From assembly GCA_021298155.1 (NCBI GenBank), contig JAJTEN010000015.1:832-64831 (forward strand): DNA of 64,000 bases, in the 5' to 3' direction. The first letter of the stretch is position 1. Each line of letters starts with the position of its first letter. Shown in pieces: positions 1 to 64,000 of this stretch. Below the pieces are notes generated by a model, which had not been told where the DNA came from, ran no database searches, and worked only from the letters and a program-made list of their open reading frames with translations. The position numbers and the translations under genes are program-made. Source of the stretch: Sphingobacteriales bacterium. GTDB lineage: Bacteria > Bacteroidota > Bacteroidia > UKL13-3.

Positions 1-1698
1 TCGCAAATTACTGGCATGTGCGTGCTTTTTGATACCGATTTTGATTTCTCAAATACATTCAAAGTTATTGGCGCGTCTGCTGAAAATGCAGCCTCGGTTC
101 AGCCAGAAAAAACTGAGACCCCTGCAAAAGCAATTACTGCAGCAGCAGACACTGCCACAAAAATAGAAACAAACAAAGATTCTGTAGTGAGCACGGCCAA
201 TGTTTCGGTCGACTACGGCGGTGATGTTTCGGGAGGTAAACAAGAGGGCATTATCGCTTTCCTAATCTTTGCTTTTTTAGGCGGATTGGTAGCTGTTATT
301 ACTCCTTGCGTTTTTCCAATGCTACCCATGACAGTTACTTTCTTTACCAAAAGAAGCGAAACCCGTGCCCTAGCGCTTAAGCGTGCCTTCGGATTTGGAT
401 TTAGCATCATCGGAATCTATGCCTCGTTGGGGCTCATTTTTGCCTTCTTTGGATTGGGTGCAGATTTTGGAAATTGGCTCAGTACACATTGGGTACCCAA
501 TGTGTTGTTCTTTGTTATTTTTATCGTTTTTGCCGCTTCATTCTTGGGTATGTTCGAAATTACATTGCCACATAAATTTGTAAACTCGGTAGATTCTAAA
601 AGTAGTATGGGTAATTTTATGGGCATTTTCTTTATGGCTTTTACCCTTGTTTTGGTCTCGTTTAGCTGCACCGGACCCATAGTAGGTTCTTTGTTAATTG
701 AAGCAGTTGGCGGAAATTTTGTAAAACCTTTACTTGGAATGGCCGCATTTGGCGCTGGTTTAGCTGCTCCTTTTACCTTGTTTGCCATTTTTCCATCATG
801 GATTCAAAACCTGCCAAAATCGGGCGGTTGGCTCAATTCTGTGAAGGTGGTTTTAGGCTTTTTAGAATTGGCCTTTGCCTTCAAATTTTTATCCATTCCA
901 GACCAAACCTACCATTGGGGATTATTAGATAGGGAAATTTATATTGCCATCTGGATTGTTATTTTCTTCTTAATGGGAATGTACTTATTAGGTAAATTAA
1001 AGTTTAGTCACGATAGCGATATTCCTTACCTAAGTGTACCGCGATTGGTGCTTGCTATTGCTACTTTTACCTTTGTTTTATACCTAGTACCTGGCTTATT
1101 TGGCGCACCTTTAAAAGCATTATCGGGCTATCTGCCTCCACAAGAAACCCTAGATTTTGATTTAAGCAAATCTAAAGGCAGTTCGACCCAAAACCACTCA
1201 GAAGCTAAAAGCGATTTGGGAGAAGTTAGGTTCAATAATTTGTTTCATTTGCCACATGAGTTAAATGGCTTTTTCGATTACAAACAAGCCTTAGCCTACG
1301 CCAAGAAAGTAAACAAACCCATATTCATAGATTTTACCGGCCATGGCTGCGTTAACTGCCGAGAAATGGAAGCCAATGTATGGTCAGATCCAGCAGTATT
1401 AAAGCGATTGAAAAATGATTTTGTAGTATTGGCTTTATATGTAGACGACAAAACAGAATTACCTGCCAATGAATGGTACACCAGCAGCTATGATGGCAAA
1501 GAAAAGAAAACCATTGGCAAACAAAATGCAGATTTGCAAATCAGTAAATACAAAGCCAATGCACAACCCTATTACGTATTAATAGATGGAAATGAGAACA
1601 TCTTGGCCGAACCAAAAGCCTACGATTTAAAGGTTGAAAATTTTGTGAAATTTTTAGATGCCGGAAAACAAGCATTTACAGCTAAAAACGCACAATAA
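1..1698 (+). CDS. dsbD: Thiol:disulfide interchange protein, DsbD-like (CcdA-type membrane core plus C-terminal thioredoxin domain); 5' end lies outside the window
   Basis: ORF 16..1698 stays open in frame back to base 1. It has a multi-pass TM core with conserved Cys in TM segments (ITPCVFPMLP, SCTGPIVG). The C-terminal thioredoxin-like domain carries a CVNC (CxxC) motif. Confidence 0.8.
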   Translation, partial: SQITGMCVLFDTDFDFSNTFKVIGASAENAASVQPEKTETPAKAITAAADTATKIETNKDSVVSTANVSVDYGGDVSGGKQEGIIAFLIFAFLGGLVAVITPCVFPMLPMTVTFFTKRSETRALALKRAFGFGFSIIGIYASLGLIFAFFGLGADFGNWLSTHWVPNVLFFVIFIVFAASFLGMFEITLPHKFVNSVDSKSSMGNFMGIFFMAFTLVLVSFSCTGPIVGSLLIEAVGGNFVKPLLGMAAFGAGLAAPFTLFAIFPSWIQNLPKSGGWLNSVKVVLGFLELAFAFKFLSIPDQTYHWGLLDREIYIAIWIVIFFLMGMYLLGKLKFSHDSDIPYLSVPRLVLAIATFTFVLYLVPGLFGAPLKALSGYLPPQETLDFDLSKSKGSSTQNHSEAKSDLGEVRFNNLFHLPHELNGFFDYKQALAYAKKVNKPIFIDFTGHGCVNCREMEANVWSDPAVLKRLKNDFVVLALYVDDKTELPANEWYTSSYDGKEKKTIGKQNADLQISKYKANAQPYYVLIDGNENILAEPKAYDLKVENFVKFLDAGKQAFTAKNAQ

Positions 1699-1701
1699 AG
1701 T

Positions 1702-2268
1702 ATGAACAATATACAATCGCATTTCAAAGAAGCCCAAGATATTCTGGCACAATTCATAAGTAATGAAGCAAATTTTATTGCTATAGAAAATGCCGGAAAA
1801 TTAATGGTAGAGGCGGTAAAAAACGGACATAAAATACTTAGCTGTGGCAATGGCGGTAGTATGTGCGATGCCATGCATTTTGCAGAAGAACTCACAGGCA
1901 AATACCGCCACGATAGAAAAGCCATTCCTGCCATTTCCATCAGCGATGCCAGTCACATAGCCTGTGTAGGCAACGATTATGGTTACGATTTTGTGTTTAG
2001 CCGTTACCTGGAAGCACTAGGCAATTCAGGCGATGTGTTGTTGGCCATTTCTACCAGCGGAAATAGCAAAAATGTTATTAAAGCAATGGAAACCGCCCGC
2101 CAAAAAGGAATGAAAATTGTAGCCCTAAGCGGAAAGGATGGCGGCCAAATGGCATCCATTTGCGATGTTGAAATTAGAGCACCACATAGCCCATACGCAG
2201 ATAGATCCCAAGAAATTCATATTAAATGCATTCATGCATTAATAGATTATATTGAATCACATATTTAG
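1702..2268 (+). CDS. gmhA: D-sedoheptulose-7-phosphate (phosphoheptose) isomerase, SIS domain
   Basis: 188 aa. The CGNGGS and STSGNS motifs and the overall length are typical of GmhA. The gene starts a few nt after the dsbD stop. Confidence 0.85.
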
Positions 2269-2298
2269 TCATCGCTTGCAATTGTAAGCTCCAAACCT

Positions 2299-2306
2299 TA
2301 GGTTTG
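2299..2306 (+). promoter_or_regulatory. Candidate -7 promoter box (TAggTTTG) upstream of the APC permease
   Basis: Exact TAnnTTTG match 16 nt before the TTG start. It overlaps a small CAAACC-tta-GGTTTG hairpin, so it is ambiguous. Confidence 0.3.
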
Positions 2307-2322
2307 AACAAACGCTTTTGCC

Positions 2323-4023
2323 TTGTCACTTAACACTATTTTTCGTAGAAAAACCATTACCCGCATCTTGGCTGAACACAAACAGGCAGAAGCAAATGGT
2401 AATCAATTAAGCAAAACCTTAGGCTTTAGAGATCTTACCGCAATGGGTATTGCAGCTATTATTGGCGCAGGTATTTTTAGCACCATCGGTAATGCTAGTT
2501 TTAATGGCGGACCAGCGGTAGTAACATTGTTTATTTTTACGGCAATAGCCTGTGGATTTTCTGCCATGGCATACGCAGAGTTTGCTTCGGTTATTCCTAT
2601 CAGTGGAAGCGCATATACATATGCATACGCCGCTTTTGGGGAAGTTATTGCCTGGATTATTGGTTGGGCGCTTATCGTAGAATATGCTATCGGAAATATC
2701 GTAGTAGCCATCAGTTGGAGCGATTATTTTACTGGCCTTATGGCTGGACTTGGATGGATAATTCCGGAATATTATGGGATGGATTATTTATCTGCCCAAA
2801 GAGGTTTTGCTGAAGCCAGTGCGCTTTTGCAACAAGGTAAAATACTCGGTTCGGTTCAGCAAGAAGCCTATAATGCTTGGTTAAACGCTCCCAACTTGTT
2901 TGGATTTAAGGTAATTTTAGACCTGCCCGCATTAGCCATTGTTATTGCCATTACTATACTTATTTATAGAGGGGTTAAAGAAACCAAAAACGCATCTAAT
3001 ATTATGGTTGGATTAAAACTGTTGGTGGTAGTTATGGTTATCGTAGTAGGCGCCTTTTACGTTAATCCCCACAACTGGAGTCCGTTTGCCCCCAACGGAT
3101 TGAGCGGTATTTTAAAGGGAGTATCCTCTGTATTCTTTGCATACATTGGATTTGATGCCTTGGCAACCACCGCCGAAGAATGTAAAAACCCGCGCAAAGA
3201 TTTGCCGCGTAGCATGATTGCCTCTTTAATTATTTGTACCGTTCTCTATATTGCTATTGCACTCATATTAACCGGTATGGTAAGCTATAAGGAATTAGGA
3301 GTTGGAGATCCTCTAGCCTTTGTTTTTGAAAAAGTAAACCTGCCTTGGATGCATGGCATTGTTGCTGTTTCGGCTGTAATAGCTATGGCTAGTGTGTTAC
3401 TGGTTTTTCAAAATGGTCAACCACGCATTTGGATGAGCATGAGTAGAGATGGACTCCTTCCAAAAAAATTTAGTGCCATTCATCCTACATACAAAACGCC
3501 TTGGTTTGCAACTATAATTACCGGAATCCTTGTTGCCATTCCTGCTCTATTTATGAACTTAAAAGAGGTTACAGACCTCTCTAGTATAGGCACCTTGTTT
3601 GCATTTGTTCTGGTAAATGCCGGTGTAATAAGAATGGAAAGCCACAACAGTGAATACCATACTGGCTTCAGAGTGCCCTATATCAATGGTAAATATTATG
3701 TGCCACTCATTTGCTTGATTGCGCTGCTTGCGGTAGCCTATTTTCAAACAGATGCATTCCTTACCTTTTTTCAATTTAATGATTTTTGGCATCAAGTACC
3801 TTTGCTTTCATTTTTGGTTTTATGCATTGGCATGGCCGTTTTTAGCTACTTACGCAATTACTCTCTTATCCCTGTTTTAGGGCTGTGCAGTAATTTTTAC
3901 CTCATGACAGAACTTGGCCTGAGCAACTGGATTGGTTTTAGTATTTGGTTGGTTTTTGGCTTATTAATTTACTTCTCATTTGGCAAAAAAAACAGCTTGT
4001 TGCAAGCAAATTCACCTGAATAG
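2323..4023 (+). CDS. Amino acid permease, APC superfamily (cationic amino-acid transporter-like)
   Basis: 566 aa, strongly hydrophobic with many predicted TM helices and an APC-type N-terminal region (GIAAIIGAGIFSTIG). The ORF track uses a TTG start, so the exact start is uncertain. Confidence 0.8.
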   Translation: MSLNTIFRRKTITRILAEHKQAEANGNQLSKTLGFRDLTAMGIAAIIGAGIFSTIGNASFNGGPAVVTLFIFTAIACGFSAMAYAEFASVIPISGSAYTYAYAAFGEVIAWIIGWALIVEYAIGNIVVAISWSDYFTGLMAGLGWIIPEYYGMDYLSAQRGFAEASALLQQGKILGSVQQEAYNAWLNAPNLFGFKVILDLPALAIVIAITILIYRGVKETKNASNIMVGLKLLVVVMVIVVGAFYVNPHNWSPFAPNGLSGILKGVSSVFFAYIGFDALATTAEECKNPRKDLPRSMIASLIICTVLYIAIALILTGMVSYKELGVGDPLAFVFEKVNLPWMHGIVAVSAVIAMASVLLVFQNGQPRIWMSMSRDGLLPKKFSAIHPTYKTPWFATIITGILVAIPALFMNLKEVTDLSSIGTLFAFVLVNAGVIRMESHNSEYHTGFRVPYINGKYYVPLICLIALLAVAYFQTDAFLTFFQFNDFWHQVPLLSFLVLCIGMAVFSYLRNYSLIPVLGLCSNFYLMTELGLSNWIGFSIWLVFGLLIYFSFGKKNSLLQANSPE

Positions 4024-4112
4024 GTAACCCTACCATTCAAACCAAAAGATAACCGCTTCTCAAACCTTTTGCTTTTTTATGGGTTCTTTCTAAAGGATTC
4101 AAAATTACTTAT

Positions 4113-4120
4113 TAGCTTTG
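4113..4120 (+). promoter_or_regulatory. Candidate -7 promoter box (TAgcTTTG) upstream of the TonB-dependent receptor
   Basis: Exact match to the Bacteroidota TAnnTTTG consensus about 26 nt before the GTG start. Confidence 0.5.
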
Positions 4121-4146
4121 AACCGAATTTATCTATCAATTAACCT

Positions 4147-6522
4147 GTGAAAAAATTTATCCTTCTATTGGTATGGATTATTGCAATACCTAAAATCTAC
4201 GCCCAACAAAAATTCACTATCAGCGGAGAAATAACAGATGCAAAAAATGGGGAAGAGCTCATAGGCGCAAGTATTTCTGTTCCTCAACTCAAATCTGGAA
4301 CTACCACCAATGCATATGGATTTTACTCCATTACTTTACCTGCTGGAACCTACGAAATTGAGTTTTCTTATATTGGATACGATATTCAAAAGAAAACCAT
4401 TAACCTCAATAAAAATACGAGCCTAAACCTTGAGTTAAGTGAATCTAAGAAACAACTTAATGAGCTAATAGTAAAATCAGATAGGGTAAACAGCGACAAT
4501 GTTACGCAAAACAAAATGAGTGTCGTAAAAATTGACGTAAAACAGGTAAAGAAAATACCAATTCTATTGGGTGAAGTTGATATTATTAAAGCAATTCAAT
4601 TATTACCTGGCGTGCAAGCTGCCGGAGATGGGAGTACCAACTTTATTGTTCGAGGGGGAAATATAGACCATAACCTGGTTCAATTGGATGAGGCTGTTGT
4701 GTATAATCCATCCCACGTTTTAGGCTTTTTCTCTACTTTTAATGGAGATGCAATTAAAGATTTTGAAATATATAAAGGGGGTATTCCTGCTCAATTTGGT
4801 GGAAGATTGGCGAGCGTTTTAGATGTACACATGAAAGATGGAAACAACAAAAAGCTGGGCGTTTCTGGCGGTATTGGCTTACTTTCATCGCGTTTAACAG
4901 TTGAAGCCCCTATCATTAAAGATAAATCTTCTTTTTTAATCTCTGGCAGACGAAGCTATTTTGATGTTTTCTTCCCGCTTTCATCCCAATTAGATGGAGT
5001 TAAAGCGTTTTTTGGCGATTTAAACTTAAAGTTAAACTATACCCTAAACGATAAAAATAAACTATACCTATCTGGCTATTTCGGCCAAGATGTACTTGGC
5101 TTCTCTGGCTTTGCCGGATTTGGCTGGGGAAACAGCACCGGAACCTTGCGCTGGAACCACATTGTTAATAGTAAGCTATTTTTAAATACCAGTTTGGTGT
5201 ATAGCCGTTATGCCTATAATTTTGATATCAATATCAGTGAAAATCTAAACTTTACAAGAAGCAACTATATAGACGACTTAAATTTAAAAGTGGATGGAAG
5301 CTATTTTGTTTCAACCAAAAGCAGCTTTAAATTCGGTGTAAAACTAAATAACTTTGTTTTCCTGCCTGGGAGAATCGACCCAATCACCAAAAATTCAATT
5401 TTTACAACAGACTTATTACCCAAAAAACGGGCCATACAACAAGATGTGTATGCCACCCATGCCTATAAATTTGGTAGTAGGTTTAGTGCAGAATATGGAG
5501 CGCGTATTTCGGTATTTTCAAATATTGGTTCGGGAAGAAAAATTAATTATGTAAACGGTTCGCCAACCTTTTTAGATAATGGATTTGTAAAGGAGAGTCA
5601 AAAAGACCCTAACAACCCTTATACAAATTATAAAAGCGGAGAAATATATAATACCAATTTTGGTTTTGAACCAAGAATAAATCTAAGCTATTTAATCAAT
5701 GCCAGCAGCTCTATTAAAGCATCTTATAACAGAATGTTTCAATACATGCACCTTGTTCAAAACATTACCGCATCAACTGGACAAGAATTTTGGACGCCAA
5801 CAGATAATTATATAAAACCACAAATGGCTGATCAAATTGCCATCGGATATTTCAAAAATTTTAAGGAAAATACCATCGAATTTTCTGCCGAAGCTTATTA
5901 TAAAAAAATGAGCAATACCCTAGAGCTAAGAAATGGTGCAGATATTCAATTTAATGAAGCCATTGAGGGGCAAATTATTAGTGGACAAGGAAGGGCGTAT
6001 GGAGTAGAGTTGTTCTTAAGAAAACAAACGGGTAAAACTACAGGTTGGATTGCCTATACAATCTCCAAAAGCGAAAGACAGGCTGATAACGTAAATAATA
6101 ATCAATGGTACTCATTTAGATTCGATAGAACCCATTATTTGACTTTTGTGCTAAATCAACAAATTTCTGATCGCGTAAGCATTTCTGGAAACTTTATTTA
6201 TGCTACAGGAGAGGCCTTTACCCAAGCAAGCCAAAAGTATCAACTGTTTGGCAATACCCAACCTTCTATTTTTTATGGTGCAAGAAATAATGCACGCTTC
6301 CCTGCTTATCACCGGGCCGATATCTCCTTAACCCTGTCTCGAAAGAAAAAACCAGGAAAAACATATAAAAATGAAAGCGATTGGGTCTTCTCTTTATACA
6401 ATTTATATGGAAGAAAAAATGCCTTTACCCTTAGTTATGATACAACCAATAATGTACCCGTTATTTATAAATGGTACCTGTTTACTTTTGTGCCTTCTGT
6501 TACGTATAATTTCAAATTTTAA
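4147..6522 (+). CDS. TonB-dependent receptor with N-terminal CarboxypepD_reg-like domain
   Basis: 791 aa with a signal peptide. It has a carboxypeptidase-regulatory-like domain (FTISGEITDAKNGEELIGASI), a plug region and a long beta-barrel ending in ..VTYNFKF. GTG start. Confidence 0.85.
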   Translation: MKKFILLLVWIIAIPKIYAQQKFTISGEITDAKNGEELIGASISVPQLKSGTTTNAYGFYSITLPAGTYEIEFSYIGYDIQKKTINLNKNTSLNLELSESKKQLNELIVKSDRVNSDNVTQNKMSVVKIDVKQVKKIPILLGEVDIIKAIQLLPGVQAAGDGSTNFIVRGGNIDHNLVQLDEAVVYNPSHVLGFFSTFNGDAIKDFEIYKGGIPAQFGGRLASVLDVHMKDGNNKKLGVSGGIGLLSSRLTVEAPIIKDKSSFLISGRRSYFDVFFPLSSQLDGVKAFFGDLNLKLNYTLNDKNKLYLSGYFGQDVLGFSGFAGFGWGNSTGTLRWNHIVNSKLFLNTSLVYSRYAYNFDINISENLNFTRSNYIDDLNLKVDGSYFVSTKSSFKFGVKLNNFVFLPGRIDPITKNSIFTTDLLPKKRAIQQDVYATHAYKFGSRFSAEYGARISVFSNIGSGRKINYVNGSPTFLDNGFVKESQKDPNNPYTNYKSGEIYNTNFGFEPRINLSYLINASSSIKASYNRMFQYMHLVQNITASTGQEFWTPTDNYIKPQMADQIAIGYFKNFKENTIEFSAEAYYKKMSNTLELRNGADIQFNEAIEGQIISGQGRAYGVELFLRKQTGKTTGWIAYTISKSERQADNVNNNQWYSFRFDRTHYLTFVLNQQISDRVSISGNFIYATGEAFTQASQKYQLFGNTQPSIFYGARNNARFPAYHRADISLTLSRKKKPGKTYKNESDWVFSLYNLYGRKNAFTLSYDTTNNVPVIYKWYLFTFVPSVTYNFKF

Positions 6523-6539
6523 TCACCGGCTCTATTTCT

Positions 6540-7343
6540 ATGAAAAAAATAATTATCTATATCTTACCTCTGCTCCTCCTAATTGGAGCGTGTAAAGAGA
6601 TTGTTGAAATTGAAATAACAGATGCGGACCCCATTTTAGTGGTTGAAGGAGAAGTAAGCACTGAAACAGATAGTTCCTATGTAAAGCTAAGTCTAAGCAC
6701 CAATTATTACGCTGCCGGAGTGGCGCCAATAATTAAAACTGCTTCTGTTAGTGTAAATGGTATTCCTTTTTTATTTGATCCAAGCCAAAACCGGTACAAA
6801 CCCTTTGCTGGATTTGTAGGTAAAACCGATTCTGTTTACCAACTTAATGTAAATTACGAAAATAAAATTTATACTGCCCAAACTACACTCTATCCAATGT
6901 TCCGAGTAGATAGTTTTTTCCAAACCTGGAAGGAGGCTCAAGGATTTTTACCAGCAGGCTACTCGCTAAGTTACGCTGCATTTGATAGTAGACCAACGCC
7001 ACGCTACACTTCATTTATTCAGGGTTATTTTGATACCATTGCACAAAAAGATTCAATTCCAGGTAATACCATTGTATTCGATAATGTTCAAACGCCAGCT
7101 AACAAACAATATACGTTTGAAATCCCTTTCGCTCGTTTTATTTCTGGTGATATTTATTTCGCAACATTTAGATCAATAGACAATCAAATGAAAGATTTTT
7201 TAGCGGCGTATAGTAGTCAAAACCCAAATATTCCTGGTCCTTTTCAAGTGCCGCCAGCTAATCTTCCCACCAATGTATCTGGAGGTGCAGTGGGCTACTT
7301 CGTAGGCTATGATGTGAAAAGATTTAGATACACAGTTAAATAA
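6540..7343 (+). CDS. DUF4249-family lipoprotein (usual partner of CarboxypepD_reg-type TonB receptors)
   Basis: 267 aa with a signal peptide and lipobox (LLLIGAC). It lies directly downstream of the TonB receptor. The family assignment is from memory of this gene pair in Bacteroidota. Confidence 0.65.
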   Translation: MKKIIIYILPLLLLIGACKEIVEIEITDADPILVVEGEVSTETDSSYVKLSLSTNYYAAGVAPIIKTASVSVNGIPFLFDPSQNRYKPFAGFVGKTDSVYQLNVNYENKIYTAQTTLYPMFRVDSFFQTWKEAQGFLPAGYSLSYAAFDSRPTPRYTSFIQGYFDTIAQKDSIPGNTIVFDNVQTPANKQYTFEIPFARFISGDIYFATFRSIDNQMKDFLAAYSSQNPNIPGPFQVPPANLPTNVSGGAVGYFVGYDVKRFRYTVK

Positions 7344-7405
7344 AATACCCGAATACTTTAAGAAAATATTAGGACTGTTTTAAACGTTTTAATGCTACAT
7401 TCTTA

Positions 7406-7413
7406 TAGTTTTG
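7406..7413 (+). promoter_or_regulatory. Candidate -7 promoter box (TAgtTTTG), 4 nt before the ATG of the porin-like gene
   Basis: Exact TAnnTTTG match. The 4-nt spacer implies a leaderless or near-leaderless mRNA. Confidence 0.4.
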
Positions 7414-7417
7414 CGCT

Positions 7418-8098
7418 ATGCAAAGAGTTTTAACAAGCTTTATTTTATTCCTCACCATTGGTTCAAACCTGGCATTTGGGCAAAACGACAGTACACCTAA
7501 TGCTGAAGAAGAGGATGATTTGGTGTTTTGGTCAAAGCCATCATCTGATGAAAAATTTCGCTTAGGAATAAAAATGGGTATGCAAGTTTCTGGAATCTCT
7601 GGTACCGCCATTCCTGATCCAAGACCCATGTTCGGACTCTTAGGTGGAGGTTATGGACGAATAAATTTTAAACGGGGTTGGTCTCTTCAACAAGAAGTTC
7701 AAGTTTCATTTCGGGGGTCTAATTACCAAGCTGGAGCGGGGGGAATTAAATCACTGCGCCTACTCTATATCGATGCGCCCTTATTCTTAATGAAACAGAT
7801 TAAAAGAAATAGTCCACATAAAATAGGATTGGGAATGCAATACGGACATCTAATTAGTGCTGCGCTTTATATAGATGACAAGGCATACCCCACAGCAAAC
7901 GCGCCATCTCTTGATAAAAATGATTGGCTTCCAGCTGCTGCATACCAGTACCAATTAGACTATTTTGCCATTCAAGTGGCTGGAAAATATGGACTGCGAA
8001 ATATAAATTTAGGCTATCCTTGGCCTGAAAATGCAAAACCCCTAAATAATCAAGAGAAGCTGCATAACTTTGTGTTCGAAATAAATCTTATCTTTTAA
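7418..8098 (+). CDS. Outer-membrane beta-barrel (porin-family) protein
   Basis: 226 aa with a signal peptide (..NLAFGQ), alternating beta-strand-like pattern and a C-terminal aromatic residue (EINLIF). Confidence 0.55.
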   Translation: MQRVLTSFILFLTIGSNLAFGQNDSTPNAEEEDDLVFWSKPSSDEKFRLGIKMGMQVSGISGTAIPDPRPMFGLLGGGYGRINFKRGWSLQQEVQVSFRGSNYQAGAGGIKSLRLLYIDAPLFLMKQIKRNSPHKIGLGMQYGHLISAALYIDDKAYPTANAPSLDKNDWLPAAAYQYQLDYFAIQVAGKYGLRNINLGYPWPENAKPLNNQEKLHNFVFEINLIF

Positions 8099-8099
8099 T

Positions 8100-8906
8100 A
8101 TGTTTTTACGCAAGCAACTTATCTCGCAAATCCAACAAAAACAATCGTTTCTCTGTGTTGGGTTAGACCCAGATATTACCAAAATACCAAAGCATCTCCT
8201 GTCTGAACCAGATCCTATTTTTGCCTTCAATAAAGCAATTATAGATGCTACTGAGCAGTATTGCGTATCTTATAAGGTAAACTCCGCATTCTTTGAAGCC
8301 AGTGGGGCTAAAGGATGGGAAAGTATGCAGAAAACATTTGATTATATGCCCAAAGATTGCTTGGCAATTGCAGATGCCAAACGTGGTGATATTGGTAATA
8401 CAAGCGATCAGTACGCAAAAGCTTTTTTTGATACGCTTGGCGCCGATGCAATTACATTAGCACCATACATGGGCAACGATTCTATTCAACCTTTTTTTAG
8501 TTACCCAGGTAAATGGGGCATCGTACTTGCTCTAACCTCTAATATGGGTAGCGCAGATTATGAACAGCAAATGGTGGGTGACCAGTTTTTATATGAACGT
8601 GTTATTCAAAACACCTGCAAATTGGGCTCAGACCAAAATTTAATGTTTGTTGTAGGTGCTACCAAACCCAAAGAGTTTGAAATTATCAGACAACACGCGC
8701 CTAATCATTTTTTATTGGTACCAGGGGTAGGCGCACAAGGCGGTAGCTTGGAAGAGGTCGTTAAATATGGTAAAAACAAAGATATTGGTTTGCTCATTAA
8801 TGCCAGTAGAAGCATCATTTATGCAAGCAATACCAAAGATTTTGCAACAGCAGCAGCCTTAGAAGCGCAAAATTTACAGTTGCAAATGGCCGCGCTAATG
8901 GCTTAA
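8100..8906 (+). CDS. pyrF: Orotidine 5'-phosphate decarboxylase (type 2)
   Basis: 268 aa with the VGLDP and DAKRGDIGNT active-site motifs characteristic of PyrF. Confidence 0.9.
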   Translation: MFLRKQLISQIQQKQSFLCVGLDPDITKIPKHLLSEPDPIFAFNKAIIDATEQYCVSYKVNSAFFEASGAKGWESMQKTFDYMPKDCLAIADAKRGDIGNTSDQYAKAFFDTLGADAITLAPYMGNDSIQPFFSYPGKWGIVLALTSNMGSADYEQQMVGDQFLYERVIQNTCKLGSDQNLMFVVGATKPKEFEIIRQHAPNHFLLVPGVGAQGGSLEEVVKYGKNKDIGLLINASRSIIYASNTKDFATAAALEAQNLQLQMAALMA

Positions 8907-8918
8907 TTGCCTGGCAAT

Positions 8919-10196
8919 ATGTTTTGGCTTCACCTACTTATTCTGCTATCATTCATACTTATTGGCGCGCAATTAAAAGGTGTTGCCTTGGGATTTATGG
9001 GTGCATTGGGTACGCTCATTTTTGTGTATGTTTTTAATTTGCCTATAGGTAAAGCTCCAATAGATGTTATGCTGATTATCCTATGTGTTATCAGCGCAGC
9101 AGCTTCGCTTCAAGCCGCTGGAGGCCTCGCATACTTGGTAAGTATTGCCGAATTCATTATCAAAAAAAATCCAGCTGCTATTACTTTTATTGCTCCTTTT
9201 GTAACTTTTATTTTTACGCTTTTGGCCGGAACGGCCCATATTTGCTACTCCTTATTGCCCATTATTGCAGACGTTGCGGCGAAGAAAAAAATCAGACCAG
9301 AAAGACCATTAAGCATTTCTGTTGTTGCCGCAAATTTTGGTATCACTGCCAGCCCAATATCAGCTGCAACCGTTGCTATGTTTACAGAGCTAAACAAAAT
9401 ACCAAACAACACTTTTGGCATTGTTCAAATAATCAGCATTATCATGCCAGCCTCACTCATCGGTATTTTAGCTGGAGCTATTGTCGCCAATTTTATGGGA
9501 ACTAACTTAGATAAAGACGCGCAGTTTTTAAATAGTATGCCACAGGATGACTTCAAAGAAAAAGTCGTTCACTCTCCTCAGGCAAAATGGTCTGTATTTA
9601 TCTTTTTAAGCGGTGTATTAGGCGTTATCTTACTCGGCCTGAACCCAAACTTGCGCAAAACAAGTATGGTTGAATCAATTGAACTAATTATGCTAAGTGT
9701 GGTTCTTTTAAATGTAACTTTTGCTAAAATTAAGGCAACAGATATTGCCTCAACCGGAATATTCAAAACAGGCACAGAGGCCATCGTTAGCATATTTGGT
9801 GTGGTTTTAATGAGCAATACTTTTATCAATGCACACAGTACTTTTTTAAGTCAAAACTTGCAACCAATTGTAAGCAATCATGTTTGGCTGTTCGCTTTTG
9901 CCGTATTTATCATGGGTGCCTTGTTGTTTAGTCAAACCGCTACGGTAAAGGCAATAATGCCACTTGGCGCGCAACTAGGTATATTACCTGCTCATTTAAT
10001 TGCTATGTATCCAGCAGTAAATGCCGACTTTGTAATACCTAGCTATCCAACCCTCGTAGCTGCCATTAATTTCGATAAAACGGGCACTACAAGGGTTGGA
10101 AAGTTTTTATTAAATCATAGTTTTATGCTGCCTGGCATTACCCTAACATTTGTTACGATGTTGGCCGCGTATGGAATTATTTACTTCTTTTACTAA
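8919..10196 (+). CDS. Anaerobic C4-dicarboxylate transporter, DcuA/DcuB family
   Basis: ORF 8907..10196 begins with TTG. The ATG at 8919 gives the N-terminus MFWLHLLILLSFILIGAQLKGVALGF.., which aligns with the Dcu N-termini as I remember them. Polytopic membrane protein. Confidence 0.8.
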   Translation: MFWLHLLILLSFILIGAQLKGVALGFMGALGTLIFVYVFNLPIGKAPIDVMLIILCVISAAASLQAAGGLAYLVSIAEFIIKKNPAAITFIAPFVTFIFTLLAGTAHICYSLLPIIADVAAKKKIRPERPLSISVVAANFGITASPISAATVAMFTELNKIPNNTFGIVQIISIIMPASLIGILAGAIVANFMGTNLDKDAQFLNSMPQDDFKEKVVHSPQAKWSVFIFLSGVLGVILLGLNPNLRKTSMVESIELIMLSVVLLNVTFAKIKATDIASTGIFKTGTEAIVSIFGVVLMSNTFINAHSTFLSQNLQPIVSNHVWLFAFAVFIMGALLFSQTATVKAIMPLGAQLGILPAHLIAMYPAVNADFVIPSYPTLVAAINFDKTGTTRVGKFLLNHSFMLPGITLTFVTMLAAYGIIYFFY

Positions 10197-10232
10197 CAAC
10201 TTAATGCAGTGTAAAATCTGTTAATTTAAAAA

Positions 10233-11207
10233 TTACCATCCTAAAATCCAGGCAAAAATGAGCGGTGCTACAATAGTTGCATCACTTTCAACAATAAATT
10301 TAGGTGTTTGAATATCTAATTTACCCCAAGTAATCTTTTCATTTGGTACAGCACCACTGTAAGAGCCATAAGAAGTAGTAGAATCGCTTATCTGACAGAA
10401 ATAACTCCAAAATGGTATTTGCTCCATTTCCATATCTTGATATAACATTGGAACCACGCAAATTGGGAAATCACCCGCAATACCGCCTCCTATCTGAAAA
10501 AATCCAACTCCTTTACCAGCAGAATTTTGAATATACCAATCTGCTAACCAAGCCATATACTCAATTCCAGATTTCATTGTGCTAGCCTTTATTTCATTTT
10601 TTATTACGTAAGAAGCAAAAATATTTCCCATGGTAGAATCTTCCCAACCCGGAACTACAATAGGAAGATTTCGCTCTGCTGCCGCCAACATCCAAGAGTT
10701 TTTTGGATCTATTTCATAGTATTGTTCAAGTTCTCCGCTCATTAAAATTTTATACATGTATTCATGCGGAAAAAAGCGTTCTCCAGCGGTATCAGCATCT
10801 TTCCAAATTTTATAAATATGCTTTTGTAATCTTCTAAAAGCTTCTTCCTCAGGAATACAAGTATCAGTAACCCTATTGTAATGATTTTCTAATAAATCCC
10901 ATTCATCTTGAGGAGATAAATCTCGGTAATTTGGTACACGCTTATAATGTGAATGAGCCACCAAATTCATAATATCTTCCTCTAAATTTGCTCCAGTACA
11001 TGAGATAATATCTACTTTTCCTTGTCTTATCATTTCAGCTAATGATTTTCCTAACTCTGCTGTACTCATAGCACCTGCAAGGGTTACCATCATTTTACCA
11101 CCCTCAGTTAAATGGGTTTCATAACCTTTAGCTGCATCTACCAATGCAGCAGCATTAAAATGCTTGTAATGTGTCTCAATAAATTGAGAAATTGGTCCTT
11201 TATTCAT
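10233..11207 (-). CDS. Deoxyhypusine synthase family protein (bacterial DHS-like)
   Basis: 324 aa. DHS-like sequence throughout, including the C-terminal ..EKITWGKLD region with the conserved Lys. Confidence 0.8.
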   Translation of the reverse strand: MNKGPISQFIETHYKHFNAAALVDAAKGYETHLTEGGKMMVTLAGAMSTAELGKSLAEMIRQGKVDIISCTGANLEEDIMNLVAHSHYKRVPNYRDLSPQDEWDLLENHYNRVTDTCIPEEEAFRRLQKHIYKIWKDADTAGERFFPHEYMYKILMSGELEQYYEIDPKNSWMLAAAERNLPIVVPGWEDSTMGNIFASYVIKNEIKASTMKSGIEYMAWLADWYIQNSAGKGVGFFQIGGGIAGDFPICVVPMLYQDMEMEQIPFWSYFCQISDSTTSYGSYSGAVPNEKITWGKLDIQTPKFIVESDATIVAPLIFAWILGW

Positions 11208-11259
11208 TGTATAAATTGATTTATTCTATTTAATTTTTGTTGAAAAGTATAGGTAAATA

Positions 11260-12282
11260 CTAGCTTCCTAGTGATTCGAACTGATTTAAAAAACGTACAT
11301 CATTGGTAAAATAAGTACGCAAATCTTTTACTTCAAATTTTAGCATTGCAATGCGCTCAATACCCATTCCAAAGGCAAATCCACTATACTTTTCTGGATC
11401 AATACCGCTGGCTTGTAATACATTTGGATCTATCATTCCACAACCTAAAATTTCTAACCAACCCGTGTGTTTACAAACATTACAGCCACTACCCTTGCAC
11501 AACATACAACTGATGTCCATCTCAGCACTTGGCTCTGTAAATGGAAAATAACTAGGTCTGAACCTAAGGGAAACATCTTGTCCAAACAATGCCTGAATGA
11601 AATGATATAAAGTTTGTTTTAAATCTGCAAAACTTACTTTTTCATCAATGTAAATTCCTTCAATTTGATGAAAAAAACAATTGGCTCGCGCCGAAATAGC
11701 TTCATTTCTATAAACCCTACCAGGCATAATAGCGCGAATAGGAGGCTTTTGATTTTCCATTAAACGCACTTGTACCGATGATGTATGTGTTCTTAATGCA
11801 ATATCTTCACTAATAAAAAAAGTATCCTGCATGTCTCTAGCTGGATGATTGGGCGGAAAATTTAAAGCTGAAAAGTTATGCCAATCATCTTCTATTTCTG
11901 GACCTTCTGCATACACAAAACCCAAGGTTTTAAAAATCTCTATAATTTCATTTTCAATGATTTTTAATGGATGTCGCGATCCAATAAACTCCTTATCAGA
12001 CGGGAGTGTTAAGTCAATGTGCTCATTTTTTCCATGGTTCTTATTTGATTCAAATTGAGACTGAGCTTCTTCCCATTTTTGTTGTGCTTTTTGCTTAACC
12101 TGATTTAACAATGCCCCCACTTCACGCTTCATTTCAGAAGGTACAGTTTTAAACTCTTCAAAAAATTGATTTAAAGTACCTTTTTTGGATAAAAACTTTA
12201 AACGGAAATTTTCTACTTGCTCCAATTGTTTTATTTCAAACAATTCAATTTGTATCTTTAATTCCTCTAATTGTTTTTTCAT
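11260..12282 (-). CDS. pheS: Phenylalanine--tRNA ligase alpha subunit
   Basis: Class II aaRS motifs (FRPSYFPFTEPS, GFAFGMGIERIAM). The ORF track starts at TTG 12303. The ATG at 12282 (MKKQLEEL..) is the likelier start. Confidence 0.92.
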   Translation of the reverse strand: MKKQLEELKIQIELFEIKQLEQVENFRLKFLSKKGTLNQFFEEFKTVPSEMKREVGALLNQVKQKAQQKWEEAQSQFESNKNHGKNEHIDLTLPSDKEFIGSRHPLKIIENEIIEIFKTLGFVYAEGPEIEDDWHNFSALNFPPNHPARDMQDTFFISEDIALRTHTSSVQVRLMENQKPPIRAIMPGRVYRNEAISARANCFFHQIEGIYIDEKVSFADLKQTLYHFIQALFGQDVSLRFRPSYFPFTEPSAEMDISCMLCKGSGCNVCKHTGWLEILGCGMIDPNVLQASGIDPEKYSGFAFGMGIERIAMLKFEVKDLRTYFTNDVRFLNQFESLGS

Positions 12283-12300
12283 ATCATTTAATTTTCGAAC

Positions 12301-12308
12301 CAAAGGTA
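12301..12308 (-). promoter_or_regulatory. Candidate -7 promoter box (TAccTTTG) for pheS
   Basis: The + strand reads CAAAGGTA. The box sits 18 nt upstream of the preferred ATG at 12282. Confidence 0.45.
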
Positions 12309-12727
12309 ATTCATCCTACACTATCCTTCCAAAAGTTTTCAACCCACATATACTATTCTTCTTTAATATACTTTTATATCTATTCTTTTTATAGAGATGT
12401 GAATATGGTGGAGAACCTATTTTCACATCCATTGATTTTTTAGTTATTAAATTAACTTAACATTTTAGTAACTGTTTAGTTATTTAATAATCAATTCTTT
12501 ATTCTTTTTATCCATAGCTGTGTATAGTGTATTTCACAGTTAATTGGGGATAATTAATTTTATTCAATTTGTGTATCTAAAGTGTATAAAGTCGCACTAA
12601 ACCTCTGCTTGTTCACAATGCGACATTTCTAAAAAGTTACCTACAGCAGAAAATTCACTTATTCACTAGTTTATTCACACTTTTGGGAATTTGTCGCATT
12701 TAGTAATAGTATATATATTATTGATTA
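12309..12727. other. ORF-free AT-rich region with clustered DnaA-box-like / TTCAC(A/T) repeats: candidate oriC or operator array
   Basis: No ORF of 60 aa or more lies wholly within this gap; one 69-aa + strand ORF (12185..12394) that starts antisense inside pheS runs into its left edge and looks spurious. I count seven TTCAC(A/T) copies and three 8/9 matches to TTATCCACA. Two TTTAGTTATT(A/T)AAT repeats lie between the box clusters. See findings. Confidence 0.35.
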
Positions 12728-14326
12728 TTAATTATTTATAATATTATCAATAGAGATACTTTGTTCAATGTCCCAATACGCTTTTATTGAAATCACTGTT
12801 TTATCGTAATAAATAGGCTCTGGCTGTATTTTCTGAGAATAATTACCTGTATCCCAAACCCCATTATTATTAATATCTTCAATTACTTTGAATTGATAAT
12901 TTCCAGGTTTAAGATAACGAATTTGTGTTTCTTTGGGTAATGGATATTTCCAGGTTTGTATCACTAATTCATCATTAGCCTGCGATTCTATAAGCTGTAA
13001 AATGATTTTTTGATTGGTATTAGCGTTAATATTTAACAACATTGTTCCATATTCTTTTTCGCTTTTATTGATAAATGAATTAGTTGTTTTAACGTTATAT
13101 CTGCTAAAAATATCTAGTAATGCACTATCCTTTATCGTAATAGTATACGGTTTAGTTTCCTTGTATGGATAATACATTACCCATTCAAATGGAGATATTT
13201 CTTTAAAGTAACTGAGTGTTATTTGTGTAGTATCTTCTAAAATTTCAATTCGAGATTTATCTATATTTACTATTGGAGTATTACTGATTAATCGTATACT
13301 GTCTGTTGGTTTATCTGGTATAATAATAGATGCTTGAAAGGGTATTAGTTTACTTTTAGCCTTCGTTCTTAAACGCACTGTATAAACTGAGTCTATAGTT
13401 TTTATTTCAAATGCTTCTGCAGATGTATCTATACTTTGCGGAACAAAAACGTGTATGGTATCGATATTATTTTTACCAGTGTTTAGCTTCTGATAACTGG
13501 CTTTATGTTTTAGCGACTTAATATCAATATGTGTTGGATTATATACCACAAATTGATAAACATGCTTTTGTTTACTTAGTGTATCTAATAACGTATTTGG
13601 TTTATGAAGTGGATTTTTAAATAATGTTAGCTTAATAGAATCTGATAGTATACTCGGTATTATTTGCTCTGCATAAAATGCTATTTCTTCTATTTTTTGA
13701 TACTTATTATCAGCATTTGCATCTTTAAATGCGATGAGATAAAAGGTATCTGCAGGTAAATTATATATACTAAATCTACCCTGTTCATTACTCTTTGTTA
13801 AATAATCTGGATATTTTTTAAAGATAGTTGTATCTGTAAATGAATTCGTTTTATACAAAGCGATCAAAATCTCTTTTTCTTCTTTGGTACTTTGTGCATT
13901 ATATATTTTGCCTTTTATTGAATTTGAATCCAAATAGTTACCGGTAGAGAAAACATAAGAATAATTGTTAAGTGCATTTCCCTCGTTTACATCTACAATA
14001 GCATTAGCAAAGTTAATTGTATAGGTGGTATTTATTTCTGGATAACCCTTTAAGAATGCAATAGAAATTTGTTTTCCCGTACTTTCAATTTTCGGTTTAT
14101 CCTTTAAAAACGGAGATATAATAATTTGCCCTGGATCCTTGATACTTATATATTCATCAAATTTTAAAATTATTTCTTTGCTTTTAAAGTTAACTGATTT
14201 ATTATCAGGGTTATGTAATAAAATCTTAGGTGGTTTTTCATCTTTACTACCGCCGCTTGGAACAACTTGTTGGGCACACGAAATGAATAGAACACTAATT
14301 AAATAAAAGTAGCCTATTTTCTGCAT
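12728..14326 (-). CDS. Ig-like domain-containing lipoprotein (SbsA/Big_5-like N-terminus)
   Basis: 532 aa with a signal peptide and lipobox (LFISCAQQ). The N-terminal PPKILLHNPDNKSVNF.. region is typical of Ig-like lipoproteins in Bacteroidota. Function is unknown. Confidence 0.55.
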   Translation of the reverse strand: MQKIGYFYLISVLFISCAQQVVPSGGSKDEKPPKILLHNPDNKSVNFKSKEIILKFDEYISIKDPGQIIISPFLKDKPKIESTGKQISIAFLKGYPEINTTYTINFANAIVDVNEGNALNNYSYVFSTGNYLDSNSIKGKIYNAQSTKEEKEILIALYKTNSFTDTTIFKKYPDYLTKSNEQGRFSIYNLPADTFYLIAFKDANADNKYQKIEEIAFYAEQIIPSILSDSIKLTLFKNPLHKPNTLLDTLSKQKHVYQFVVYNPTHIDIKSLKHKASYQKLNTGKNNIDTIHVFVPQSIDTSAEAFEIKTIDSVYTVRLRTKAKSKLIPFQASIIIPDKPTDSIRLISNTPIVNIDKSRIEILEDTTQITLSYFKEISPFEWVMYYPYKETKPYTITIKDSALLDIFSRYNVKTTNSFINKSEKEYGTMLLNINANTNQKIILQLIESQANDELVIQTWKYPLPKETQIRYLKPGNYQFKVIEDINNNGVWDTGNYSQKIQPEPIYYDKTVISIKAYWDIEQSISIDNIINN

Positions 14327-14327
14327 C

Positions 14328-15221
14328 TTATTTATGTTTTATTACAAACAATATACTTGAGTAATTACCTGTAAAATAAGCTTTTATGTTCGAATAAAGC
14401 CCTTTAATAGCCCCCTTTATAAATCCCATATTATTTTTTTGATGGTATTCACTTCGCATAGAGATATAAGGTGCATCAAAAGGCATTGATTGTTGTTCTA
14501 TTATCTCAAAGCCATAATTATTCATTAATAAACGCATACTATTGGCTGTAAAATGATACAAATGACGTGGAACATCATACCCATCCCAAAACTGCTTGTA
14601 ATGCTTTGCATCAAACGAATTTGATATAGGCACAGCAATAAACATAGTACCATCTTCCTTTAAAATCCGTTTCAGGAGTTTCATTCTTTCATCTAATAAA
14701 TGTACATGTTCCATAACGTGCCACTGGGTAATGATGTCGTAAAACCCATCTTCAGTTATATTTAGTTTATCTTCTTTTAGCACTTGTAAAGCAAATTCTT
14801 GTTGCACATAATTTACCGCTTCATCCGAAACATCCGCACCTGTTGCATCAAAAGTTTGATCCAATTTTACACCATTTAAAAAATAACCCAAGCCACAACC
14901 TAAGTCTAATAGTTTCCCGCTTGTATGGTATTTTTTTATTAGTTTAAGTTTACTTCCAATACTATAGTTTCTAACCCAATCATAAATTTTATAGGTTACA
15001 CCAAGCTCAGATTTATTGCTACCAGCATGTGATATATAATTTTTTGAATTATAATATTTGCCTATTTCGCTCATATCTGGCCTAGGGTTGGTAAATTGTA
15101 AACCACAGTTGCCGCAAGCAACGACCATGAAATTTTCTCCACTAGCCACATAATCTGTGCAAGCAAATAAATCTGAAAACTGGTTTGAATTACAAACCGG
15201 ACATTGTTCTAGTTTTTCCAC
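14328..15221 (-). CDS. Class I SAM-dependent methyltransferase with N-terminal zinc-ribbon
   Basis: 297 aa with two Cys pairs (CPVCNS ... CGNCG) and SAM-binding motif I (LLDLGCGLGYF). Confidence 0.75.
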   Translation of the reverse strand: MEKLEQCPVCNSNQFSDLFACTDYVASGENFMVVACGNCGLQFTNPRPDMSEIGKYYNSKNYISHAGSNKSELGVTYKIYDWVRNYSIGSKLKLIKKYHTSGKLLDLGCGLGYFLNGVKLDQTFDATGADVSDEAVNYVQQEFALQVLKEDKLNITEDGFYDIITQWHVMEHVHLLDERMKLLKRILKEDGTMFIAVPISNSFDAKHYKQFWDGYDVPRHLYHFTANSMRLLMNNYGFEIIEQQSMPFDAPYISMRSEYHQKNNMGFIKGAIKGLYSNIKAYFTGNYSSILFVIKHK

Positions 15222-15238
15222 GCAACAAAATAAAGTAA

Positions 15239-17104
15239 TTATCTGCCCAAATGCACCATTAATATTGAAACATCTGAAGGAGATATTCCGCTAATTCGTG
15301 CTGCTTGTCCAATTGTTTTTGGTCTTTGTTTATTTAGCTTTTCTCTAGCCTCTAATGAAATTGATTTAATGCTTAAAAAATCAAAATCGTCTTTTATCTT
15401 AAAATCTTCTAACCTATTCATTTTGTCTACAAGCAATTTTTCTTTTTCTAAATATCCTGAATATTTCATTAAAACCTCTGCTTGTATCAAAGCATCTTTA
15501 GAATATTCAGCCAAAAAGGCTTTTACGCTATCCAGCTTATCAATCATTAATGGTAAGTCAATTTGAGGCCTACTCAGTATTTGCGTTAGTTTATAATTCT
15601 GTGGTATGGCCGTTGTTCCGAGCTCCGCTAACATTGGATTTACTTCGCTTGGACTAATGGATGTCTTGGTAAAATAATTGATTATCTCATTGGTCTGTTT
15701 CACTTTCTCTTCCACATCTTTTAATCTTTGATCTGAGGCTAAGCCCAATTCATGAGATTTCTTGGTAAGTCTGATATCTGCATTATCTTGTCTAAGCATA
15801 AGCCTATACTCAGCCCTTGAGGTAAACATTCTATAGGGTTCATCTGTACCTTTGTTCACTAAGTCGTCTATTAGTACGCCAATGTAGGCTTCAGATCTTC
15901 CCAATATGAATGCATCTTTTTCATTAATTTTTTGATGCGCATTTATGCCAGCCATTAATCCTTGGCATGCTGCTTCTTCGTATCCTGTTGTACCGTTAAT
16001 TTGTCCTGCAAAATATAGGTTTTCAATTAATTGTGTCTCTAAACTAAGTTTTAATTGGGTGGGTGGAAAGTAATCATATTCTATGGCATAGCCTGGTCTA
16101 AATATTTTGGCCTTCTCAAACCCTGGAATTAATTGAATGGCTTTATATTGAATATGATCTGGCAGTGAAGTAGAAAAGCCATTAACATAAATTTCAACCG
16201 TATTCCAACCTTCTGGCTCAACAAAAATTTGATGCCTGTTGCGTTCTGCAAATCTATTTATCTTGTCTTCTATAGAGGGGCAATACCTTGGGCCTAATCC
16301 TTGTATTCTTCCGGCGTACATTGGTGAGTCTTCAAAGCCAGTTTTGAGCACCTCATGAACCTCTTCATTTGTATACGTTATCCAGCAACAGCGTTGGTTC
16401 TTAATAGCTGTGGTTTCAGCGCTGTACGAAAACTTTTCAGGCTGTTCATCACCTGCCTGTTCTTCCATTTTAGAGTAGTCTAAGCTTCTACCGTCTACGC
16501 GTGGTGGTGTGCCTGTTTTCATTCTGCCCGACTCAAAACCTAATCTGACTAAGCTTTCTGTTATCCCAAATGATGCTTTTTCTCCAATTCTTCCACCACC
16601 AAATTGCTTTTGTCCGATATGAATAATCCCGTTCAGAAATGTTCCACTGGTTAACACAAGTGACTTACATCTTATTTCTTGACCCATTCCTGTTACCACT
16701 GCACAAACGCTATTGTCTTTGGTTTTAATATCTACAACCATGTCTTGCCAAAAATCAACATTAGGCGTTTGTTCCAAATACTCGCGCCAATACTGACTAA
16801 ATAACATTCTATCGTTTTGTGTTCGCGGACTCCACATAGCAGGTCCCTTTGACCTGTTCAACATCCTAAATTGAATGGTTGACCTATCTGATACAAGTCC
16901 GGAATAACCACCTATTGCATCGATTTCTCTTACAATTTGTCCCTTTGCAATGCCTCCCATCGCTGGATTACAGCTCATTTGTGCAATTTTATTCATATCC
17001 ATGGTTATAAGTAAAACCCTGGATCCTAAGTTAGCTGCCGCCGCAGCAGCTTCACATCCTGCATGTCCGGCACCAACCACTATTACATCATATTCTATAA
17101 ACAT
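15239..17104 (-). CDS. mnmG: tRNA uridine-5-carboxymethylaminomethyl(34) synthesis enzyme MnmG (GidA)
   Basis: FAD-binding N-terminus YDVIVVGAGHAGCEAA and full-length MnmG similarity. The start is moved to the internal ATG at 17104 (MFIEYD..), which removes the overlap with ybeY. Confidence 0.95.
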   Translation of the reverse strand: MFIEYDVIVVGAGHAGCEAAAAAANLGSRVLLITMDMNKIAQMSCNPAMGGIAKGQIVREIDAIGGYSGLVSDRSTIQFRMLNRSKGPAMWSPRTQNDRMLFSQYWREYLEQTPNVDFWQDMVVDIKTKDNSVCAVVTGMGQEIRCKSLVLTSGTFLNGIIHIGQKQFGGGRIGEKASFGITESLVRLGFESGRMKTGTPPRVDGRSLDYSKMEEQAGDEQPEKFSYSAETTAIKNQRCCWITYTNEEVHEVLKTGFEDSPMYAGRIQGLGPRYCPSIEDKINRFAERNRHQIFVEPEGWNTVEIYVNGFSTSLPDHIQYKAIQLIPGFEKAKIFRPGYAIEYDYFPPTQLKLSLETQLIENLYFAGQINGTTGYEEAACQGLMAGINAHQKINEKDAFILGRSEAYIGVLIDDLVNKGTDEPYRMFTSRAEYRLMLRQDNADIRLTKKSHELGLASDQRLKDVEEKVKQTNEIINYFTKTSISPSEVNPMLAELGTTAIPQNYKLTQILSRPQIDLPLMIDKLDSVKAFLAEYSKDALIQAEVLMKYSGYLEKEKLLVDKMNRLEDFKIKDDFDFLSIKSISLEAREKLNKQRPKTIGQAARISGISPSDVSILMVHLGR

Positions 17105-17129
17105 TTTCTTTTCTTTATTACCTAAGTTC

Positions 17130-17570
17130 TTAATTATGTTGAGATTCTGAATCCGTTTCACGTGAAACTTGGATTGTATCCCAAAGCATTAAAGCTAAGT
17201 CCTCTGCTTCACGCATTTCTTTTATTTCTTTTTTTGTCTTGTCTTTGAACCCGATCAAGTGTAATAAGCCATGAGCAATAACTCGCCTCAGTTCAACTTC
17301 AAATATACAATTATTTGTTTTGGCATTGTCTTTTACTCTGTCTATGCTAATATAAATATCACCCTCTATTACACTTTTAGTATCACTTAATTCGAAGGTT
17401 ATGATGTCTGTATAATAGTTATGTTTTAGATAATGTATATTTATTTCTAAAAGCTCTTCATCAGTGCAAAAAGTATAGTTCAAATTATCTATATTTTTTC
17501 TGTAATGAGAAGCTATGGCTTTTAGCCAGGGTTTCATTCTGACTCTGTCAATTCTGGGTCTCCTACCCAT
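17130..17570 (-). CDS. ybeY: rRNA maturation RNase YbeY
   Basis: Metal-binding motif HGLLHLIGFKD. The start is moved to ATG 17570, giving about 146 aa, the typical YbeY length. Confidence 0.85.
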   Translation of the reverse strand: MGRRPRIDRVRMKPWLKAIASHYRKNIDNLNYTFCTDEELLEINIHYLKHNYYTDIITFELSDTKSVIEGDIYISIDRVKDNAKTNNCIFEVELRRVIAHGLLHLIGFKDKTKKEIKEMREAEDLALMLWDTIQVSRETDSESQHN

Positions 17571-17586
17571 ATTGCAGAAGTATATA

Positions 17587-19311
17587 TTATCTGATAACTG
17601 TAATGCTCCCATGAATGTCTATTATTTCTTGCCCTACTTTTACTTTTGCCATAAAGAAGTATACACCTGTACTAACTTCGTTTCCACTATTATTCGTGGC
17701 ATTCCAGCCTGCTTCAATGTTGTCTTTCTGATATTCAATTTGACCCCATCTATTATAAATACTTATACTGCTATTTTGTAGATCTAAACCTTCTCCTACA
17801 AAACTAAACACCCTGTTTATACCATTAGGCATAATGGCATTTGGATAAAACACCTTACCCGATTTAACATAACATGAAGTATTGCTTTTGCTATACAAGG
17901 TTCCTGAATTATCATGCGCTTCGATATAAAAGCAATTAGCGGCAAATGCACCCCTGTCTAGCACAATTGATGTGTCTGTTAGTGGTAGTCCCTCTGCCGT
18001 GAAATTAACGGCGTCTATTACATTATTAGCTGATGCTCTGAATATTGTGTAGTCTTTGACCCCCGTGTTCCACGTGAAATACGAATTCCAATTTAAGTTA
18101 ATCTTATCATTCTCACCTAGCAAATCCAGAACAATATTATTTGAAAATTGGCTAGAGTCGCTTATCATACCACACATGTTTTTACTTAAAATATAGTAAT
18201 TGTATTTTAGCTTGTTGTTGGCAAATACATCTGTGTAGAGCGTTTCATTTCCTGTAAATGTGTATATGCTTTCATTTAGTCCGTTTATATCAATCCTTCT
18301 GAGCTCAATAGATAAATAATTGGCAACTGGGTTTTTTACAATTTCAATACTTAATTTTTCATTTTGGTTATTTGTAACTTGTTTTATTTTTGTGTTTGTT
18401 GGACTAACAGATTTTCCGCTAGTAAAGCTTGGGCTCATATTACTACTAGAAGAAATCTTTACGCTATTTAGTTTTCTAGCCCTAACAAAGTATTCTACAT
18501 TTGCACCCAATTGAGTAATATTTTCCTCATAAAACAATTGATTTCCTGGAAGAATAGCTACCCACTCAAAGGCCAATCCATTAATACTTCTAAAAACGTG
18601 ATATTCTTCAACTGCCCACCCTACGTAGGCATTCCAGGTTAATGAGATGGTATTAATACAGGTGTCAATTTTACCTTTTAAACAAATTGTTTTATGTTGG
18701 TATGCCCCATATTCTTTTCTATTATCACAACTGTCAGAACTCGTAATATCGTAACTTAATGATTTGGTTTTTGGATTAATGGGTGAAAGATCTATGTAAA
18801 ATGTGTCTCGGTAATTTTCTATTAATCTTGGGTCGGCCCTATCATAATTATACAAATAATACGTATTAAAATCTGGCGTTTTGTTGGATGTCCAGCCCAA
18901 TAAAACTACATTATTTATTGGATCAACGCTTACAGAATCTAGTGTTGTTGAGTCGGGTTTTTGATCATCTATTTGAAGGGTATCTGAGTAAAAAGTTGTA
19001 GTATCAATTCCACATATTTTGGTGTATTCGAAATAATAGTGCCAATCTTTTACACTAGGCACATTTGCATTGGTGTGTGTGTAAGTTCCAGCAATTGGGT
19101 TGATATTACCATTAACTAAATAGTATGCTTGTGCTACGCTCTCTTTGGCGTATAATTTTGCATTACCAATAATGGTGCAGGTATTGGGCTGTATTTGCCA
19201 TGTTAATTGGTTATTATTTCCGCCATTGCACACTCTTTTTAGCACTATATTTTGTGCGAATAGTGTTATGCAGCTGCATATTAAAATAATTCCAATTATT
19301 GTTTTTTTCAT
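17587..19311 (-). CDS. Secreted repeat protein with T9SS type-B C-terminal sorting domain (gliding-motility-associated CTD)
   Basis: 574 aa with a signal peptide. The C-terminus ..FYPNAIMPNGINRVFSF...IYNRWGQIEY...GWNATN...GVYFFMAKV...GSITVIR matches the type-B CTD pattern. Its ATG overlaps the upstream gene's stop (ATGA). Confidence 0.8.
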   Translation of the reverse strand: MKKTIIGIILICSCITLFAQNIVLKRVCNGGNNNQLTWQIQPNTCTIIGNAKLYAKESVAQAYYLVNGNINPIAGTYTHTNANVPSVKDWHYYFEYTKICGIDTTTFYSDTLQIDDQKPDSTTLDSVSVDPINNVVLLGWTSNKTPDFNTYYLYNYDRADPRLIENYRDTFYIDLSPINPKTKSLSYDITSSDSCDNRKEYGAYQHKTICLKGKIDTCINTISLTWNAYVGWAVEEYHVFRSINGLAFEWVAILPGNQLFYEENITQLGANVEYFVRARKLNSVKISSSSNMSPSFTSGKSVSPTNTKIKQVTNNQNEKLSIEIVKNPVANYLSIELRRIDINGLNESIYTFTGNETLYTDVFANNKLKYNYYILSKNMCGMISDSSQFSNNIVLDLLGENDKINLNWNSYFTWNTGVKDYTIFRASANNVIDAVNFTAEGLPLTDTSIVLDRGAFAANCFYIEAHDNSGTLYSKSNTSCYVKSGKVFYPNAIMPNGINRVFSFVGEGLDLQNSSISIYNRWGQIEYQKDNIEAGWNATNNSGNEVSTGVYFFMAKVKVGQEIIDIHGSITVIR

Positions 19312-20588
19312 TTTTTACCTACAACAACCTCAACGATGTTTTCTGTATCAAAGTATTTTACAGCTAATTCTTGTAATTCTTTTGAACTAGTGCTATTTAA
19401 AATGGAAACAAATTCTGGGTAATAGGTGTCTGCTAAGGTATTATCTATGATAATTTTTAGTCGGTCTGCCAAGCTAAATGGGCCATCCAAACTTTTCAGG
19501 AAAGAACCTAAATAGTAATTTTTAGCTGTTTCTAATTCACTTTGAGGGATTGGGTCAGATTGAATTTTTTTGATTTCATTGTATATTTCTGTAATGCCTT
19601 CAGTTCTGTTTTTGGTATTAATATCAGTATCTATATACCAACTAGCACCATGTAAATTGGGTTCTAATACCGAGTAAATTCCATAGGTTAAACCCTTGTC
19701 TTCTCTAATATTTTTCATTAAACGGCTACCAAAGTATCCGCCAAAAATTAGGTTTAAAAATTGTAGTTTTCTAAAATCAACATGGTTTCTACCAATGCTT
19801 ATTTTGCCTATTCTTAAAGCAGATTGCACCGAGTCGCTTTTCTCAATAAAATGTTGGCCAGGAGTTGATTGAATAGTGAAATGGCCTGTTGCATTAACCT
19901 GTCTTTCAAACACACTTGCTTTGATTTCTTGAGCTATTATATGAATGCTATTTTCTTTAAATTGGCCAGACACCATCACATATTTTAAGCCGCGCATATA
20001 ATTGCTTTCGTAAAAGCTAATGAGCTTATCTTTGCTTAACTGTTGGATATCTTCTTTGCTCCCAAATGCCGCGTATGGATGTTGTTCACCGTATATTTTT
20101 TGGTAATAATTTTTCTTACACAAATAGCTGTTTTTCTTTTCATTCACGAGTAATTTAGATAAGCTATTTTTCTTTTGAATATCTAGCTCTTTTTCTGGGA
20201 AAACAGATTGAGTTAGTGCTTCCATAAAAATGGGAAGGCAATTGCTCAAATGTTTTTCTAAACAATATAAAGTGGCAACTGCATCATCTGCATTAGCCCG
20301 TGTTTGGAAATAAGAACCATAGTAATCTAATGCTTCAGCTAATGCTAGCGCGCTTTTTGTTTGCGTGCCCTCACTTAACATGCTTGAAGTGAAACTGGCT
20401 TGTGCTGTTTGCAGTTGGTGAATTAGTCCGGCTTCAAAAATAAAGTCTAAACGTATTACAGCCTGGGTACCCGCTTTTAAAGCATACAAAAACAATTGAT
20501 TTTTAATTTCAATTTTCTGATATTCAGGAAATGACAGCTTTTCAATGGTATGAAAAGCCGGTATAGTTTTACGGTTTAAATCAATCAT
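19308..20588 (-). CDS. M16 (pitrilysin/insulinase) family protein, non-catalytic subunit type (no HxxEH)
   Basis: M16-like fold sequence lacking the zinc motif. The likely start is the internal ATG at 20588 (MIDLNRK..), which gives a 4-nt overlap with the upstream gene. Confidence 0.75.
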   Translation of the reverse strand: MIDLNRKTIPAFHTIEKLSFPEYQKIEIKNQLFLYALKAGTQAVIRLDFIFEAGLIHQLQTAQASFTSSMLSEGTQTKSALALAEALDYYGSYFQTRANADDAVATLYCLEKHLSNCLPIFMEALTQSVFPEKELDIQKKNSLSKLLVNEKKNSYLCKKNYYQKIYGEQHPYAAFGSKEDIQQLSKDKLISFYESNYMRGLKYVMVSGQFKENSIHIIAQEIKASVFERQVNATGHFTIQSTPGQHFIEKSDSVQSALRIGKISIGRNHVDFRKLQFLNLIFGGYFGSRLMKNIREDKGLTYGIYSVLEPNLHGASWYIDTDINTKNRTEGITEIYNEIKKIQSDPIPQSELETAKNYYLGSFLKSLDGPFSLADRLKIIIDNTLADTYYPEFVSILNSTSSKELQELAVKYFDTENIVEVVVGKK

Positions 20589-21694
20589 TTTGCATGGTAG
20601 TAAAGGGTGGAACAATTTTCTTCAACAAGCATGTTTTTAGCCACTTTTTGAAGTGTTTCTGGATTAACTGCTAGGTAATGGTCTATTTCTGTATTTGCAA
20701 GATTTATATCGCCCAAAAACGCCGCAAAAGCCAATTTCATCGCCCTATTTAGTAAACTAATATCTCCAAATTGAATATTGGTTTCGGTTTTATTGATCAC
20801 TTTGGTGAGTTCTTTTTCGCTCACTAGCTCACTCTTAAACAGTTCAAGTTCCTCTAAAATAGCCGATTCAGCAGTTTCAAAAGAAACGCCTTTGCTCAAT
20901 TTGCCTTCGATTAAAAACAATCCTGGGTCTGCATCGCCACTTATGTAAGTATCTAGTTCACTGAATAGGCGCTTTTCTTTTACTAATTTATTGTAAAATT
21001 TGGCAGATTTACCTCCGCCTAGAATATCTGAAAGCAAGTCGCATGCATAGTAATCTGTATCTAAACGCCCACCCATGTGATAAGCCTTTACAATCATATT
21101 TAAGGGCACATCGCTATACACATGTTCTTTGCGTGCTTCGGTTTGTTTTGGTTCTTGTGGGTAAGCATTAATTTGCGTATTTCTTCTTGGAATTGGTTCA
21201 AACCATTTCTCGCAGAGGCGTTTGGTTTCCTCTAAACTTATATTACCTGCTACTACCAGAATGGCATTGTTGGGTGCATAAAAATTAAAGAAAAAAGACT
21301 TAACTTGATCCAAATCTGCCTGTTCAATATGGCTTATTTCTTTGCCAATAGTGGCCCAATTATATGGGTGTTCTTTGTAGGCTAATGGTAAAATGCGCAG
21401 CCACACATCACCATATGGTTGGTTTAAGTATCGCTCTTTAAATTCTTCAATAACCACATTGCGCTGAACCGAAAGGCTTTTTTCGCTAAAGTCTAAACTC
21501 AGCATTCTATCGCTTTCAAGCCAAAAGCCCGTTTCAATATTGTTGGCTGGCAGGGTTACATAATAGTTGGTAATATCGTTACTGGTAAATGCATTGCTTT
21601 CTCCTCCGGCGGTTTGTAGGGCAAAATGTGAATTGTATGGCTTAAACCTCACCTTCCCATTTGGCAATAACATACGTTGCCAAGCAATTTCCAA
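20585..21694 (-). CDS. M16 family peptidase, N-terminally truncated (HxxEH zinc-binding segment absent)
   Basis: Strong M16 similarity begins at ..LQTAGGESNAFTSNDITNYY... A stop codon lies immediately upstream of the TTG at 21694. The first ~18 codons overlap the 3' end of the transporter gene in another frame. Confidence 0.7.
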   Translation of the reverse strand: MEIAWQRMLLPNGKVRFKPYNSHFALQTAGGESNAFTSNDITNYYVTLPANNIETGFWLESDRMLSLDFSEKSLSVQRNVVIEEFKERYLNQPYGDVWLRILPLAYKEHPYNWATIGKEISHIEQADLDQVKSFFFNFYAPNNAILVVAGNISLEETKRLCEKWFEPIPRRNTQINAYPQEPKQTEARKEHVYSDVPLNMIVKAYHMGGRLDTDYYACDLLSDILGGGKSAKFYNKLVKEKRLFSELDTYISGDADPGLFLIEGKLSKGVSFETAESAILEELELFKSELVSEKELTKVINKTETNIQFGDISLLNRAMKLAFAAFLGDINLANTEIDHYLAVNPETLQKVAKNMLVEENCSTLYYHAK

Positions 21695-22997
21695 TTACAT
21701 TTACAGAAGTTCTGCCCATATCCATTAAAGCATCTACCGCTAAAATGGCAAAGGCTTTTGTTGGATCAAGTCCTAATGAAGAAACAGTGCTCACTAAAAT
21801 TAAAAAGGAAGCACCACGAACCCCGGCTACCCCTTTGCTGGTTAGCATGAGAATTAAGCACATTTGAATTTGTTGACCCAAGCTTAAATCTATGCCCGAT
21901 GCTTGGGCAATAAATACGGATGCCAATGAAAGGTATAAGGTGGTTCCATCTAAATTAAAACTATAACCCGTTGGCAATACAAAGGCCACAATTTTGCGCG
22001 GAATACCTAAGTTTTCTAGTTGCTCCATGGCTTTAGGTAAAGCTGCTTCTGAGCTCGCTGTAGCAAAGGCAATAGATACAGGTTCAGTAATGGCGTCAAT
22101 AAATTTCTTAAATGGCAGCTTAACTATTAATCCTATTGGAATGAGCACTAATGCGACAAATGCAAAAAGAGCCCCATATAAAGTGCCAACCAGTTTTAAT
22201 AAGTTGCCAAGTACACCCATTCCAAGGTTAGCCACAGAATAGGCCATTGCACCCCCCACTGCAAGTGGAGCAAACAACATTACAATGTGCGTAAATTTAA
22301 ACATAACCTCACTTAAACCCTCTGAAAATAAGAGCATTGCTTTCTTTTTTTCTTCATTTTTTACCAAGGCCAAGCCAATTCCAAATAATATGCTAAATAC
22401 CACTATCTGAAGGATTTGATTCTCTGCAACGGATTTGGCGATATTTTCTGGAAAAATATCTAGGATTACATCGTGACTTTGTTTTTGCGCTAATAAGGTA
22501 TTGGCTTTTTCAATTTGGGAATTTTGGGCAGCTAGATTAGACCCCACTCCAGCTTGGGTAAGGTTTATGGCAAATAGGCCAATAACGAGTGCGACAGTGG
22601 TAACAATTTCGAAATAAATGATTGATTTTAGCCCCATTCTACCCACTTGCTTTATGTTTGAGTGTCCGGCTATGCCAACAACCAATGTGCTAAATAAAAG
22701 TGGAGCAATAATGGTCTTTATTAAGCGCAGGAAAATATCGCTTAATACCTTTAGCGGCTTGCTAATTTCAGGAAAATCACTGCCTAAAGCTACACCAATG
22801 AACATAGCCACTAAAATCCATGCGGTTAAGTTGCGTTTTTCAATGGCAAACCAGGTAGCTAACAAGAGGGCAATCCATCTTAAGCCAATAAGAATTGGAT
22901 TAGAAATTTGAATGGTTTCTTGCTCATTTAAAAAGTATAAAATGGAGAATAATCCCAATACGGATAGGGTTGCAAGTAATAGTCTTTTTGCCTTCAT
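21642..22997 (-). CDS. Dicarboxylate/amino acid:cation symporter (DAACS; GltP/DctA-like)
   Basis: 451 aa polytopic protein. DAACS-type sequence with an intact family-typical C-terminus ..NVIGNCLATYVIAKWEGEV. Confidence 0.88.
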   Translation of the reverse strand: MKAKRLLLATLSVLGLFSILYFLNEQETIQISNPILIGLRWIALLLATWFAIEKRNLTAWILVAMFIGVALGSDFPEISKPLKVLSDIFLRLIKTIIAPLLFSTLVVGIAGHSNIKQVGRMGLKSIIYFEIVTTVALVIGLFAINLTQAGVGSNLAAQNSQIEKANTLLAQKQSHDVILDIFPENIAKSVAENQILQIVVFSILFGIGLALVKNEEKKKAMLLFSEGLSEVMFKFTHIVMLFAPLAVGGAMAYSVANLGMGVLGNLLKLVGTLYGALFAFVALVLIPIGLIVKLPFKKFIDAITEPVSIAFATASSEAALPKAMEQLENLGIPRKIVAFVLPTGYSFNLDGTTLYLSLASVFIAQASGIDLSLGQQIQMCLILMLTSKGVAGVRGASFLILVSTVSSLGLDPTKAFAILAVDALMDMGRTSVNVIGNCLATYVIAKWEGEV

Positions 22998-23001
22998 GTG
23001 T

Positions 23002-23009
23002 CAAACATA
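23002..23009 (-). promoter_or_regulatory. Candidate -7 promoter box (TAtgTTTG), 4 nt before the DAACS transporter ATG
   Basis: The + strand reads CAAACATA, immediately upstream of the start at 22997. Confidence 0.35.
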
Positions 23010-23094
23010 GCAAAGTAATTTTGTAAATAATACAAATTTGCCATTAAACCAATTTCTTTTTTCTATATCTTAGTCAGACAAAACAAAATTATTT

Positions 23095-23895
23095 ATGAAA
23101 AAGCAAATCCTTTATCCATTCATTTTCATGCTTTTGATGAGCATTACTTTTTTAGCATGTAAAAAAGACAATGAGGTAGATACAGATATTACCTCGCTAG
23201 AAGACCAATCTCAAGGAGAGATGACCTTTGATTTGGTTTATTCTGAAGTAAATGAGGCTTCTGAGAATATGGGCCTTAAGAAAGCGGGATATCCGATAGT
23301 AACTGTAGACAGCAGTGTTAGTCCATACCAAATGAAAATAGATTATGGAACAACAAATTATGTGTGTAAAGATGGAAATTTACGTAGGGGAATTATTTGG
23401 GTAAAGTGGACAGGCGCCTATAGAACCCCTGGTACAAAGATCCAAATTACTTTTGAGAACTTTTATCAAAACAATAATTTGGTGGAGGGTGAGAAATCTA
23501 TCGTTAACAATGGTTTAAACGCATTGGGACAGCTTAGTTTTACCATAGAAGTTTCAGGAAAAATCACTACGCCAAGTGCAGAGACTTTTACCTGGAAAAG
23601 CAACAGAACCCGGGTTTGGGTGGCAGGTTTAAATACGGCTGCTAGAATAGATGACGTGTATGAAATTTCGGGAACAGGAAGTGGTACCAATAGAAAAGGT
23701 ATTTCATTTACCAGTGAGATTAGTAAAGTTTTGCGTGTAGTAAATGCATGTACCCATAAAATTGTCAGTGGAATTTTGATTGTAAAGCCTGAAAACAAAA
23801 TGGATAGAACAATAGATTTTGGTTCAGGCGCTTGTGATGAATTGATTAGCATAACAGTTAATGGAAAAACCAGAACCATTAGCCGCAGAAAATAA
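23095..23895 (+). CDS. Hypothetical lipoprotein
   Basis: 266 aa with a signal peptide and lipobox (ITFLACKKD). No recognisable catalytic motif. Confidence 0.55.
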   Translation: MKKQILYPFIFMLLMSITFLACKKDNEVDTDITSLEDQSQGEMTFDLVYSEVNEASENMGLKKAGYPIVTVDSSVSPYQMKIDYGTTNYVCKDGNLRRGIIWVKWTGAYRTPGTKIQITFENFYQNNNLVEGEKSIVNNGLNALGQLSFTIEVSGKITTPSAETFTWKSNRTRVWVAGLNTAARIDDVYEISGTGSGTNRKGISFTSEISKVLRVVNACTHKIVSGILIVKPENKMDRTIDFGSGACDELISITVNGKTRTISRRK

Positions 23896-24033
23896 GTAAC
23901 TTAGTTTTGATGGAGCACGTTTTTTCAGATTGATATACAATCCAGTAAAAATGTACCCTAAAATAAACCGTTTTGCAATGAACTCAAATCGAATGTTAAC
24001 AGGCAACTATCATTTTTTTAATCCGAAAAATAC

Positions 24034-24041
24034 TATATTTG
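24034..24041 (+). promoter_or_regulatory. Candidate -7 promoter box (TAtaTTTG) upstream of the 24074 ORF
   Basis: Exact TAnnTTTG match 32 nt before the ATG. Confidence 0.45.
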
Positions 24042-24073
24042 TTTAGTCTAAAATACATTGCAGATAGACTATC

Positions 24074-24688
24074 ATGACAAAAAATACTATGAAAACAACC
24101 AAACAACTTCTTACCCGTGTAATGCTTGCTGTAATAACATTAACACTACTCTCATTTGACTTACCTAGCTCTTGGTTTAAAGCAGGCAGCGATCCTAAAA
24201 GTTATGATATGGGTATAGATAAAGGTGCAGGACAAGATGGCAAAAATGCAGCTACCATTAAATCTAATACCAAAAAAGCAAAAGGATTTGGCACATTGAT
24301 GCAAAATTGTTTGCCAGACAATTACATAGGCAAGAGAGTGCGAATGACAGCTATGGTTAAAACGCAAGACGTTTCTGATTGGGCAGGTATTTGGCTTCGT
24401 GTTGATGAAAAAGAATCGAATAGTAATATCAGTTTTGATAATATGAAAGATGGCAAAAAGGATAGGTCTATTAAAGGTACCACTGATTGGACAAAATATG
24501 AAATAGTTTTAGATGTTCCAGTCAATGCCACAAATCTTGCATATGGCGCACTATTGGTGGGTACAGGTCAAGTTTGGTTTGATAATATAAAATTTGAATT
24601 GGTAGACAATACGGTACCCACAACAGGCAGAGATAATCAGTCTAAAACAGCAAATAAACAGCCGGTAAACCTTGATTTTGAGCAATAA
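24074..24688 (+). CDS. Hypothetical secreted/membrane-anchored protein, beta-rich (jelly-roll-like) domain
   Basis: 204 aa with an N-terminal hydrophobic segment. The conserved-looking block is ..GKRVRMTAMVKTQDVSDWAGIWLRVD...FDNM...GTTDWTKYEIVLDVP. Function is unknown. Confidence 0.5.
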   Translation: MTKNTMKTTKQLLTRVMLAVITLTLLSFDLPSSWFKAGSDPKSYDMGIDKGAGQDGKNAATIKSNTKKAKGFGTLMQNCLPDNYIGKRVRMTAMVKTQDVSDWAGIWLRVDEKESNSNISFDNMKDGKKDRSIKGTTDWTKYEIVLDVPVNATNLAYGALLVGTGQVWFDNIKFELVDNTVPTTGRDNQSKTANKQPVNLDFEQ

Positions 24689-24711
24689 ATACAATTAAAT
24701 AAATTGGTATT

Positions 24712-25122
24712 ATGGCTAATCGTAAGTCTTGGATCGAGAAATTAAACGATAAAAAAGAGCCCCAACTCAAGCGTATAGAAATTCAGTTTGCGGATATGCC
24801 TGCAGGAAGTAATATGTTTATTGCTACACCGCAATTAATTGATGAGTATGTAAAACAAATTGGGTTTGGCAGACGCATTGATATAAAAACCTTAAGAAAA
24901 GACCTTGCTTTGGCTCATCATGCAGATTATACCTGTCCGGTTACTACAGGTATTTTCTTACGAATTGTGGCAGAAGCAAATTACGAAAAACTGCAATTAG
25001 GAAAAGAAATAGATGAAATCTCTCCATTTTGGAGAGTAATAACACCCAATTCTCCCTTGGCTAAAAAGTTAACATTTGGGCAAGAATTTTTGATACAACA
25101 AATTAACAAGGAAGAAAGCTAA
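24712..25122 (+). CDS. Possible MGMT-family / alkyltransferase-like DNA-binding protein (no reactive Cys)
   Basis: 136 aa. The ..ISPFWRVI.. segment resembles the PCHRV / PWHRV motif region of the MGMT DNA-binding domain. The assignment is from memory only and is weak. Confidence 0.35.
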   Translation: MANRKSWIEKLNDKKEPQLKRIEIQFADMPAGSNMFIATPQLIDEYVKQIGFGRRIDIKTLRKDLALAHHADYTCPVTTGIFLRIVAEANYEKLQLGKEIDEISPFWRVITPNSPLAKKLTFGQEFLIQQINKEES

Positions 25123-25281
25123 TACAACTTGGTATGTTGTTAAATTCATATTTTTTAATTTTAGGTTCTATTTTTTGTTGATTTAAATCCATACCGATAA
25201 AAAGTTTTTCAGCCAAAATATTACACTGTAACTTTAGTAACAAATGAAACGGCCAATTAGCCGCAATTTTGTTTTGAAATA

Positions 25282-26490
25282 ATGACAGATAACATAAAAT
25301 TTGGCTTAAAAGAAAATTGGAAACAGTTTACTATTTTAGTAATTGTTAATGCTTTTGTGGGGGGAATGCTGGGGATGGAAAGAGCTATTTTTCCAATGTT
25401 TGCTGAGTTAGAATTTGGGCTTGCCTCAAAAACGTCGATGCTTTCTTTTATTACTGCATTTGGCATTACCAAGGCCATTGCAAATTATTTTACCGGACGA
25501 CTTGCCAATACATTTGGACGAAGAAATTTACTGTTATTTGGTTGGTTATTCGCTATGCCCGTACCATTCATGCTTATTTATGCTTCAAATTGGAATTGGG
25601 TGATTTTGGCCAATATGGTATTGGGTGTGAGTCAGGGTTTAACTTGGAGCAGCACAGTAGTTATGAAAATTGATCTTGTTGGCCAAAAAGATCGTGGTTT
25701 TGCCATGGGTTTAAATGAATTTGCAGGATACTTTTCCCTTGGTTTTGTTGCTTTTTTAACTGGATATATAGCCAATAAATATGGTATTACTCCTTATCCA
25801 TTTTATGTTGGAATTTTAATTTCAATTATTGGTTTTATTATATCTTTTCTATGGGTTAAGGATACCACCATTTTTATTCAAAAAGAAATCATAACAGACC
25901 GCACAAAACAGCTTACTAATGTGTTTTTAGAGACAACGTATAAAAATAAAAATTTAAGTTCTGTAACTCAGGCTGGACTGGTAAATAATCTAAATGATGG
26001 TATGATATGGGGCTTGTTGCCTATTGTACTTTTTTCGTTACATTTTGATAGTGAGAAAATAGGAATAATTACAGCTATTTATCCGACTGTATGGGGCATT
26101 GGTCAACTTTTCACAGGCAGAATATCCGACAATTACTCCAAAAAGTCAATGTTATTTTGGGGCATGTTACTGCAAGGATTAGCTATTGTATTTATCCCAT
26201 TTAGCATTAATTTTTATGTTTTAGCGTTCATTTCTTCTTTGTTAGGATTGGGAACTGCAATGGTTTATCCTACTTTTTTATCAGCAATTGCAGAGGCTAC
26301 AAGTGCTTCACAAAGAGCAGAAAGCATTGGTGTATTTAGACTCTGGAGAGATCTAGGATATGCGTTTGGTGCCATAATTTCTGGTGTTGTTGCAGATTTT
26401 TTTGGCGTTCAATATGCCATTTTAATTATTGGTATTTTAACAATTAGTTCGTCATTAGTGATTAAATTCCGGATGCCCGAACCCAATTAA
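25282..26490 (+). CDS. MFS transporter
   Basis: 402 aa, about 12 TM helices, with an MFS loop motif (GRLANTFGRRNLL). Confidence 0.85.
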   Translation: MTDNIKFGLKENWKQFTILVIVNAFVGGMLGMERAIFPMFAELEFGLASKTSMLSFITAFGITKAIANYFTGRLANTFGRRNLLLFGWLFAMPVPFMLIYASNWNWVILANMVLGVSQGLTWSSTVVMKIDLVGQKDRGFAMGLNEFAGYFSLGFVAFLTGYIANKYGITPYPFYVGILISIIGFIISFLWVKDTTIFIQKEIITDRTKQLTNVFLETTYKNKNLSSVTQAGLVNNLNDGMIWGLLPIVLFSLHFDSEKIGIITAIYPTVWGIGQLFTGRISDNYSKKSMLFWGMLLQGLAIVFIPFSINFYVLAFISSLLGLGTAMVYPTFLSAIAEATSASQRAESIGVFRLWRDLGYAFGAIISGVVADFFGVQYAILIIGILTISSSLVIKFRMPEPN

Positions 26491-26640
26491 ATCATCAAAT
26501 TTGTTGTTGAATATAGGAATCTGCGGATTGCGCAAGCATTTGTTTTTCTAGGTCCATTTTAATTATAAAAATTAGCTGTGTGTATTAAACCTTTGATTAT
26601 TTTGAGTATCTTAGGACGAAGAAAATTAACAAACTCAAAC

Positions 26641-27813
26641 ATGATTAAAATTAAATCAATTGCCACAGCGCTAATCTTAGCAAGTATTGCCTTTATTTCG
26701 TGTAATAAAGAGGAGGAAAAATCTGTTGAAGAGCAGGTATTAAACCTCCCAGAGAGGCAATTTGATTATGCTAGTCTCAACTTACCCAATCATTTTTTAA
26801 CAAATGCTGGAGGCCCTTTACCTACTTCCATTAATGGCACAGATAATACGCCCACAGATAATGTCATAACAAACGAAGGTGCAACGCTTGGAAGGGTTTT
26901 GTTTTATGATAAAAAATTGAGTGCTAACGCTACTATTTCTTGTGCTTCTTGTCACAAACAAGAAAAGGGTTTTTCAGATGAGGCGATGTTAAGTTCTGGC
27001 TTTAAAGGCGGTAAAACCGGCAGACACTCTATGTCTTTGCTCAATGCCAGATTCTATCAAAGAGGAAGATTTTTTTGGGATGAACGCGCAGCAACTTTGG
27101 AAGAACAAGTATTAATGCCATTTCAAGATACCGTTGAAATGGGTATGACATTGGGACAACTGGTAAGCAAAGTGCAAGGGCAGACGTATTATCCAAAATT
27201 GTTTCAACAGGCCTTTGGATCCGAAGAAGTTACCTCTGTTAAAATAGCAAAAGCATTAGCTCAATTTGTGCGCAGCATGGTTACTTATTCGAGTAAGTAT
27301 GATATCGGTAGGGCGCAAGTTGCTGCACCAGGGGCAATTTTTCCTAATTTTACACCTGAAGAGAATATGGGCAAAAACATCTTTTTTCAAGCAATTCCAA
27401 ACGGTGGAGCCGGATGTTTTGGTTGTCACACTACAGAAGCATTTATTAGCGCTAATATTGGACCACAAAACAACGGACTCGATGCTGCATCTACCTCTGA
27501 TTTGGGGGCTGGAGCTGTATTTCCAAATCCGGCTTTTGTAGGGAAATTTAAAACAGGTAGTTTAAGAAATATTGAACTTACTGCACCCTATATGCATGAT
27601 GGTAGATTTGCCACATTAGAGCAAGTTGTAGAACATTATAATAGCGGAGTTAAAGCGCACCCAACACTTGCTCCAGCTTTAAAAGACCCTAACGGAAACC
27701 CTATTAGGTTAAATCTTGCGCCAAATCAAAAAGCAGCATTGGTAGCTTTTCTCAAAACCTTAACAGATAATAGTGTAAGCACAGGAGTTAAATGGAGCAA
27801 TCCGTTTAAGTAA
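26641..27813 (+). CDS. Di-haem cytochrome c peroxidase (CCP/MauG family) lipoprotein
   Basis: Two CxxCH haem motifs (CASCH, CFGCH). The start is moved to ATG 26641 (MIKIKSIATALILASIAFISC, signal peptide plus lipobox). Confidence 0.88.
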   Translation: MIKIKSIATALILASIAFISCNKEEEKSVEEQVLNLPERQFDYASLNLPNHFLTNAGGPLPTSINGTDNTPTDNVITNEGATLGRVLFYDKKLSANATISCASCHKQEKGFSDEAMLSSGFKGGKTGRHSMSLLNARFYQRGRFFWDERAATLEEQVLMPFQDTVEMGMTLGQLVSKVQGQTYYPKLFQQAFGSEEVTSVKIAKALAQFVRSMVTYSSKYDIGRAQVAAPGAIFPNFTPEENMGKNIFFQAIPNGGAGCFGCHTTEAFISANIGPQNNGLDAASTSDLGAGAVFPNPAFVGKFKTGSLRNIELTAPYMHDGRFATLEQVVEHYNSGVKAHPTLAPALKDPNGNPIRLNLAPNQKAALVAFLKTLTDNSVSTGVKWSNPFK

Positions 27814-27838
27814 AATTTTTAGTTGAGAAACGGATAAA

Positions 27839-28918
27839 ATGAAGGGTACTTTTGTAAAATTAGCGATTGTTATAGTTTTCTTTTTTTCCTGTCGTAAAGC
27901 AGAGCAGAAAAACAATCCCTCAGTTGATAAAGAAGTATTTGTTTCAGCAGTTGATATTTCTAGTTTTCCAGAAATAGTAAAGTCTGATCCAACTTTCTTT
28001 GACTTAAAAGGTAACCCCAAAGATTTTCTAGTTATCCTTAAAGAATGTGGAGTAAACACCATTAGGTTGCGACTTTGGGTAAATCCACCTGGTGAAAACT
28101 CAAGTTTTGAACAAGTAAAAGAATTTGCTAAGGCCTTACAATTAAAGGGATTTAAAATTTGCTTATCTGTTCACTACTCTGATACTTGGGCCGATCCAGG
28201 AAATCAGCGTACACCTGAGCATTGGCAAGGTCTGAGTTTTTCTTCACTTAAAGACAGTGTTTATCATTACACCAAATCCATAATGACTCAAATAAAACCC
28301 GATTATATTCAAATAGGGAATGAGATTAACACAGGTTTCTTGCATCCATTTGGACATATTAACAACAATTATTCTGGTTTTATAGAATTATTGAAGTCTG
28401 CCACATTAGCCGTGAGGGAAGATTCTTCAGACTGTAAAATAATTATACATTTTGCGGGACTTAGAGGGCTGGATTGGTTTTTTAATCAAGTAAAAACAAT
28501 TGATTATGATATTATAGGCTTATCATATTATCCCATTTGGCATGGAAAATCTTTGGCAGAACTTAAACTCAATATGCAACAACTAGGTGATTTGTATAAA
28601 AAGAAGATTTTAATCGCAGAAACAGCCTATCCTTTTACACTAGCCTGGAATGATTGGACAAATAATATAGTTGGACTCAGTGACCAATTAATTTTGCCTG
28701 AATATCCCGCATTACCTGAAGGGCAGAGAAATTTTATTCATCACATCAAGAAAATTGTAGAAGAGAGTCCAACTGGACTTGGTTTTTGTTATTGGGGAGG
28801 AGAATTAATAGCTTGGAAAGGAAAACAAGCCACAAATGGATCGCCATGGGAAAACCAGGCTTTATTTGATTTTAATAACTTAGCTTTGCCGGTATTAGAA
28901 GTGTTTAAAGAAGAATAG
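27839..28918 (+). CDS. Arabinogalactan endo-beta-1,4-galactanase (glycoside hydrolase family 53)
   Basis: 359 aa with a lipoprotein signal. GH53 blocks are present: NTIRLRLWVNP, IQIGNEIN (acid/base Glu) and IAETAYPF (nucleophile Glu). Confidence 0.85.
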   Translation: MKGTFVKLAIVIVFFFSCRKAEQKNNPSVDKEVFVSAVDISSFPEIVKSDPTFFDLKGNPKDFLVILKECGVNTIRLRLWVNPPGENSSFEQVKEFAKALQLKGFKICLSVHYSDTWADPGNQRTPEHWQGLSFSSLKDSVYHYTKSIMTQIKPDYIQIGNEINTGFLHPFGHINNNYSGFIELLKSATLAVREDSSDCKIIIHFAGLRGLDWFFNQVKTIDYDIIGLSYYPIWHGKSLAELKLNMQQLGDLYKKKILIAETAYPFTLAWNDWTNNIVGLSDQLILPEYPALPEGQRNFIHHIKKIVEESPTGLGFCYWGGELIAWKGKQATNGSPWENQALFDFNNLALPVLEVFKEE

Positions 28919-28953
28919 AAATACCCTTTATTGCTTTGCTAAAAGTATAAAAA

Positions 28954-29694
28954 ATGCCTTCAAACATAGAAAATCTGCCCTTGTTTATTTTACTGGCCTT
29001 GCTTGCCGAAGTTTTGGGAACAGTTGGGGGATTTGGTTCATCTTTATTTTTTATACCTATTGCCAGTTACTTTTTGGATTTTCACTCTGTATTGGGCATT
29101 ACGGCATTATTTCATGTGATGAGCAACCTAACTAAGATTATTTTTTTTAGAAAGGGATTTGATAAAAAACTTGTATTATCTATTGGCATTCCAGCAGTAT
29201 TGTTTGTTACAATTGGTGCGTTTCTTAGCCAGTATGTGTCAACGGATGTTTTAGAGCTTTCTCTCTCCATCTTTTTGATTGTGGTAAGTTTAGTATTACT
29301 ACTTTTTAAACATCTTGAATTGAAACCTACTTTATTCAATTCTATTGGTGGTGGCGTATTTTCTGGTTTAATTGCCGGGATGTTAGGCACAGGTGGCGCA
29401 ATACGGGGAATTGTATTGGCTTCGTATAATCTAAAAATAGAGGCTTTTATTGCCACATCAGCCATTATAGATTTGGGTATAGATTTTAGTAGAAGTATCG
29501 TTTATTATTTAAATGGATATGTGCACAAAAATGATCTATATCTTTTGCCCATTCTACTATTTGTAAGTGTGCTTGGAACCTATATTGGAAAGAAAATACT
29601 ACTTAGGGTTTCTGATATACAATTTAAATCTATTGTTTTGATTTTAGTTTTGCTTACGGGGATATCTGCCCTTGTTAAAGTAATCGCAAATTAA
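28954..29694 (+). CDS. Sulfite exporter TauE/SafE family membrane protein
   Basis: 246 aa with 7-8 TM helices. Internal duplication with G-rich helices (GTVGGFGSS, GMLGTGGAIRG) is typical of TauE/DUF81. Confidence 0.8.
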   Translation: MPSNIENLPLFILLALLAEVLGTVGGFGSSLFFIPIASYFLDFHSVLGITALFHVMSNLTKIIFFRKGFDKKLVLSIGIPAVLFVTIGAFLSQYVSTDVLELSLSIFLIVVSLVLLLFKHLELKPTLFNSIGGGVFSGLIAGMLGTGGAIRGIVLASYNLKIEAFIATSAIIDLGIDFSRSIVYYLNGYVHKNDLYLLPILLFVSVLGTYIGKKILLRVSDIQFKSIVLILVLLTGISALVKVIAN

Positions 29695-29772
29695 TTCTAT
29701 TCATTTTATTCAGGATTCTACCTGAACCCATTTCTTTTTGTGGATAAATAGGATAAATCCTTAAATTAAAGC

Positions 29773-29780
29773 TATCTTTG
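29773..29780 (+). promoter_or_regulatory. Candidate -7 promoter box (TAtcTTTG) upstream of rluB-like gene
   Basis: Exact TAnnTTTG match about 100 nt before the ATG at 29881, implying a ~90-nt 5' UTR. Confidence 0.45.
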
Positions 29781-29880
29781 CGGGCTATTATTCACAATAG
29801 TCTGCTTAATTTTTGAAAAACTAAGGAATAAAGACCAGGGTTCAGGCACTTGCGATAATGGAAAACAAGACATAAAAGGA

Positions 29881-31329
29881 ATGAAAAGAGAGCAATCAGG
29901 CGGCAACAAACGCAGCCTATCTAGAACGGGTGCCGGCGCACCAAGAAAAAGTAGTACACCCCGAAAAACAAGTTCGGCAAGAGGCACAGGTAGTGTAGGT
30001 AACAAATTTAGAACAAGTAAATCGAGCGACGGAACTAGCTATGCGAAAAGAAGCAGCGGTTCAGATGAGTTTAAGCCAAGAACCGCACGTCCAACAAGCA
30101 GAACTGGCGCTTCAGATAAGCCATATGCCAGAAAAGCGGTTGGTTCAGACCGATATAAAAAAGAAGGTACGGGCAGAACATTTGATAAGCGCAGCAGCGA
30201 ACGAGATGCGCCAAGAACGCCACGTAAAAAAATGGGTATAAGCAGGGGCGATAAAAACGTTTTTCCTGAACGTACTAAACGCGCCTATGGCAGTGCCGAC
30301 ACCTTTAAGGATCGTAAAAACATGGATAGTTTTTATGATAAGAAAGAGAAGGATGCTGCTACACCAAGACCTAGAACCAGACGTACAGCTGATTTTGATG
30401 CTGCTGGTTTGGGTAAAGGTAAATTTACTAAGAAGTCGGAATTGAAAGGCTTTAAGCCAAGAGTTAGGGAAGAGAAAGAGGAAGATTTTAGGTTTAAAAG
30501 ACCTGGTTCAAGAGGCAAAGCAATTGACTTAGGAGAGAAAAAAGAATTTGTATCTAAATCTAAATCGCAGTCAAAAGAACGCATTACAGAAGATACACTT
30601 AGCATTGGAGGTGAAGTAAGGTTGAACCGATTTATTTCTAATGCTGGGGTTTGTTCTAGAAGAGAGGCAGACGAATTGATTGGAGCAGGTTTGGTAAGTA
30701 TAAATGGAACGGTTGTAACAGAATTGGGATCTAAAGTGAAGGCCGGCGATGTGGTGCGTTTTAATGGCGAAAAGCTTACGGTAGAAGCAAAGGTTTATAT
30801 ATTATTGAATAAGCCTAAAGATGCTATAACCACCTCTGACGACCCGGATGGCAGAAATACGGTAATGGATATTTTTGATGGTAAAATGCGTGAACGTATA
30901 TACCCAATTGGCAGATTAGATAGAAACACAACAGGTGTTTTGTTACTTACGAATGATGGTGAATTGGCGAATCGCTTAATGCATCCAAAATATGAAATTA
31001 ATAAAGTGTACAAGGCTACCTTAAATAAAAGTTTGAAGCCTGCAGATTTATGGACCCTATCTAATGGTGTTGAGTTGGAAGACGGATTTATTAAGCCAGA
31101 TGCTATTGCTCAGTCTGATGCCAAGAATAAAAATGTGGTAGGTATTGAGATTCATAGTGGAAAAAACAGAATCATTCATAGAATGTTTGAGCATTTGGGT
31201 TACACAGTAGATAAACTAGATAGAGTATTATATGCGGGTGTGGAGAAGGGAGCATTAAAGCGTGGAGAATGGAGAGAACTCAATGAAAAAGAGCTCAAAG
31301 CACTTAAAAGAAGCGTTCACATGAAATAA
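29881..31329 (+). CDS. rluB: RluB/RsuA-family rRNA pseudouridine synthase with ~240-aa basic low-complexity N-terminal extension
   Basis: S4 domain (VRLNRFISNAGVCSRREADELI) and catalytic block GRLDRNTTGVLLLTNDG lie in the C-terminal half. The N-terminal half is rich in K/R/S/G/T. Confidence 0.85.
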   Translation: MKREQSGGNKRSLSRTGAGAPRKSSTPRKTSSARGTGSVGNKFRTSKSSDGTSYAKRSSGSDEFKPRTARPTSRTGASDKPYARKAVGSDRYKKEGTGRTFDKRSSERDAPRTPRKKMGISRGDKNVFPERTKRAYGSADTFKDRKNMDSFYDKKEKDAATPRPRTRRTADFDAAGLGKGKFTKKSELKGFKPRVREEKEEDFRFKRPGSRGKAIDLGEKKEFVSKSKSQSKERITEDTLSIGGEVRLNRFISNAGVCSRREADELIGAGLVSINGTVVTELGSKVKAGDVVRFNGEKLTVEAKVYILLNKPKDAITTSDDPDGRNTVMDIFDGKMRERIYPIGRLDRNTTGVLLLTNDGELANRLMHPKYEINKVYKATLNKSLKPADLWTLSNGVELEDGFIKPDAIAQSDAKNKNVVGIEIHSGKNRIIHRMFEHLGYTVDKLDRVLYAGVEKGALKRGEWRELNEKELKALKRSVHMK

Positions 31330-31392
31330 TTCATGAATAGAAAAATTTTTAAAGAAAAAATAGATTAATTTCGCAACATTAATACATCAGAA

Positions 31393-31605
31393 ATGAACTT
31401 TACATTGTTATTTATCGGCAACCTAGGTGGTGGCGAGTGGTTATTAATTTTATTAGCCATTGTGTTTTTATTTGGTGGTAGGAAAATTCCTGAACTTATG
31501 CGTGGTATTGGCCAAGGTGTTCGCGAGTTTAACGAAGCTAAAAAAAGCGTAAAAGACCAAATTGAAGAAGGCATGAAGTCGAAAGACGGAGAAGCTAAAT
31601 CGTAG
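31393..31605 (+). CDS. tatA: Twin-arginine translocase TatA/TatE family subunit
   Basis: 70 aa with a single N-terminal TM helix followed by FGGRKIPELMRGIGQGVREF, the TatA hinge and amphipathic helix signature. Confidence 0.85.
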   Translation: MNFTLLFIGNLGGGEWLLILLAIVFLFGGRKIPELMRGIGQGVREFNEAKKSVKDQIEEGMKSKDGEAKS

Positions 31606-31620
31606 ACCTATTTCTTGCCG

Positions 31621-33048
31621 ATGACCTATTTTAGTTTAGCACACATACAAACCGATATTCAATCGGGTAAGATTACTTTGCCAGCACTGGTTAATCAATA
31701 CTTACAAACTATTGAACAAAAAAAGCATTTAAATGCTTTTTTGGAGGTTTTTGAACTTGAGGCCAAACAGCGTGCAGAAGAAATTGCTAGTAAAATGGCA
31801 AGTGGTACTGCAGGCAAGTTGGCGGGTATGGTTATTGGTTTAAAAGACAATATTTGTTATAAAAACCATAAAGTATCGGCTTCATCTAAAATTTTAGAAG
31901 GCTTTACCTCTATTTATTCTAGTACGGTTGTTGAGCGCTTAATAGCGGAAGATGCGATTATAATTGGTCGTTTAAATTGCGACGAATTTGCCATGGGTGC
32001 TTCTAACGAAAACTCAGCTTTTGGTCCTGTTTTGAACGATGCCAACAATGAGCGTGTAGCCGGTGGTTCTTCTGGTGGTGCGGCTGTGGCTGTTCAAGCC
32101 GGTATGTGTTTAGCTAGTTTTGGTAGCGATACCGGTGGAAGTATAAGGCAACCTGCAGCTTTTTGCGGTTTGTATGGTTTTAAACCAAGTTACGGTAAAG
32201 TATCGCGTTGGGGTTTAATTGCTTACGCTTCTTCATTCGACATAATTGGTCCTATTACCCATAGCGTATCTGATATGCAATTGTTAATGGAGGTAATTGC
32301 AGGCGCTGATGCGCATGATGCTACAGCCTCTCAGTTGCCTGCTGGTAATTTTACCAAGTTTGAACCCAAACAAAGCAGATATAAATTTGCCTATATAAAA
32401 GAGACTCTAGAGGCAGAAGGGATTGAGCCGGAGGTGAAATTAGCTACTGAAAAATACATTCAATCTTTGCTGGCACAAGGGCATGAAGTGCAGGCTTTAA
32501 GTTTTGATTTATTACCCTATTTAATTCCAATTTATTATACCCTAACTACGGCTGAGGCTTCCTCTAATTTGGCTCGTTTTGCCGGCATGCATTATGGGTA
32601 TAGAAGTACTGAGGCTGTAGATTTAGAGAGCACAATAAAAAAATCTAGGTCGGAAGGTTTTGGACCAGAGGTAAAAAGAAGAATCATGCTTGGTACCTTT
32701 GTGCTATCATCGGGGTATTATGATGCCTATTACAGCAAAGCCCAAAAGGTAAGACGTTTGGTTCAGCAAAGAACACAAGAGATATTTAAAGATTTTGATT
32801 TTATCCTTTCACCTACATCGCCAACAACGGCATTTAAGTTGGGTGAAAAATCTAATAATCCGATAGCTATGTATTTGGCCGATGTATTTACCGTACATGC
32901 CAATATTGCTGGAATTCCGGCTATTAGCATACCAAATGGCCATGACAGCAATGGAATGCCTATAGGTTTGCAAATTATGGCCAATATGCACGAAGACGAT
33001 AAGCTATTGGCTTTATCTGAGCAACTTTCTAAGGAGTGTTTGGCTTAA
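31621..33048 (+). CDS. gatA: Glu-tRNA(Gln)/Asp-tRNA(Asn) amidotransferase subunit A
   Basis: Amidase signature (GGSSGGAAVAV, GSDTGGSIRQPA). The ATG at 31621 is preferred over the TTG at 31615. Confidence 0.92.
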   Translation: MTYFSLAHIQTDIQSGKITLPALVNQYLQTIEQKKHLNAFLEVFELEAKQRAEEIASKMASGTAGKLAGMVIGLKDNICYKNHKVSASSKILEGFTSIYSSTVVERLIAEDAIIIGRLNCDEFAMGASNENSAFGPVLNDANNERVAGGSSGGAAVAVQAGMCLASFGSDTGGSIRQPAAFCGLYGFKPSYGKVSRWGLIAYASSFDIIGPITHSVSDMQLLMEVIAGADAHDATASQLPAGNFTKFEPKQSRYKFAYIKETLEAEGIEPEVKLATEKYIQSLLAQGHEVQALSFDLLPYLIPIYYTLTTAEASSNLARFAGMHYGYRSTEAVDLESTIKKSRSEGFGPEVKRRIMLGTFVLSSGYYDAYYSKAQKVRRLVQQRTQEIFKDFDFILSPTSPTTAFKLGEKSNNPIAMYLADVFTVHANIAGIPAISIPNGHDSNGMPIGLQIMANMHEDDKLLALSEQLSKECLA

Positions 33049-33129
33049 AGGCCATTTCCCTGTTTTTTATGTTTAAATCTTAATTACTTTCTGCTTCAAA
33101 GGCAGGAGCTATGATTAATTTGCCAGCGT

Positions 33130-34332
33130 ATGGTTGTGAAAATGAAAAGTGTATTATTGGTAATTATAAGTTTGGTTCAGGCTGTATACGTATATGCTGG
33201 TGCCGATGAAATTTACCAAAACAGGTTGCAGGCATTAAAGAGTCCTTTAGAGTTTGCGTATAATCCATCTGTAAAGCCTTTTATAGAGGAGTATTTAGCG
33301 AATCCAGAAGCTACCAAAGAGCTATTGAGTAGGAGTAAACAATTTTTTCCATTTATAGAAAAAACATTACGTGCAAAGGGTTTACCAACCGATTTAAAGT
33401 ATTTGGCGGCCACAGTTTCTGCTTTAAATCCTTCTGCTGTTAACAGTAGTGGGTCTAGCGGTTTGTGGATGATGGCATACCCAGTAAGCAAAATGTATAA
33501 GGTAAAAGTGAACACCTACATTGATGAGCGTCGTGATCCATTGCGATCTACACTTGTGGCGGGGCAACATTTTAAAGATTTGTACAGCATTTATAAAACC
33601 TGGCCATTGGCTATTGCCAGTTATGGTTGTTCTCCAGTAACCCTAAATAAGTGTATACATTTGAGCAACAACAGCTTTTATTTTTGGGATATTTATCCCT
33701 ATATGCCAGCGTTTTGTAAAGAGTTATATCCAAGAGTAATTGCCACAGCCTATATATTTAATTACTATAAAGAGCACGGTATTTCTTTGGTTGAACCAAA
33801 GCAAGAATGGGAGACCGACTCTATTTTGGTTAATAAATGGCTTTCTTTTCAGCAAATTTCTGCGGTTACAGAAGTAAGTGTGGATGAGTTACGTTTATTA
33901 AATCCAACGTTTAGAAAAGACGTAATTCCATTTAATGCCGAAGGTTATTTTGTGCGCATACCCAAGAGTAAGTCTAAGCGTTTTGAGATGTTGAGAGATT
34001 CTGTTTATAGGCCAATACAAGCAAGCGAAATTCAGGCTGAACCAATAGATAAAATGCAAACCTCACCGTCTGATGCACCTAAGGCAGCGGTGAAGCCATT
34101 TACCAAGAAGAAAGTAATTTATACCGTTAAAAAGAAAGACAATATTAACGATATAGCAGATTGGTATGATGTAAGTGCTTCTGAGATTAAATCGTGGAAT
34201 AAATTACGCAGCACGAAGCTAAATTATGGAAGAAAATTAATAATTTGGGTGGATGGAGCTAAATTGGGCTATTATAAGAAAATTAATAAAATGAGTCCGG
34301 CTCAGAAGAAGAAGATCAAGAAAAAGGATTAG
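33130..34332 (+). CDS. MltD-like lytic transglycosylase-domain protein with C-terminal LysM domain (catalytic Glu position substituted)
   Basis: Signal peptide present. The SLT-like block is LKYLAATVSALNPSAVNSSGSSGLWMM. The LysM repeat is YTVKKKDNINDIADWYDVSASEIKSWNKL. An alternative start is ATG 33142. Confidence 0.75.
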   Translation: MVVKMKSVLLVIISLVQAVYVYAGADEIYQNRLQALKSPLEFAYNPSVKPFIEEYLANPEATKELLSRSKQFFPFIEKTLRAKGLPTDLKYLAATVSALNPSAVNSSGSSGLWMMAYPVSKMYKVKVNTYIDERRDPLRSTLVAGQHFKDLYSIYKTWPLAIASYGCSPVTLNKCIHLSNNSFYFWDIYPYMPAFCKELYPRVIATAYIFNYYKEHGISLVEPKQEWETDSILVNKWLSFQQISAVTEVSVDELRLLNPTFRKDVIPFNAEGYFVRIPKSKSKRFEMLRDSVYRPIQASEIQAEPIDKMQTSPSDAPKAAVKPFTKKKVIYTVKKKDNINDIADWYDVSASEIKSWNKLRSTKLNYGRKLIIWVDGAKLGYYKKINKMSPAQKKKIKKKD

Positions 34333-34355
34333 GTGTTTAAGTTTAAAAATGCCAT

Positions 34356-34394
34356 AAAAAAAGCCGTCGCAATATAATTGTGACGGCTTTTTTG
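34356..34394. terminator. Bidirectional rho-independent terminator between convergent genes
   Basis: aaaaAAGCCGTCGCA-atataat-TGTGACGGCTTtttt: an 11-bp stem with one G-T pair, flanked by an A-run and a T-run. It lies between the LysM gene (+) and the RRM gene (-). Confidence 0.75.
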
Positions 34395-34413
34395 TTGAGT
34401 TCTTATAGGTATA

Positions 34414-34719
34414 TTAATAAGATCTTCTGTCTCCTCTGTCGTTGTTAAAAGACCTTCTTTCGCGGTTAGGTCTTTCTTCGCGTGGACGAGCTTCGTTAAC
34501 GGTAATGTTTCTGTCTTTGAAAGACTGACCGTTTAGAGAGTTGATGGCACTAGTTGCGCCAGCGTTGTCTGGCATTTCAACAAAACCAAATCCTTTGCTA
34601 CGGCCGGTAAATTTGTCGTTAACAATGTTAATACTGCTTACTTCGCCGAATTGTGAAAACAGGCCGCGCAACTCATCTTCAGTTGTGCTCCAGTTTAAAT
34701 TTCCAATGTAGATGTTCAT
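34414..34719 (-). CDS. RRM-type RNA-binding protein with Arg/Gly-rich tail
   Basis: 101 aa with RNP-2 (NIYIGNL) and RNP-1 (KGFGFVEM) motifs. Confidence 0.9.
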   Translation of the reverse strand: MNIYIGNLNWSTTEDELRGLFSQFGEVSSINIVNDKFTGRSKGFGFVEMPDNAGATSAINSLNGQSFKDRNITVNEARPREERPNRERRSFNNDRGDRRSY

Positions 34720-34739
34720 GAATAAATAAATATGAAATT

Positions 34740-34747
34740 CAAAGATA
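34740..34747 (-). promoter_or_regulatory. Candidate -7 promoter box (TAtcTTTG) for the RRM RNA-binding protein gene
   Basis: The + strand reads CAAAGATA, about 20 nt upstream of the ATG at 34719. Confidence 0.5.
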
Positions 34748-34837
34748 AAAATTCATTTGAGAATTCCAAGTTTTGTGATTCTAAAAAAAACAAAAACCAA
34801 TAATTTTACAATAAATTAGTAATTAAATGCTTACGCT

Positions 34838-37765
34838 TTATTTCTTTTTTATGGCTTCATAGAGCAGGTCTTGGATCCGTGTTCTTAAATTGCTTTGAGC
34901 CAATAAATTATTTTCTGTACTAGGGTAAACGCGGTTCGATAAAAACACATATACCAGGTTATGTTTGGGATCGGCCCAGGCACAAACACCAGTAAATCCT
35001 GTATGTCCGAAGCCAAGAGGCGAACAATTTTCGCCGGTTGGACTTGGTTTATTGGGTGTGGTTTCAGGTTTATCGAAGCCCAATCCCCTGCGTGATTTTT
35101 TGTTTTGTTTACTGGTAAATAAATGCACCGTGCTTGCTTTAAGAACGCGTACATTACCATATTCGCCCTCATTGAGTAGCATTTGCATAATAACACCTAC
35201 ATCATTGGCATTGCTAAATAAACCTGCATGTCCGCTTATGCCGCCCAACATTGCAGCTGTTTGATCGTGTACATGGCCATGTATAAGTTGTTTTCTGAAC
35301 ACTAAATCATTTTCGGTAGGGGCAATTGTGCTTTGCTTAACGCCATTTTTTAAAGGTTTAAAAGTTAAGCTTCCAAGCGCAAGTGGTTTATAAAAATGCA
35401 GATTCATAAACGCTTCGAAAGGCATATTGCTGATATTCTCTACAATTTTTCTAAGTAAAATAAATCCTAAATCGCTGTAGAGGTATTCGCCTTCTGGTTT
35501 TAAATCTACCATGGCAATTTGGTTAAAGATATCCTGCTCTATAGCCACATCTGCCCATAAGCTATCAGCCACTTCTAGGCTGTGTCTATTGGTTTGAACC
35601 GAACTATAATAGGTGGTATCTGGCAGTGGATTTCCCAATGTTTTCTTATAGAACGGAATAAATGCTGGAAACCCCGCTTGGTGTAATAAAATATCTTTTA
35701 TAGTAATTTTTTCTTTGGCAGTGCCACCTAAAAATGGAAGGTACAAGCCAATTTTATCGCTTAGGTTAATTTCCTTGTTTTCGTACAACTTCATAATAGC
35801 AAGCGTTGTTGCCATAACTTTAGTTAGCGATGCGATATCGTATAGGTGATGGTTTTGAACTGTTGTAGCTGCAGAATCGTAAGTAAATTTACCGAAAGAT
35901 TTGTTGTACAATACCTTGCCTTCTTGAGCTACAAAAATTTGGCAACCTGGGAAAGCCCTTTGTTTAATACCTTCAACAACCATGCTATCTATGAGGTTAA
36001 ATGGCGCATGATCTAAACCAACTTCCTCGGGCATTACCTGTTCAAAGCGGTTTAATGCGGTGGTATTTATTCCAGATGCCAGGGGAAAGTTTGGCGTAAC
36101 AGATACCGGCATTTTACCTTTGGTTCCGTATGCTCCCATAAGCGCTTGTGCGGCTAAATCGTTATATAATGGGAGGTCTTCGTAGGCTAAAATAACATTT
36201 CTAGCTTGGGTAAAATGTTGCAGAATATATGGATTTCCGTGGTTTACTAAAATGCATTTTCTACTGTTTAATAGTGCATTTACAAAAGCTATTTGAGGCG
36301 TAGTTAGTCCGAGTTTTCTACTTACAAACCTGCTGGTACTATGCAAACTAATAATTACTAAATTATATTTCTGCAACACTCCAAGCATAGAATCAAAGAC
36401 AAGCTGACTCTCATTTTTATCTATGCTATAGTAATCTGCCTTCAGGTAATTATTTAGGCTTTGTTGAAAAGAGGTAAATAGTTTATTTCCCAGTGCGATG
36501 CTGGCAATATGATAGGCTTGCGGATTTTCTAATGGAATTATTTGATCGAGTGTTTTGGCAACTACAATGCCCTGTTTAACTACTTTTTTGATCAGCAAAT
36601 CGGTAGAACAGCAATTTAAATCTGCGTGTAAGTTTTCCAGTTTAATGGGTTGGTATTGGTTCAAACCAGCCCAATTTTTGGTGATAAGTATTTTTTTACA
36701 AGCGCGGTTTACAATTTCTTCACTTATGTAGCCACAACTGATATATTCTTTAATCCAAAAAATGCTTTGTGGAACATCTTCCACGAAGAGTAGTAATTCG
36801 TTTCCGGCAGCGAGTGCTTTTGCGCTTACCTCCCCAGAGGCTGCGTAATTGGCAACTCCCTTCATATTCAGGCCATCTGTTACTACAAGTCCATCAAAAC
36901 CCATTTCGTTTTTCAGCAAATTGGTTACTGCCAGAGGAGAAATTGAGCTGGCGGTATTATTGGTAGTATCAATTGCTGGAACAAATAAGTGCCCAACCAT
37001 AATACTTCCAACATTGTTTTTTATAAGTTCTTTAAAAGGATATAATTCTAACGAGTCGAGACGTTTTCTGTTACCATTAATAACAGGTAAAGCATGGTGC
37101 GAGTCTGATTCTGTGTCTCCGTGACCCGGAAAGTGTTTGGCGGTGGCTAGTACATGATTATTTTGGAGCCCTTTCATGTAGGCAATACCGTGTTTAGCAA
37201 CTATATACTTATTTTCACCGAAGCTTCTATCGTTTATAACGGGGTTTGCTGGGTTATTATTAACATCTATATCTGGTGCAAAATTAACATGTATTCCAAG
37301 TCTTTTGCAGTGTTTAGCAATTTCGGCACCCATTTCTTCTGTGAGTTCGGTGTTGTTGGCTGCGCCTAAAACCATTTGCCTTGGGAAAACAGGTGTACTA
37401 TCTAGGCGCATACTTAAGCCCCATTCTCCATCTATGCTAACAAGGAGTGGCACCTTGGCCTGTTTTTGGTATCTATTGGTAAGAACAGCTTGTTTATGGG
37501 GTGTTCCCTTCATAAACATGAGCCCACCAATTTTATAATCGCGTACGAGTTTTTCAAGCTCATTTAAGTAATTACTATCTCTTTGCGTCCATACCGCAAC
37601 GGTCATCAATTGAGCGATTTTTTCATCTAGGGTTAAAGTATTCATGATAGAATCTACCCAATGATAATTTTTTTGCCAATTAATAGCGTAATTTTGTGCA
37701 ACAGCTTGAGAAGAGAAAAGCAGGGTTGCCAATAAAAACAGTGTACATTTGATATGCCGAATCAT
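34838..37765 (-). CDS. Fusion protein: GH3 beta-N-acetylhexosaminidase (NagZ-like) plus serine hydrolase / beta-lactamase-family domain
   Basis: The N-terminal half has GH3 motifs (KHFPGHGDTESDSH, GLVVTDGLNM). The C-terminal half has SxxK (ASLTK) and HTG motifs of class-C-like serine hydrolases. Signal peptide present. The likely start is the ATG at 37765. Confidence 0.85.
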   Translation of the reverse strand: MIRHIKCTLFLLATLLFSSQAVAQNYAINWQKNYHWVDSIMNTLTLDEKIAQLMTVAVWTQRDSNYLNELEKLVRDYKIGGLMFMKGTPHKQAVLTNRYQKQAKVPLLVSIDGEWGLSMRLDSTPVFPRQMVLGAANNTELTEEMGAEIAKHCKRLGIHVNFAPDIDVNNNPANPVINDRSFGENKYIVAKHGIAYMKGLQNNHVLATAKHFPGHGDTESDSHHALPVINGNRKRLDSLELYPFKELIKNNVGSIMVGHLFVPAIDTTNNTASSISPLAVTNLLKNEMGFDGLVVTDGLNMKGVANYAASGEVSAKALAAGNELLLFVEDVPQSIFWIKEYISCGYISEEIVNRACKKILITKNWAGLNQYQPIKLENLHADLNCCSTDLLIKKVVKQGIVVAKTLDQIIPLENPQAYHIASIALGNKLFTSFQQSLNNYLKADYYSIDKNESQLVFDSMLGVLQKYNLVIISLHSTSRFVSRKLGLTTPQIAFVNALLNSRKCILVNHGNPYILQHFTQARNVILAYEDLPLYNDLAAQALMGAYGTKGKMPVSVTPNFPLASGINTTALNRFEQVMPEEVGLDHAPFNLIDSMVVEGIKQRAFPGCQIFVAQEGKVLYNKSFGKFTYDSAATTVQNHHLYDIASLTKVMATTLAIMKLYENKEINLSDKIGLYLPFLGGTAKEKITIKDILLHQAGFPAFIPFYKKTLGNPLPDTTYYSSVQTNRHSLEVADSLWADVAIEQDIFNQIAMVDLKPEGEYLYSDLGFILLRKIVENISNMPFEAFMNLHFYKPLALGSLTFKPLKNGVKQSTIAPTENDLVFRKQLIHGHVHDQTAAMLGGISGHAGLFSNANDVGVIMQMLLNEGEYGNVRVLKASTVHLFTSKQNKKSRRGLGFDKPETTPNKPSPTGENCSPLGFGHTGFTGVCAWADPKHNLVYVFLSNRVYPSTENNLLAQSNLRTRIQDLLYEAIKKK

Positions 37766-37823
37766 ATTATGACACAAAATAGCAGAATAAAGAGCAGATA
37801 AAAAAATAAAGTGACTAGTAGGA

Positions 37824-39626
37824 ATGAGTGAGAGAATAAAATTATTACCAGATCATGTAGCCAGTCAGATTGCGGCTGGCGAGGTTATTCAGCGTCCGGC
37901 TTCCATTGTTAAAGAGTTGTTGGATAATGCGATAGATGCAGAAAGCACACTAATTACCCTTTACATTAAAGATGCAGGCAAGTCTTTGGTTCAGATAGTA
38001 GATAATGGAATAGGCATGAATCATTTAGATGCGCGCATGTGTTGGGAGCGGCATGCTACCTCTAAACTAAATATAACCGAAGATATATTTAAGATTAACA
38101 CCATGGGTTTTAGGGGAGAAGCATTGGCTAGTATTGCTTCTGTTGCCCAGGTAGAGATGAAAACCCGAACCGAGCATGATGAACTGGGTACTTATTTGTT
38201 TATTGAAGGATCCCAAGTAAAAAAGCAAGAGCCTGTTGCCACACCTAAAGGAACCAGCATTGCTGTAAAGAACTTGTTTTTTAACATACCCGCGCGCAGA
38301 AATTTTTTAAAATCGAATCCAGTAGAGTGGCGACATATTCTGGATGAATTTAACCGAGCGGCTTTGGCAAATCCAGCTATATCATTCAAACTATATCATA
38401 ATGATGAGTTGCAATTAGACTTAAGCGAGCATACCTTACAAGAACGCATTTGTGAAGTTTTTTCAGATAGGAAACCAGACGATCTGATAGCCTTTGATGA
38501 GCGAACAAGTATCATACGTGTGCAGGGGTTTATATGTAAACCAGAATTTGCTAAGCGGATAAGGGGAGAGCAGTTTTTATTTGTTAACAGACGTTTTTTT
38601 AAAGACGCTTATTTTAATCATGCGATTCACAATGCATTTGAAGGCACTATAAGCAAAGAACAATACCCTTTATTTGTTGTGCATATGGAGATAGATCCGG
38701 CACACATAGACATTAATATTCATCCTACCAAAACAGAGGTTAAGTTTGAAGACGAACGGAATGTATATCAGATTTTACGCGCAGTAATAAGAAAATCATT
38801 GGCAGAATACGCTGAGAGTCCCACCGAAACCCAATTCGACGACAATCAATTTATTCATACAGAACTTAATTTTCCGAGAAGAGAAGTGTCCTCTGATTTT
38901 CAGAATTTGGCAACTGTGAGTAATCCAGATTGGGGTGGTATTAAAGAAAGTTATCAGCAGCACCGCAATCAGAATATAAAACATTGGGAAAGTTTATTTC
39001 AGGGTAATCAAGAATCTCCGAAGTTTGAGCAAGCGGCAAGCTTATTGCCACAAACAGATGAAACGAATGATTTGCGCGTATTTTTTCAGTTAAACAATCA
39101 ATTTATTGTTACACCCATTAAAAGTGGTTTAATGCTGATACATCAGCAATATGCCCATGAAAGAATATTATTTGAACGTTATTTGCAGGCTTTGGCTCAA
39201 CATCCAATTATGAGTCAGCAATTATTATTTCCAAAGGTGGTCAATTTAAACACCAACGACGCGCACCTCTTAACGGAGATATTACCAGAAATGGGTGCAT
39301 TAGGATTTACGGTAAATGCCTTTGGTAAAAATTCTTTTGTAATAAATGGTTTGCCTGCAGAGTTACATTTAGAAGACGAACAGGTTTTGTTAAATGGGAT
39401 AATAGAAACCTATAAAACCGAACTAAGCGGAGAAGTTAACAAACACCACAAGGTGGCTAAAACATTGGCAAAAAGGGCGGCTATAAAAACGGGTGTTCGA
39501 TTAAAAACGGAAGAGATGAACAAATTAGTAGATGAGTTGTTTGCCTGTTCAGAGCCGCAATCTTCGCCTGATGGGAGGCCATGTGTAAGCAAGTTAACCC
39601 TGCAAGATATTGCCAAAATGTTTTAA
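37824..39626 (+). CDS. mutL: DNA mismatch repair protein MutL
   Basis: GHKL ATPase N-terminus (IAAGEVIQRPASIVKELLDNAIDA, DNGIGM) and full-length MutL architecture, 600 aa. Confidence 0.95.
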   Translation: MSERIKLLPDHVASQIAAGEVIQRPASIVKELLDNAIDAESTLITLYIKDAGKSLVQIVDNGIGMNHLDARMCWERHATSKLNITEDIFKINTMGFRGEALASIASVAQVEMKTRTEHDELGTYLFIEGSQVKKQEPVATPKGTSIAVKNLFFNIPARRNFLKSNPVEWRHILDEFNRAALANPAISFKLYHNDELQLDLSEHTLQERICEVFSDRKPDDLIAFDERTSIIRVQGFICKPEFAKRIRGEQFLFVNRRFFKDAYFNHAIHNAFEGTISKEQYPLFVVHMEIDPAHIDINIHPTKTEVKFEDERNVYQILRAVIRKSLAEYAESPTETQFDDNQFIHTELNFPRREVSSDFQNLATVSNPDWGGIKESYQQHRNQNIKHWESLFQGNQESPKFEQAASLLPQTDETNDLRVFFQLNNQFIVTPIKSGLMLIHQQYAHERILFERYLQALAQHPIMSQQLLFPKVVNLNTNDAHLLTEILPEMGALGFTVNAFGKNSFVINGLPAELHLEDEQVLLNGIIETYKTELSGEVNKHHKVAKTLAKRAAIKTGVRLKTEEMNKLVDELFACSEPQSSPDGRPCVSKLTLQDIAKMF

Positions 39627-39643
39627 TTTCGCAGAAAAAATTC

Positions 39644-40477
39644 ATGTATCAACAACACAGACCTGGTAATTTTTCGAGCTTTCCGCCCGTTGTAAAAAAC
39701 CTGTTAATTATAAATGCCATTTGCTTTTTGGGTTATATAGTGCTTCAAGGAAGAGGTTTAATTAACCTGAACCAAACCTTGGGATTATATTATCCAGAGT
39801 CTGTTTATTTTAGGCCCTTTCAAATAATTACCCACGTATTTATGCATGGCTCTTTCATGCATTTGTTTTTTAATATGTTTTCTCTGTGGATGTTTGGTAG
39901 TGTTCTCGAGAATTATTGGGGTCCGAAAAGGTTTTTTATTTATTATTTTGTTACAGCGTTTGGTGCTGCTGCCTTACATTTAGGTGTTAATGCTTACGAG
40001 GTTTATCAGGCAAAGCAAGCTGTTTCAGCATTTTTGGTTCAGCCCGACTACGAACAATTTTTTAAGCTAATACAATCAGATAATTTTTTGGCGAACGACA
40101 CGCAGGTATCCGACTTTTTATTGGGATGGAAAGCTGATCCAAATAATCCTGAATACGTTAGTGGTGCTAAAGAAATTGTAGATTACATGTTGGCCAGAAA
40201 AATGAATGTACCGGTAGTTGGGGCAAGTGGTGCTGTTTTTGGATTATTACTTGGGTTTGGGATGTTGTTTCCAAATACCACCTTAATGATGTTATTTATC
40301 CCGTTTCCGATTAAAGCCAAGTATTTCGTAATATTTTATGGTGCTTTAGAATTATACCAAGGTTTTTCTAATAATCCTTCAGATAATGTGGCTCATTTTG
40401 CACATTTGGGAGGGATGCTTTTTGGGTTTATTCTCATCAAAATTTGGAATAAAAACAATCGCCAGCATTTTTATTAG
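39644..40477 (+). CDS. Rhomboid family intramembrane serine protease
   Basis: GASGAVFG catalytic Ser motif and AHLGGMLFG catalytic His motif. The start is moved to ATG 39644, just downstream of the mutL stop. Confidence 0.88.
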   Translation: MYQQHRPGNFSSFPPVVKNLLIINAICFLGYIVLQGRGLINLNQTLGLYYPESVYFRPFQIITHVFMHGSFMHLFFNMFSLWMFGSVLENYWGPKRFFIYYFVTAFGAAALHLGVNAYEVYQAKQAVSAFLVQPDYEQFFKLIQSDNFLANDTQVSDFLLGWKADPNNPEYVSGAKEIVDYMLARKMNVPVVGASGAVFGLLLGFGMLFPNTTLMMLFIPFPIKAKYFVIFYGALELYQGFSNNPSDNVAHFAHLGGMLFGFILIKIWNKNNRQHFY

Positions 40478-40485
40478 CATATCCT

Positions 40486-40884
40486 ATGATAGAGTCAAAT
40501 TCATCCTCAGAAAAGGCGATATATTCTAAATGGGCAATTTTAGGTTTTTGTTTGTTTTTTAGTCCCATTTTTGGCGGCTTTATGTTGCGTAAAAATTTTC
40601 GTGGCATTCGAAAAAACGCAGAAGGAAACATTGTTTTTTTGGTTTCTATTATGATGGCATTTTTAACAGCTTTATTGGCATCAACCCCTTATGGTGGGGC
40701 TGGTACCACTATTTTTGCTAATTTTTTACAAGGAGCTTTGTTGGTAGAATTTTCGTTTAAGAAATATTTTATAGATGCAGATGATTTACCTAAGAAATCA
40801 GTTTTACCTATGTTATCTGCTTCATTAATGATTGTTGCTGCATTGCTTATGCTACTCATTTTATTGGGAGCGCCCGTGCAATAA
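40486..40884 (+). CDS. Hypothetical small membrane protein
   Basis: 132 aa with 3-4 hydrophobic helices. No recognisable family. Confidence 0.45.
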   Translation: MIESNSSSEKAIYSKWAILGFCLFFSPIFGGFMLRKNFRGIRKNAEGNIVFLVSIMMAFLTALLASTPYGGAGTTIFANFLQGALLVEFSFKKYFIDADDLPKKSVLPMLSASLMIVAALLMLLILLGAPVQ

Positions 40885-40891
40885 GTGAAGG

Positions 40892-40920
40892 AAAACCGCT
40901 CTATACGCGGTTTAGTTTTG
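40892..40920 (+). terminator. Possible rho-independent terminator
   Basis: AAACCGC-tctatac-GCGGTTT hairpin followed by a T-rich stretch (agttttgg), 8 nt after the stop of the 40486..40884 ORF. Confidence 0.45.
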
Positions 40921-41001
40921 GCTTATTCTTAATTGCCAAAAAATAATACAAAACCTATTTATTGTGTGGTTAACTCTATTTGTACTTTTTATTGCATCTG
41001 G

Positions 41002-41009
41002 TAGATTTG
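41002..41009 (+). promoter_or_regulatory. Candidate -7 promoter box (TAgaTTTG), 4 nt before the SSS transporter ATG
   Basis: Exact TAnnTTTG match with a 4-nt spacer to the ATG at 41014. Confidence 0.4.
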
Positions 41010-41013
41010 TATT

Positions 41014-42453
41014 ATGGGATCAGCACTTTTTTTAACTGTAATTGTAATTTATTTTTTGGTTTTATTGGGCGTGGCTTATTATACCTCGCGCAATGCTACC
41101 AACGATTCTTTTTATATTGGTAACAAGAGCAGCCATTGGGCACTGGTTGCCTTTGGTATGATAGGCACTTCACTTTCGGGAGTTACCTTTGTTTCTGTTC
41201 CCGGTACAGTTGAATTGGCAAAGTTTAGCTATTTTCAGGTAGTTATAGGATATTTTATTGGCTACTTTGTAGTGGCCTATGTATTGTTGCCTCTGTATTA
41301 TAGGCTTCAGCTTACCTCAATTTATAATTATTTGGGCGAAAGATTTGGATTGGTGTCGTACAAAACTGGGGCTTTATTTTTTATCGTTTCCAGAACCTTA
41401 GGCGCTACGCTAAGATTATATTTGGTTATTAATGTGTTGCAGTTATTTGTATTGAACCAATTAGGCATTTCATTTGAGTTAACTACCTGCATTATTCTGG
41501 GAATGATTTTGCTTTATACCTTTAAAGGAGGAGTAAAAACTATTGTGTGGACAGATACCTTACAAACCTTTTTTATGCTCTTGGCCTTGGTGGTTTGTGT
41601 GTTTTACATCATCGGAGATTTGGGCATGAGCTTTTCACAAACTTTAACACGGTTGGCAGATAGCGGCCACATGGATGTGTTTAATTGGGACATAAATGAT
41701 AAGCGATATTTTCTGAAGCAGATTATTGGCGGGGCTTTTATAACTATTGCGATGACAGGATTGGATCAGGAAATGATGCAAAAAAACATTAGTGTAAAAA
41801 CCCTTGGTGGTGCGCAAAAGAATATGGTATTATTTAGTTCTGTTATGGTGCTGGTAAACTTTTTGTTTTTGTTATTGGGTGGCGTTTTGTATTTGTTTGC
41901 TAGCAGTAAAGGTATTTTGGTAAAAGGAGATGATTTGTTTCCAACGATTGCCTTAGACTATATGCCGGTTTGGGTATCGTTGATATTTATTATTGGATTA
42001 ATTTCTGCGCTCTTTCCTTCTGCAGATGGCGCGATTACAGCGCTTACCTCTTCTTTTTGTATTGATATTATTGGTTTAAAAAGACAAACTGGATTAACAG
42101 AACAACAGCAATCCAAAACCAGAAAAATTGTTCACTTAAGCTTTGCTGTAGTGTTTTTATTGCTGGTATTTTATTTTAAAATGCTTAACAACAAATCTAT
42201 CATAACCATTTTATTGGATATTGCAGGTTATACTTATGGTCCGTTACTTGGATTGTTTGCATTTGGCATACTTACTACATGTAAAATTAAAGATCATTTA
42301 ACGCCAATTGTTTGTTTGCTTGCTCCGGTTTTATGTTATGCTTTTCAGTACTTTGTGCCTCAATTTTTTGGTTGGAATTATAACATTGGAATTGAATTGT
42401 TGGTATTAAATGGTGCATTAACCTTTGCTGGACTCTGGCTTATCAGAAAATAG
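41014..42453 (+). CDS. Sodium:solute symporter (SSS) family transporter
   Basis: 479 aa, about 13 TM helices, with an SSS-type N-terminal region (..YYTSRNATNDSFYIGNKSSHWALVAFGMIGTSLSGVTF). Confidence 0.85.
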   Translation: MGSALFLTVIVIYFLVLLGVAYYTSRNATNDSFYIGNKSSHWALVAFGMIGTSLSGVTFVSVPGTVELAKFSYFQVVIGYFIGYFVVAYVLLPLYYRLQLTSIYNYLGERFGLVSYKTGALFFIVSRTLGATLRLYLVINVLQLFVLNQLGISFELTTCIILGMILLYTFKGGVKTIVWTDTLQTFFMLLALVVCVFYIIGDLGMSFSQTLTRLADSGHMDVFNWDINDKRYFLKQIIGGAFITIAMTGLDQEMMQKNISVKTLGGAQKNMVLFSSVMVLVNFLFLLLGGVLYLFASSKGILVKGDDLFPTIALDYMPVWVSLIFIIGLISALFPSADGAITALTSSFCIDIIGLKRQTGLTEQQQSKTRKIVHLSFAVVFLLLVFYFKMLNNKSIITILLDIAGYTYGPLLGLFAFGILTTCKIKDHLTPIVCLLAPVLCYAFQYFVPQFFGWNYNIGIELLVLNGALTFAGLWLIRK

Positions 42454-42469
42454 TTTTATCTTGTGCCAC

Positions 42470-43099
42470 ATGGCTATTCATCCTTTATTCTTAAAAATTG
42501 CAGGTGGCGAAAGTGAGGTTTTAGATTTTAAGAAAACCATTTCTTCTGCTAGTAAAATTGCTAAAACGATGAGTGCCTTTGCCAATCACAAAGGTGGCAC
42601 TTTATTGGTTGGGGTAAATGATAATAAATCTATAGCTGGCGTGAGGAGTGAAGATGAAAAGTATATGTTAGATTTAGCGGCTCACTTTTATGTGAAACCA
42701 GAAATTGACATTGAATTGATTGAATGGGAGCTGGGAGACAAAACGGTTATTGAGGCAATTATTCCAGAGGGTAACAATAAGCCTTATTATGCTAAAGACG
42801 AAGAAGGCAAGTGGTGGGTGCATATTCGGGTAAAAGACCAATCTTTATTGGCCAGTAAAATTGTGGTGGATGTACTCAAGAAAAACAGTGGTAAATCGCC
42901 CAATATTTTTGAGTTTACAGATCACGAAAGATCTGTTCTAAAACATTTAGAAAAAAACAATAGGGCCACGCTAAAAGAAATCTGTAAGTTATTGAATATT
43001 TCTAGGTGGCGTGCACAGAAGATGTTAGTTAGTTTAGTAAGTGCTGGTGTAATTCGGTCGCATCAAACAGAAAAAGTAGAGTATTTTACACTGAGTTAA
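42470..43099 (+). CDS. AlbA_2 (Schlafen/RecG-C-like) DNA-binding domain protein with C-terminal winged-helix
   Basis: GESEVLDFKKTI...AFANHKGGTLLVGVND is the AlbA_2 signature. The C-terminal ..ATLKEICKLLNISRWRAQKMLVSLVSAGVI looks like a wHTH. The start is moved to ATG 42470. Confidence 0.6.
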   Translation: MAIHPLFLKIAGGESEVLDFKKTISSASKIAKTMSAFANHKGGTLLVGVNDNKSIAGVRSEDEKYMLDLAAHFYVKPEIDIELIEWELGDKTVIEAIIPEGNNKPYYAKDEEGKWWVHIRVKDQSLLASKIVVDVLKKNSGKSPNIFEFTDHERSVLKHLEKNNRATLKEICKLLNISRWRAQKMLVSLVSAGVIRSHQTEKVEYFTLS

Positions 43100-43165
43100 G
43101 TTGTTTTTACGGATTAAAGAGATTATTTAGAAATAAAGGCATTTATTTTGCAAGAGAAACAGAAT

Positions 43166-43660
43166 ATGAAAAAATTACAATTGATACTTTTGGTGATTAT
43201 TCCTTTTTTAGCCAGTAACACTTTTGCTCAGCACCCAGAGCCCAATCCTAAAAACATGGAAATAGCCAAACGCTTTTCCTACTTTTTAGAAAATGGTTTT
43301 GAATCGATAGACCTTATGAAAGTTGGTAGTGTAGACCGTTCATTTTTTAGTTTGGGTACTCCTCAATTGGTGATCTATGACAAAAACAGCAAAACCAAAA
43401 AGAACCTCTTAAACTCTTTCTCTATAATGGTTCAGCCTAGTCAAGAAAATGTACAAGGAAAAGTATTTGCCATGCAATCGCCGCAGTTTACAAATGGCTG
43501 CAAGCAATTTTTAACGGTAATGCCTATAGATAGTAAGATAACCTTTGCAGAGGTAAAACTAAACACCACCTTGCCTGTGGTAACCCAGCCTGCGCCAGGG
43601 GCCAAGCATGTTTTAGGACCAGGTGTTTTGCCTATTGCTTTTTTTCTTTACCTTAAATAA
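43166..43660 (+). CDS. Hypothetical secreted protein
   Basis: Signal peptide MKKLQLILLVIIPFLASNTFAQ from ATG 43166. No known motif. Confidence 0.45.
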   Translation: MKKLQLILLVIIPFLASNTFAQHPEPNPKNMEIAKRFSYFLENGFESIDLMKVGSVDRSFFSLGTPQLVIYDKNSKTKKNLLNSFSIMVQPSQENVQGKVFAMQSPQFTNGCKQFLTVMPIDSKITFAEVKLNTTLPVVTQPAPGAKHVLGPGVLPIAFFLYLK

Positions 43661-43701
43661 AGGCATTTTCATTATTTTGCCTGAACCAACCCTTGTTATA
43701 A

Positions 43702-45132
43702 GTGAAGCGTTTTTGGCATCAAAATCAGGTTTATGTTTTATGCTTTGTAATAGTATTGCTATTCAATGTCGCCCTATTTTTGGCACTTTCTAAGAATGGT
43801 ATAGGATTAAGCATAGATTCTGTAAATTATTTTTCAGCTGCTCAAGGTTTATGGGCAAATTTTAACTTGGTTTTATTCGACGGTTTACCGCTTGTAAATG
43901 CTGTTCCATTATACAGTTTTTTGCTATTGCCTGCTTATGCACTGGGCATTGATGTGGGCAGTTTTGCGCTGTTTTTGCATGTGTTATTTTTTAATGTGCA
44001 AGCGCTTTTTATCTACTTCCTTCTGCGCCAATTGATCTCAGATAAATTGATTCTTTGGGCGTATTTGGCGCTTATGTTGGGAAACTATTTTGCCTTTGTG
44101 CAAGTGTATGTATGGGCACTAACAGAAATGGGTTTTATGGCGCTTTTGAGCGCTTGGGTATATTGTCAATTATATCGATCACATGCTACTTTTTGGTGTG
44201 CTATACTTTTTGGCCTGTTATGCATGCAGCGCTATGTTGTGTGGTTCTTTTTACCTGCTATTTTAGTATATTGGTTCAGCCAGAAAAAGTCTTTTTTTTA
44301 TGTGGCTAAGCAGTTGTGGCTTGGTGTTTTGTTAACGGGTATTTGGGTGTTTAGGAATTATCAATTGCACGGAAATTTTAGTGGTGAACACCAATTGCTT
44401 CAAAAATTTGCTCTGGCATCCTTTACAGAAAACCTGAACAATTTGATTTGGGGTATCCTTAACTTGAACCCACTTTTTGCTGGAGTAGCTTACTATTTAT
44501 TTGCCTTATTGGTTATAGGTTTAGCTTGGCTAAAAGCGGATGGAAATGGTAAAGTGATGCTTACATTGTTGTTTTGGATGGGCTTAAGTTTGTTTATTGG
44601 ATTAATGGCGCAGCGAAATTTACAAATGTCGCAATTACCCCGCTATATTTCAGTGTTTTATGTTTTGATTAGTTTTGGTTTTTGGCTCTTTTTTGAGCAA
44701 ATGTCTTTATCTATTTACCTAAAACGTACGGCGTTAATTGCTTTCGCTGGTATTTCGCTTTTTCTGCTGATTAATAAGGCATTATATTTTAAGCAAGTTG
44801 GATTGGGTACCAAGGCTTCGCGTGCCTATTGGGTAGAAATTGACAATGTCGCACTAAGCAATTACTCAGATTTACCAATGCTTTCCAACTTCCCTGATGT
44901 GGTTTGGCTCAAAACGGGTAAAACTTGTGGGTATACTAAATATAGCGCCGAAGATTATGATGTTTTTGCCAAGCGCAATGTGCCCGGGCAATACCGCGTA
45001 ATTTGGTTTAAAGACAGTAGCAGAGAAATGCTTATGGACGAGGACTTCTTAAACAACAATGCCGATTTTACACCTATGTATGATGGACATTGGCATAAAA
45101 TCGGCACTTTAAAAATAGGTTCAGCCTATTAA
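43702..45132 (+). CDS. Polytopic membrane protein, possibly a GT-C-type (ArnT/PMT-like) glycosyltransferase
   Basis: 476 aa with 10 or more TM helices followed by a soluble C-terminal domain. GTG start. The family call is from topology only. Confidence 0.45.
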   Translation: MKRFWHQNQVYVLCFVIVLLFNVALFLALSKNGIGLSIDSVNYFSAAQGLWANFNLVLFDGLPLVNAVPLYSFLLLPAYALGIDVGSFALFLHVLFFNVQALFIYFLLRQLISDKLILWAYLALMLGNYFAFVQVYVWALTEMGFMALLSAWVYCQLYRSHATFWCAILFGLLCMQRYVVWFFLPAILVYWFSQKKSFFYVAKQLWLGVLLTGIWVFRNYQLHGNFSGEHQLLQKFALASFTENLNNLIWGILNLNPLFAGVAYYLFALLVIGLAWLKADGNGKVMLTLLFWMGLSLFIGLMAQRNLQMSQLPRYISVFYVLISFGFWLFFEQMSLSIYLKRTALIAFAGISLFLLINKALYFKQVGLGTKASRAYWVEIDNVALSNYSDLPMLSNFPDVVWLKTGKTCGYTKYSAEDYDVFAKRNVPGQYRVIWFKDSSREMLMDEDFLNNNADFTPMYDGHWHKIGTLKIGSAY

Positions 45133-45137
45133 ATTAA

Positions 45138-46598
45138 TTATTGACCTTGGGCCAGGGAATAACCTGGTTTATCATCAAAATATCTTAAAATTTCTGTGGA
45201 AGTTACCAATAGGTTTTTAGCAGCATGAGCAGCCAAATCGAACATCTGTGCCAGGCTGGTTTCTTTGCCTTTTTCTACTTCAAAACGCACTCGGTATTGG
45301 TCTATACATTCTGTAAAAACAGAACCACTAGGCCATACTTGCGTACCACGGTTAGAAATCATGATTAATTTGCAATCTGCAGTTTCAGATAGTTTTAAGA
45401 CTTCTGCTAGTTTATTAGCCACCAAATTAGATTCGATGAATAAGTCGATACCCACCACTTTTTCTGTTTTACGCGTAGCTGTTTGCATCATTTTTTGCTC
45501 AGCTGGTTTCTGCGGTAAGCTATATGCCGCGCTGGCTTTGCTCTTTCTACCTTCTGGTCCACTTGGCTTATTACCTAAATTGGCAATAATGGCATTAGCA
45601 AAATCTGTAGTGTTTAATGAAGCAGTTGTTTTATCGCCAAAATCGCCTGTGTGTTTACCTTGTTCTAGGGTGCATAATAAAGCGTTTTCAATGTTATCTG
45701 CGTGTTCCATTAATCCTAAGTGGCGTAACATCATAAAACTGCTCAACAAAAGGGCAGTTGGGTTGGCAATGTTTTTACCTGTGATATCGGGAGCTGTACC
45801 GTGTACGGCTTCAAAAATAGAAATTTGATCGCCAATATTGGCTGAAGGGGCGAAACCTAAACCACCCACTAAACCAGCGCACAAATCGCTCATAATATCT
45901 CCTTGAAGGTTGGTTAATACCACTACTTCAAACGACTGTGGTTTGCTCACCAATTTCATAGCCAAATCATCTACAATAATATCATTGGCAATAATTTCTG
46001 GATAGTCTTTAGCTACTTCGTAAAAAGTTTCTAGGAACAATCCATCGGTTAATTTCATGATATTGGCTTTGTGGGCACAGGTTACGGTTTTAAAACCTTC
46101 TTTCTTTGCCATTTCAAAGGCAAATTTGTGCACTTGTATGCTTCCTGGTCTGGTTATTAAGCGGCGACAAAGGGCTACATCCTGACTTAACATATGCTCA
46201 ATACCACCATAAGTGCCCTCAATGTTTTCGCGCACTATGGTTAAATCTATTGGAATACCGGCTTTAGAGAAAACGGTGCTTACTCCGTTTAAAGATCTAA
46301 AGTGGCGGCGATTGGCAAAAGTGCTCCAGGTTTTTCTGGCGGTAACGTTAATAGATTTAACCCCTTTGCCTTTTGGGGTTTCCATCGGACCTTTAAATAA
46401 AATACCCAATTGCTCAACGGTTTCTTTGGCTTCGTTGGTCATACCAGTGCTAAAACCCTTGTCGTAAAAGGTTTTGCCCATTTCAATAAACTGATAATCA
46501 AGAGGAACGTTTGCGGCTTCAAAAATTTGAATTACGGCATCCATAATTTCTGGTCCAATACCATCGCCTTTGGCAACTGCTATTTTAATTTTATCCAT
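45138..46598 (-). CDS. icd: Isocitrate dehydrogenase (isocitrate/isopropylmalate dehydrogenase family) with ~140-aa C-terminal extension
   Basis: The Iso_dh-type N-terminus is KIAVAKGDGIGPEIM, with conserved blocks ..NLQGDIMSDLCAGLVGGLG... 486 aa in total. Confidence 0.8.
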   Translation of the reverse strand: MDKIKIAVAKGDGIGPEIMDAVIQIFEAANVPLDYQFIEMGKTFYDKGFSTGMTNEAKETVEQLGILFKGPMETPKGKGVKSINVTARKTWSTFANRRHFRSLNGVSTVFSKAGIPIDLTIVRENIEGTYGGIEHMLSQDVALCRRLITRPGSIQVHKFAFEMAKKEGFKTVTCAHKANIMKLTDGLFLETFYEVAKDYPEIIANDIIVDDLAMKLVSKPQSFEVVVLTNLQGDIMSDLCAGLVGGLGFAPSANIGDQISIFEAVHGTAPDITGKNIANPTALLLSSFMMLRHLGLMEHADNIENALLCTLEQGKHTGDFGDKTTASLNTTDFANAIIANLGNKPSGPEGRKSKASAAYSLPQKPAEQKMMQTATRKTEKVVGIDLFIESNLVANKLAEVLKLSETADCKLIMISNRGTQVWPSGSVFTECIDQYRVRFEVEKGKETSLAQMFDLAAHAAKNLLVTSTEILRYFDDKPGYSLAQGQ

Positions 46599-46623
46599 AT
46601 TAAATTGATTGGTTTATAAGCCG

Positions 46624-46631
46624 CAAAGGTA
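46624..46631 (-). promoter_or_regulatory. Candidate -7 promoter box (TAccTTTG) for icd
   Basis: The + strand reads CAAAGGTA, about 25 nt upstream of the ATG at 46598. Confidence 0.45.
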
Positions 46632-46886
46632 GTGTTTTGAGCAGATTGAGCAAAATTTCATAAGCATAAAATTTAATGGGTAAGATTATTAAAGATATGT
46701 ATGATTATTTCTGTGTATTTGTTTTTAGAATCTAGTGTAAAAAGTTAAATTTTAATTGAATTCCTTTCTTAAAACCTTGTTTAGTATGAAATCATGAGAT
46801 CTCTGTTCAGAATAAGATCATCATGATTTTTTAGTCAATATTTTAAAAACTTCTAGAGTAGATATTACTCTCCAATAGTTTATCAA

Positions 46887-46894
46887 TATATTTG
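46887..46894 (+). promoter_or_regulatory. Candidate -7 promoter box (TAtaTTTG), 3 nt before the small-lipoprotein ATG
   Basis: Exact TAnnTTTG match with a 3-nt spacer to the ATG at 46898. Confidence 0.4.
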
Positions 46895-46897
46895 TGC

Positions 46898-47356
46898 ATG
46901 CAAAAAATAAGTACCCTTATATTCATTTTTTTAGGCACACTAGCCAGCTTCACCTCAGGGTGTAAAAAGGATGAGGCAGCTAATAATACATCCACGCAAA
47001 CTGATGCAAGAGACATTGCAGTTGGTTCTTATCGCGGCACCTATTATTACACGCACAACAATCAAACACAAACTGAAGCAAGAACAGTTTTAATAACAAA
47101 AGGAGCAAACAATAACCTGATTATTGATTTTGGCGCTGGTTTTATTGTAACTACAGATGCAGTTAATGTTTTTGGGAAAGATATTTCAGGTAGCATTTCA
47201 GAGCAAAATGTGGTGAGTTTTACTGTTAAGGGTGTAGGTGATGTAGGCAATCATTTTGCTTATTCAGAATCCAATGGTAAAAGTGCTTTTACATGCCATA
47301 TTAACCTAAAACAACCCGGCTTCCAAAGCACTGTTTTATTTCTTGGGTATAAGTAG
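46898..47356 (+). CDS. Hypothetical small lipoprotein
   Basis: MQKISTLIFIFLGTLASFTSGCKKD (signal peptide plus lipobox) from ATG 46898. It is flanked by long AT-rich non-coding stretches. Confidence 0.5.
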   Translation: MQKISTLIFIFLGTLASFTSGCKKDEAANNTSTQTDARDIAVGSYRGTYYYTHNNQTQTEARTVLITKGANNNLIIDFGAGFIVTTDAVNVFGKDISGSISEQNVVSFTVKGVGDVGNHFAYSESNGKSAFTCHINLKQPGFQSTVLFLGYK

Positions 47357-47706
47357 TAAAATTTGTTAAGCTATCATTTGTAGCTTTTCTTGTAGATTTT
47401 TTTAACCTTTTCTACAATCTCTTATCCATCTCGTTGTGCTAGGAATCAATGTATAGAATAGGATTTTTTCGATGGAAACGCCAATATAGATTTATTTATC
47501 TATCCGACATTTTTGGCTAAATATAAACGTAAAAATGGAATGGGTTTTTCTGCAAAGAGTATATTAATTATTTGATAAAGAAAAAAGTCAATATAGTTGG
47601 AAGGATGTTTAATCAAGCATTCAATAGGATTATTGATGTTTACCAAACCACAAATTCTTTTACCTTCGCAGGGGTATTGGTTCAGACCTAATAAAAGTGC
47701 TAAGCA

Positions 47707-48924
47707 ATGATTAATCGTCAACTTTTTTTAATGCATCAGGCGCAAACTACTGAGTTTCCGGTAATGTTAGAAATTTCGCATGCCCATGGAAATTATTTGT
47801 TTGATGTGCAGGGCAAGAAGTATTTAGATTTAATTTCGGGCATTAGTGTAAGTCATATCGGGCATGGCAATGTGCAGGTAAAAGATGCCATTATTGAGCA
47901 ATTAAATAAGCACCAACATGTAATGATTTACGGCGAGTTTGTGCAAAGTGCGCAGGTAAATTTGGCGCAGGCACTTACCCAATTATTGCCCCAAAATTTA
48001 GATTCGGTTTATTTGTTAAACTCGGGTGCCGAAGCTACTGATGTGGCTTTAAAATTGGCCAAACGTGTTACACAACGGCCCAATATTATGGCCTGCAAAA
48101 ACGCCTATCATGGCAGTACCCACGCCGCTTTAAGCTTAAACAGCGATGCCTATTACAAAGATGCTTTTAGGCCATTGTTGCCTGGCGTATCCTTTATAGA
48201 ATTTAATAATATGGCTAGTTTAAAGGCCATAAATGAGCAAACGGCATGTGTGGTTTGCGAGGTCATTCAAAGTGAGGCAGGGTATGTTTGGGCTGATCCA
48301 AACTTTTTAAAAGCCCTTCGTGCACGTTGCACTGAGCTAGGTGTGCTGCTTATTTTTGATGAGATTCAAAGTGGCATGGGCAAAACAGGAACCTTGTTTG
48401 CTTTTGAACAAATAGGCGTTGTGCCAGATATTTTATTGCTGGGCAAAGCGCTTGGCGCAGGCATGCCTATTGGCGCGGTAGTAGCTTCTAAAGATCACAT
48501 GATGCTCTTGGCAAATAACCCTATTTTAGGGCATATAACCACCTTTGGTGGTCACCCAGTGGTGGCGGCTGCAGCTAAGGCTGGATTAGATGTGTTGCTT
48601 CAAAACAACTTGCTTGCAGACATTCCTGCCAAAGAGCAATTGTTCAGAAGCTTGTTGGTTCACCCCGAAATAAAACAAGTAAGCGGCAAAGGTTTAATGC
48701 TTTCAGTAGCGTTGAGCACTTTTGAATTTACTTTAGCCACCGTGAAAGCATGCCAAGAAAAAGGTTTAATTACCGATTGGTTTTTGTTTGCCAATAATCG
48801 CTTAAGAATAGCGCCACCATTAACCATTACCTTGTCCGAGATTGAGCAGGCATGTGCCATTATCTTAGAAGCTATCACAGAAACTCAGGCATCCATGGCT
48901 TCAAATAATCCGTTGTCTTCGTAG
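47707..48924 (+). CDS. Class-III (acetylornithine/GABA-type) PLP-dependent aminotransferase
   Basis: 405 aa with motifs LNSGAEATDVALKLA, IFDEIQSGMGKTG and the PLP-Lys region LLLGKALGAG. Confidence 0.88.
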   Translation: MINRQLFLMHQAQTTEFPVMLEISHAHGNYLFDVQGKKYLDLISGISVSHIGHGNVQVKDAIIEQLNKHQHVMIYGEFVQSAQVNLAQALTQLLPQNLDSVYLLNSGAEATDVALKLAKRVTQRPNIMACKNAYHGSTHAALSLNSDAYYKDAFRPLLPGVSFIEFNNMASLKAINEQTACVVCEVIQSEAGYVWADPNFLKALRARCTELGVLLIFDEIQSGMGKTGTLFAFEQIGVVPDILLLGKALGAGMPIGAVVASKDHMMLLANNPILGHITTFGGHPVVAAAAKAGLDVLLQNNLLADIPAKEQLFRSLLVHPEIKQVSGKGLMLSVALSTFEFTLATVKACQEKGLITDWFLFANNRLRIAPPLTITLSEIEQACAIILEAITETQASMASNNPLSS

Positions 48925-49283
48925 TAGGCAACCACCAATTTTCTCAGTCGGTTTTCCTGACTCATTAAATCGGAATACGGTAAGTTTTTCACCATTTGGT
49001 AATGCGGCCAACCTTCTTCATCGGTGTGCGTAAATTGGTAATAGCCCTCATAGCTTAGCAATTTGCAGGTGGCTACATGCATAAGGTCCATTTTCTCATG
49101 TTTTTCAAAGGTTCGCATTTGTCCGAGCTCGCGCACTCCAATAATAAAAAGGATTCCGTTCATATCTGGTTTTTTACCAAATTGTTTCTTTAAATCAAAC
49201 ACAATGCGATACCATTTGGCCTTAGTGGCATCATCGAGCATATATTTTTGATAGCTATCGGGAGTTTGGGTTTCGTCTGTCAT
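48885..49283 (-). CDS. Conserved hypothetical cytoplasmic protein
   Basis: The ORF track starts at TTG 49295. The ATG at 49283 (MTDETQ..) is the likelier start. Its 3' end overlaps the convergent aminotransferase by 40 nt. Confidence 0.45.
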   Translation of the reverse strand: MTDETQTPDSYQKYMLDDATKAKWYRIVFDLKKQFGKKPDMNGILFIIGVRELGQMRTFEKHEKMDLMHVATCKLLSYEGYYQFTHTDEEGWPHYQMVKNLPYSDLMSQENRLRKLVVAYYEDNGLFEAMDA

Positions 49284-49292
49284 ATATTTTAG

Positions 49293-49300
49293 CAAACCTA
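49293..49300 (-). promoter_or_regulatory. Candidate -7 promoter box (TAggTTTG) for the 48885..49283 ORF
   Basis: The + strand reads CAAACCTA, 9 nt upstream of the ATG at 49283. Confidence 0.4.
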
Positions 49301-49332
49301 AAGAAAGTTTTCGTGCAAAATAATTTTTGGGT

Positions 49333-49340
49333 TATTTTTG
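49333..49340 (+). promoter_or_regulatory. Candidate -7 promoter box (TAttTTTG) upstream of phoD-like gene
   Basis: Exact TAnnTTTG match about 68 nt before the ATG at 49408. Confidence 0.3.
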
Positions 49341-49407
49341 ACAGAGACACAGGTTCTTTTCGGGTTTTTTTATTCGGTTTGAACCTATTTTCTTGTAAAA
49401 TTTATTG

Positions 49408-50790
49408 ATGATGAAACAGAAGATACTAATTTTATTACTGCTTACCTTTGTGTTTGTGGCAAGGGGTTTGGCTCAGACCAAAACAATAGGGCGCATTATA
49501 GCCGGACCTATGTTGGGATACAGCACCCATACCGAGTGTGCGGTTTGGGTGCAGACCATTGGAGTGGATGAAACCACCATTCAATACAAGATTTTAGGAT
49601 CAAACGGAGAATGGCAAAGCAGTAACAGTTTAAATTTTTCAGCTGGCAAAAACATAGCTCAAGCCAATAAATTTTACCTTACCCATTTAGAGATGGGTAA
49701 AACATACGAGTATCAGATTTTGCTCGATGGTGCTTTACAAAAATTTTCATATCCATTGCAATTTAAGACGCAAGAATTGTGGGAATGGCGAAGTCCCGCG
49801 CCAGATTTTTCTTTTTTGGCGGGTTCATGTTTGTACATCAATGACAGTGCCTATGATAGGCCAGGCGTGCCCTATGGCAAAAGCACAGATATATTGCAAT
49901 CTATGGCCAATACGCCCGCCGATTTTATGCTTTGGTTGGGCGATAACGTGTACATGCGAGAAGCAGATTACAGCAGTGTATCTGGCATGGAACGCAGGTA
50001 TTTACATACTCGGTCTGAACCAAAACTACAGCCGCTGTTAGCTAAGATGAATCATTATGCCATTTGGGACGACCACGATTATGGTGACAATGACGCCAAT
50101 AAAACCTTTGAGCATAAATTAACGAGCCATAATTTATTTTCAGAGTATTGGGCTAATAGAAGTAGCAACTATTTGTATGAAGACGGTATTTATTATAGCT
50201 TTAAGCACAGCGATGTTGAGTTTTTTATGTTGGATGATCGCTGGTTTAGAGATGAATCTAATTTAAATGAGCAGTTTATTGCTAAAACGCAATTGGGGGC
50301 AAAACAGCTAGATTGGCTCAAAAACAAGTTGGCGCACAGTAAGGCTGTGTTTAAGTTTGTTTGTGTGGGCGGACAATTTTTGAATGAACATACCAATAAA
50401 GAATCTTTTAATTTATATAAGAAAGAGCGACAAGAAATAATTCAATTTATAGTAGATCAGAAGATAAGCGGAGTGGTCTTTTTAACTGGTGATAGACACC
50501 ATACAGAGTTGCTTAAAAACGATGCGGTAACAGCAACATTGGGCTATCCATTATACGATTTAACTTCGAGTAGTATAACGGCAGGATCAAGCAGCATTAT
50601 AGGTTCAGACGAAGAAAAAAATCCTATGCGGGTGCCAAATACTTTGGTAGCTGAAAACAATTATTGTTCGGTTCAAATTTCTGGCAGAAAAAAAGGAGCG
50701 CGTCAGTTAAAAATTAGTAATTATGATTCGAAAGGCCTGGTAAAGTGGGATTTTGTAATAAACGAGACCGATTTAAAGGCAAAAAAGTAG
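49408..50790 (+). CDS. PhoD-like alkaline phosphatase / metallophosphoesterase
   Basis: Signal peptide present. Metallophosphatase motifs are LGDNVY, WDDHDYGDND and TGDRHHTE. ATG 49408 is used as the start. Confidence 0.8.
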   Translation: MMKQKILILLLLTFVFVARGLAQTKTIGRIIAGPMLGYSTHTECAVWVQTIGVDETTIQYKILGSNGEWQSSNSLNFSAGKNIAQANKFYLTHLEMGKTYEYQILLDGALQKFSYPLQFKTQELWEWRSPAPDFSFLAGSCLYINDSAYDRPGVPYGKSTDILQSMANTPADFMLWLGDNVYMREADYSSVSGMERRYLHTRSEPKLQPLLAKMNHYAIWDDHDYGDNDANKTFEHKLTSHNLFSEYWANRSSNYLYEDGIYYSFKHSDVEFFMLDDRWFRDESNLNEQFIAKTQLGAKQLDWLKNKLAHSKAVFKFVCVGGQFLNEHTNKESFNLYKKERQEIIQFIVDQKISGVVFLTGDRHHTELLKNDAVTATLGYPLYDLTSSSITAGSSSIIGSDEEKNPMRVPNTLVAENNYCSVQISGRKKGARQLKISNYDSKGLVKWDFVINETDLKAKK

Positions 50791-50859
50791 TTTAATCATT
50801 TTTTTATTAAATTGCCTTTTTATCACACTAAAAAAGGGATTAATTTTTTAAAACCGCCT

Positions 50860-51864
50860 ATGGAAAATAAATCTAAGATTATTCAAGAACTATTTATACA
50901 ACGTGTTAAGAGCGCATTGCCCACCAATGTTTCTTTTGTAGATGAGTTGGCAGATTTGTTACAAGTGAGTAATGATAGTGCATACAGAAGAATTAGATGT
51001 GAAACCTTACTTAATATTGAGGAAATAAGCTTAATCTGCAAACATTTTAGGGTGTCTTTTGATCCAGATGTGCAACACATGAGCAACAAAGTAACCTTTG
51101 ATTACTTGAAGCTAGATGACAAAAAAGAAAATTTTAAACTCTGGCTTTCCTTTATTGCAGGTGACGTTAAAAAGATAGGAACGTCTGTAAACAATCAAAT
51201 TATTTATGGGGCCGATGATGTGCCTTTGTGGCATCATTTTTTTGATAAAGAGCTTACTGCATTTAAGCTGTTTTATTGGTTAAAGTCTATTTTAAATGCC
51301 CCTGAATTTGCAGATGAAAACTATAACCCAGCGCTTATTGACCAAGAAATGATAGATAGTGCTTCTGAAATGCTTAAAAACTATAATGAGATAAATTCGG
51401 TAGAGATATGGACAGAGGATACCTTAAACAGTAATTTAAAGCAGGTAGAATATTTTTTTGAATCGGGATTTTTTAATAGCAAGCAAGACGCACTCCATTT
51501 GTGTGATTTGTATATAGAAGAGTTAAATTTGGTATTAAAGAAGGCTACTAAGAGCAGTAAATTAATTGGTTCAAACGAAAGCGGCCGCGAAAACTTTAAG
51601 TTATATAAAAGTGAGGTAATGATAGGCAACAACAGTATTTTAGCAAATATTGGGTCAACTAAAATTGCTTATGTTAGTAATAATACCTTTAATATGATGA
51701 GCACTACCAGTGCCGATTTTGTGCATGAAAATGAATTGTGGTTAAATAATTTATTACGCAAATCAACCTTAATTAGTGGCGTAGGAGAGAAGCAGCGTAA
51801 CCAGTTTTTTAGGGTATTAAGAGATAAAGTTGATGTGTTGAGACAAAAAATTATATTGTCTTAA
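50860..51864 (+). CDS. Hypothetical regulator: N-terminal HTH-like segment plus ~280-aa helical domain
   Basis: ..FVDELADLLQVSNDSAYRRIRCETLLNIEEISLICKHFRVSF resembles an XRE/Rgg-type HTH. The start is moved to ATG 50860. Confidence 0.45.
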   Translation: MENKSKIIQELFIQRVKSALPTNVSFVDELADLLQVSNDSAYRRIRCETLLNIEEISLICKHFRVSFDPDVQHMSNKVTFDYLKLDDKKENFKLWLSFIAGDVKKIGTSVNNQIIYGADDVPLWHHFFDKELTAFKLFYWLKSILNAPEFADENYNPALIDQEMIDSASEMLKNYNEINSVEIWTEDTLNSNLKQVEYFFESGFFNSKQDALHLCDLYIEELNLVLKKATKSSKLIGSNESGRENFKLYKSEVMIGNNSILANIGSTKIAYVSNNTFNMMSTTSADFVHENELWLNNLLRKSTLISGVGEKQRNQFFRVLRDKVDVLRQKIILS

Positions 51865-52613
51865 AACAAATCTGTACCCGCTAATTTTCTTTGAATCATA
51901 GATTCGTATAAGGCTATTCCGGCTGCAACGGAAACATTAAGGGATGCTACGCCAAAATCCATTGGAATTTTACCCATATGACTGCATTTTTTTAGTAAGT
52001 CGGGACTAATACCTGTTTCTTCATTTCCCATAACAATAGCGAGTGGTCCGCTTAAATCTATTTGATCTAAGTTACTACTTGCTTTTTCGGTGCATGCCAT
52101 GGTTGTAAATCCGCATTGGTTCAGGAATTCGATGCTTGTTTTTAGGTGTTTTTCTCTGCACACTGGTAATTTGAGTAATGCGCCCGCAGACGTTTTTATG
52201 GCATCGTGACTTATAGGTGCGCTATCCGTTTGCGGAATTACGAGTGCGTGTGCACCTGCACAGAGCGCGGTTCTGGCAATTGCGCCAAGATTACGTACAT
52301 CTGTTAGCCTGTCTAGTACAACAATATAAGGTGTTTTGCCCTCAGCAAATAACACAGGAATTAATTCTTCAAGTGTATGAAAGCTAATGGGAGAAATGTA
52401 GGCTACCACGCCTTGGTGGTTTTTATCTTGAAAAGAATAGAATTTCTCTCTAGGTACGTATTGCACCGGCACTTCATTTTTTCTAGCAAGTGTTATAATT
52501 TCATCTATGGCAGCGCTTTGCATAGCCTTCTGAACCATTATTTTACTTAACTCATTTCCCGCTTGAAGGGCTTCTTTAATGGCGTGTACACCATAAATAA
52601 CAGATTGACTCAT
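51861..52613 (-). CDS. rlmB: 23S rRNA (guanosine-2'-O)-methyltransferase RlmB (SpoU/TrmH family)
   Basis: The N-terminal SpoU_sub_bind-like segment is IYGVHAIKEAL. SpoU motifs are LDRLTDVRNLGAIARTA, IVMGNEETGIS and LNVSVAAGIALYE. The likely start is ATG 52613. Confidence 0.85.
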   Translation of the reverse strand: MSQSVIYGVHAIKEALQAGNELSKIMVQKAMQSAAIDEIITLARKNEVPVQYVPREKFYSFQDKNHQGVVAYISPISFHTLEELIPVLFAEGKTPYIVVLDRLTDVRNLGAIARTALCAGAHALVIPQTDSAPISHDAIKTSAGALLKLPVCREKHLKTSIEFLNQCGFTTMACTEKASSNLDQIDLSGPLAIVMGNEETGISPDLLKKCSHMGKIPMDFGVASLNVSVAAGIALYESMIQRKLAGTDLF

Positions 52614-52640
52614 TGTATTAATTGAATGGCAAAGAAACAA

Positions 52641-52668
52641 AAAAGCTATCCATTGGATAGCTTTTTTG
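52641..52668 (-). terminator. Rho-independent terminator after the DUF2723 gene
   Basis: aaaAGCTATCC-att-GGATAGCTtttttt: a perfect 8-bp stem flanked by A and T runs, about 25 nt downstream of the stop at 52692 on the - strand. Confidence 0.7.
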
Positions 52669-52691
52669 TTATAAAAATTGTGAAAGGATAA

Positions 52692-55600
52692 TTATTGTCC
52701 GTTTTGGGCAGCAGTTAGCTCTTGTAAGAAGGCTTTAGATAAATCTTCCTGACGGTTCATTTGAACTACTTGTTGGATATACCCCATAATTTGAAGATTG
52801 TCTTCAATATCTGGTTTTACACCTGCACGTTTGCCTTTAAAGCTGTTAAAGTATTTTACTTTTTCGCTATGAATTTGCATAAGTTCTTTGGCTAGTTTAT
52901 TTGCTTTTTCAACCTCACCTGCATTGTAATAACCTTCTACAATACGCACCACAAATACATCATATTGAACTTTGTTATTTGGGGTAATTTTAAGGCAATA
53001 GTCGAGCACCTTTATTGCCGAATCCTTTTTATTTTCTGCCAATAGTGATTCAGACAAGCGGTAGAAAATATTTCTAAAGTTTTTGGTTTGGCGCAAGATG
53101 GTTTCATCTAGGTATACATTTTCTTGTTCCATATTGCCAAATTTAAACTTCTCCATTAAGTTGGTATAAAGAATATCAGTATTGATTCTTCCTGTGGTAC
53201 CATCTCTTTGAACATTATTGGCAATAGGCACTAAGCGATAGGTTAAGCCCTCTAATTGGAAATAGGCCTGTAGGTTCATGTATACATCAGATCCGGTGGT
53301 TATGGCCCAGTAAATAGGGCGTGTATTAATGTTACTGGCAATAATATCGAGTAAAATTAAATCTGCTTTCATGAGGTTATTGTTGCCAATTTCCCATTTA
53401 ATACTATCTACCATAAATGGAATATCTTTGGTTTTTACCACACCATTTTTGATACAAGCTTCTTTGTCTGGGATAATGCAGAAGCGTTTGGTAGGGTAAT
53501 AGCGTAAAGATTCGCCACCTTGTGTTTGAACCGAGCCCATTGGATCATTATCATCATTCATAAATGCGATTACATTTTTGAGTGGATAATAATCATCCTT
53601 ATTAATTCCATACCTACGAGATAATTCAGGATTATCGTAGAACACTACATAATCACGTTTACCTTGGCGGTATTGATCTGAGCGCGTGCTAAATTCAATG
53701 GGTTTGCTATCATAAGCAGGTCTTTTTAGTCCGTCTGCATACCAATCGGTATTTAACAAGCTCATGTTTACTACCCTAATATCGCTGCGGATATTTTCAA
53801 CGTTTTGTGCATACCAAAGCGGGTATGTATCATTATCTCCATTTGTAAATAAGATAGCATCTTTTTCACAAGAATTTAAATAGTTTTCGGCAAAATGTAG
53901 GGCAGTATATCTATTGCTTCTATCGTGGTCGTCCCAGTTTTCTGATGCCATTAAAACCGGCACACTTACTAAAGTTAGGGCGGTAGCTCCGGCAGCAGCG
54001 ATATTTCTATTTAATTTTTTTGCTAACCAATCTACCAATGCCAATACACCTAATCCAACCCAAATCATAAAAGTTTGGTATGAACCAACATAGGCATAAT
54101 CACGCTCACGTGGCTGATGGGCAGGGAAATTTAGGTATAAAATAATAAAGAAACCTGTGAATAAGAAGAGCGTCATTACGATTGTAGCATCTTCTTTTGC
54201 TTTTTTGAAGTGGAAGAAAACGCCCAAAAGGCCTAATATTAAAGGAAGGAAATAGTACGTGTTTTTAGCCTTATTGTTTTTCATGTGCTCTGGCATGGTT
54301 TTTTGAGGTCCAAGGCGCCATTCATCGATGAAGTCTATGCCACTAATCCAGTTTCCACGCGTTAAATCGCCATATCCTTGTTCGTCATTTTGACGGCCAA
54401 TAAAGTTCCAAAAGAAATAGCGCCAATACATAAAGCCCAATTGATAACTCAATAAGAAATCTACGTTTTTGGCCATATTGGCTTTTTTACCCTCTGGAAT
54501 TTTTTCCCATTCGCGGTAGGCATTTACATAATCTGCTCTATCTGCCCACATACGCGGGAAAATGGTACAATCTTTAGGATCGTAAATGCGTTCAATTTTC
54601 TGTCCTGCTTCTACGTATTGGCCATCGTCGCCTTTGGCGTATTGATAGGCTCCCTTCTTGTAATCAATAACCTTAGCGTAGAAATATTGACCATAAACCA
54701 ATGGATTTTCTCCATATTGTTCGCGATTTAAGTAGCTCAACAAAGAAAATGGTTGTTCTGGATCGTTCATATCAATGGGCGGGTTGGCCAATGAACGAAT
54801 AATAATCATAGAGTATGAAGAGTAGCCTAAAACAACAAATGAGAAGCATAGTACAATAAGATTTACCACATCCATGGCAGCTTTGCGGTAGAAGATGAAG
54901 AAATACAAAGCGCCTGTGATAATTGCCCAGCTAATTACTCCGCTTAAGCTTGCATTAACAAAGAAAGTACTTGCAGCAAGCATACCGTATGAACCAATAG
55001 CAACATACAGACTTGTTTTGCTTAATGAGTGTGTATAGTGTAAGAAAGAGGCAATGAGTGTTATTAGTAAAAAGATTAATAAAATGGCTCCAGAGTTAAA
55101 GTTTAGTCCAAGGCTATTTACTGTGAAGTAGTCTAATTTAGTAGCAATTCCGGGTAATCCAGGGATAATTCCAAATTGAACAATTCCGATGGTTAGGATG
55201 GCAATTGCAGAAGCGCCAATAAAGCCATTACGGGTATATGTATATTTTTTAAAGTAGTATACGTATACGATGGCAGGGATAACCAATAAGTTAAGTAAAT
55301 GGACACCAATAGCTAATCCGATGAGGTAGGCAATTAATACCAACCAGCGACTAGCATCTTTTTCATGTGCAACATTTTCCCATTTAAGGATACACCAAAA
55401 AGTGAGTGTAGTAAAGAAACTTGATGAAGCATATACCTCTGCTTCTACCGCTGAGAACCAAAAGGTATCAGAGAAGGTTAAGGTTAATGCACCAACAGCT
55501 CCAGCGCCCATGATGGCAATAGTTTGCCAAGTTTCTAGTGCAGCGTTAGCCTTTGTCATGATCTTTTTGGCCAAATGCGTGATGGTCCAAAACATAAACA

Positions 55601-55871
55601 TTACTGTTAACGCACTGGTAACAGCTGAAACCATATTTACCCAAAAAGCAACTGTGCTTGGGTCTGAAGCCAATAAACTGAAGATGCGCCCAATCATTAA
55701 AAATAGCGGAGCACCTGGCGGGTGACAAATTTGAAGGCGATAGGAAGCAGAAATAAATTCACCGCAATCCCAAAAACTTACAGTTGGTTCAAGGGTTAAG
55801 GTGTAGGTGGCCAATGAAATTGCAAAAAGAAGCCAGCCTAATACACTGTTTAATTGATTATATTTACTCAT
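52692..55871 (-). CDS. DUF2723 / GT-C-type (protein O-mannosyltransferase-like) large membrane protein with C-terminal TPR-like region
   Basis: 1059 aa. The N-terminus ..LEPTVSFWDCGEFISASYRLQICHPPGAPLF is the DUF2723 signature as I remember it. It has many TM helices. Confidence 0.75.
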   Translation of the reverse strand: MSKYNQLNSVLGWLLFAISLATYTLTLEPTVSFWDCGEFISASYRLQICHPPGAPLFLMIGRIFSLLASDPSTVAFWVNMVSAVTSALTVMFMFWTITHLAKKIMTKANAALETWQTIAIMGAGAVGALTLTFSDTFWFSAVEAEVYASSSFFTTLTFWCILKWENVAHEKDASRWLVLIAYLIGLAIGVHLLNLLVIPAIVYVYYFKKYTYTRNGFIGASAIAILTIGIVQFGIIPGLPGIATKLDYFTVNSLGLNFNSGAILLIFLLITLIASFLHYTHSLSKTSLYVAIGSYGMLAASTFFVNASLSGVISWAIITGALYFFIFYRKAAMDVVNLIVLCFSFVVLGYSSYSMIIIRSLANPPIDMNDPEQPFSLLSYLNREQYGENPLVYGQYFYAKVIDYKKGAYQYAKGDDGQYVEAGQKIERIYDPKDCTIFPRMWADRADYVNAYREWEKIPEGKKANMAKNVDFLLSYQLGFMYWRYFFWNFIGRQNDEQGYGDLTRGNWISGIDFIDEWRLGPQKTMPEHMKNNKAKNTYYFLPLILGLLGVFFHFKKAKEDATIVMTLFLFTGFFIILYLNFPAHQPRERDYAYVGSYQTFMIWVGLGVLALVDWLAKKLNRNIAAAGATALTLVSVPVLMASENWDDHDRSNRYTALHFAENYLNSCEKDAILFTNGDNDTYPLWYAQNVENIRSDIRVVNMSLLNTDWYADGLKRPAYDSKPIEFSTRSDQYRQGKRDYVVFYDNPELSRRYGINKDDYYPLKNVIAFMNDDNDPMGSVQTQGGESLRYYPTKRFCIIPDKEACIKNGVVKTKDIPFMVDSIKWEIGNNNLMKADLILLDIIASNINTRPIYWAITTGSDVYMNLQAYFQLEGLTYRLVPIANNVQRDGTTGRINTDILYTNLMEKFKFGNMEQENVYLDETILRQTKNFRNIFYRLSESLLAENKKDSAIKVLDYCLKITPNNKVQYDVFVVRIVEGYYNAGEVEKANKLAKELMQIHSEKVKYFNSFKGKRAGVKPDIEDNLQIMGYIQQVVQMNRQEDLSKAFLQELTAAQNGQ

Positions 55872-55910
55872 TCTAAAACTAAATTTTTATGTTGGTTCAA
55901 CGCTAAATGG

Positions 55911-55918
55911 CAAACATA
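55911..55918 (-). promoter_or_regulatory. Candidate -7 promoter box (TAtgTTTG) for the DUF2723 gene
   Basis: The + strand reads CAAACATA, about 40 nt upstream of the ATG at 55871. Confidence 0.4.
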
Positions 55919-56038
55919 AATGATTTTATGAAACCTACAAACAACAATCTTAAGCTAATTTTACCTGAATATTAGATTTTGCTTGACTGAAAACCAACCA
56001 TCTAAGTTTAAAAAGGGTATAATATCCTATAATCTGCT

Positions 56039-56046
56039 TATTTTTG
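56039..56046 (+). promoter_or_regulatory. Candidate -7 promoter box (TAttTTTG) upstream of the HI0933-family gene
   Basis: Exact TAnnTTTG match about 30 nt before the GTG at 56076. Confidence 0.45.
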
Positions 56047-56075
56047 CAAGCGGTTAATACAGGAGAAAAAGCAAA

Positions 56076-57305
56076 GTGTCACACAAAGTAGTTGTAATTG
56101 GAGGGGGTGCAGCAGGATATTTTTCTGCCATTCAATGTGCTCAAACAAACAAAAATGCGGAAGTTATTTTGTTGGAAAAATCCATGAAAGTGTTGCAGAA
56201 AGTTAAGGTTTCTGGTGGCGGCAGATGCAATGTAACACATGCTTGTTTTGATTTAAAGCAGTTGTCTTTAAGTTATCCGCGAGGTGAGAAGCAATTAAAA
56301 AGCGCCTTTGCTAGGTTCAGCCCGAAAGACACTATTGATTGGTTTGAAAGCAGAAAAGTGAAGCTTAAAACAGAGAAAGATGGTCGCATGTTTCCTGTAA
56401 GTGACGATTCGCAAACGATTATTGATTGTTTAGAGAAAGAAATAAAAAAGAGTAAAGTTCAGGTGGAGTTGGGCAAGGGAGTAAAAAAACTAACCCCTAA
56501 TTTTCATGGCGGCTTTGATTTAGTATTAGATTCTGGAGATAAATTATTTTGCAACCGCGTGATCATAGCCACAGGCGGGAGTCCGAAAGAAAGCGGACTT
56601 CAATGGATCAAAGAGTTAGGGCATAGGATTGAGGTGCCAGTACCAAGTTTATTTACCTTTAATATTCCGAATGAAGATTTATTGGCCTTGCAAGGTATAG
56701 CTATACCTTCGGTTAGGGTAAGAATTTTGGATACCAAACTAGAGTGTTGTGGACCCATTTTGATAACCCATTGGGGTTTAAGTGGCCCATCTATTTTAAA
56801 GATATCTTCTTTAGGGGCGAGGGTTTTAGCTGAACGAGATTATTTATTTGAGGTGCAAGTATCTTGGTTAGAGAATAAAAAGGAAGATGCAGTAAGGCAA
56901 GAATTATTTAATTTAAAAGCGGCCAATCCAGGCAAGCAAGTTTCTAATTTGTTTCCATTTTCCTTACCCAAGCGATTAAATTCTTATTTATTGCAAAAGG
57001 CAGGCATAGATGAGCAGTCAAATTGGGGTGATGTAAGTAAAGAGCAGTTAAATTTGATTATTCAATGTTTGCTGTACGATACCTATCAAGTGAAAGGTAA
57101 AACTACATTTAAAGAAGAGTTTGTAACTTGTGGTGGAGTAAATTTAGATGATATTGATTTTAAGGGCATGGAAAGCAAGCGCATGAAAGGATTGCATTTT
57201 GCAGGCGAGGTGTTGGATATAGATGGAATTACAGGTGGTTTTAATTTTCAGGCGGCCTGGACGACAGGATTTATTGCTGGTAAGGCAGCGGCTAATCCGC
57301 TTTAA
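56076..57305 (+). CDS. HI0933/YhiN-family NAD(P)/FAD-dependent oxidoreductase
   Basis: GTG start. Rossmann motif VVVIGGGAAGYFSA, GGGRCNVT and the C-terminal GEVLDIDGITGGFNFQAAW signature. Confidence 0.85.
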   Translation: MSHKVVVIGGGAAGYFSAIQCAQTNKNAEVILLEKSMKVLQKVKVSGGGRCNVTHACFDLKQLSLSYPRGEKQLKSAFARFSPKDTIDWFESRKVKLKTEKDGRMFPVSDDSQTIIDCLEKEIKKSKVQVELGKGVKKLTPNFHGGFDLVLDSGDKLFCNRVIIATGGSPKESGLQWIKELGHRIEVPVPSLFTFNIPNEDLLALQGIAIPSVRVRILDTKLECCGPILITHWGLSGPSILKISSLGARVLAERDYLFEVQVSWLENKKEDAVRQELFNLKAANPGKQVSNLFPFSLPKRLNSYLLQKAGIDEQSNWGDVSKEQLNLIIQCLLYDTYQVKGKTTFKEEFVTCGGVNLDDIDFKGMESKRMKGLHFAGEVLDIDGITGGFNFQAAWTTGFIAGKAAANPL

Positions 57306-57369
57306 GTTAATACCACTTATCTTTAATTATGATTTTTGAGCAAGTGCTTTTCTATTCCGTTTTCAGAAA

Positions 57370-57867
57370 TTAATTCTGAATGCACTCGATAGTATTTAGA
57401 TTTTTGAGTTGAACCAAATAGCTACGTAATTCTTCTTCTTTTTGGGTGCCAATTAAAAATTTTTTACCGCTTTTTAATACCAGTTGGAGTCCTACACTAC
57501 CCGCTACATTGTAAGCTTTACCATGTGTAAAGCTGTAACGCAAACCCCAGCCGCCGTATTCACGAATGGGTTTATAGTTGCGCACGCTTGCCGATTGAAT
57601 TTCGTTCCAGCGCACATAATAATAGACCCTTTGAAAAGGGAAAAACCTAATGGTAATACCTTCGGTATCGATGCGGGTTTCAAGGTTTGCGAAGTAGAAA
57701 AGTACCGCTACAAACCCTAGAACAACCGAGGCAATAAGCATAGATGTACCATTATCGCCTTGTGTTTTTCCGGTAATTAATCCCCAAAATACAATTACAA
57801 AAGGTATAAAAATACTCAGTTTAATCCACCATTGATTAAATTTCTGTTTTTCGTAGTAGGTTTCCAT
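57370..57867 (-). CDS. Hypothetical membrane protein (two N-terminal TM helices plus small soluble domain)
   Basis: 165 aa with hydrophobic segments IKLSIFIPFVIVFWGLI and MLIASVVLGFVAVLFYF. No known motif. Confidence 0.45.
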   Translation of the reverse strand: METYYEKQKFNQWWIKLSIFIPFVIVFWGLITGKTQGDNGTSMLIASVVLGFVAVLFYFANLETRIDTEGITIRFFPFQRVYYYVRWNEIQSASVRNYKPIREYGGWGLRYSFTHGKAYNVAGSVGLQLVLKSGKKFLIGTQKEEELRSYLVQLKNLNTIECIQN

Positions 57868-57911
57868 GTATGATTGAATAAGGTAATGCAGGGTAAGCTT
57901 ATCAGCTGATG

Positions 57912-57919
57912 CAAAAATA
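57912..57919 (-). promoter_or_regulatory. Candidate -7 promoter box (TAttTTTG) for the 57370..57867 ORF
   Basis: The + strand reads CAAAAATA, about 44 nt upstream of the ATG at 57867. Confidence 0.4.
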
Positions 57920-58002
57920 CCATATAATTTTTTCTGTTTTAAAACTTTTATGGGGATCTACATATGCATTGCGCTGAGTCTTTAGATTTGGGATCAAAAA
58001 AA

Positions 58003-58018
58003 ATTGGTTCGAACCAAT
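58003..58018. promoter_or_regulatory. 16-bp perfect palindrome ATTGGTTCGAACCAAT in the metG upstream region (candidate operator)
   Basis: Perfect dyad symmetry, preceded by an A8 run. It is centred about 40 bp upstream of the metG -7 box, roughly at the -33 region. Confidence 0.35.
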
Positions 58019-58048
58019 AATTCTTATGCATACTTATTTGGCTAATAT

Positions 58049-58056
58049 TACCTTTG
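58049..58056 (+). promoter_or_regulatory. Candidate -7 promoter box (TAccTTTG) for metG
   Basis: Exact TAnnTTTG match 8 nt before the ATG at 58065. Confidence 0.45.
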
Positions 58057-58064
58057 TTTGCAAT

Positions 58065-60164
58065 ATGAGTAATAAGGAATTTAAAAGATATTTGGTTACG
58101 GCAGCTTTACCTTATGCAAATGGACCGGTTCACATTGGACATTTAGCGGGGTGTTATTTGCCAGCAGATGTATACGTTAGGTACTTGCGTGCAAGTGGTA
58201 AAGATGTTTTATTTATTTGTGGCAGTGATGAACATGGCGTGCCTATTACTATTAAAGCTAAAAAAGAAGGAATTACGCCGCAGCAAGTGGTAGATAAATA
58301 TGATGGCATGATGAAAAATGCTTTCAAAGATTTTGGGATAGATTTTTCTTATTACGGCCGAACCAGTTCTAAAACACATAAAGAAACAGCGCAAGATTTT
58401 TTCAGAAACCTGTATGATAAAGGCATTTTTAAAGAAGAAATTACCCAACAATACTTCGACGAAGAAGCAAAGCAATTTTTAGCCGATAGGTATATTACAG
58501 GAACGTGCCCACGTTGCGGAAATCCGGGCGCATACGGCGACCAATGTGAAAAATGTGGAACCGCATTGAGTCCAACAGATTTAATCAATCCAAAATCTGC
58601 TTTAAGCGGTGCAGTGCCTGTGTTGCGAGAAACAAAGAATTGGTTTTTGCCCATGGGAGAAATACAACAATCTGCTTCATTCAATGCATACATTAAGCGT
58701 TTTGAAGATTGGAAATCGAATATAAAAGGGCAGTGTAATAGTTGGTTAACAGAAGGTTTGCAAAGCCGCGCTATGACCCGCGATTTGGATTGGGGCGTGC
58801 CTGTGCCAATTGAAGGGGCAGATGGGAAAGTATTGTATGTTTGGTTTGATGCTCCAATAGGCTATATTAGTGCTACCAAAGAAGCAATGCTTGCTAGAGG
58901 ACAGGAGCCAGGAGCGAGCAGCAAATCATGGCAAGATTGGTGGAAAGATGAAGAAACCTCGCTAATACATTTTATAGGAAAAGATAATATTGTATTTCAT
59001 GCTATAATTTTTCCAATGATGTTGCTTAGCCATGGTGAGTTTATTTTGCCAAGCAATGTGCCCGCCAACGAGTTTTTAAATTTGGAAGGGGATAAAATTT
59101 CTACTTCTAGAAATTGGGCGGTATGGTTACACGAGTATTTACTTGATTTTCCGGATAGACAAGATGAATTGCGATATGTTTTAACCAGTATTGCGCCCGA
59201 AACAAAAGACAGTGAGTTTACTTGGAAGGATTATCAAACCCGCGTAAACAGTGAATTGGTGAGTATTTTTGGCAATTTTGTGAACCGTGTTTTGGTGCTT
59301 TGTGATAAATATTACCAAGGTATTGTGCCTGTTTCTAAGGGCACTTTAAGTGATGAAAAACTGCAAGCGGCTCAGGCAGTATGTTTTAAACAAGTGAAAG
59401 AGAGTATTGATAATTTGGAGTTAAATTTAAGTGCTATAAAACTGCGTGATGCCCAAGCTGAGTTTATTAATATAGCCCGCGCGGGTAATAAATATTTGGC
59501 TGATACGGAGCCATGGAAACTGATTAAAACAGATGAGGAGAGCGTGAAGGAAATTTTAGTTGATGCTTTACAAATTTGCGCCAAATTATGTGTGGCGGCT
59601 CAACCGTTTTTGCCGCACACTGCCCAGAAATTAGCTGCCATGTTAAACCTGGAAAGCCTCAGTTGGAACTTGTTACAAGAAAACGAAATTATTACTGCTA
59701 ACCATTCTTTGGGTAAGGCAGAAATCTTGTACAAGCAAGTAGAAGATGAAGATATAAACAAGCAATTGCAGCGCTTGGAGGACATAAAAAAAGCGAATTT
59801 GGTTCAGCCAGTGGTAAGTAAGGTGAACGAATTAAAGCCACATATTAGCTATGAAGATTTTGATAAATTAGATTTGCGCGTAGGTAAAGTTATTGCAGCT
59901 GTAAAAGTACCTAAGGCCGATAAGTTACTAAATCTGACTGTTGATTTAGGCTTTGAACAACGCACTATTTTGAGTGGTATTGCAGAATATTATCAGCCAG
60001 AAGAATTGGTAGGTAAATTGGTAACAGTAGTGGCTAATTTAGCGCCTAGAAAAATCAGAGGCATTGAAAGCCAAGGCATGTTGCTTATGGCAGGCAATGA
60101 TTTTGGAAAACTATACAGTGTGGGCCCAGAGAGAGACATAGAGCCCGGCAGTATTGTGAAATAG
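58065..60164 (+). CDS. metG: Methionine--tRNA ligase with C-terminal tRNA-binding (EMAP-like) domain
   Basis: HIGH motif (PVHIGHLAG), zinc knuckle (CPRCG...CEKCG), a KMSKS-like KISTS and a C-terminal DLRVGKV.. tRNA-binding domain. The start is moved to ATG 58065. Confidence 0.95.
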
Positions 60165-60174
60165 GTTTTAGCTA

Positions 60175-62865
60175 TTAGTTAGCTTCAATTATTTTTACGG
60201 TAATACTCACCCTACGTTCACGAGAGGCTTTTATACCATAAACAGATTCATTTGTTTTGTCGTAATCTTCACTCACATCTTTAGGCGATTCTAATTCACC
60301 TACTGCGTGTTCCCAAAAAGTAATTCTATTGCTTTCAATCGCATCTTTTAGGGCGCCATCATTCCATTTCTTAAAAAACCTAGTTATAGAGACAAGTCTA
60401 CGCGTAGATAATTTATTATTATATTCTGTTGAGGCGATGGGACTACAATAGGCAGATACAGAGATCTCTACTTGTACCCCTTGATTTAACCGTTGTTGAA
60501 TCATTGCCATCACATTATTCATTTCTTTGTATCCACCAACAACATGATAGGTAAAGAAAGTATCTAAACTGCTTTTACTATCTGAAGAGTTTTGGTAGAA
60601 ATTTTGAATTTTATTTAAATAATTCTCAAAGCAATTTTGATAGTTGAAAGCTTGTCTGAACAATTGCGCTTGTTTAGGTTCATCGTTATTAAAGTATACT
60701 ACAGGGGCTGCAACAGGTTTACTATTGCTAGGTTTGCTGCCTCTACCTGGAATTTGGTCCATTTTTCTCACTACAATTGTAGCTGTTGCTGATCCCATCT
60801 TATCTCTATTTCCGCGTTGGTTCATATCGTAAGTAACTTGATATGTTCCCGCTGGTGTTCCTTTTTTAACAAACACAGCACCTGTTTTGCTATTCACAGA
60901 AATATTGGGATCGCTGGTTTTAACATTTTTTATGACTGTATTTGTGAAACTAGGTTTTTTACCATCTATGCGGTCATTGTTTCTCAGATTAAGCACATAA
61001 CCACCGTTTACAGAGGCAAAACCAGTATCATTATTAACCTGCAAACCCTCTACAGCCGGCATTTGATAAGGAGTAAGGGTTGCAACTTGAAGTGATTTAC
61101 CATTTAACACACCTCTTATATTAAGAACCACATTGGCTGTATCACAAACGCCAGGCATTTTGTTGCTACAAATGGCATATTCAAAAGAATATGTTCCCGG
61201 ATTTATTTTTGAATCTAATCGGATGAGGCCATCTTCAGGATCTACGCTTAAATAGCCTGGTAGTGGATTGCTTAAAACATATAACGAAACTTCACCTGCT
61301 TTAATGGCATTTCCATTTAACTGGTCGTTTGCCAGCATGCCAGAAAGCTTGCTACTCCGTTGATTATCCTCTACATCAAATACGTCGTTTGCGGCAAAAA
61401 TCGGATTAATTTTTAATTGAAATTCGCGAACTAATTTTCCATCTTTTATATTGTAACCATTGTCTTGCGCCATAACACTGAGGTAGCCATCTTTGCTCAC
61501 CATAAAATTCATAGGAATTCGCGCATCTGCCGTATCTGCAATCATAATATTATCTCTTCCAGCACGGGTATAAATGTTGTTACTATATGTTCCTTGCACG
61601 TTACTAAAAGCAACCTTTACATTGTCTAATTCAATGCCTGTTTCAGCATCAAATACCTTTACAAATAAAGATTGTTTTTCAGGCTCACTTAAATTAAAGT
61701 GATAAATATTATCGTCGAATTTGTTAGAGAATCTATTTGATGCGAAGTATCCTTCCTTACTGTTTTTATAATTTACGCCAAAGTCGTCATAGATACTATT
61801 GAAGGGCTCATTTAATAAATATCTATTTCCATTACTAAACAAAACAATATCTAGTCCCCCTGTAGTTTCAATATGATTGGTGGCATACATTAATTCTCCA
61901 TCTGGAGAGAAGCTAGGAAACACTTCATCAAATTCTGAGTTAATTTCTTCACCTAAATTGATTGGGTTCGACCATTGTTCTCCATTCCATTTGGTTTTAT
62001 ATAAATCATATCCGCCAAATCCACCAGGTTTGTCTGATGAGAAATAAACTGTTTTTTCCTCTTCGTTGTAAACAGGGTGTTGGGCAGAAAAACTAGGTTT
62101 GCAAAATCCCATAGTTTTTGGACTACTCCAGCCGCCGTTTTTATTTCTAAAGTAATAAGAAAGATATAAGTTTTGAACGCCACTTTCATTGGCTTTTGCA
62201 TAGTTTCTGGTTAATACAATGAGATTAGTATCTTTAGAAATAGTAATAGGCCCGTCATGAATGGGATTTGAGTTGATGTTTTTGGGTAAATATTTCGGAT
62301 AGGGCACTCTTTTTCCTTGTTCATTAAAAGGATAAACATCTAAGAAAGGCATTTTAGTGAGCGAATAATTAAAGGCTTTTTCGTTGCTACCGGTTTTTCT
62401 GGAGGTGGTAACAAATACAATATTATTCCAACTAAATGCGGCAAAGTCTTCATTGGTTGAATTTCCTTTGAATGTATCAATAGTGGTATATAGGAAATAA
62501 TTGGTTTTAAAATAATCCGACTTTTTAAAATAAGGTGATTTTTCGCGCATCATGGTAGAAGAATGCACGTAGTTTCTTCGCATTTGCTGCGTTTTAATAG
62601 CTTCTTTTTGGTCGGCAATTTTATAATAATACAATGCTTGAGGATATTTACCTTGCGCATAAAGGGCCTCTGCCAATTGCACTACCATTTCGGCGTTTAG
62701 TTGATTTTCGTTTGTTAGCAAGAATTTTTCTGCCTTTTCATAGTCGAAATACCAGGCATATTTCATTGCTTTGTCTACCTGTGCAAAAGCAGATTGGTAG
62801 CTTAGGATCGTGAGGCATCCTAAACTAAACCATAAAAAGTATTTGTTGCGCATAAATTTTTTCAT
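60175..62865 (-). CDS. OmpA-family protein (TPR, TolB-like beta-propeller repeats, Ig/cadherin-like region, C-terminal OmpA-like domain)
   Basis: 896 aa with a signal peptide. The C-terminus ..SAYCSPIASTEYNNKLSTRRLVSI...RERRVSITV is an OmpA_C-like peptidoglycan-binding motif. It lies directly downstream of porP/sprF. Confidence 0.75.
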   Translation of the reverse strand: MKKFMRNKYFLWFSLGCLTILSYQSAFAQVDKAMKYAWYFDYEKAEKFLLTNENQLNAEMVVQLAEALYAQGKYPQALYYYKIADQKEAIKTQQMRRNYVHSSTMMREKSPYFKKSDYFKTNYFLYTTIDTFKGNSTNEDFAAFSWNNIVFVTTSRKTGSNEKAFNYSLTKMPFLDVYPFNEQGKRVPYPKYLPKNINSNPIHDGPITISKDTNLIVLTRNYAKANESGVQNLYLSYYFRNKNGGWSSPKTMGFCKPSFSAQHPVYNEEEKTVYFSSDKPGGFGGYDLYKTKWNGEQWSNPINLGEEINSEFDEVFPSFSPDGELMYATNHIETTGGLDIVLFSNGNRYLLNEPFNSIYDDFGVNYKNSKEGYFASNRFSNKFDDNIYHFNLSEPEKQSLFVKVFDAETGIELDNVKVAFSNVQGTYSNNIYTRAGRDNIMIADTADARIPMNFMVSKDGYLSVMAQDNGYNIKDGKLVREFQLKINPIFAANDVFDVEDNQRSSKLSGMLANDQLNGNAIKAGEVSLYVLSNPLPGYLSVDPEDGLIRLDSKINPGTYSFEYAICSNKMPGVCDTANVVLNIRGVLNGKSLQVATLTPYQMPAVEGLQVNNDTGFASVNGGYVLNLRNNDRIDGKKPSFTNTVIKNVKTSDPNISVNSKTGAVFVKKGTPAGTYQVTYDMNQRGNRDKMGSATATIVVRKMDQIPGRGSKPSNSKPVAAPVVYFNNDEPKQAQLFRQAFNYQNCFENYLNKIQNFYQNSSDSKSSLDTFFTYHVVGGYKEMNNVMAMIQQRLNQGVQVEISVSAYCSPIASTEYNNKLSTRRLVSITRFFKKWNDGALKDAIESNRITFWEHAVGELESPKDVSEDYDKTNESVYGIKASRERRVSITVKIIEAN

Positions 62866-62905
62866 TCTACTGTTCTTTTATATCTGTGTATAAGAAAGTT
62901 TATGG

Positions 62906-63832
62906 TTATAAGAAGTAACGTGGTGATTTAATTCGTTTTTTCTGACTGCTTTGCCATAACATACGTAGGCTTAATTCGTGTGTTTGTCTGGTTGCAAGTT
63001 TTATATCGTTGATAGGATATTCGTACATATATCCTGCATAGATTTGGGAAGTAATTTTATATCCTGCTAAGAATCCAATGGCGTCATTTGCTCTAAACAT
63101 GGGTCCAATATCCAATACATCTTTATAGTCGAGCACTAAGTTTATATCATATTGAATAGGTGCGTTGGATACCCTTTTAAACAATAAACTTGGGGTAAAT
63201 GTGAAGTCTTCATTTACTTTTAGGCTAGTACCACCGTATAAATAAAAGTGCCCTTGGTACCTTGTAATAACAGAATTTCCGTCACTTATATCTTTAGCAA
63301 ATAGGCGCGGCACAGATCCGCCAATGAATACTTTATCGCTATAAAATAACACACCCAAACCAGCATTTAGATAGGTTCCTGTTCGAAAATCTGTATTAAA
63401 ATTAGGATCACCAATTTGGGTGGTTTGAAGTGCGCTTAAATTAACACTTAAATTTGAGGCCATAAGGCGAACACCACCAGAGAAGGTCCAATCATCGTTT
63501 AGCTGAATATGAGAGGCTAAATCTGCTTGAAGCGTTAAATCTCTTACCGGCCCTATTCTGTCGTTATAAATTCCACCAGCAATTCCCAAGTTTTTTGGTA
63601 AACGAGCGTTTACAAATACTGTATTTGTTGTTGGCGCGCCATCCATTCCAAGCCACTGTCTGCGCGAAAGAACACCTACTTGGTTTAGTTCTTGAACACC
63701 TGCTTGTGCTGGGTTAATTATGGCATTATTAAAAATATATTGCCCGTACATAGGATCTTGTTGGGCAAAAAGTTGAAGACTTCCCAACAACAAACTGAAA
63801 ATGATAATTCGTTTCATGTTTCTGTTTTCCAT
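62906..63832 (-). CDS. PorP/SprF-family type IX secretion system membrane protein
   Basis: 308 aa with a signal peptide followed by QQDPMYGQYIFNNAIINPAQAG, the family N-terminal signature. Beta-barrel-like sequence. It starts 4 nt after the upstream cargo gene's stop. Confidence 0.85.
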   Translation of the reverse strand: MENRNMKRIIIFSLLLGSLQLFAQQDPMYGQYIFNNAIINPAQAGVQELNQVGVLSRRQWLGMDGAPTTNTVFVNARLPKNLGIAGGIYNDRIGPVRDLTLQADLASHIQLNDDWTFSGGVRLMASNLSVNLSALQTTQIGDPNFNTDFRTGTYLNAGLGVLFYSDKVFIGGSVPRLFAKDISDGNSVITRYQGHFYLYGGTSLKVNEDFTFTPSLLFKRVSNAPIQYDINLVLDYKDVLDIGPMFRANDAIGFLAGYKITSQIYAGYMYEYPINDIKLATRQTHELSLRMLWQSSQKKRIKSPRYFL

Positions 63833-63835
63833 TTA

Positions 63836-64000
63836 TTATTTACTGATGTATAAATAGCCCGATTTTGCTTCTTTTCCAGGTATTAATTCTAAGATATAGA
63901 AGTAGGTTCCTGTTGGAAGTTTTTCTCCGTTTGAACCAATACCTGTTTCAGAGGTTCCTTCCCAAGTGTTTTTATATCCACGTTCTTCAAATACCAGAGT
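63836..64000 (-). CDS. 3' end of a gene encoding a T9SS type-B C-terminal sorting domain protein (rest lies outside the window)
   Basis: My hand translation of the - strand gives ..LVFEERGYKNTWEGTSETGIGSNGEKLPTGTYFYILELIPGKEAKSGYLYISK*. This is the canonical end of a gliding-motility-associated (type B) CTD. It is not in the ORF track because it has no start codon in the window. Confidence 0.75.
   Translation of the reverse strand, partial: TLVFEERGYKNTWEGTSETGIGSNGEKLPTGTYFYILELIPGKEAKSGYLYISK

Follow-up and report, generated by a model that had tools for sequence, protein, structure and literature searches.

A candidate chromosomal replication origin upstream of pheS and near mnmG in an uncultured Bacteroidota bacterium

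The pheS locus and its gene-free upstream gap

The stretch of DNA analysed here, which we call the window, spans 64,000 nucleotides (nt) from an uncultured Bacteroidota bacterium. Upstream of pheS it contains a gene-free gap of about 440 bp (12283–12727) that, as the original prediction held, is the longest ORF-free gap of the window; the longer spaces between large ORFs each hold ORFs of 62–136 amino acids (aa). Between 10.2 and 23 kb, this gap is the sole non-coding DNA of more than 100 bp. TTG 12303 was set aside as the pheS start, and the most likely start is the ATG at 12282, from which translation yields a protein identical to the pheS product recorded in public assemblies; the non-coding stretch therefore runs from 12283 to 12727. 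Its first ~60 bp are the probable pheS promoter.

The distance of 2.5 kb originally given between mnmG (gidA) and the gap was borne out, with two genes, for a methyltransferase and a Big_5-domain protein, in between (Table 1). The gene order mnmG, methyltransferase, Big_5 protein, gap, pheS is kept in the related genomes L001–L004, L038 and L167–L173, and the housekeeping genes on the replicon include pheS, metG, mutL, gatA and icd. On a 1.39-Mb contig of the clade (NKJG01000001.1, assembly GCA_002256395.1) the homologous gap is located at ~1,119,234–1,119,666, and on JAIYBA010000021.1 (GCA_027488765.1) it is expected at ~36.8–37.3 kb; metagenomes with this species include ERZ27247984, ERZ28594514 and JGI 3300032234. 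A scan of every ORF of at least 150 aa in the 64-kb window confirmed that dnaA and dnaN are absent from it and found no parAB, and a tRNA scan of the window returned nothing. The SIS-domain protein encoded at 1702–2268 was considered as a DiaA candidate and rejected, being GmhA. As first described, transcription over the adjoining 10 kb on the right runs head-on into the gap; the left-side genes at 0–10 kb are on the plus strand and also point towards it. Gene-strand bias to the right is weak overall. Of ten genes lying further left than the window, eight are encoded on the minus strand and run in the same direction as a fork that departs from the gap.

Table 1 Features of the pheS–mnmG locus (positions in the window; a dot marks features without strand).
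Feature	Position	Strand	Remarks
pheS	11260..12282	-	Pfam tRNA-synt_2d and Phe_tRNA-synt_N; transcription leaves the gap
Probable pheS promoter, Bacteroidota type	12301..12333	-	-7 box TACCTTTG at 12308..12301; -33 TTTG at 12333..12330; 21 nt apart
Candidate oriC core	12346..12727	.	Box arrays, three AT-rich low-stability blocks and TGCGACA repeats
AT-rich block b	12346..12397	.	Between double box and pheS promoter; preferred unwinding-element candidate
Tandem double box	12398..12415	-	TTCTCCACC (12415..12407), then ATATTCACA (12406..12398)
Box ATTTTCACA	12419..12427	+	Convergent with double box; inverted repeat GATGTGAATAT / ATTTTCACATC
Central AT-rich block	12430..12505	.	TTTAGTTATT(A/T)AAT direct repeats and TGTTAA motifs; box clusters on both sides
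Box group	12508..12553	.	TTATCCATA (+, 12508), CTATACACA (-, 12519), TATTTCACA (+, 12530), TTATCCCCA (-, 12545)
Boxes AGATACACA and TTATACACT	12570..12589	-	12578..12570 and 12589..12581, respectively
TGCGAC copy 3	12591..12597	-	GTGCGAC on the minus strand
Box TTGTTCACA with TGCGACA copy 2	12609..12625	+	Box at 12609–12617
TGCGACA copy 2	12619–12625	+	Abuts box TTGTTCACA
Three same-orientation boxes	12651..12679	+	AAATTCACT (12651), TTATTCACT (12659), TTATTCACA (12671)
TGCGACA copy 1 (AAATGCGACAAATTCCC)	12692..12698	-	Of 12 aligned gaps, 10 have TGCGAC here
AT-rich block a	12700..12750	.	Overlaps Big_5 stop codon; alternative unwinding-element candidate
Big_5-domain protein gene	12728–14326	-	Transcription towards the gap
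SAM methyltransferase gene	14328–15221	-	Transcription towards the gap
mnmG/gidA	15239–17161	-	Transcription towards the gap

DnaA-box-like sites, AT-rich blocks and a conserved TGCGAC element

The original prediction singled out the gap for its TTCAC(A/T) motifs and their likeness to DnaA boxes, and the sequence features that it listed are all present, at most 1 bp from where it placed them. The seven TTCAC[AT] copies comprise six on the plus strand (12422, 12533, 12612, 12654, 12662 and 12674) and one inverted copy, TGTGAA, at 12398; the count and six of the positions stand, and only the copy assigned to 12675 had to be moved by one base. Fewer than one copy had been expected by chance, in agreement with dinucleotide shuffles of the gap (n = 1,000), which gave 0.68 ± 0.8 copies and never reached seven. 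The density over the whole window is 1.03 per kb, any other 424-bp window holds at most three copies compared with the seven in the gap, and the other intergenic regions of the window hold none or one each, as the claim of a local excess requires.

The matches to the DnaA box itself were also recovered, with 8 of 9 positions identical in TTATCCATA (12508), TTATCCCCA (12545, minus strand) and TTATTCACA (12671) and 7 of 9 at 12609, 12659 and 12398. By default, Ori-Finder calls a box cluster from at least three intergenic sites that differ from TTATCCACA at one position at most; the gap contains three such sites, as the prediction implied, and no exact copy of TTATCCACA. Allowing one mismatch to the relaxed box TTWTNCACA gave 10 sites in the gap compared with 1.9 ± 1.4 in shuffled sequences (0 of 1,000 reached this number), and the gap is the densest DnaA-box-like cluster of the window. 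The sole exact TTWTNCACA match among its boxes is TTATTCACA, in a trio of boxes whose start-to-start spacing is 8 and 12 bp.

Relatives down to ~69% PheS identity retain the gap together with the positions of its boxes and the AT-rich blocks, which speaks for the original prediction; box positions, double box and AT-rich blocks are conserved over 12 genomes. The best-conserved box pair, TTTTCCACC-ATATTCACA, is recognizable in all 12 aligned gaps, and the ACA of box AGATACACA is invariant in the same number (columns A166, C167 and A168 of alignment A2). Within the group at 12508..12553, TATCCCCA is kept in 5 of the 12, and the convergent box ATTTTCACA is not kept in L001, the closest relative. 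Boxes are significantly enriched in L001/L168 and L170 too, as is the core motif in L003 and L004. In several relatives (L167, L169, L172, L173 and L038) the relaxed-box count is no higher than in shuffles, and TTAACA often stands in place of TTCACA. Comparison of strains (L161–L166) revealed SNPs in the box group at 12518, 12523 (the N position of a box) and 12528, too few for estimating constraint on the gap. When metagenome contigs were searched with PheS, the matches listed all had at most 66% identity and none came from this clade.

As at an oriC, AT-rich DNA lies beside the boxes: when the 40-mers of the window are ranked by duplex stability, three of the lowest nine lie in the gap or at its edge. 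The least stable of all (12706–12746; −34.4 kcal/mol compared with a mean of −50.8) falls at block a, the third (12354–12394) in block b and the ninth (12431–12471) in the central block. In the last of these, the two TTTAGTTATT(A/T)AAT repeats originally reported were confirmed at 12439–12452 and 12475–12488, and the arrangement ...GTTA(A/C)TAAAATGTTAAGTAA...TAATAACTAAAAAATCAA is well conserved in the aligned gaps. The probable pheS promoter resembles the Bacteroides consensus, TAnnTTTG/TTTG; its -7 box TACCTTTG is kept in 11 of 12 aligned gaps, and its location ~20 nt from the ATG gives a leader of ~12–20 nt. A scan for sigma-70 promoters and terminators, which does not cover Bacteroidota promoters, returned fewer matches than shuffles.

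The strongest conserved motif of the gaps is one that the original prediction missed: A-N-TGCGAC-ATTT, an 11–12-bp, nearly palindromic element (AATG-CGA-CATT) present in two to five copies per gap and three here. TGCGAC is the most enriched hexamer of the gaps (25 found compared with 0.3 expected), its density there is 35-fold above that of the flanks, and in the 2.5 Mb of Bacteroidota DNA examined the motif clusters almost exclusively at this locus. Copies 1, 2 and 3 lie 30, 104 and 132 nt past the Big_5 stop codon in the window, L168 and L173; L167 retains the 74- and 28-nt spacing with a shift of 15 nt, and this spacing (74 and 28 bp) is common to the four closest species. The hexamer was not found in the gaps of L171 and L038, although both keep the locus. 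A TGCGAC cluster upstream of Chryseolinea pheS (L078) was set aside as an unrelated tandem array built of ~120-bp units, and a literature search for TGCGACA returned only chance matches in primer lists. A-N-TGCGAC-ATTT probably binds an accessory protein. We propose, tentatively, that this origin-specific element might be the site of a second initiator or of a timing or sequestration factor, comparable to RctB, CtrA or SeqA.

Strand composition and the case for an origin

As a general rule, the leading strand is G-rich. Plus-strand GC3 skew in the window is negative (−0.13 to −0.46) in nine of ten genes between 16 and 12303, the tenth being at +0.01, and ten more genes past the left window end, from the same species (L174), are without exception negative (pooled −0.30). 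Between 17130 and 63832, plus-strand GC3 skew is positive in nearly all genes, irrespective of the strand that encodes them. The direction agrees with the hand counts of G and C made earlier, and a switch from negative to positive implies the polarity of an origin, opposite to that of a terminus.

In nine of 12 related species, the homologous gap is itself the maximum-likelihood skew breakpoint: in L167, L168, L169, L171, L172 and L173, with a log-likelihood gain of 33–51, and likewise in L001, L002 and L003. In L170, the gap is at most 1 log-likelihood unit from the best breakpoint. In the window genome itself, the likelihood is highest for a break at the ybeY|mnmG junction (~17.1 kb; gain 36.5), 4.4 kb further right than the gap, where the gain is 29.7. 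The genes between have weakly negative GC3 skew (Big_5 −0.04, methyltransferase −0.18, mnmG −0.10), and the mnmG offset recurs in every relative. Because its best breakpoint lies at ~17.1 kb, where there is no non-coding DNA, the window by itself narrows the origin to 12.3–17.1 kb only. The origin-polarity switch in strand composition that had been anticipated at this locus is found less than 5 kb from the gap in the window and coincides with the gap in nine of the 12 relatives; the GC3 sign change that marks an oriC is seen locally in both. The raw cumulative GC-skew minimum at ~22–23 kb, where gene strand flips, was rejected as the origin because minus-strand genes at 17–23 kb are already GC3-positive.

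The skew switch, motif density and conservation support the original interpretation, and the gap is very probably the chromosomal replication origin (oriC) of this uncultured Bacteroidota bacterium. The element is ordinary in kind, a DnaA-box origin, with one extra, unexplained conserved motif. The objection that no dnaA lies nearby falls, because oriC is commonly distant from dnaA in Bacteroidetes (PMC4755523) and has been placed beside mnmG by Ori-Finder in two Flavobacteriaceae, in agreement with GC skew (PMC12843772, PMC11278836). In addition, gidA is among the default Ori-Finder indicator genes.

We propose that DnaA would bind ~10–13 degenerate boxes (core T-N-CACA) in two clusters, on the right at 12508–12679 and on the left at 12398–12427, where the tandem pair TTCTCCACC-ATATTCACA is joined by one convergent box. 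The DnaA oligomer would then open a neighbouring AT-rich element, most likely block b, beside the tandem pair, with the central block and block a as alternatives, and forks would depart bidirectionally. More speculatively, the pheS promoter, firing outward beside the preferred unwinding element, may aid opening through negative supercoiling. Runs of three to four [CT]T[AT] trios start 0–3 nt after the double box in L167, L170, L002 and L171, compared with a single trio in the window, L168 and L001 (the background probability of at least three is 0.02). A CTA-TTA-CTA run by TGCGACA copy 1 resembled DnaA-trios and was discarded, because it lacks conservation and its orientation towards the nearest box is wrong. 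Our literature search found neither experimentally studied Bacteroidota origins nor DnaA-trios in the phylum, and we know of no Bacteroidota origin that has been dissected experimentally.

Other readings of the gap and comparison with known origins

DnaA-box clusters can serve purposes other than initiation. In Pseudomonas aeruginosa, oriCII is a gidA-adjacent DnaA-box cluster that reportedly regulates transcription (PMC13438810), a precedent for gidA-linked clusters that are not origins; like it, the present cluster lies near gidA and upstream of a promoter. The gap could accordingly be a regulatory or titration site, resembling oriCII or E. coli datA/DARS, that controls transcription of pheS or a neighbour, or DnaA activity, while initiation occurs at another site, a few kb away or more distant. 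The placement directly upstream of the pheS promoter and the window's own breakpoint, 4.4 kb away, fit such a role. We consider it improbable in view of the nine of 12 relatives in which the skew switch coincides with the gap, the low-stability AT-rich blocks flanking the boxes and the pheS upstream regions elsewhere in the phylum, which lack such arrays. Moreover, the active Pseudomonas origin adjoins dnaA, close by, whereas here the skew-switch interval (12.3–17.1 kb) contains neither dnaA nor a second non-coding stretch.

The earlier alternative of an operator array is rated lower still. On that account, non-DnaA transcription factors, either a response regulator that binds TTCACA/TGTTAA or a protein that recognizes A-N-TGCGAC-ATTT, would act on pheS or the upstream operon, and the skew would be coincidental. 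The degenerate boxes and the enrichment of TGCGAC speak for it, as do TGTTAA direct repeats 11 bp apart in the central block, which presumably resemble OmpR/ArcA-type sites. Comparison with 75 other Bacteroidota pheS loci disfavours an operator acting on pheS, because most of their upstream gaps are short and all but a dozen have no boxes. A length of 380 bp would be unusual for an operator, the promoter at the pheS end has a very short leader, L171 has a strong skew switch at the gap without any TGCGAC, and the coincidence of skew and gap in nine species would be left unaccounted for.

A leader RNA or small RNA is very unlikely, whether as a T-box-like element or attenuator for pheS or as the Big_5 gene's terminator or 3′ UTR. 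The pheS-sense strand does fold better than shuffles (z = −2.7), and the inverted repeat AATGCGACA/TGTCGCATT could pair as a stem. However, there was no Rfam match at the gathering score or at E ≤ 1 in a whole-window scan and a permissive scan of the gap, the RNAalifold consensus of −0.55 kcal/mol indicates essentially no shared structure, and the TGCGACA copies cannot pair in L002 and L004 because all have the same orientation there. The gap also holds no Phe-rich leader peptide or short ORF and no terminator-like hairpin, and the conserved promoter sits ~20 nt from the pheS ATG. Least probable of all is a replication terminus (dif region), which the converging transcription of plus-strand genes at 0–10 kb and minus-strand genes at 12.7–23 kb would suit. 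The skew has the opposite polarity, a DnaA-box cluster is present, no 28-mer was as much as 68% identical to dif from E. coli or B. subtilis, and the minus-strand majority further left runs with a departing fork.

Read as an origin, the gap resembles the predicted oriCs of Algorimicrobium bowmanii KMM 8389 (PMC12843772) and Mariniflexile litorale (PMC11278836), members of the same phylum whose origins are linked to mnmG and not located by dnaA. All three are intergenic DnaA-box clusters at a GC-skew switch; the likeness drawn here is one of context, between predictions. Here, unlike in those two, the methyltransferase and Big_5 genes separate mnmG from the gap, and pheS is the neighbour. With E. 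coli oriC (gidA-oriC-mioC), the gap shares a length of a few hundred bp, graded DnaA boxes, an AT-rich unwinding element, a nearby gidA/mnmG and a promoter that fires outward beside the AT-rich end (that of gidA in E. coli). In E. coli, however, gidA adjoins oriC and is transcribed away from it; mnmG in the window lies at a distance of 2.5 kb and is transcribed towards the gap, which also lacks the 13-mer L/M/R repeats and an exact TTATCCACA. The gap contains no GATC sites, and SeqA-type sequestration is therefore not expected.

The unwinding system of B. subtilis, leading from boxes through DnaA-trios to AT-rich DNA, was reportedly worked out by Richardson et al. in 2016 and Pelliciari et al. 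in 2021. Its basal form consists of two DnaA boxes, DnaA-trios and an AT-rich region in succession (PMC10225481). Similarly, if the B. subtilis polarity is as presumed, the tandem TTCTCCACC-ATATTCACA has CTA/TTA trinucleotides and AT-rich DNA of low stability only a few nt after it, but the window genome has one trio and no GC-rich spacer, and the origin is not split by dnaA. A short repeat beside DnaA boxes and AT-rich DNA is also a trait of iteron origins and of Vibrio cholerae chromosome 2 oriC2, with its RctB 12-mers. In contrast to these, housekeeping genes flank the gap with no rep or rctB-like gene beside it, so that the repeats occur without a cognate Rep gene, and two locus-keeping relatives lack the A-N-TGCGAC-ATTT repeats. 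When plasmids were searched by BLAST with the gap as query, significant similarity never covered more than 18% of the query.

For an uncultured Bacteroidota lineage represented by metagenome assemblies alone and found repeatedly, in several public metagenomes, the locus gives the likely position of the origin, which would anchor replichore structure, strand-bias analyses and read-depth estimates of growth rate (peak-to-trough ratio) for these genomes. It offers a well-supported comparative case for Bacteroidota origins near mnmG rather than dnaA. The TGCGACA element (AATGCGACATTT) could be used as DNA-affinity bait for origin-associated proteins in the phylum; if it does serve a second initiator, or a factor for timing or sequestration, control of initiation in this lineage would depart from the pure DnaA paradigm.

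Strand composition around the pheS gap

We consider the non-coding gap between pheS and a gene for a Big_5-domain protein likely to be the chromosomal replication origin (oriC), and the decisive evidence comes from strand composition. The raw cumulative GC skew reaches its minimum at 22–23 kb, a position rejected as the origin because the gene strand flips there. We therefore computed third-codon GC skew on the + strand (GC3 skew) gene by gene, which splits the gene-strand from the replication-strand effect. Among the ten genes from 16 to 12303 (eight + strand, two − strand), nine have values of −0.13 to −0.46 and the tenth +0.01; ten further genes past the window's left end, taken from a contig of the same species, have negative values throughout (pooled −0.30; 8/10 on the − strand). 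From 17130 to 63832, GC3 skew is positive in nearly all genes, mostly +0.1 to +0.36, the twelve − strand genes included.

The best single breakpoint in the window is the ybeY/mnmG junction (log-likelihood gain 36.5 versus 29.7 at the gap), because the three genes directly right of the gap (Big_5, methyltransferase and mnmG) have weakly negative GC3 skew. Since ybeY and mnmG overlap, this junction holds no non-coding DNA, and the gap is the sole non-coding DNA in the skew-switch interval. In every genome examined, mnmG (15239–17161 and its orthologues) has more G than C at third codon positions of the coding strand, a gene-specific excess that displaces skew-based breakpoints by one gene and calls for caution in fine-scale origin mapping by skew.

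In 12 other species with the same gene order (61–91% PheS identity), the maximum-likelihood breakpoint falls exactly at the Big_5/pheS gap in nine (loci L001, L002, L003, L167, L168, L169, L171, L172 and L173), with gains of 33–51 log-likelihood units at the gap in the 19–21-kb loci (L001, L167–L169 and L171–L173). The gap in L170 is within 1 log-likelihood unit of the best breakpoint, and the skew in L004 and L038 is too small to place one. The original prediction of an origin, made from DnaA-box-like sites, is thus supported by a skew switch both here and at the gap in 9 of 12 relatives. L170 carries an extra 443-bp non-coding stretch between ybeY and mnmG (4714–5156), and its skew breakpoint could lie either there or at the pheS gap; L173 has an extra ~1 kb between its CHU_C gene and ybeY (3646–4653). 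The window genome has neither stretch.

DnaA-box-like sites and anatomy of the gap

The motifs listed in the original prediction were all found, each at or ≤1 bp from its position, and the gap proved to be the longest ORF-free one in the window. Seven TTCAC(A/T) sites lie within 424 bp, against a window average of 1.03 per kb; every other stretch of the same size has ≤3, other intergenic regions have 0–1, and none of 1000 dinucleotide-preserving shuffles of the gap, which average 0.7 copies, reaches seven. Because the boxes vary chiefly at their fifth base, the relaxed DnaA box TTWTNCACA is a suitable consensus; with ≤1 mismatch it matches 10 sites in the gap versus 1.9 in shuffles.

The exact box TTATCCACA is absent from the gap. 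Its sole occurrence in the window (29739, − strand) is in a 186-bp intergenic region (29695–29880) upstream of a rluB-like pseudouridine synthase gene, accompanied by TTATTCACA (29788, +) and one more relaxed box; these three could mark a DnaA-regulated promoter or be due to chance. A 480-bp gap at 48925–49404 (37% GC, sole ORF 62 aa) has five relaxed matches, and an Rfam scan of it gave no match. Conspecific strains L163, L165 and L166 share SNPs at 12518 and 12528, flanking the box CTATACACA (12519–12527), and at 12523, its degenerate fifth position, with the specific bases unchanged, a pattern that is anecdotal given only 0–8 SNPs per 445 bp.

Features of the gap, from an alignment of 12 gaps read from pheS towards Big_5
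Feature	Position	Strand	Remarks
Probable Bacteroidota-type promoter (TTTG, 21 nt, TACCTTTG)	~20 nt from pheS ATG		Conserved in alignment
AT-rich block	12346–12397		Includes the window's third least stable 40-mer
Double box (tandem pair)	12415..12398	−	Best-conserved pair; consensus TTTTCCACC-ATATTCACA, window version TTCTCCACC-ATATTCACA
Central AT-rich block	12430–12505		Conserved; 14-mer direct repeats and TGTTAA motifs
Larger box cluster	12508–12679		Boxes in both orientations
TGCGACA element	12591–12597	−	
TGCGACA element	12619–12625	+	
TGCGACA element	12692–12698	−	
Least stable 40-mer of the window	12706–12746		Overlaps Big_5 stop

In four relatives, 3–4 consecutive [CT]T[AT] trinucleotides (trios) begin 0–3 nt past the double box and lead into AT-rich DNA, an order that recalls the box-trio-AT layout of the unwinding system in B. 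subtilis; a single trio is present in the window genome. Compared with shuffles, the gaps of the window, L001/L168 and L170 are strongly enriched in boxes and those of L003, L004 and L171 moderately so; L167, L169, L172, L173 and L038 show no enrichment, and there TTAACA often stands for TTCACA. The window's array is therefore the most canonical of the clade.

We weighed these features against other functions. A role as operator or leader of pheS is improbable, because most of 75 other Bacteroidota pheS loci have short, box-free upstream gaps, Rfam gives no match even at E ≤ 1, no Phe-rich leader peptide was found in the gap, and the probable promoter abuts pheS, leaving no room for a long leader. 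The negative-to-positive skew switch has the polarity of an origin, which excludes a replication terminus, and a search for a dif-like site found none. The region has housekeeping genes on its flanks, no rep gene and no plasmid similarity, all of which speak against an iteron-type plasmid origin. A regulatory or titrating DnaA-box cluster, for which P. aeruginosa oriCII near gidA is a parallel (PMC13438810), is a less probable reading; it would need an origin elsewhere in an interval with no other non-coding DNA.

The TGCGACA element

TGCGAC, rather than the box, is the hexamer with the greatest over-representation in the gaps (25 found versus 0.3 expected), and it is missing from the original prediction. 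It occurs at 5.1 copies per kb of gap sequence, versus 0.15 per kb across 257 kb of flanks (35-fold), and clusters of the element across 2.5 Mb of Bacteroidota loci occur almost exclusively at the gap. The extended consensus A-N-TGCGAC-A-T-T-T, with A at −2 invariant (27/27 sites), is a near-palindrome, AATG-CGA-CATT. Each gap in L001–L004, L167–L170, L172, L173 and the window holds 2–5 copies. In the window, L168 and L173 the copies follow the Big_5 stop by 30, 104 and 132 nt, and the 74- and 28-nt spacing recurs in L167 with an offset of 15 nt, so that spacing is kept in the four closest species. An RNA stem was rejected because every copy in L002 and L004 points the same way and no consensus structure came out of RNAalifold. 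TGCGAC is missing in L171 and L038; that L171 still has a strong skew switch at its gap suggests an accessory element, not an essential one. A literature search found no binding protein for it. Upstream of pheS in a Chryseolinea sp. chromosome (OZ245870.1; L078, 9540–9960) are 3–4 tandem copies of a ~120-bp unit, …GTCATAGCAAAAATATC…TTTTTGCGACGATGCACTAG, unrelated to this element.

Genomic setting and comparison with known origins

The window is chromosomal DNA of an uncultured Bacteroidota bacterium, placed in the phylum by its TonB-dependent receptors with CarboxypepD_reg domains and its CHU_C and PorP/SprF type IX secretion proteins. The nearest species-representative genome in the GTDB release 232 collection is a MAG with 90% PheS identity, and several metagenome assemblies from ENA, JGI and NCBI contain the same species. 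All genes from 10233 to 22997 are on the − strand, running leftward from 22997 as dicarboxylate symporter, two M16 peptidases, CHU_C protein, ybeY, mnmG, methyltransferase, Big_5 protein (532 aa), gap, pheS and a deoxyhypusine-synthase-like gene. The gap extends from the Big_5 stop codon (12728) to pheS, which most probably starts at ATG 12282, since public assemblies record the protein from that start. Among the ORFs of ≥150 aa in the 64-kb window there is no dnaA or dnaN, as originally noted, and no parAB. Further right, an ORF with a Schlafen/AlbA_2 domain and a TrmB-type helix-turn-helix (42425–43099), a putative DNA-binding regulator, precedes two ORFs without Pfam match, and 34414–34719, inside an apparent gap between larger ORFs, encodes an RRM_1 (RNA-recognition-motif) protein of 101 aa.

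Predictions already published for this phylum agree with the position of the predicted origin: in Bacteroidetes, oriC is often distant from dnaA (PMC4755523), and in two Flavobacteriaceae Ori-Finder puts it beside mnmG, consistent with GC skew (PMC12843772, PMC11278836). gidA is among the default indicator genes of Ori-Finder. Four points set the locus apart from E. coli oriC: mnmG is 2.5 kb off, with its transcription running towards the predicted origin; GATC sites are absent from the gap; so is an exact TTATCCACA; and the AT-rich DNA, instead of occupying one end, is found between the two box clusters and next to them. This would be an ordinary DnaA-box-type origin that also carries the strongly conserved TGCGACA element.
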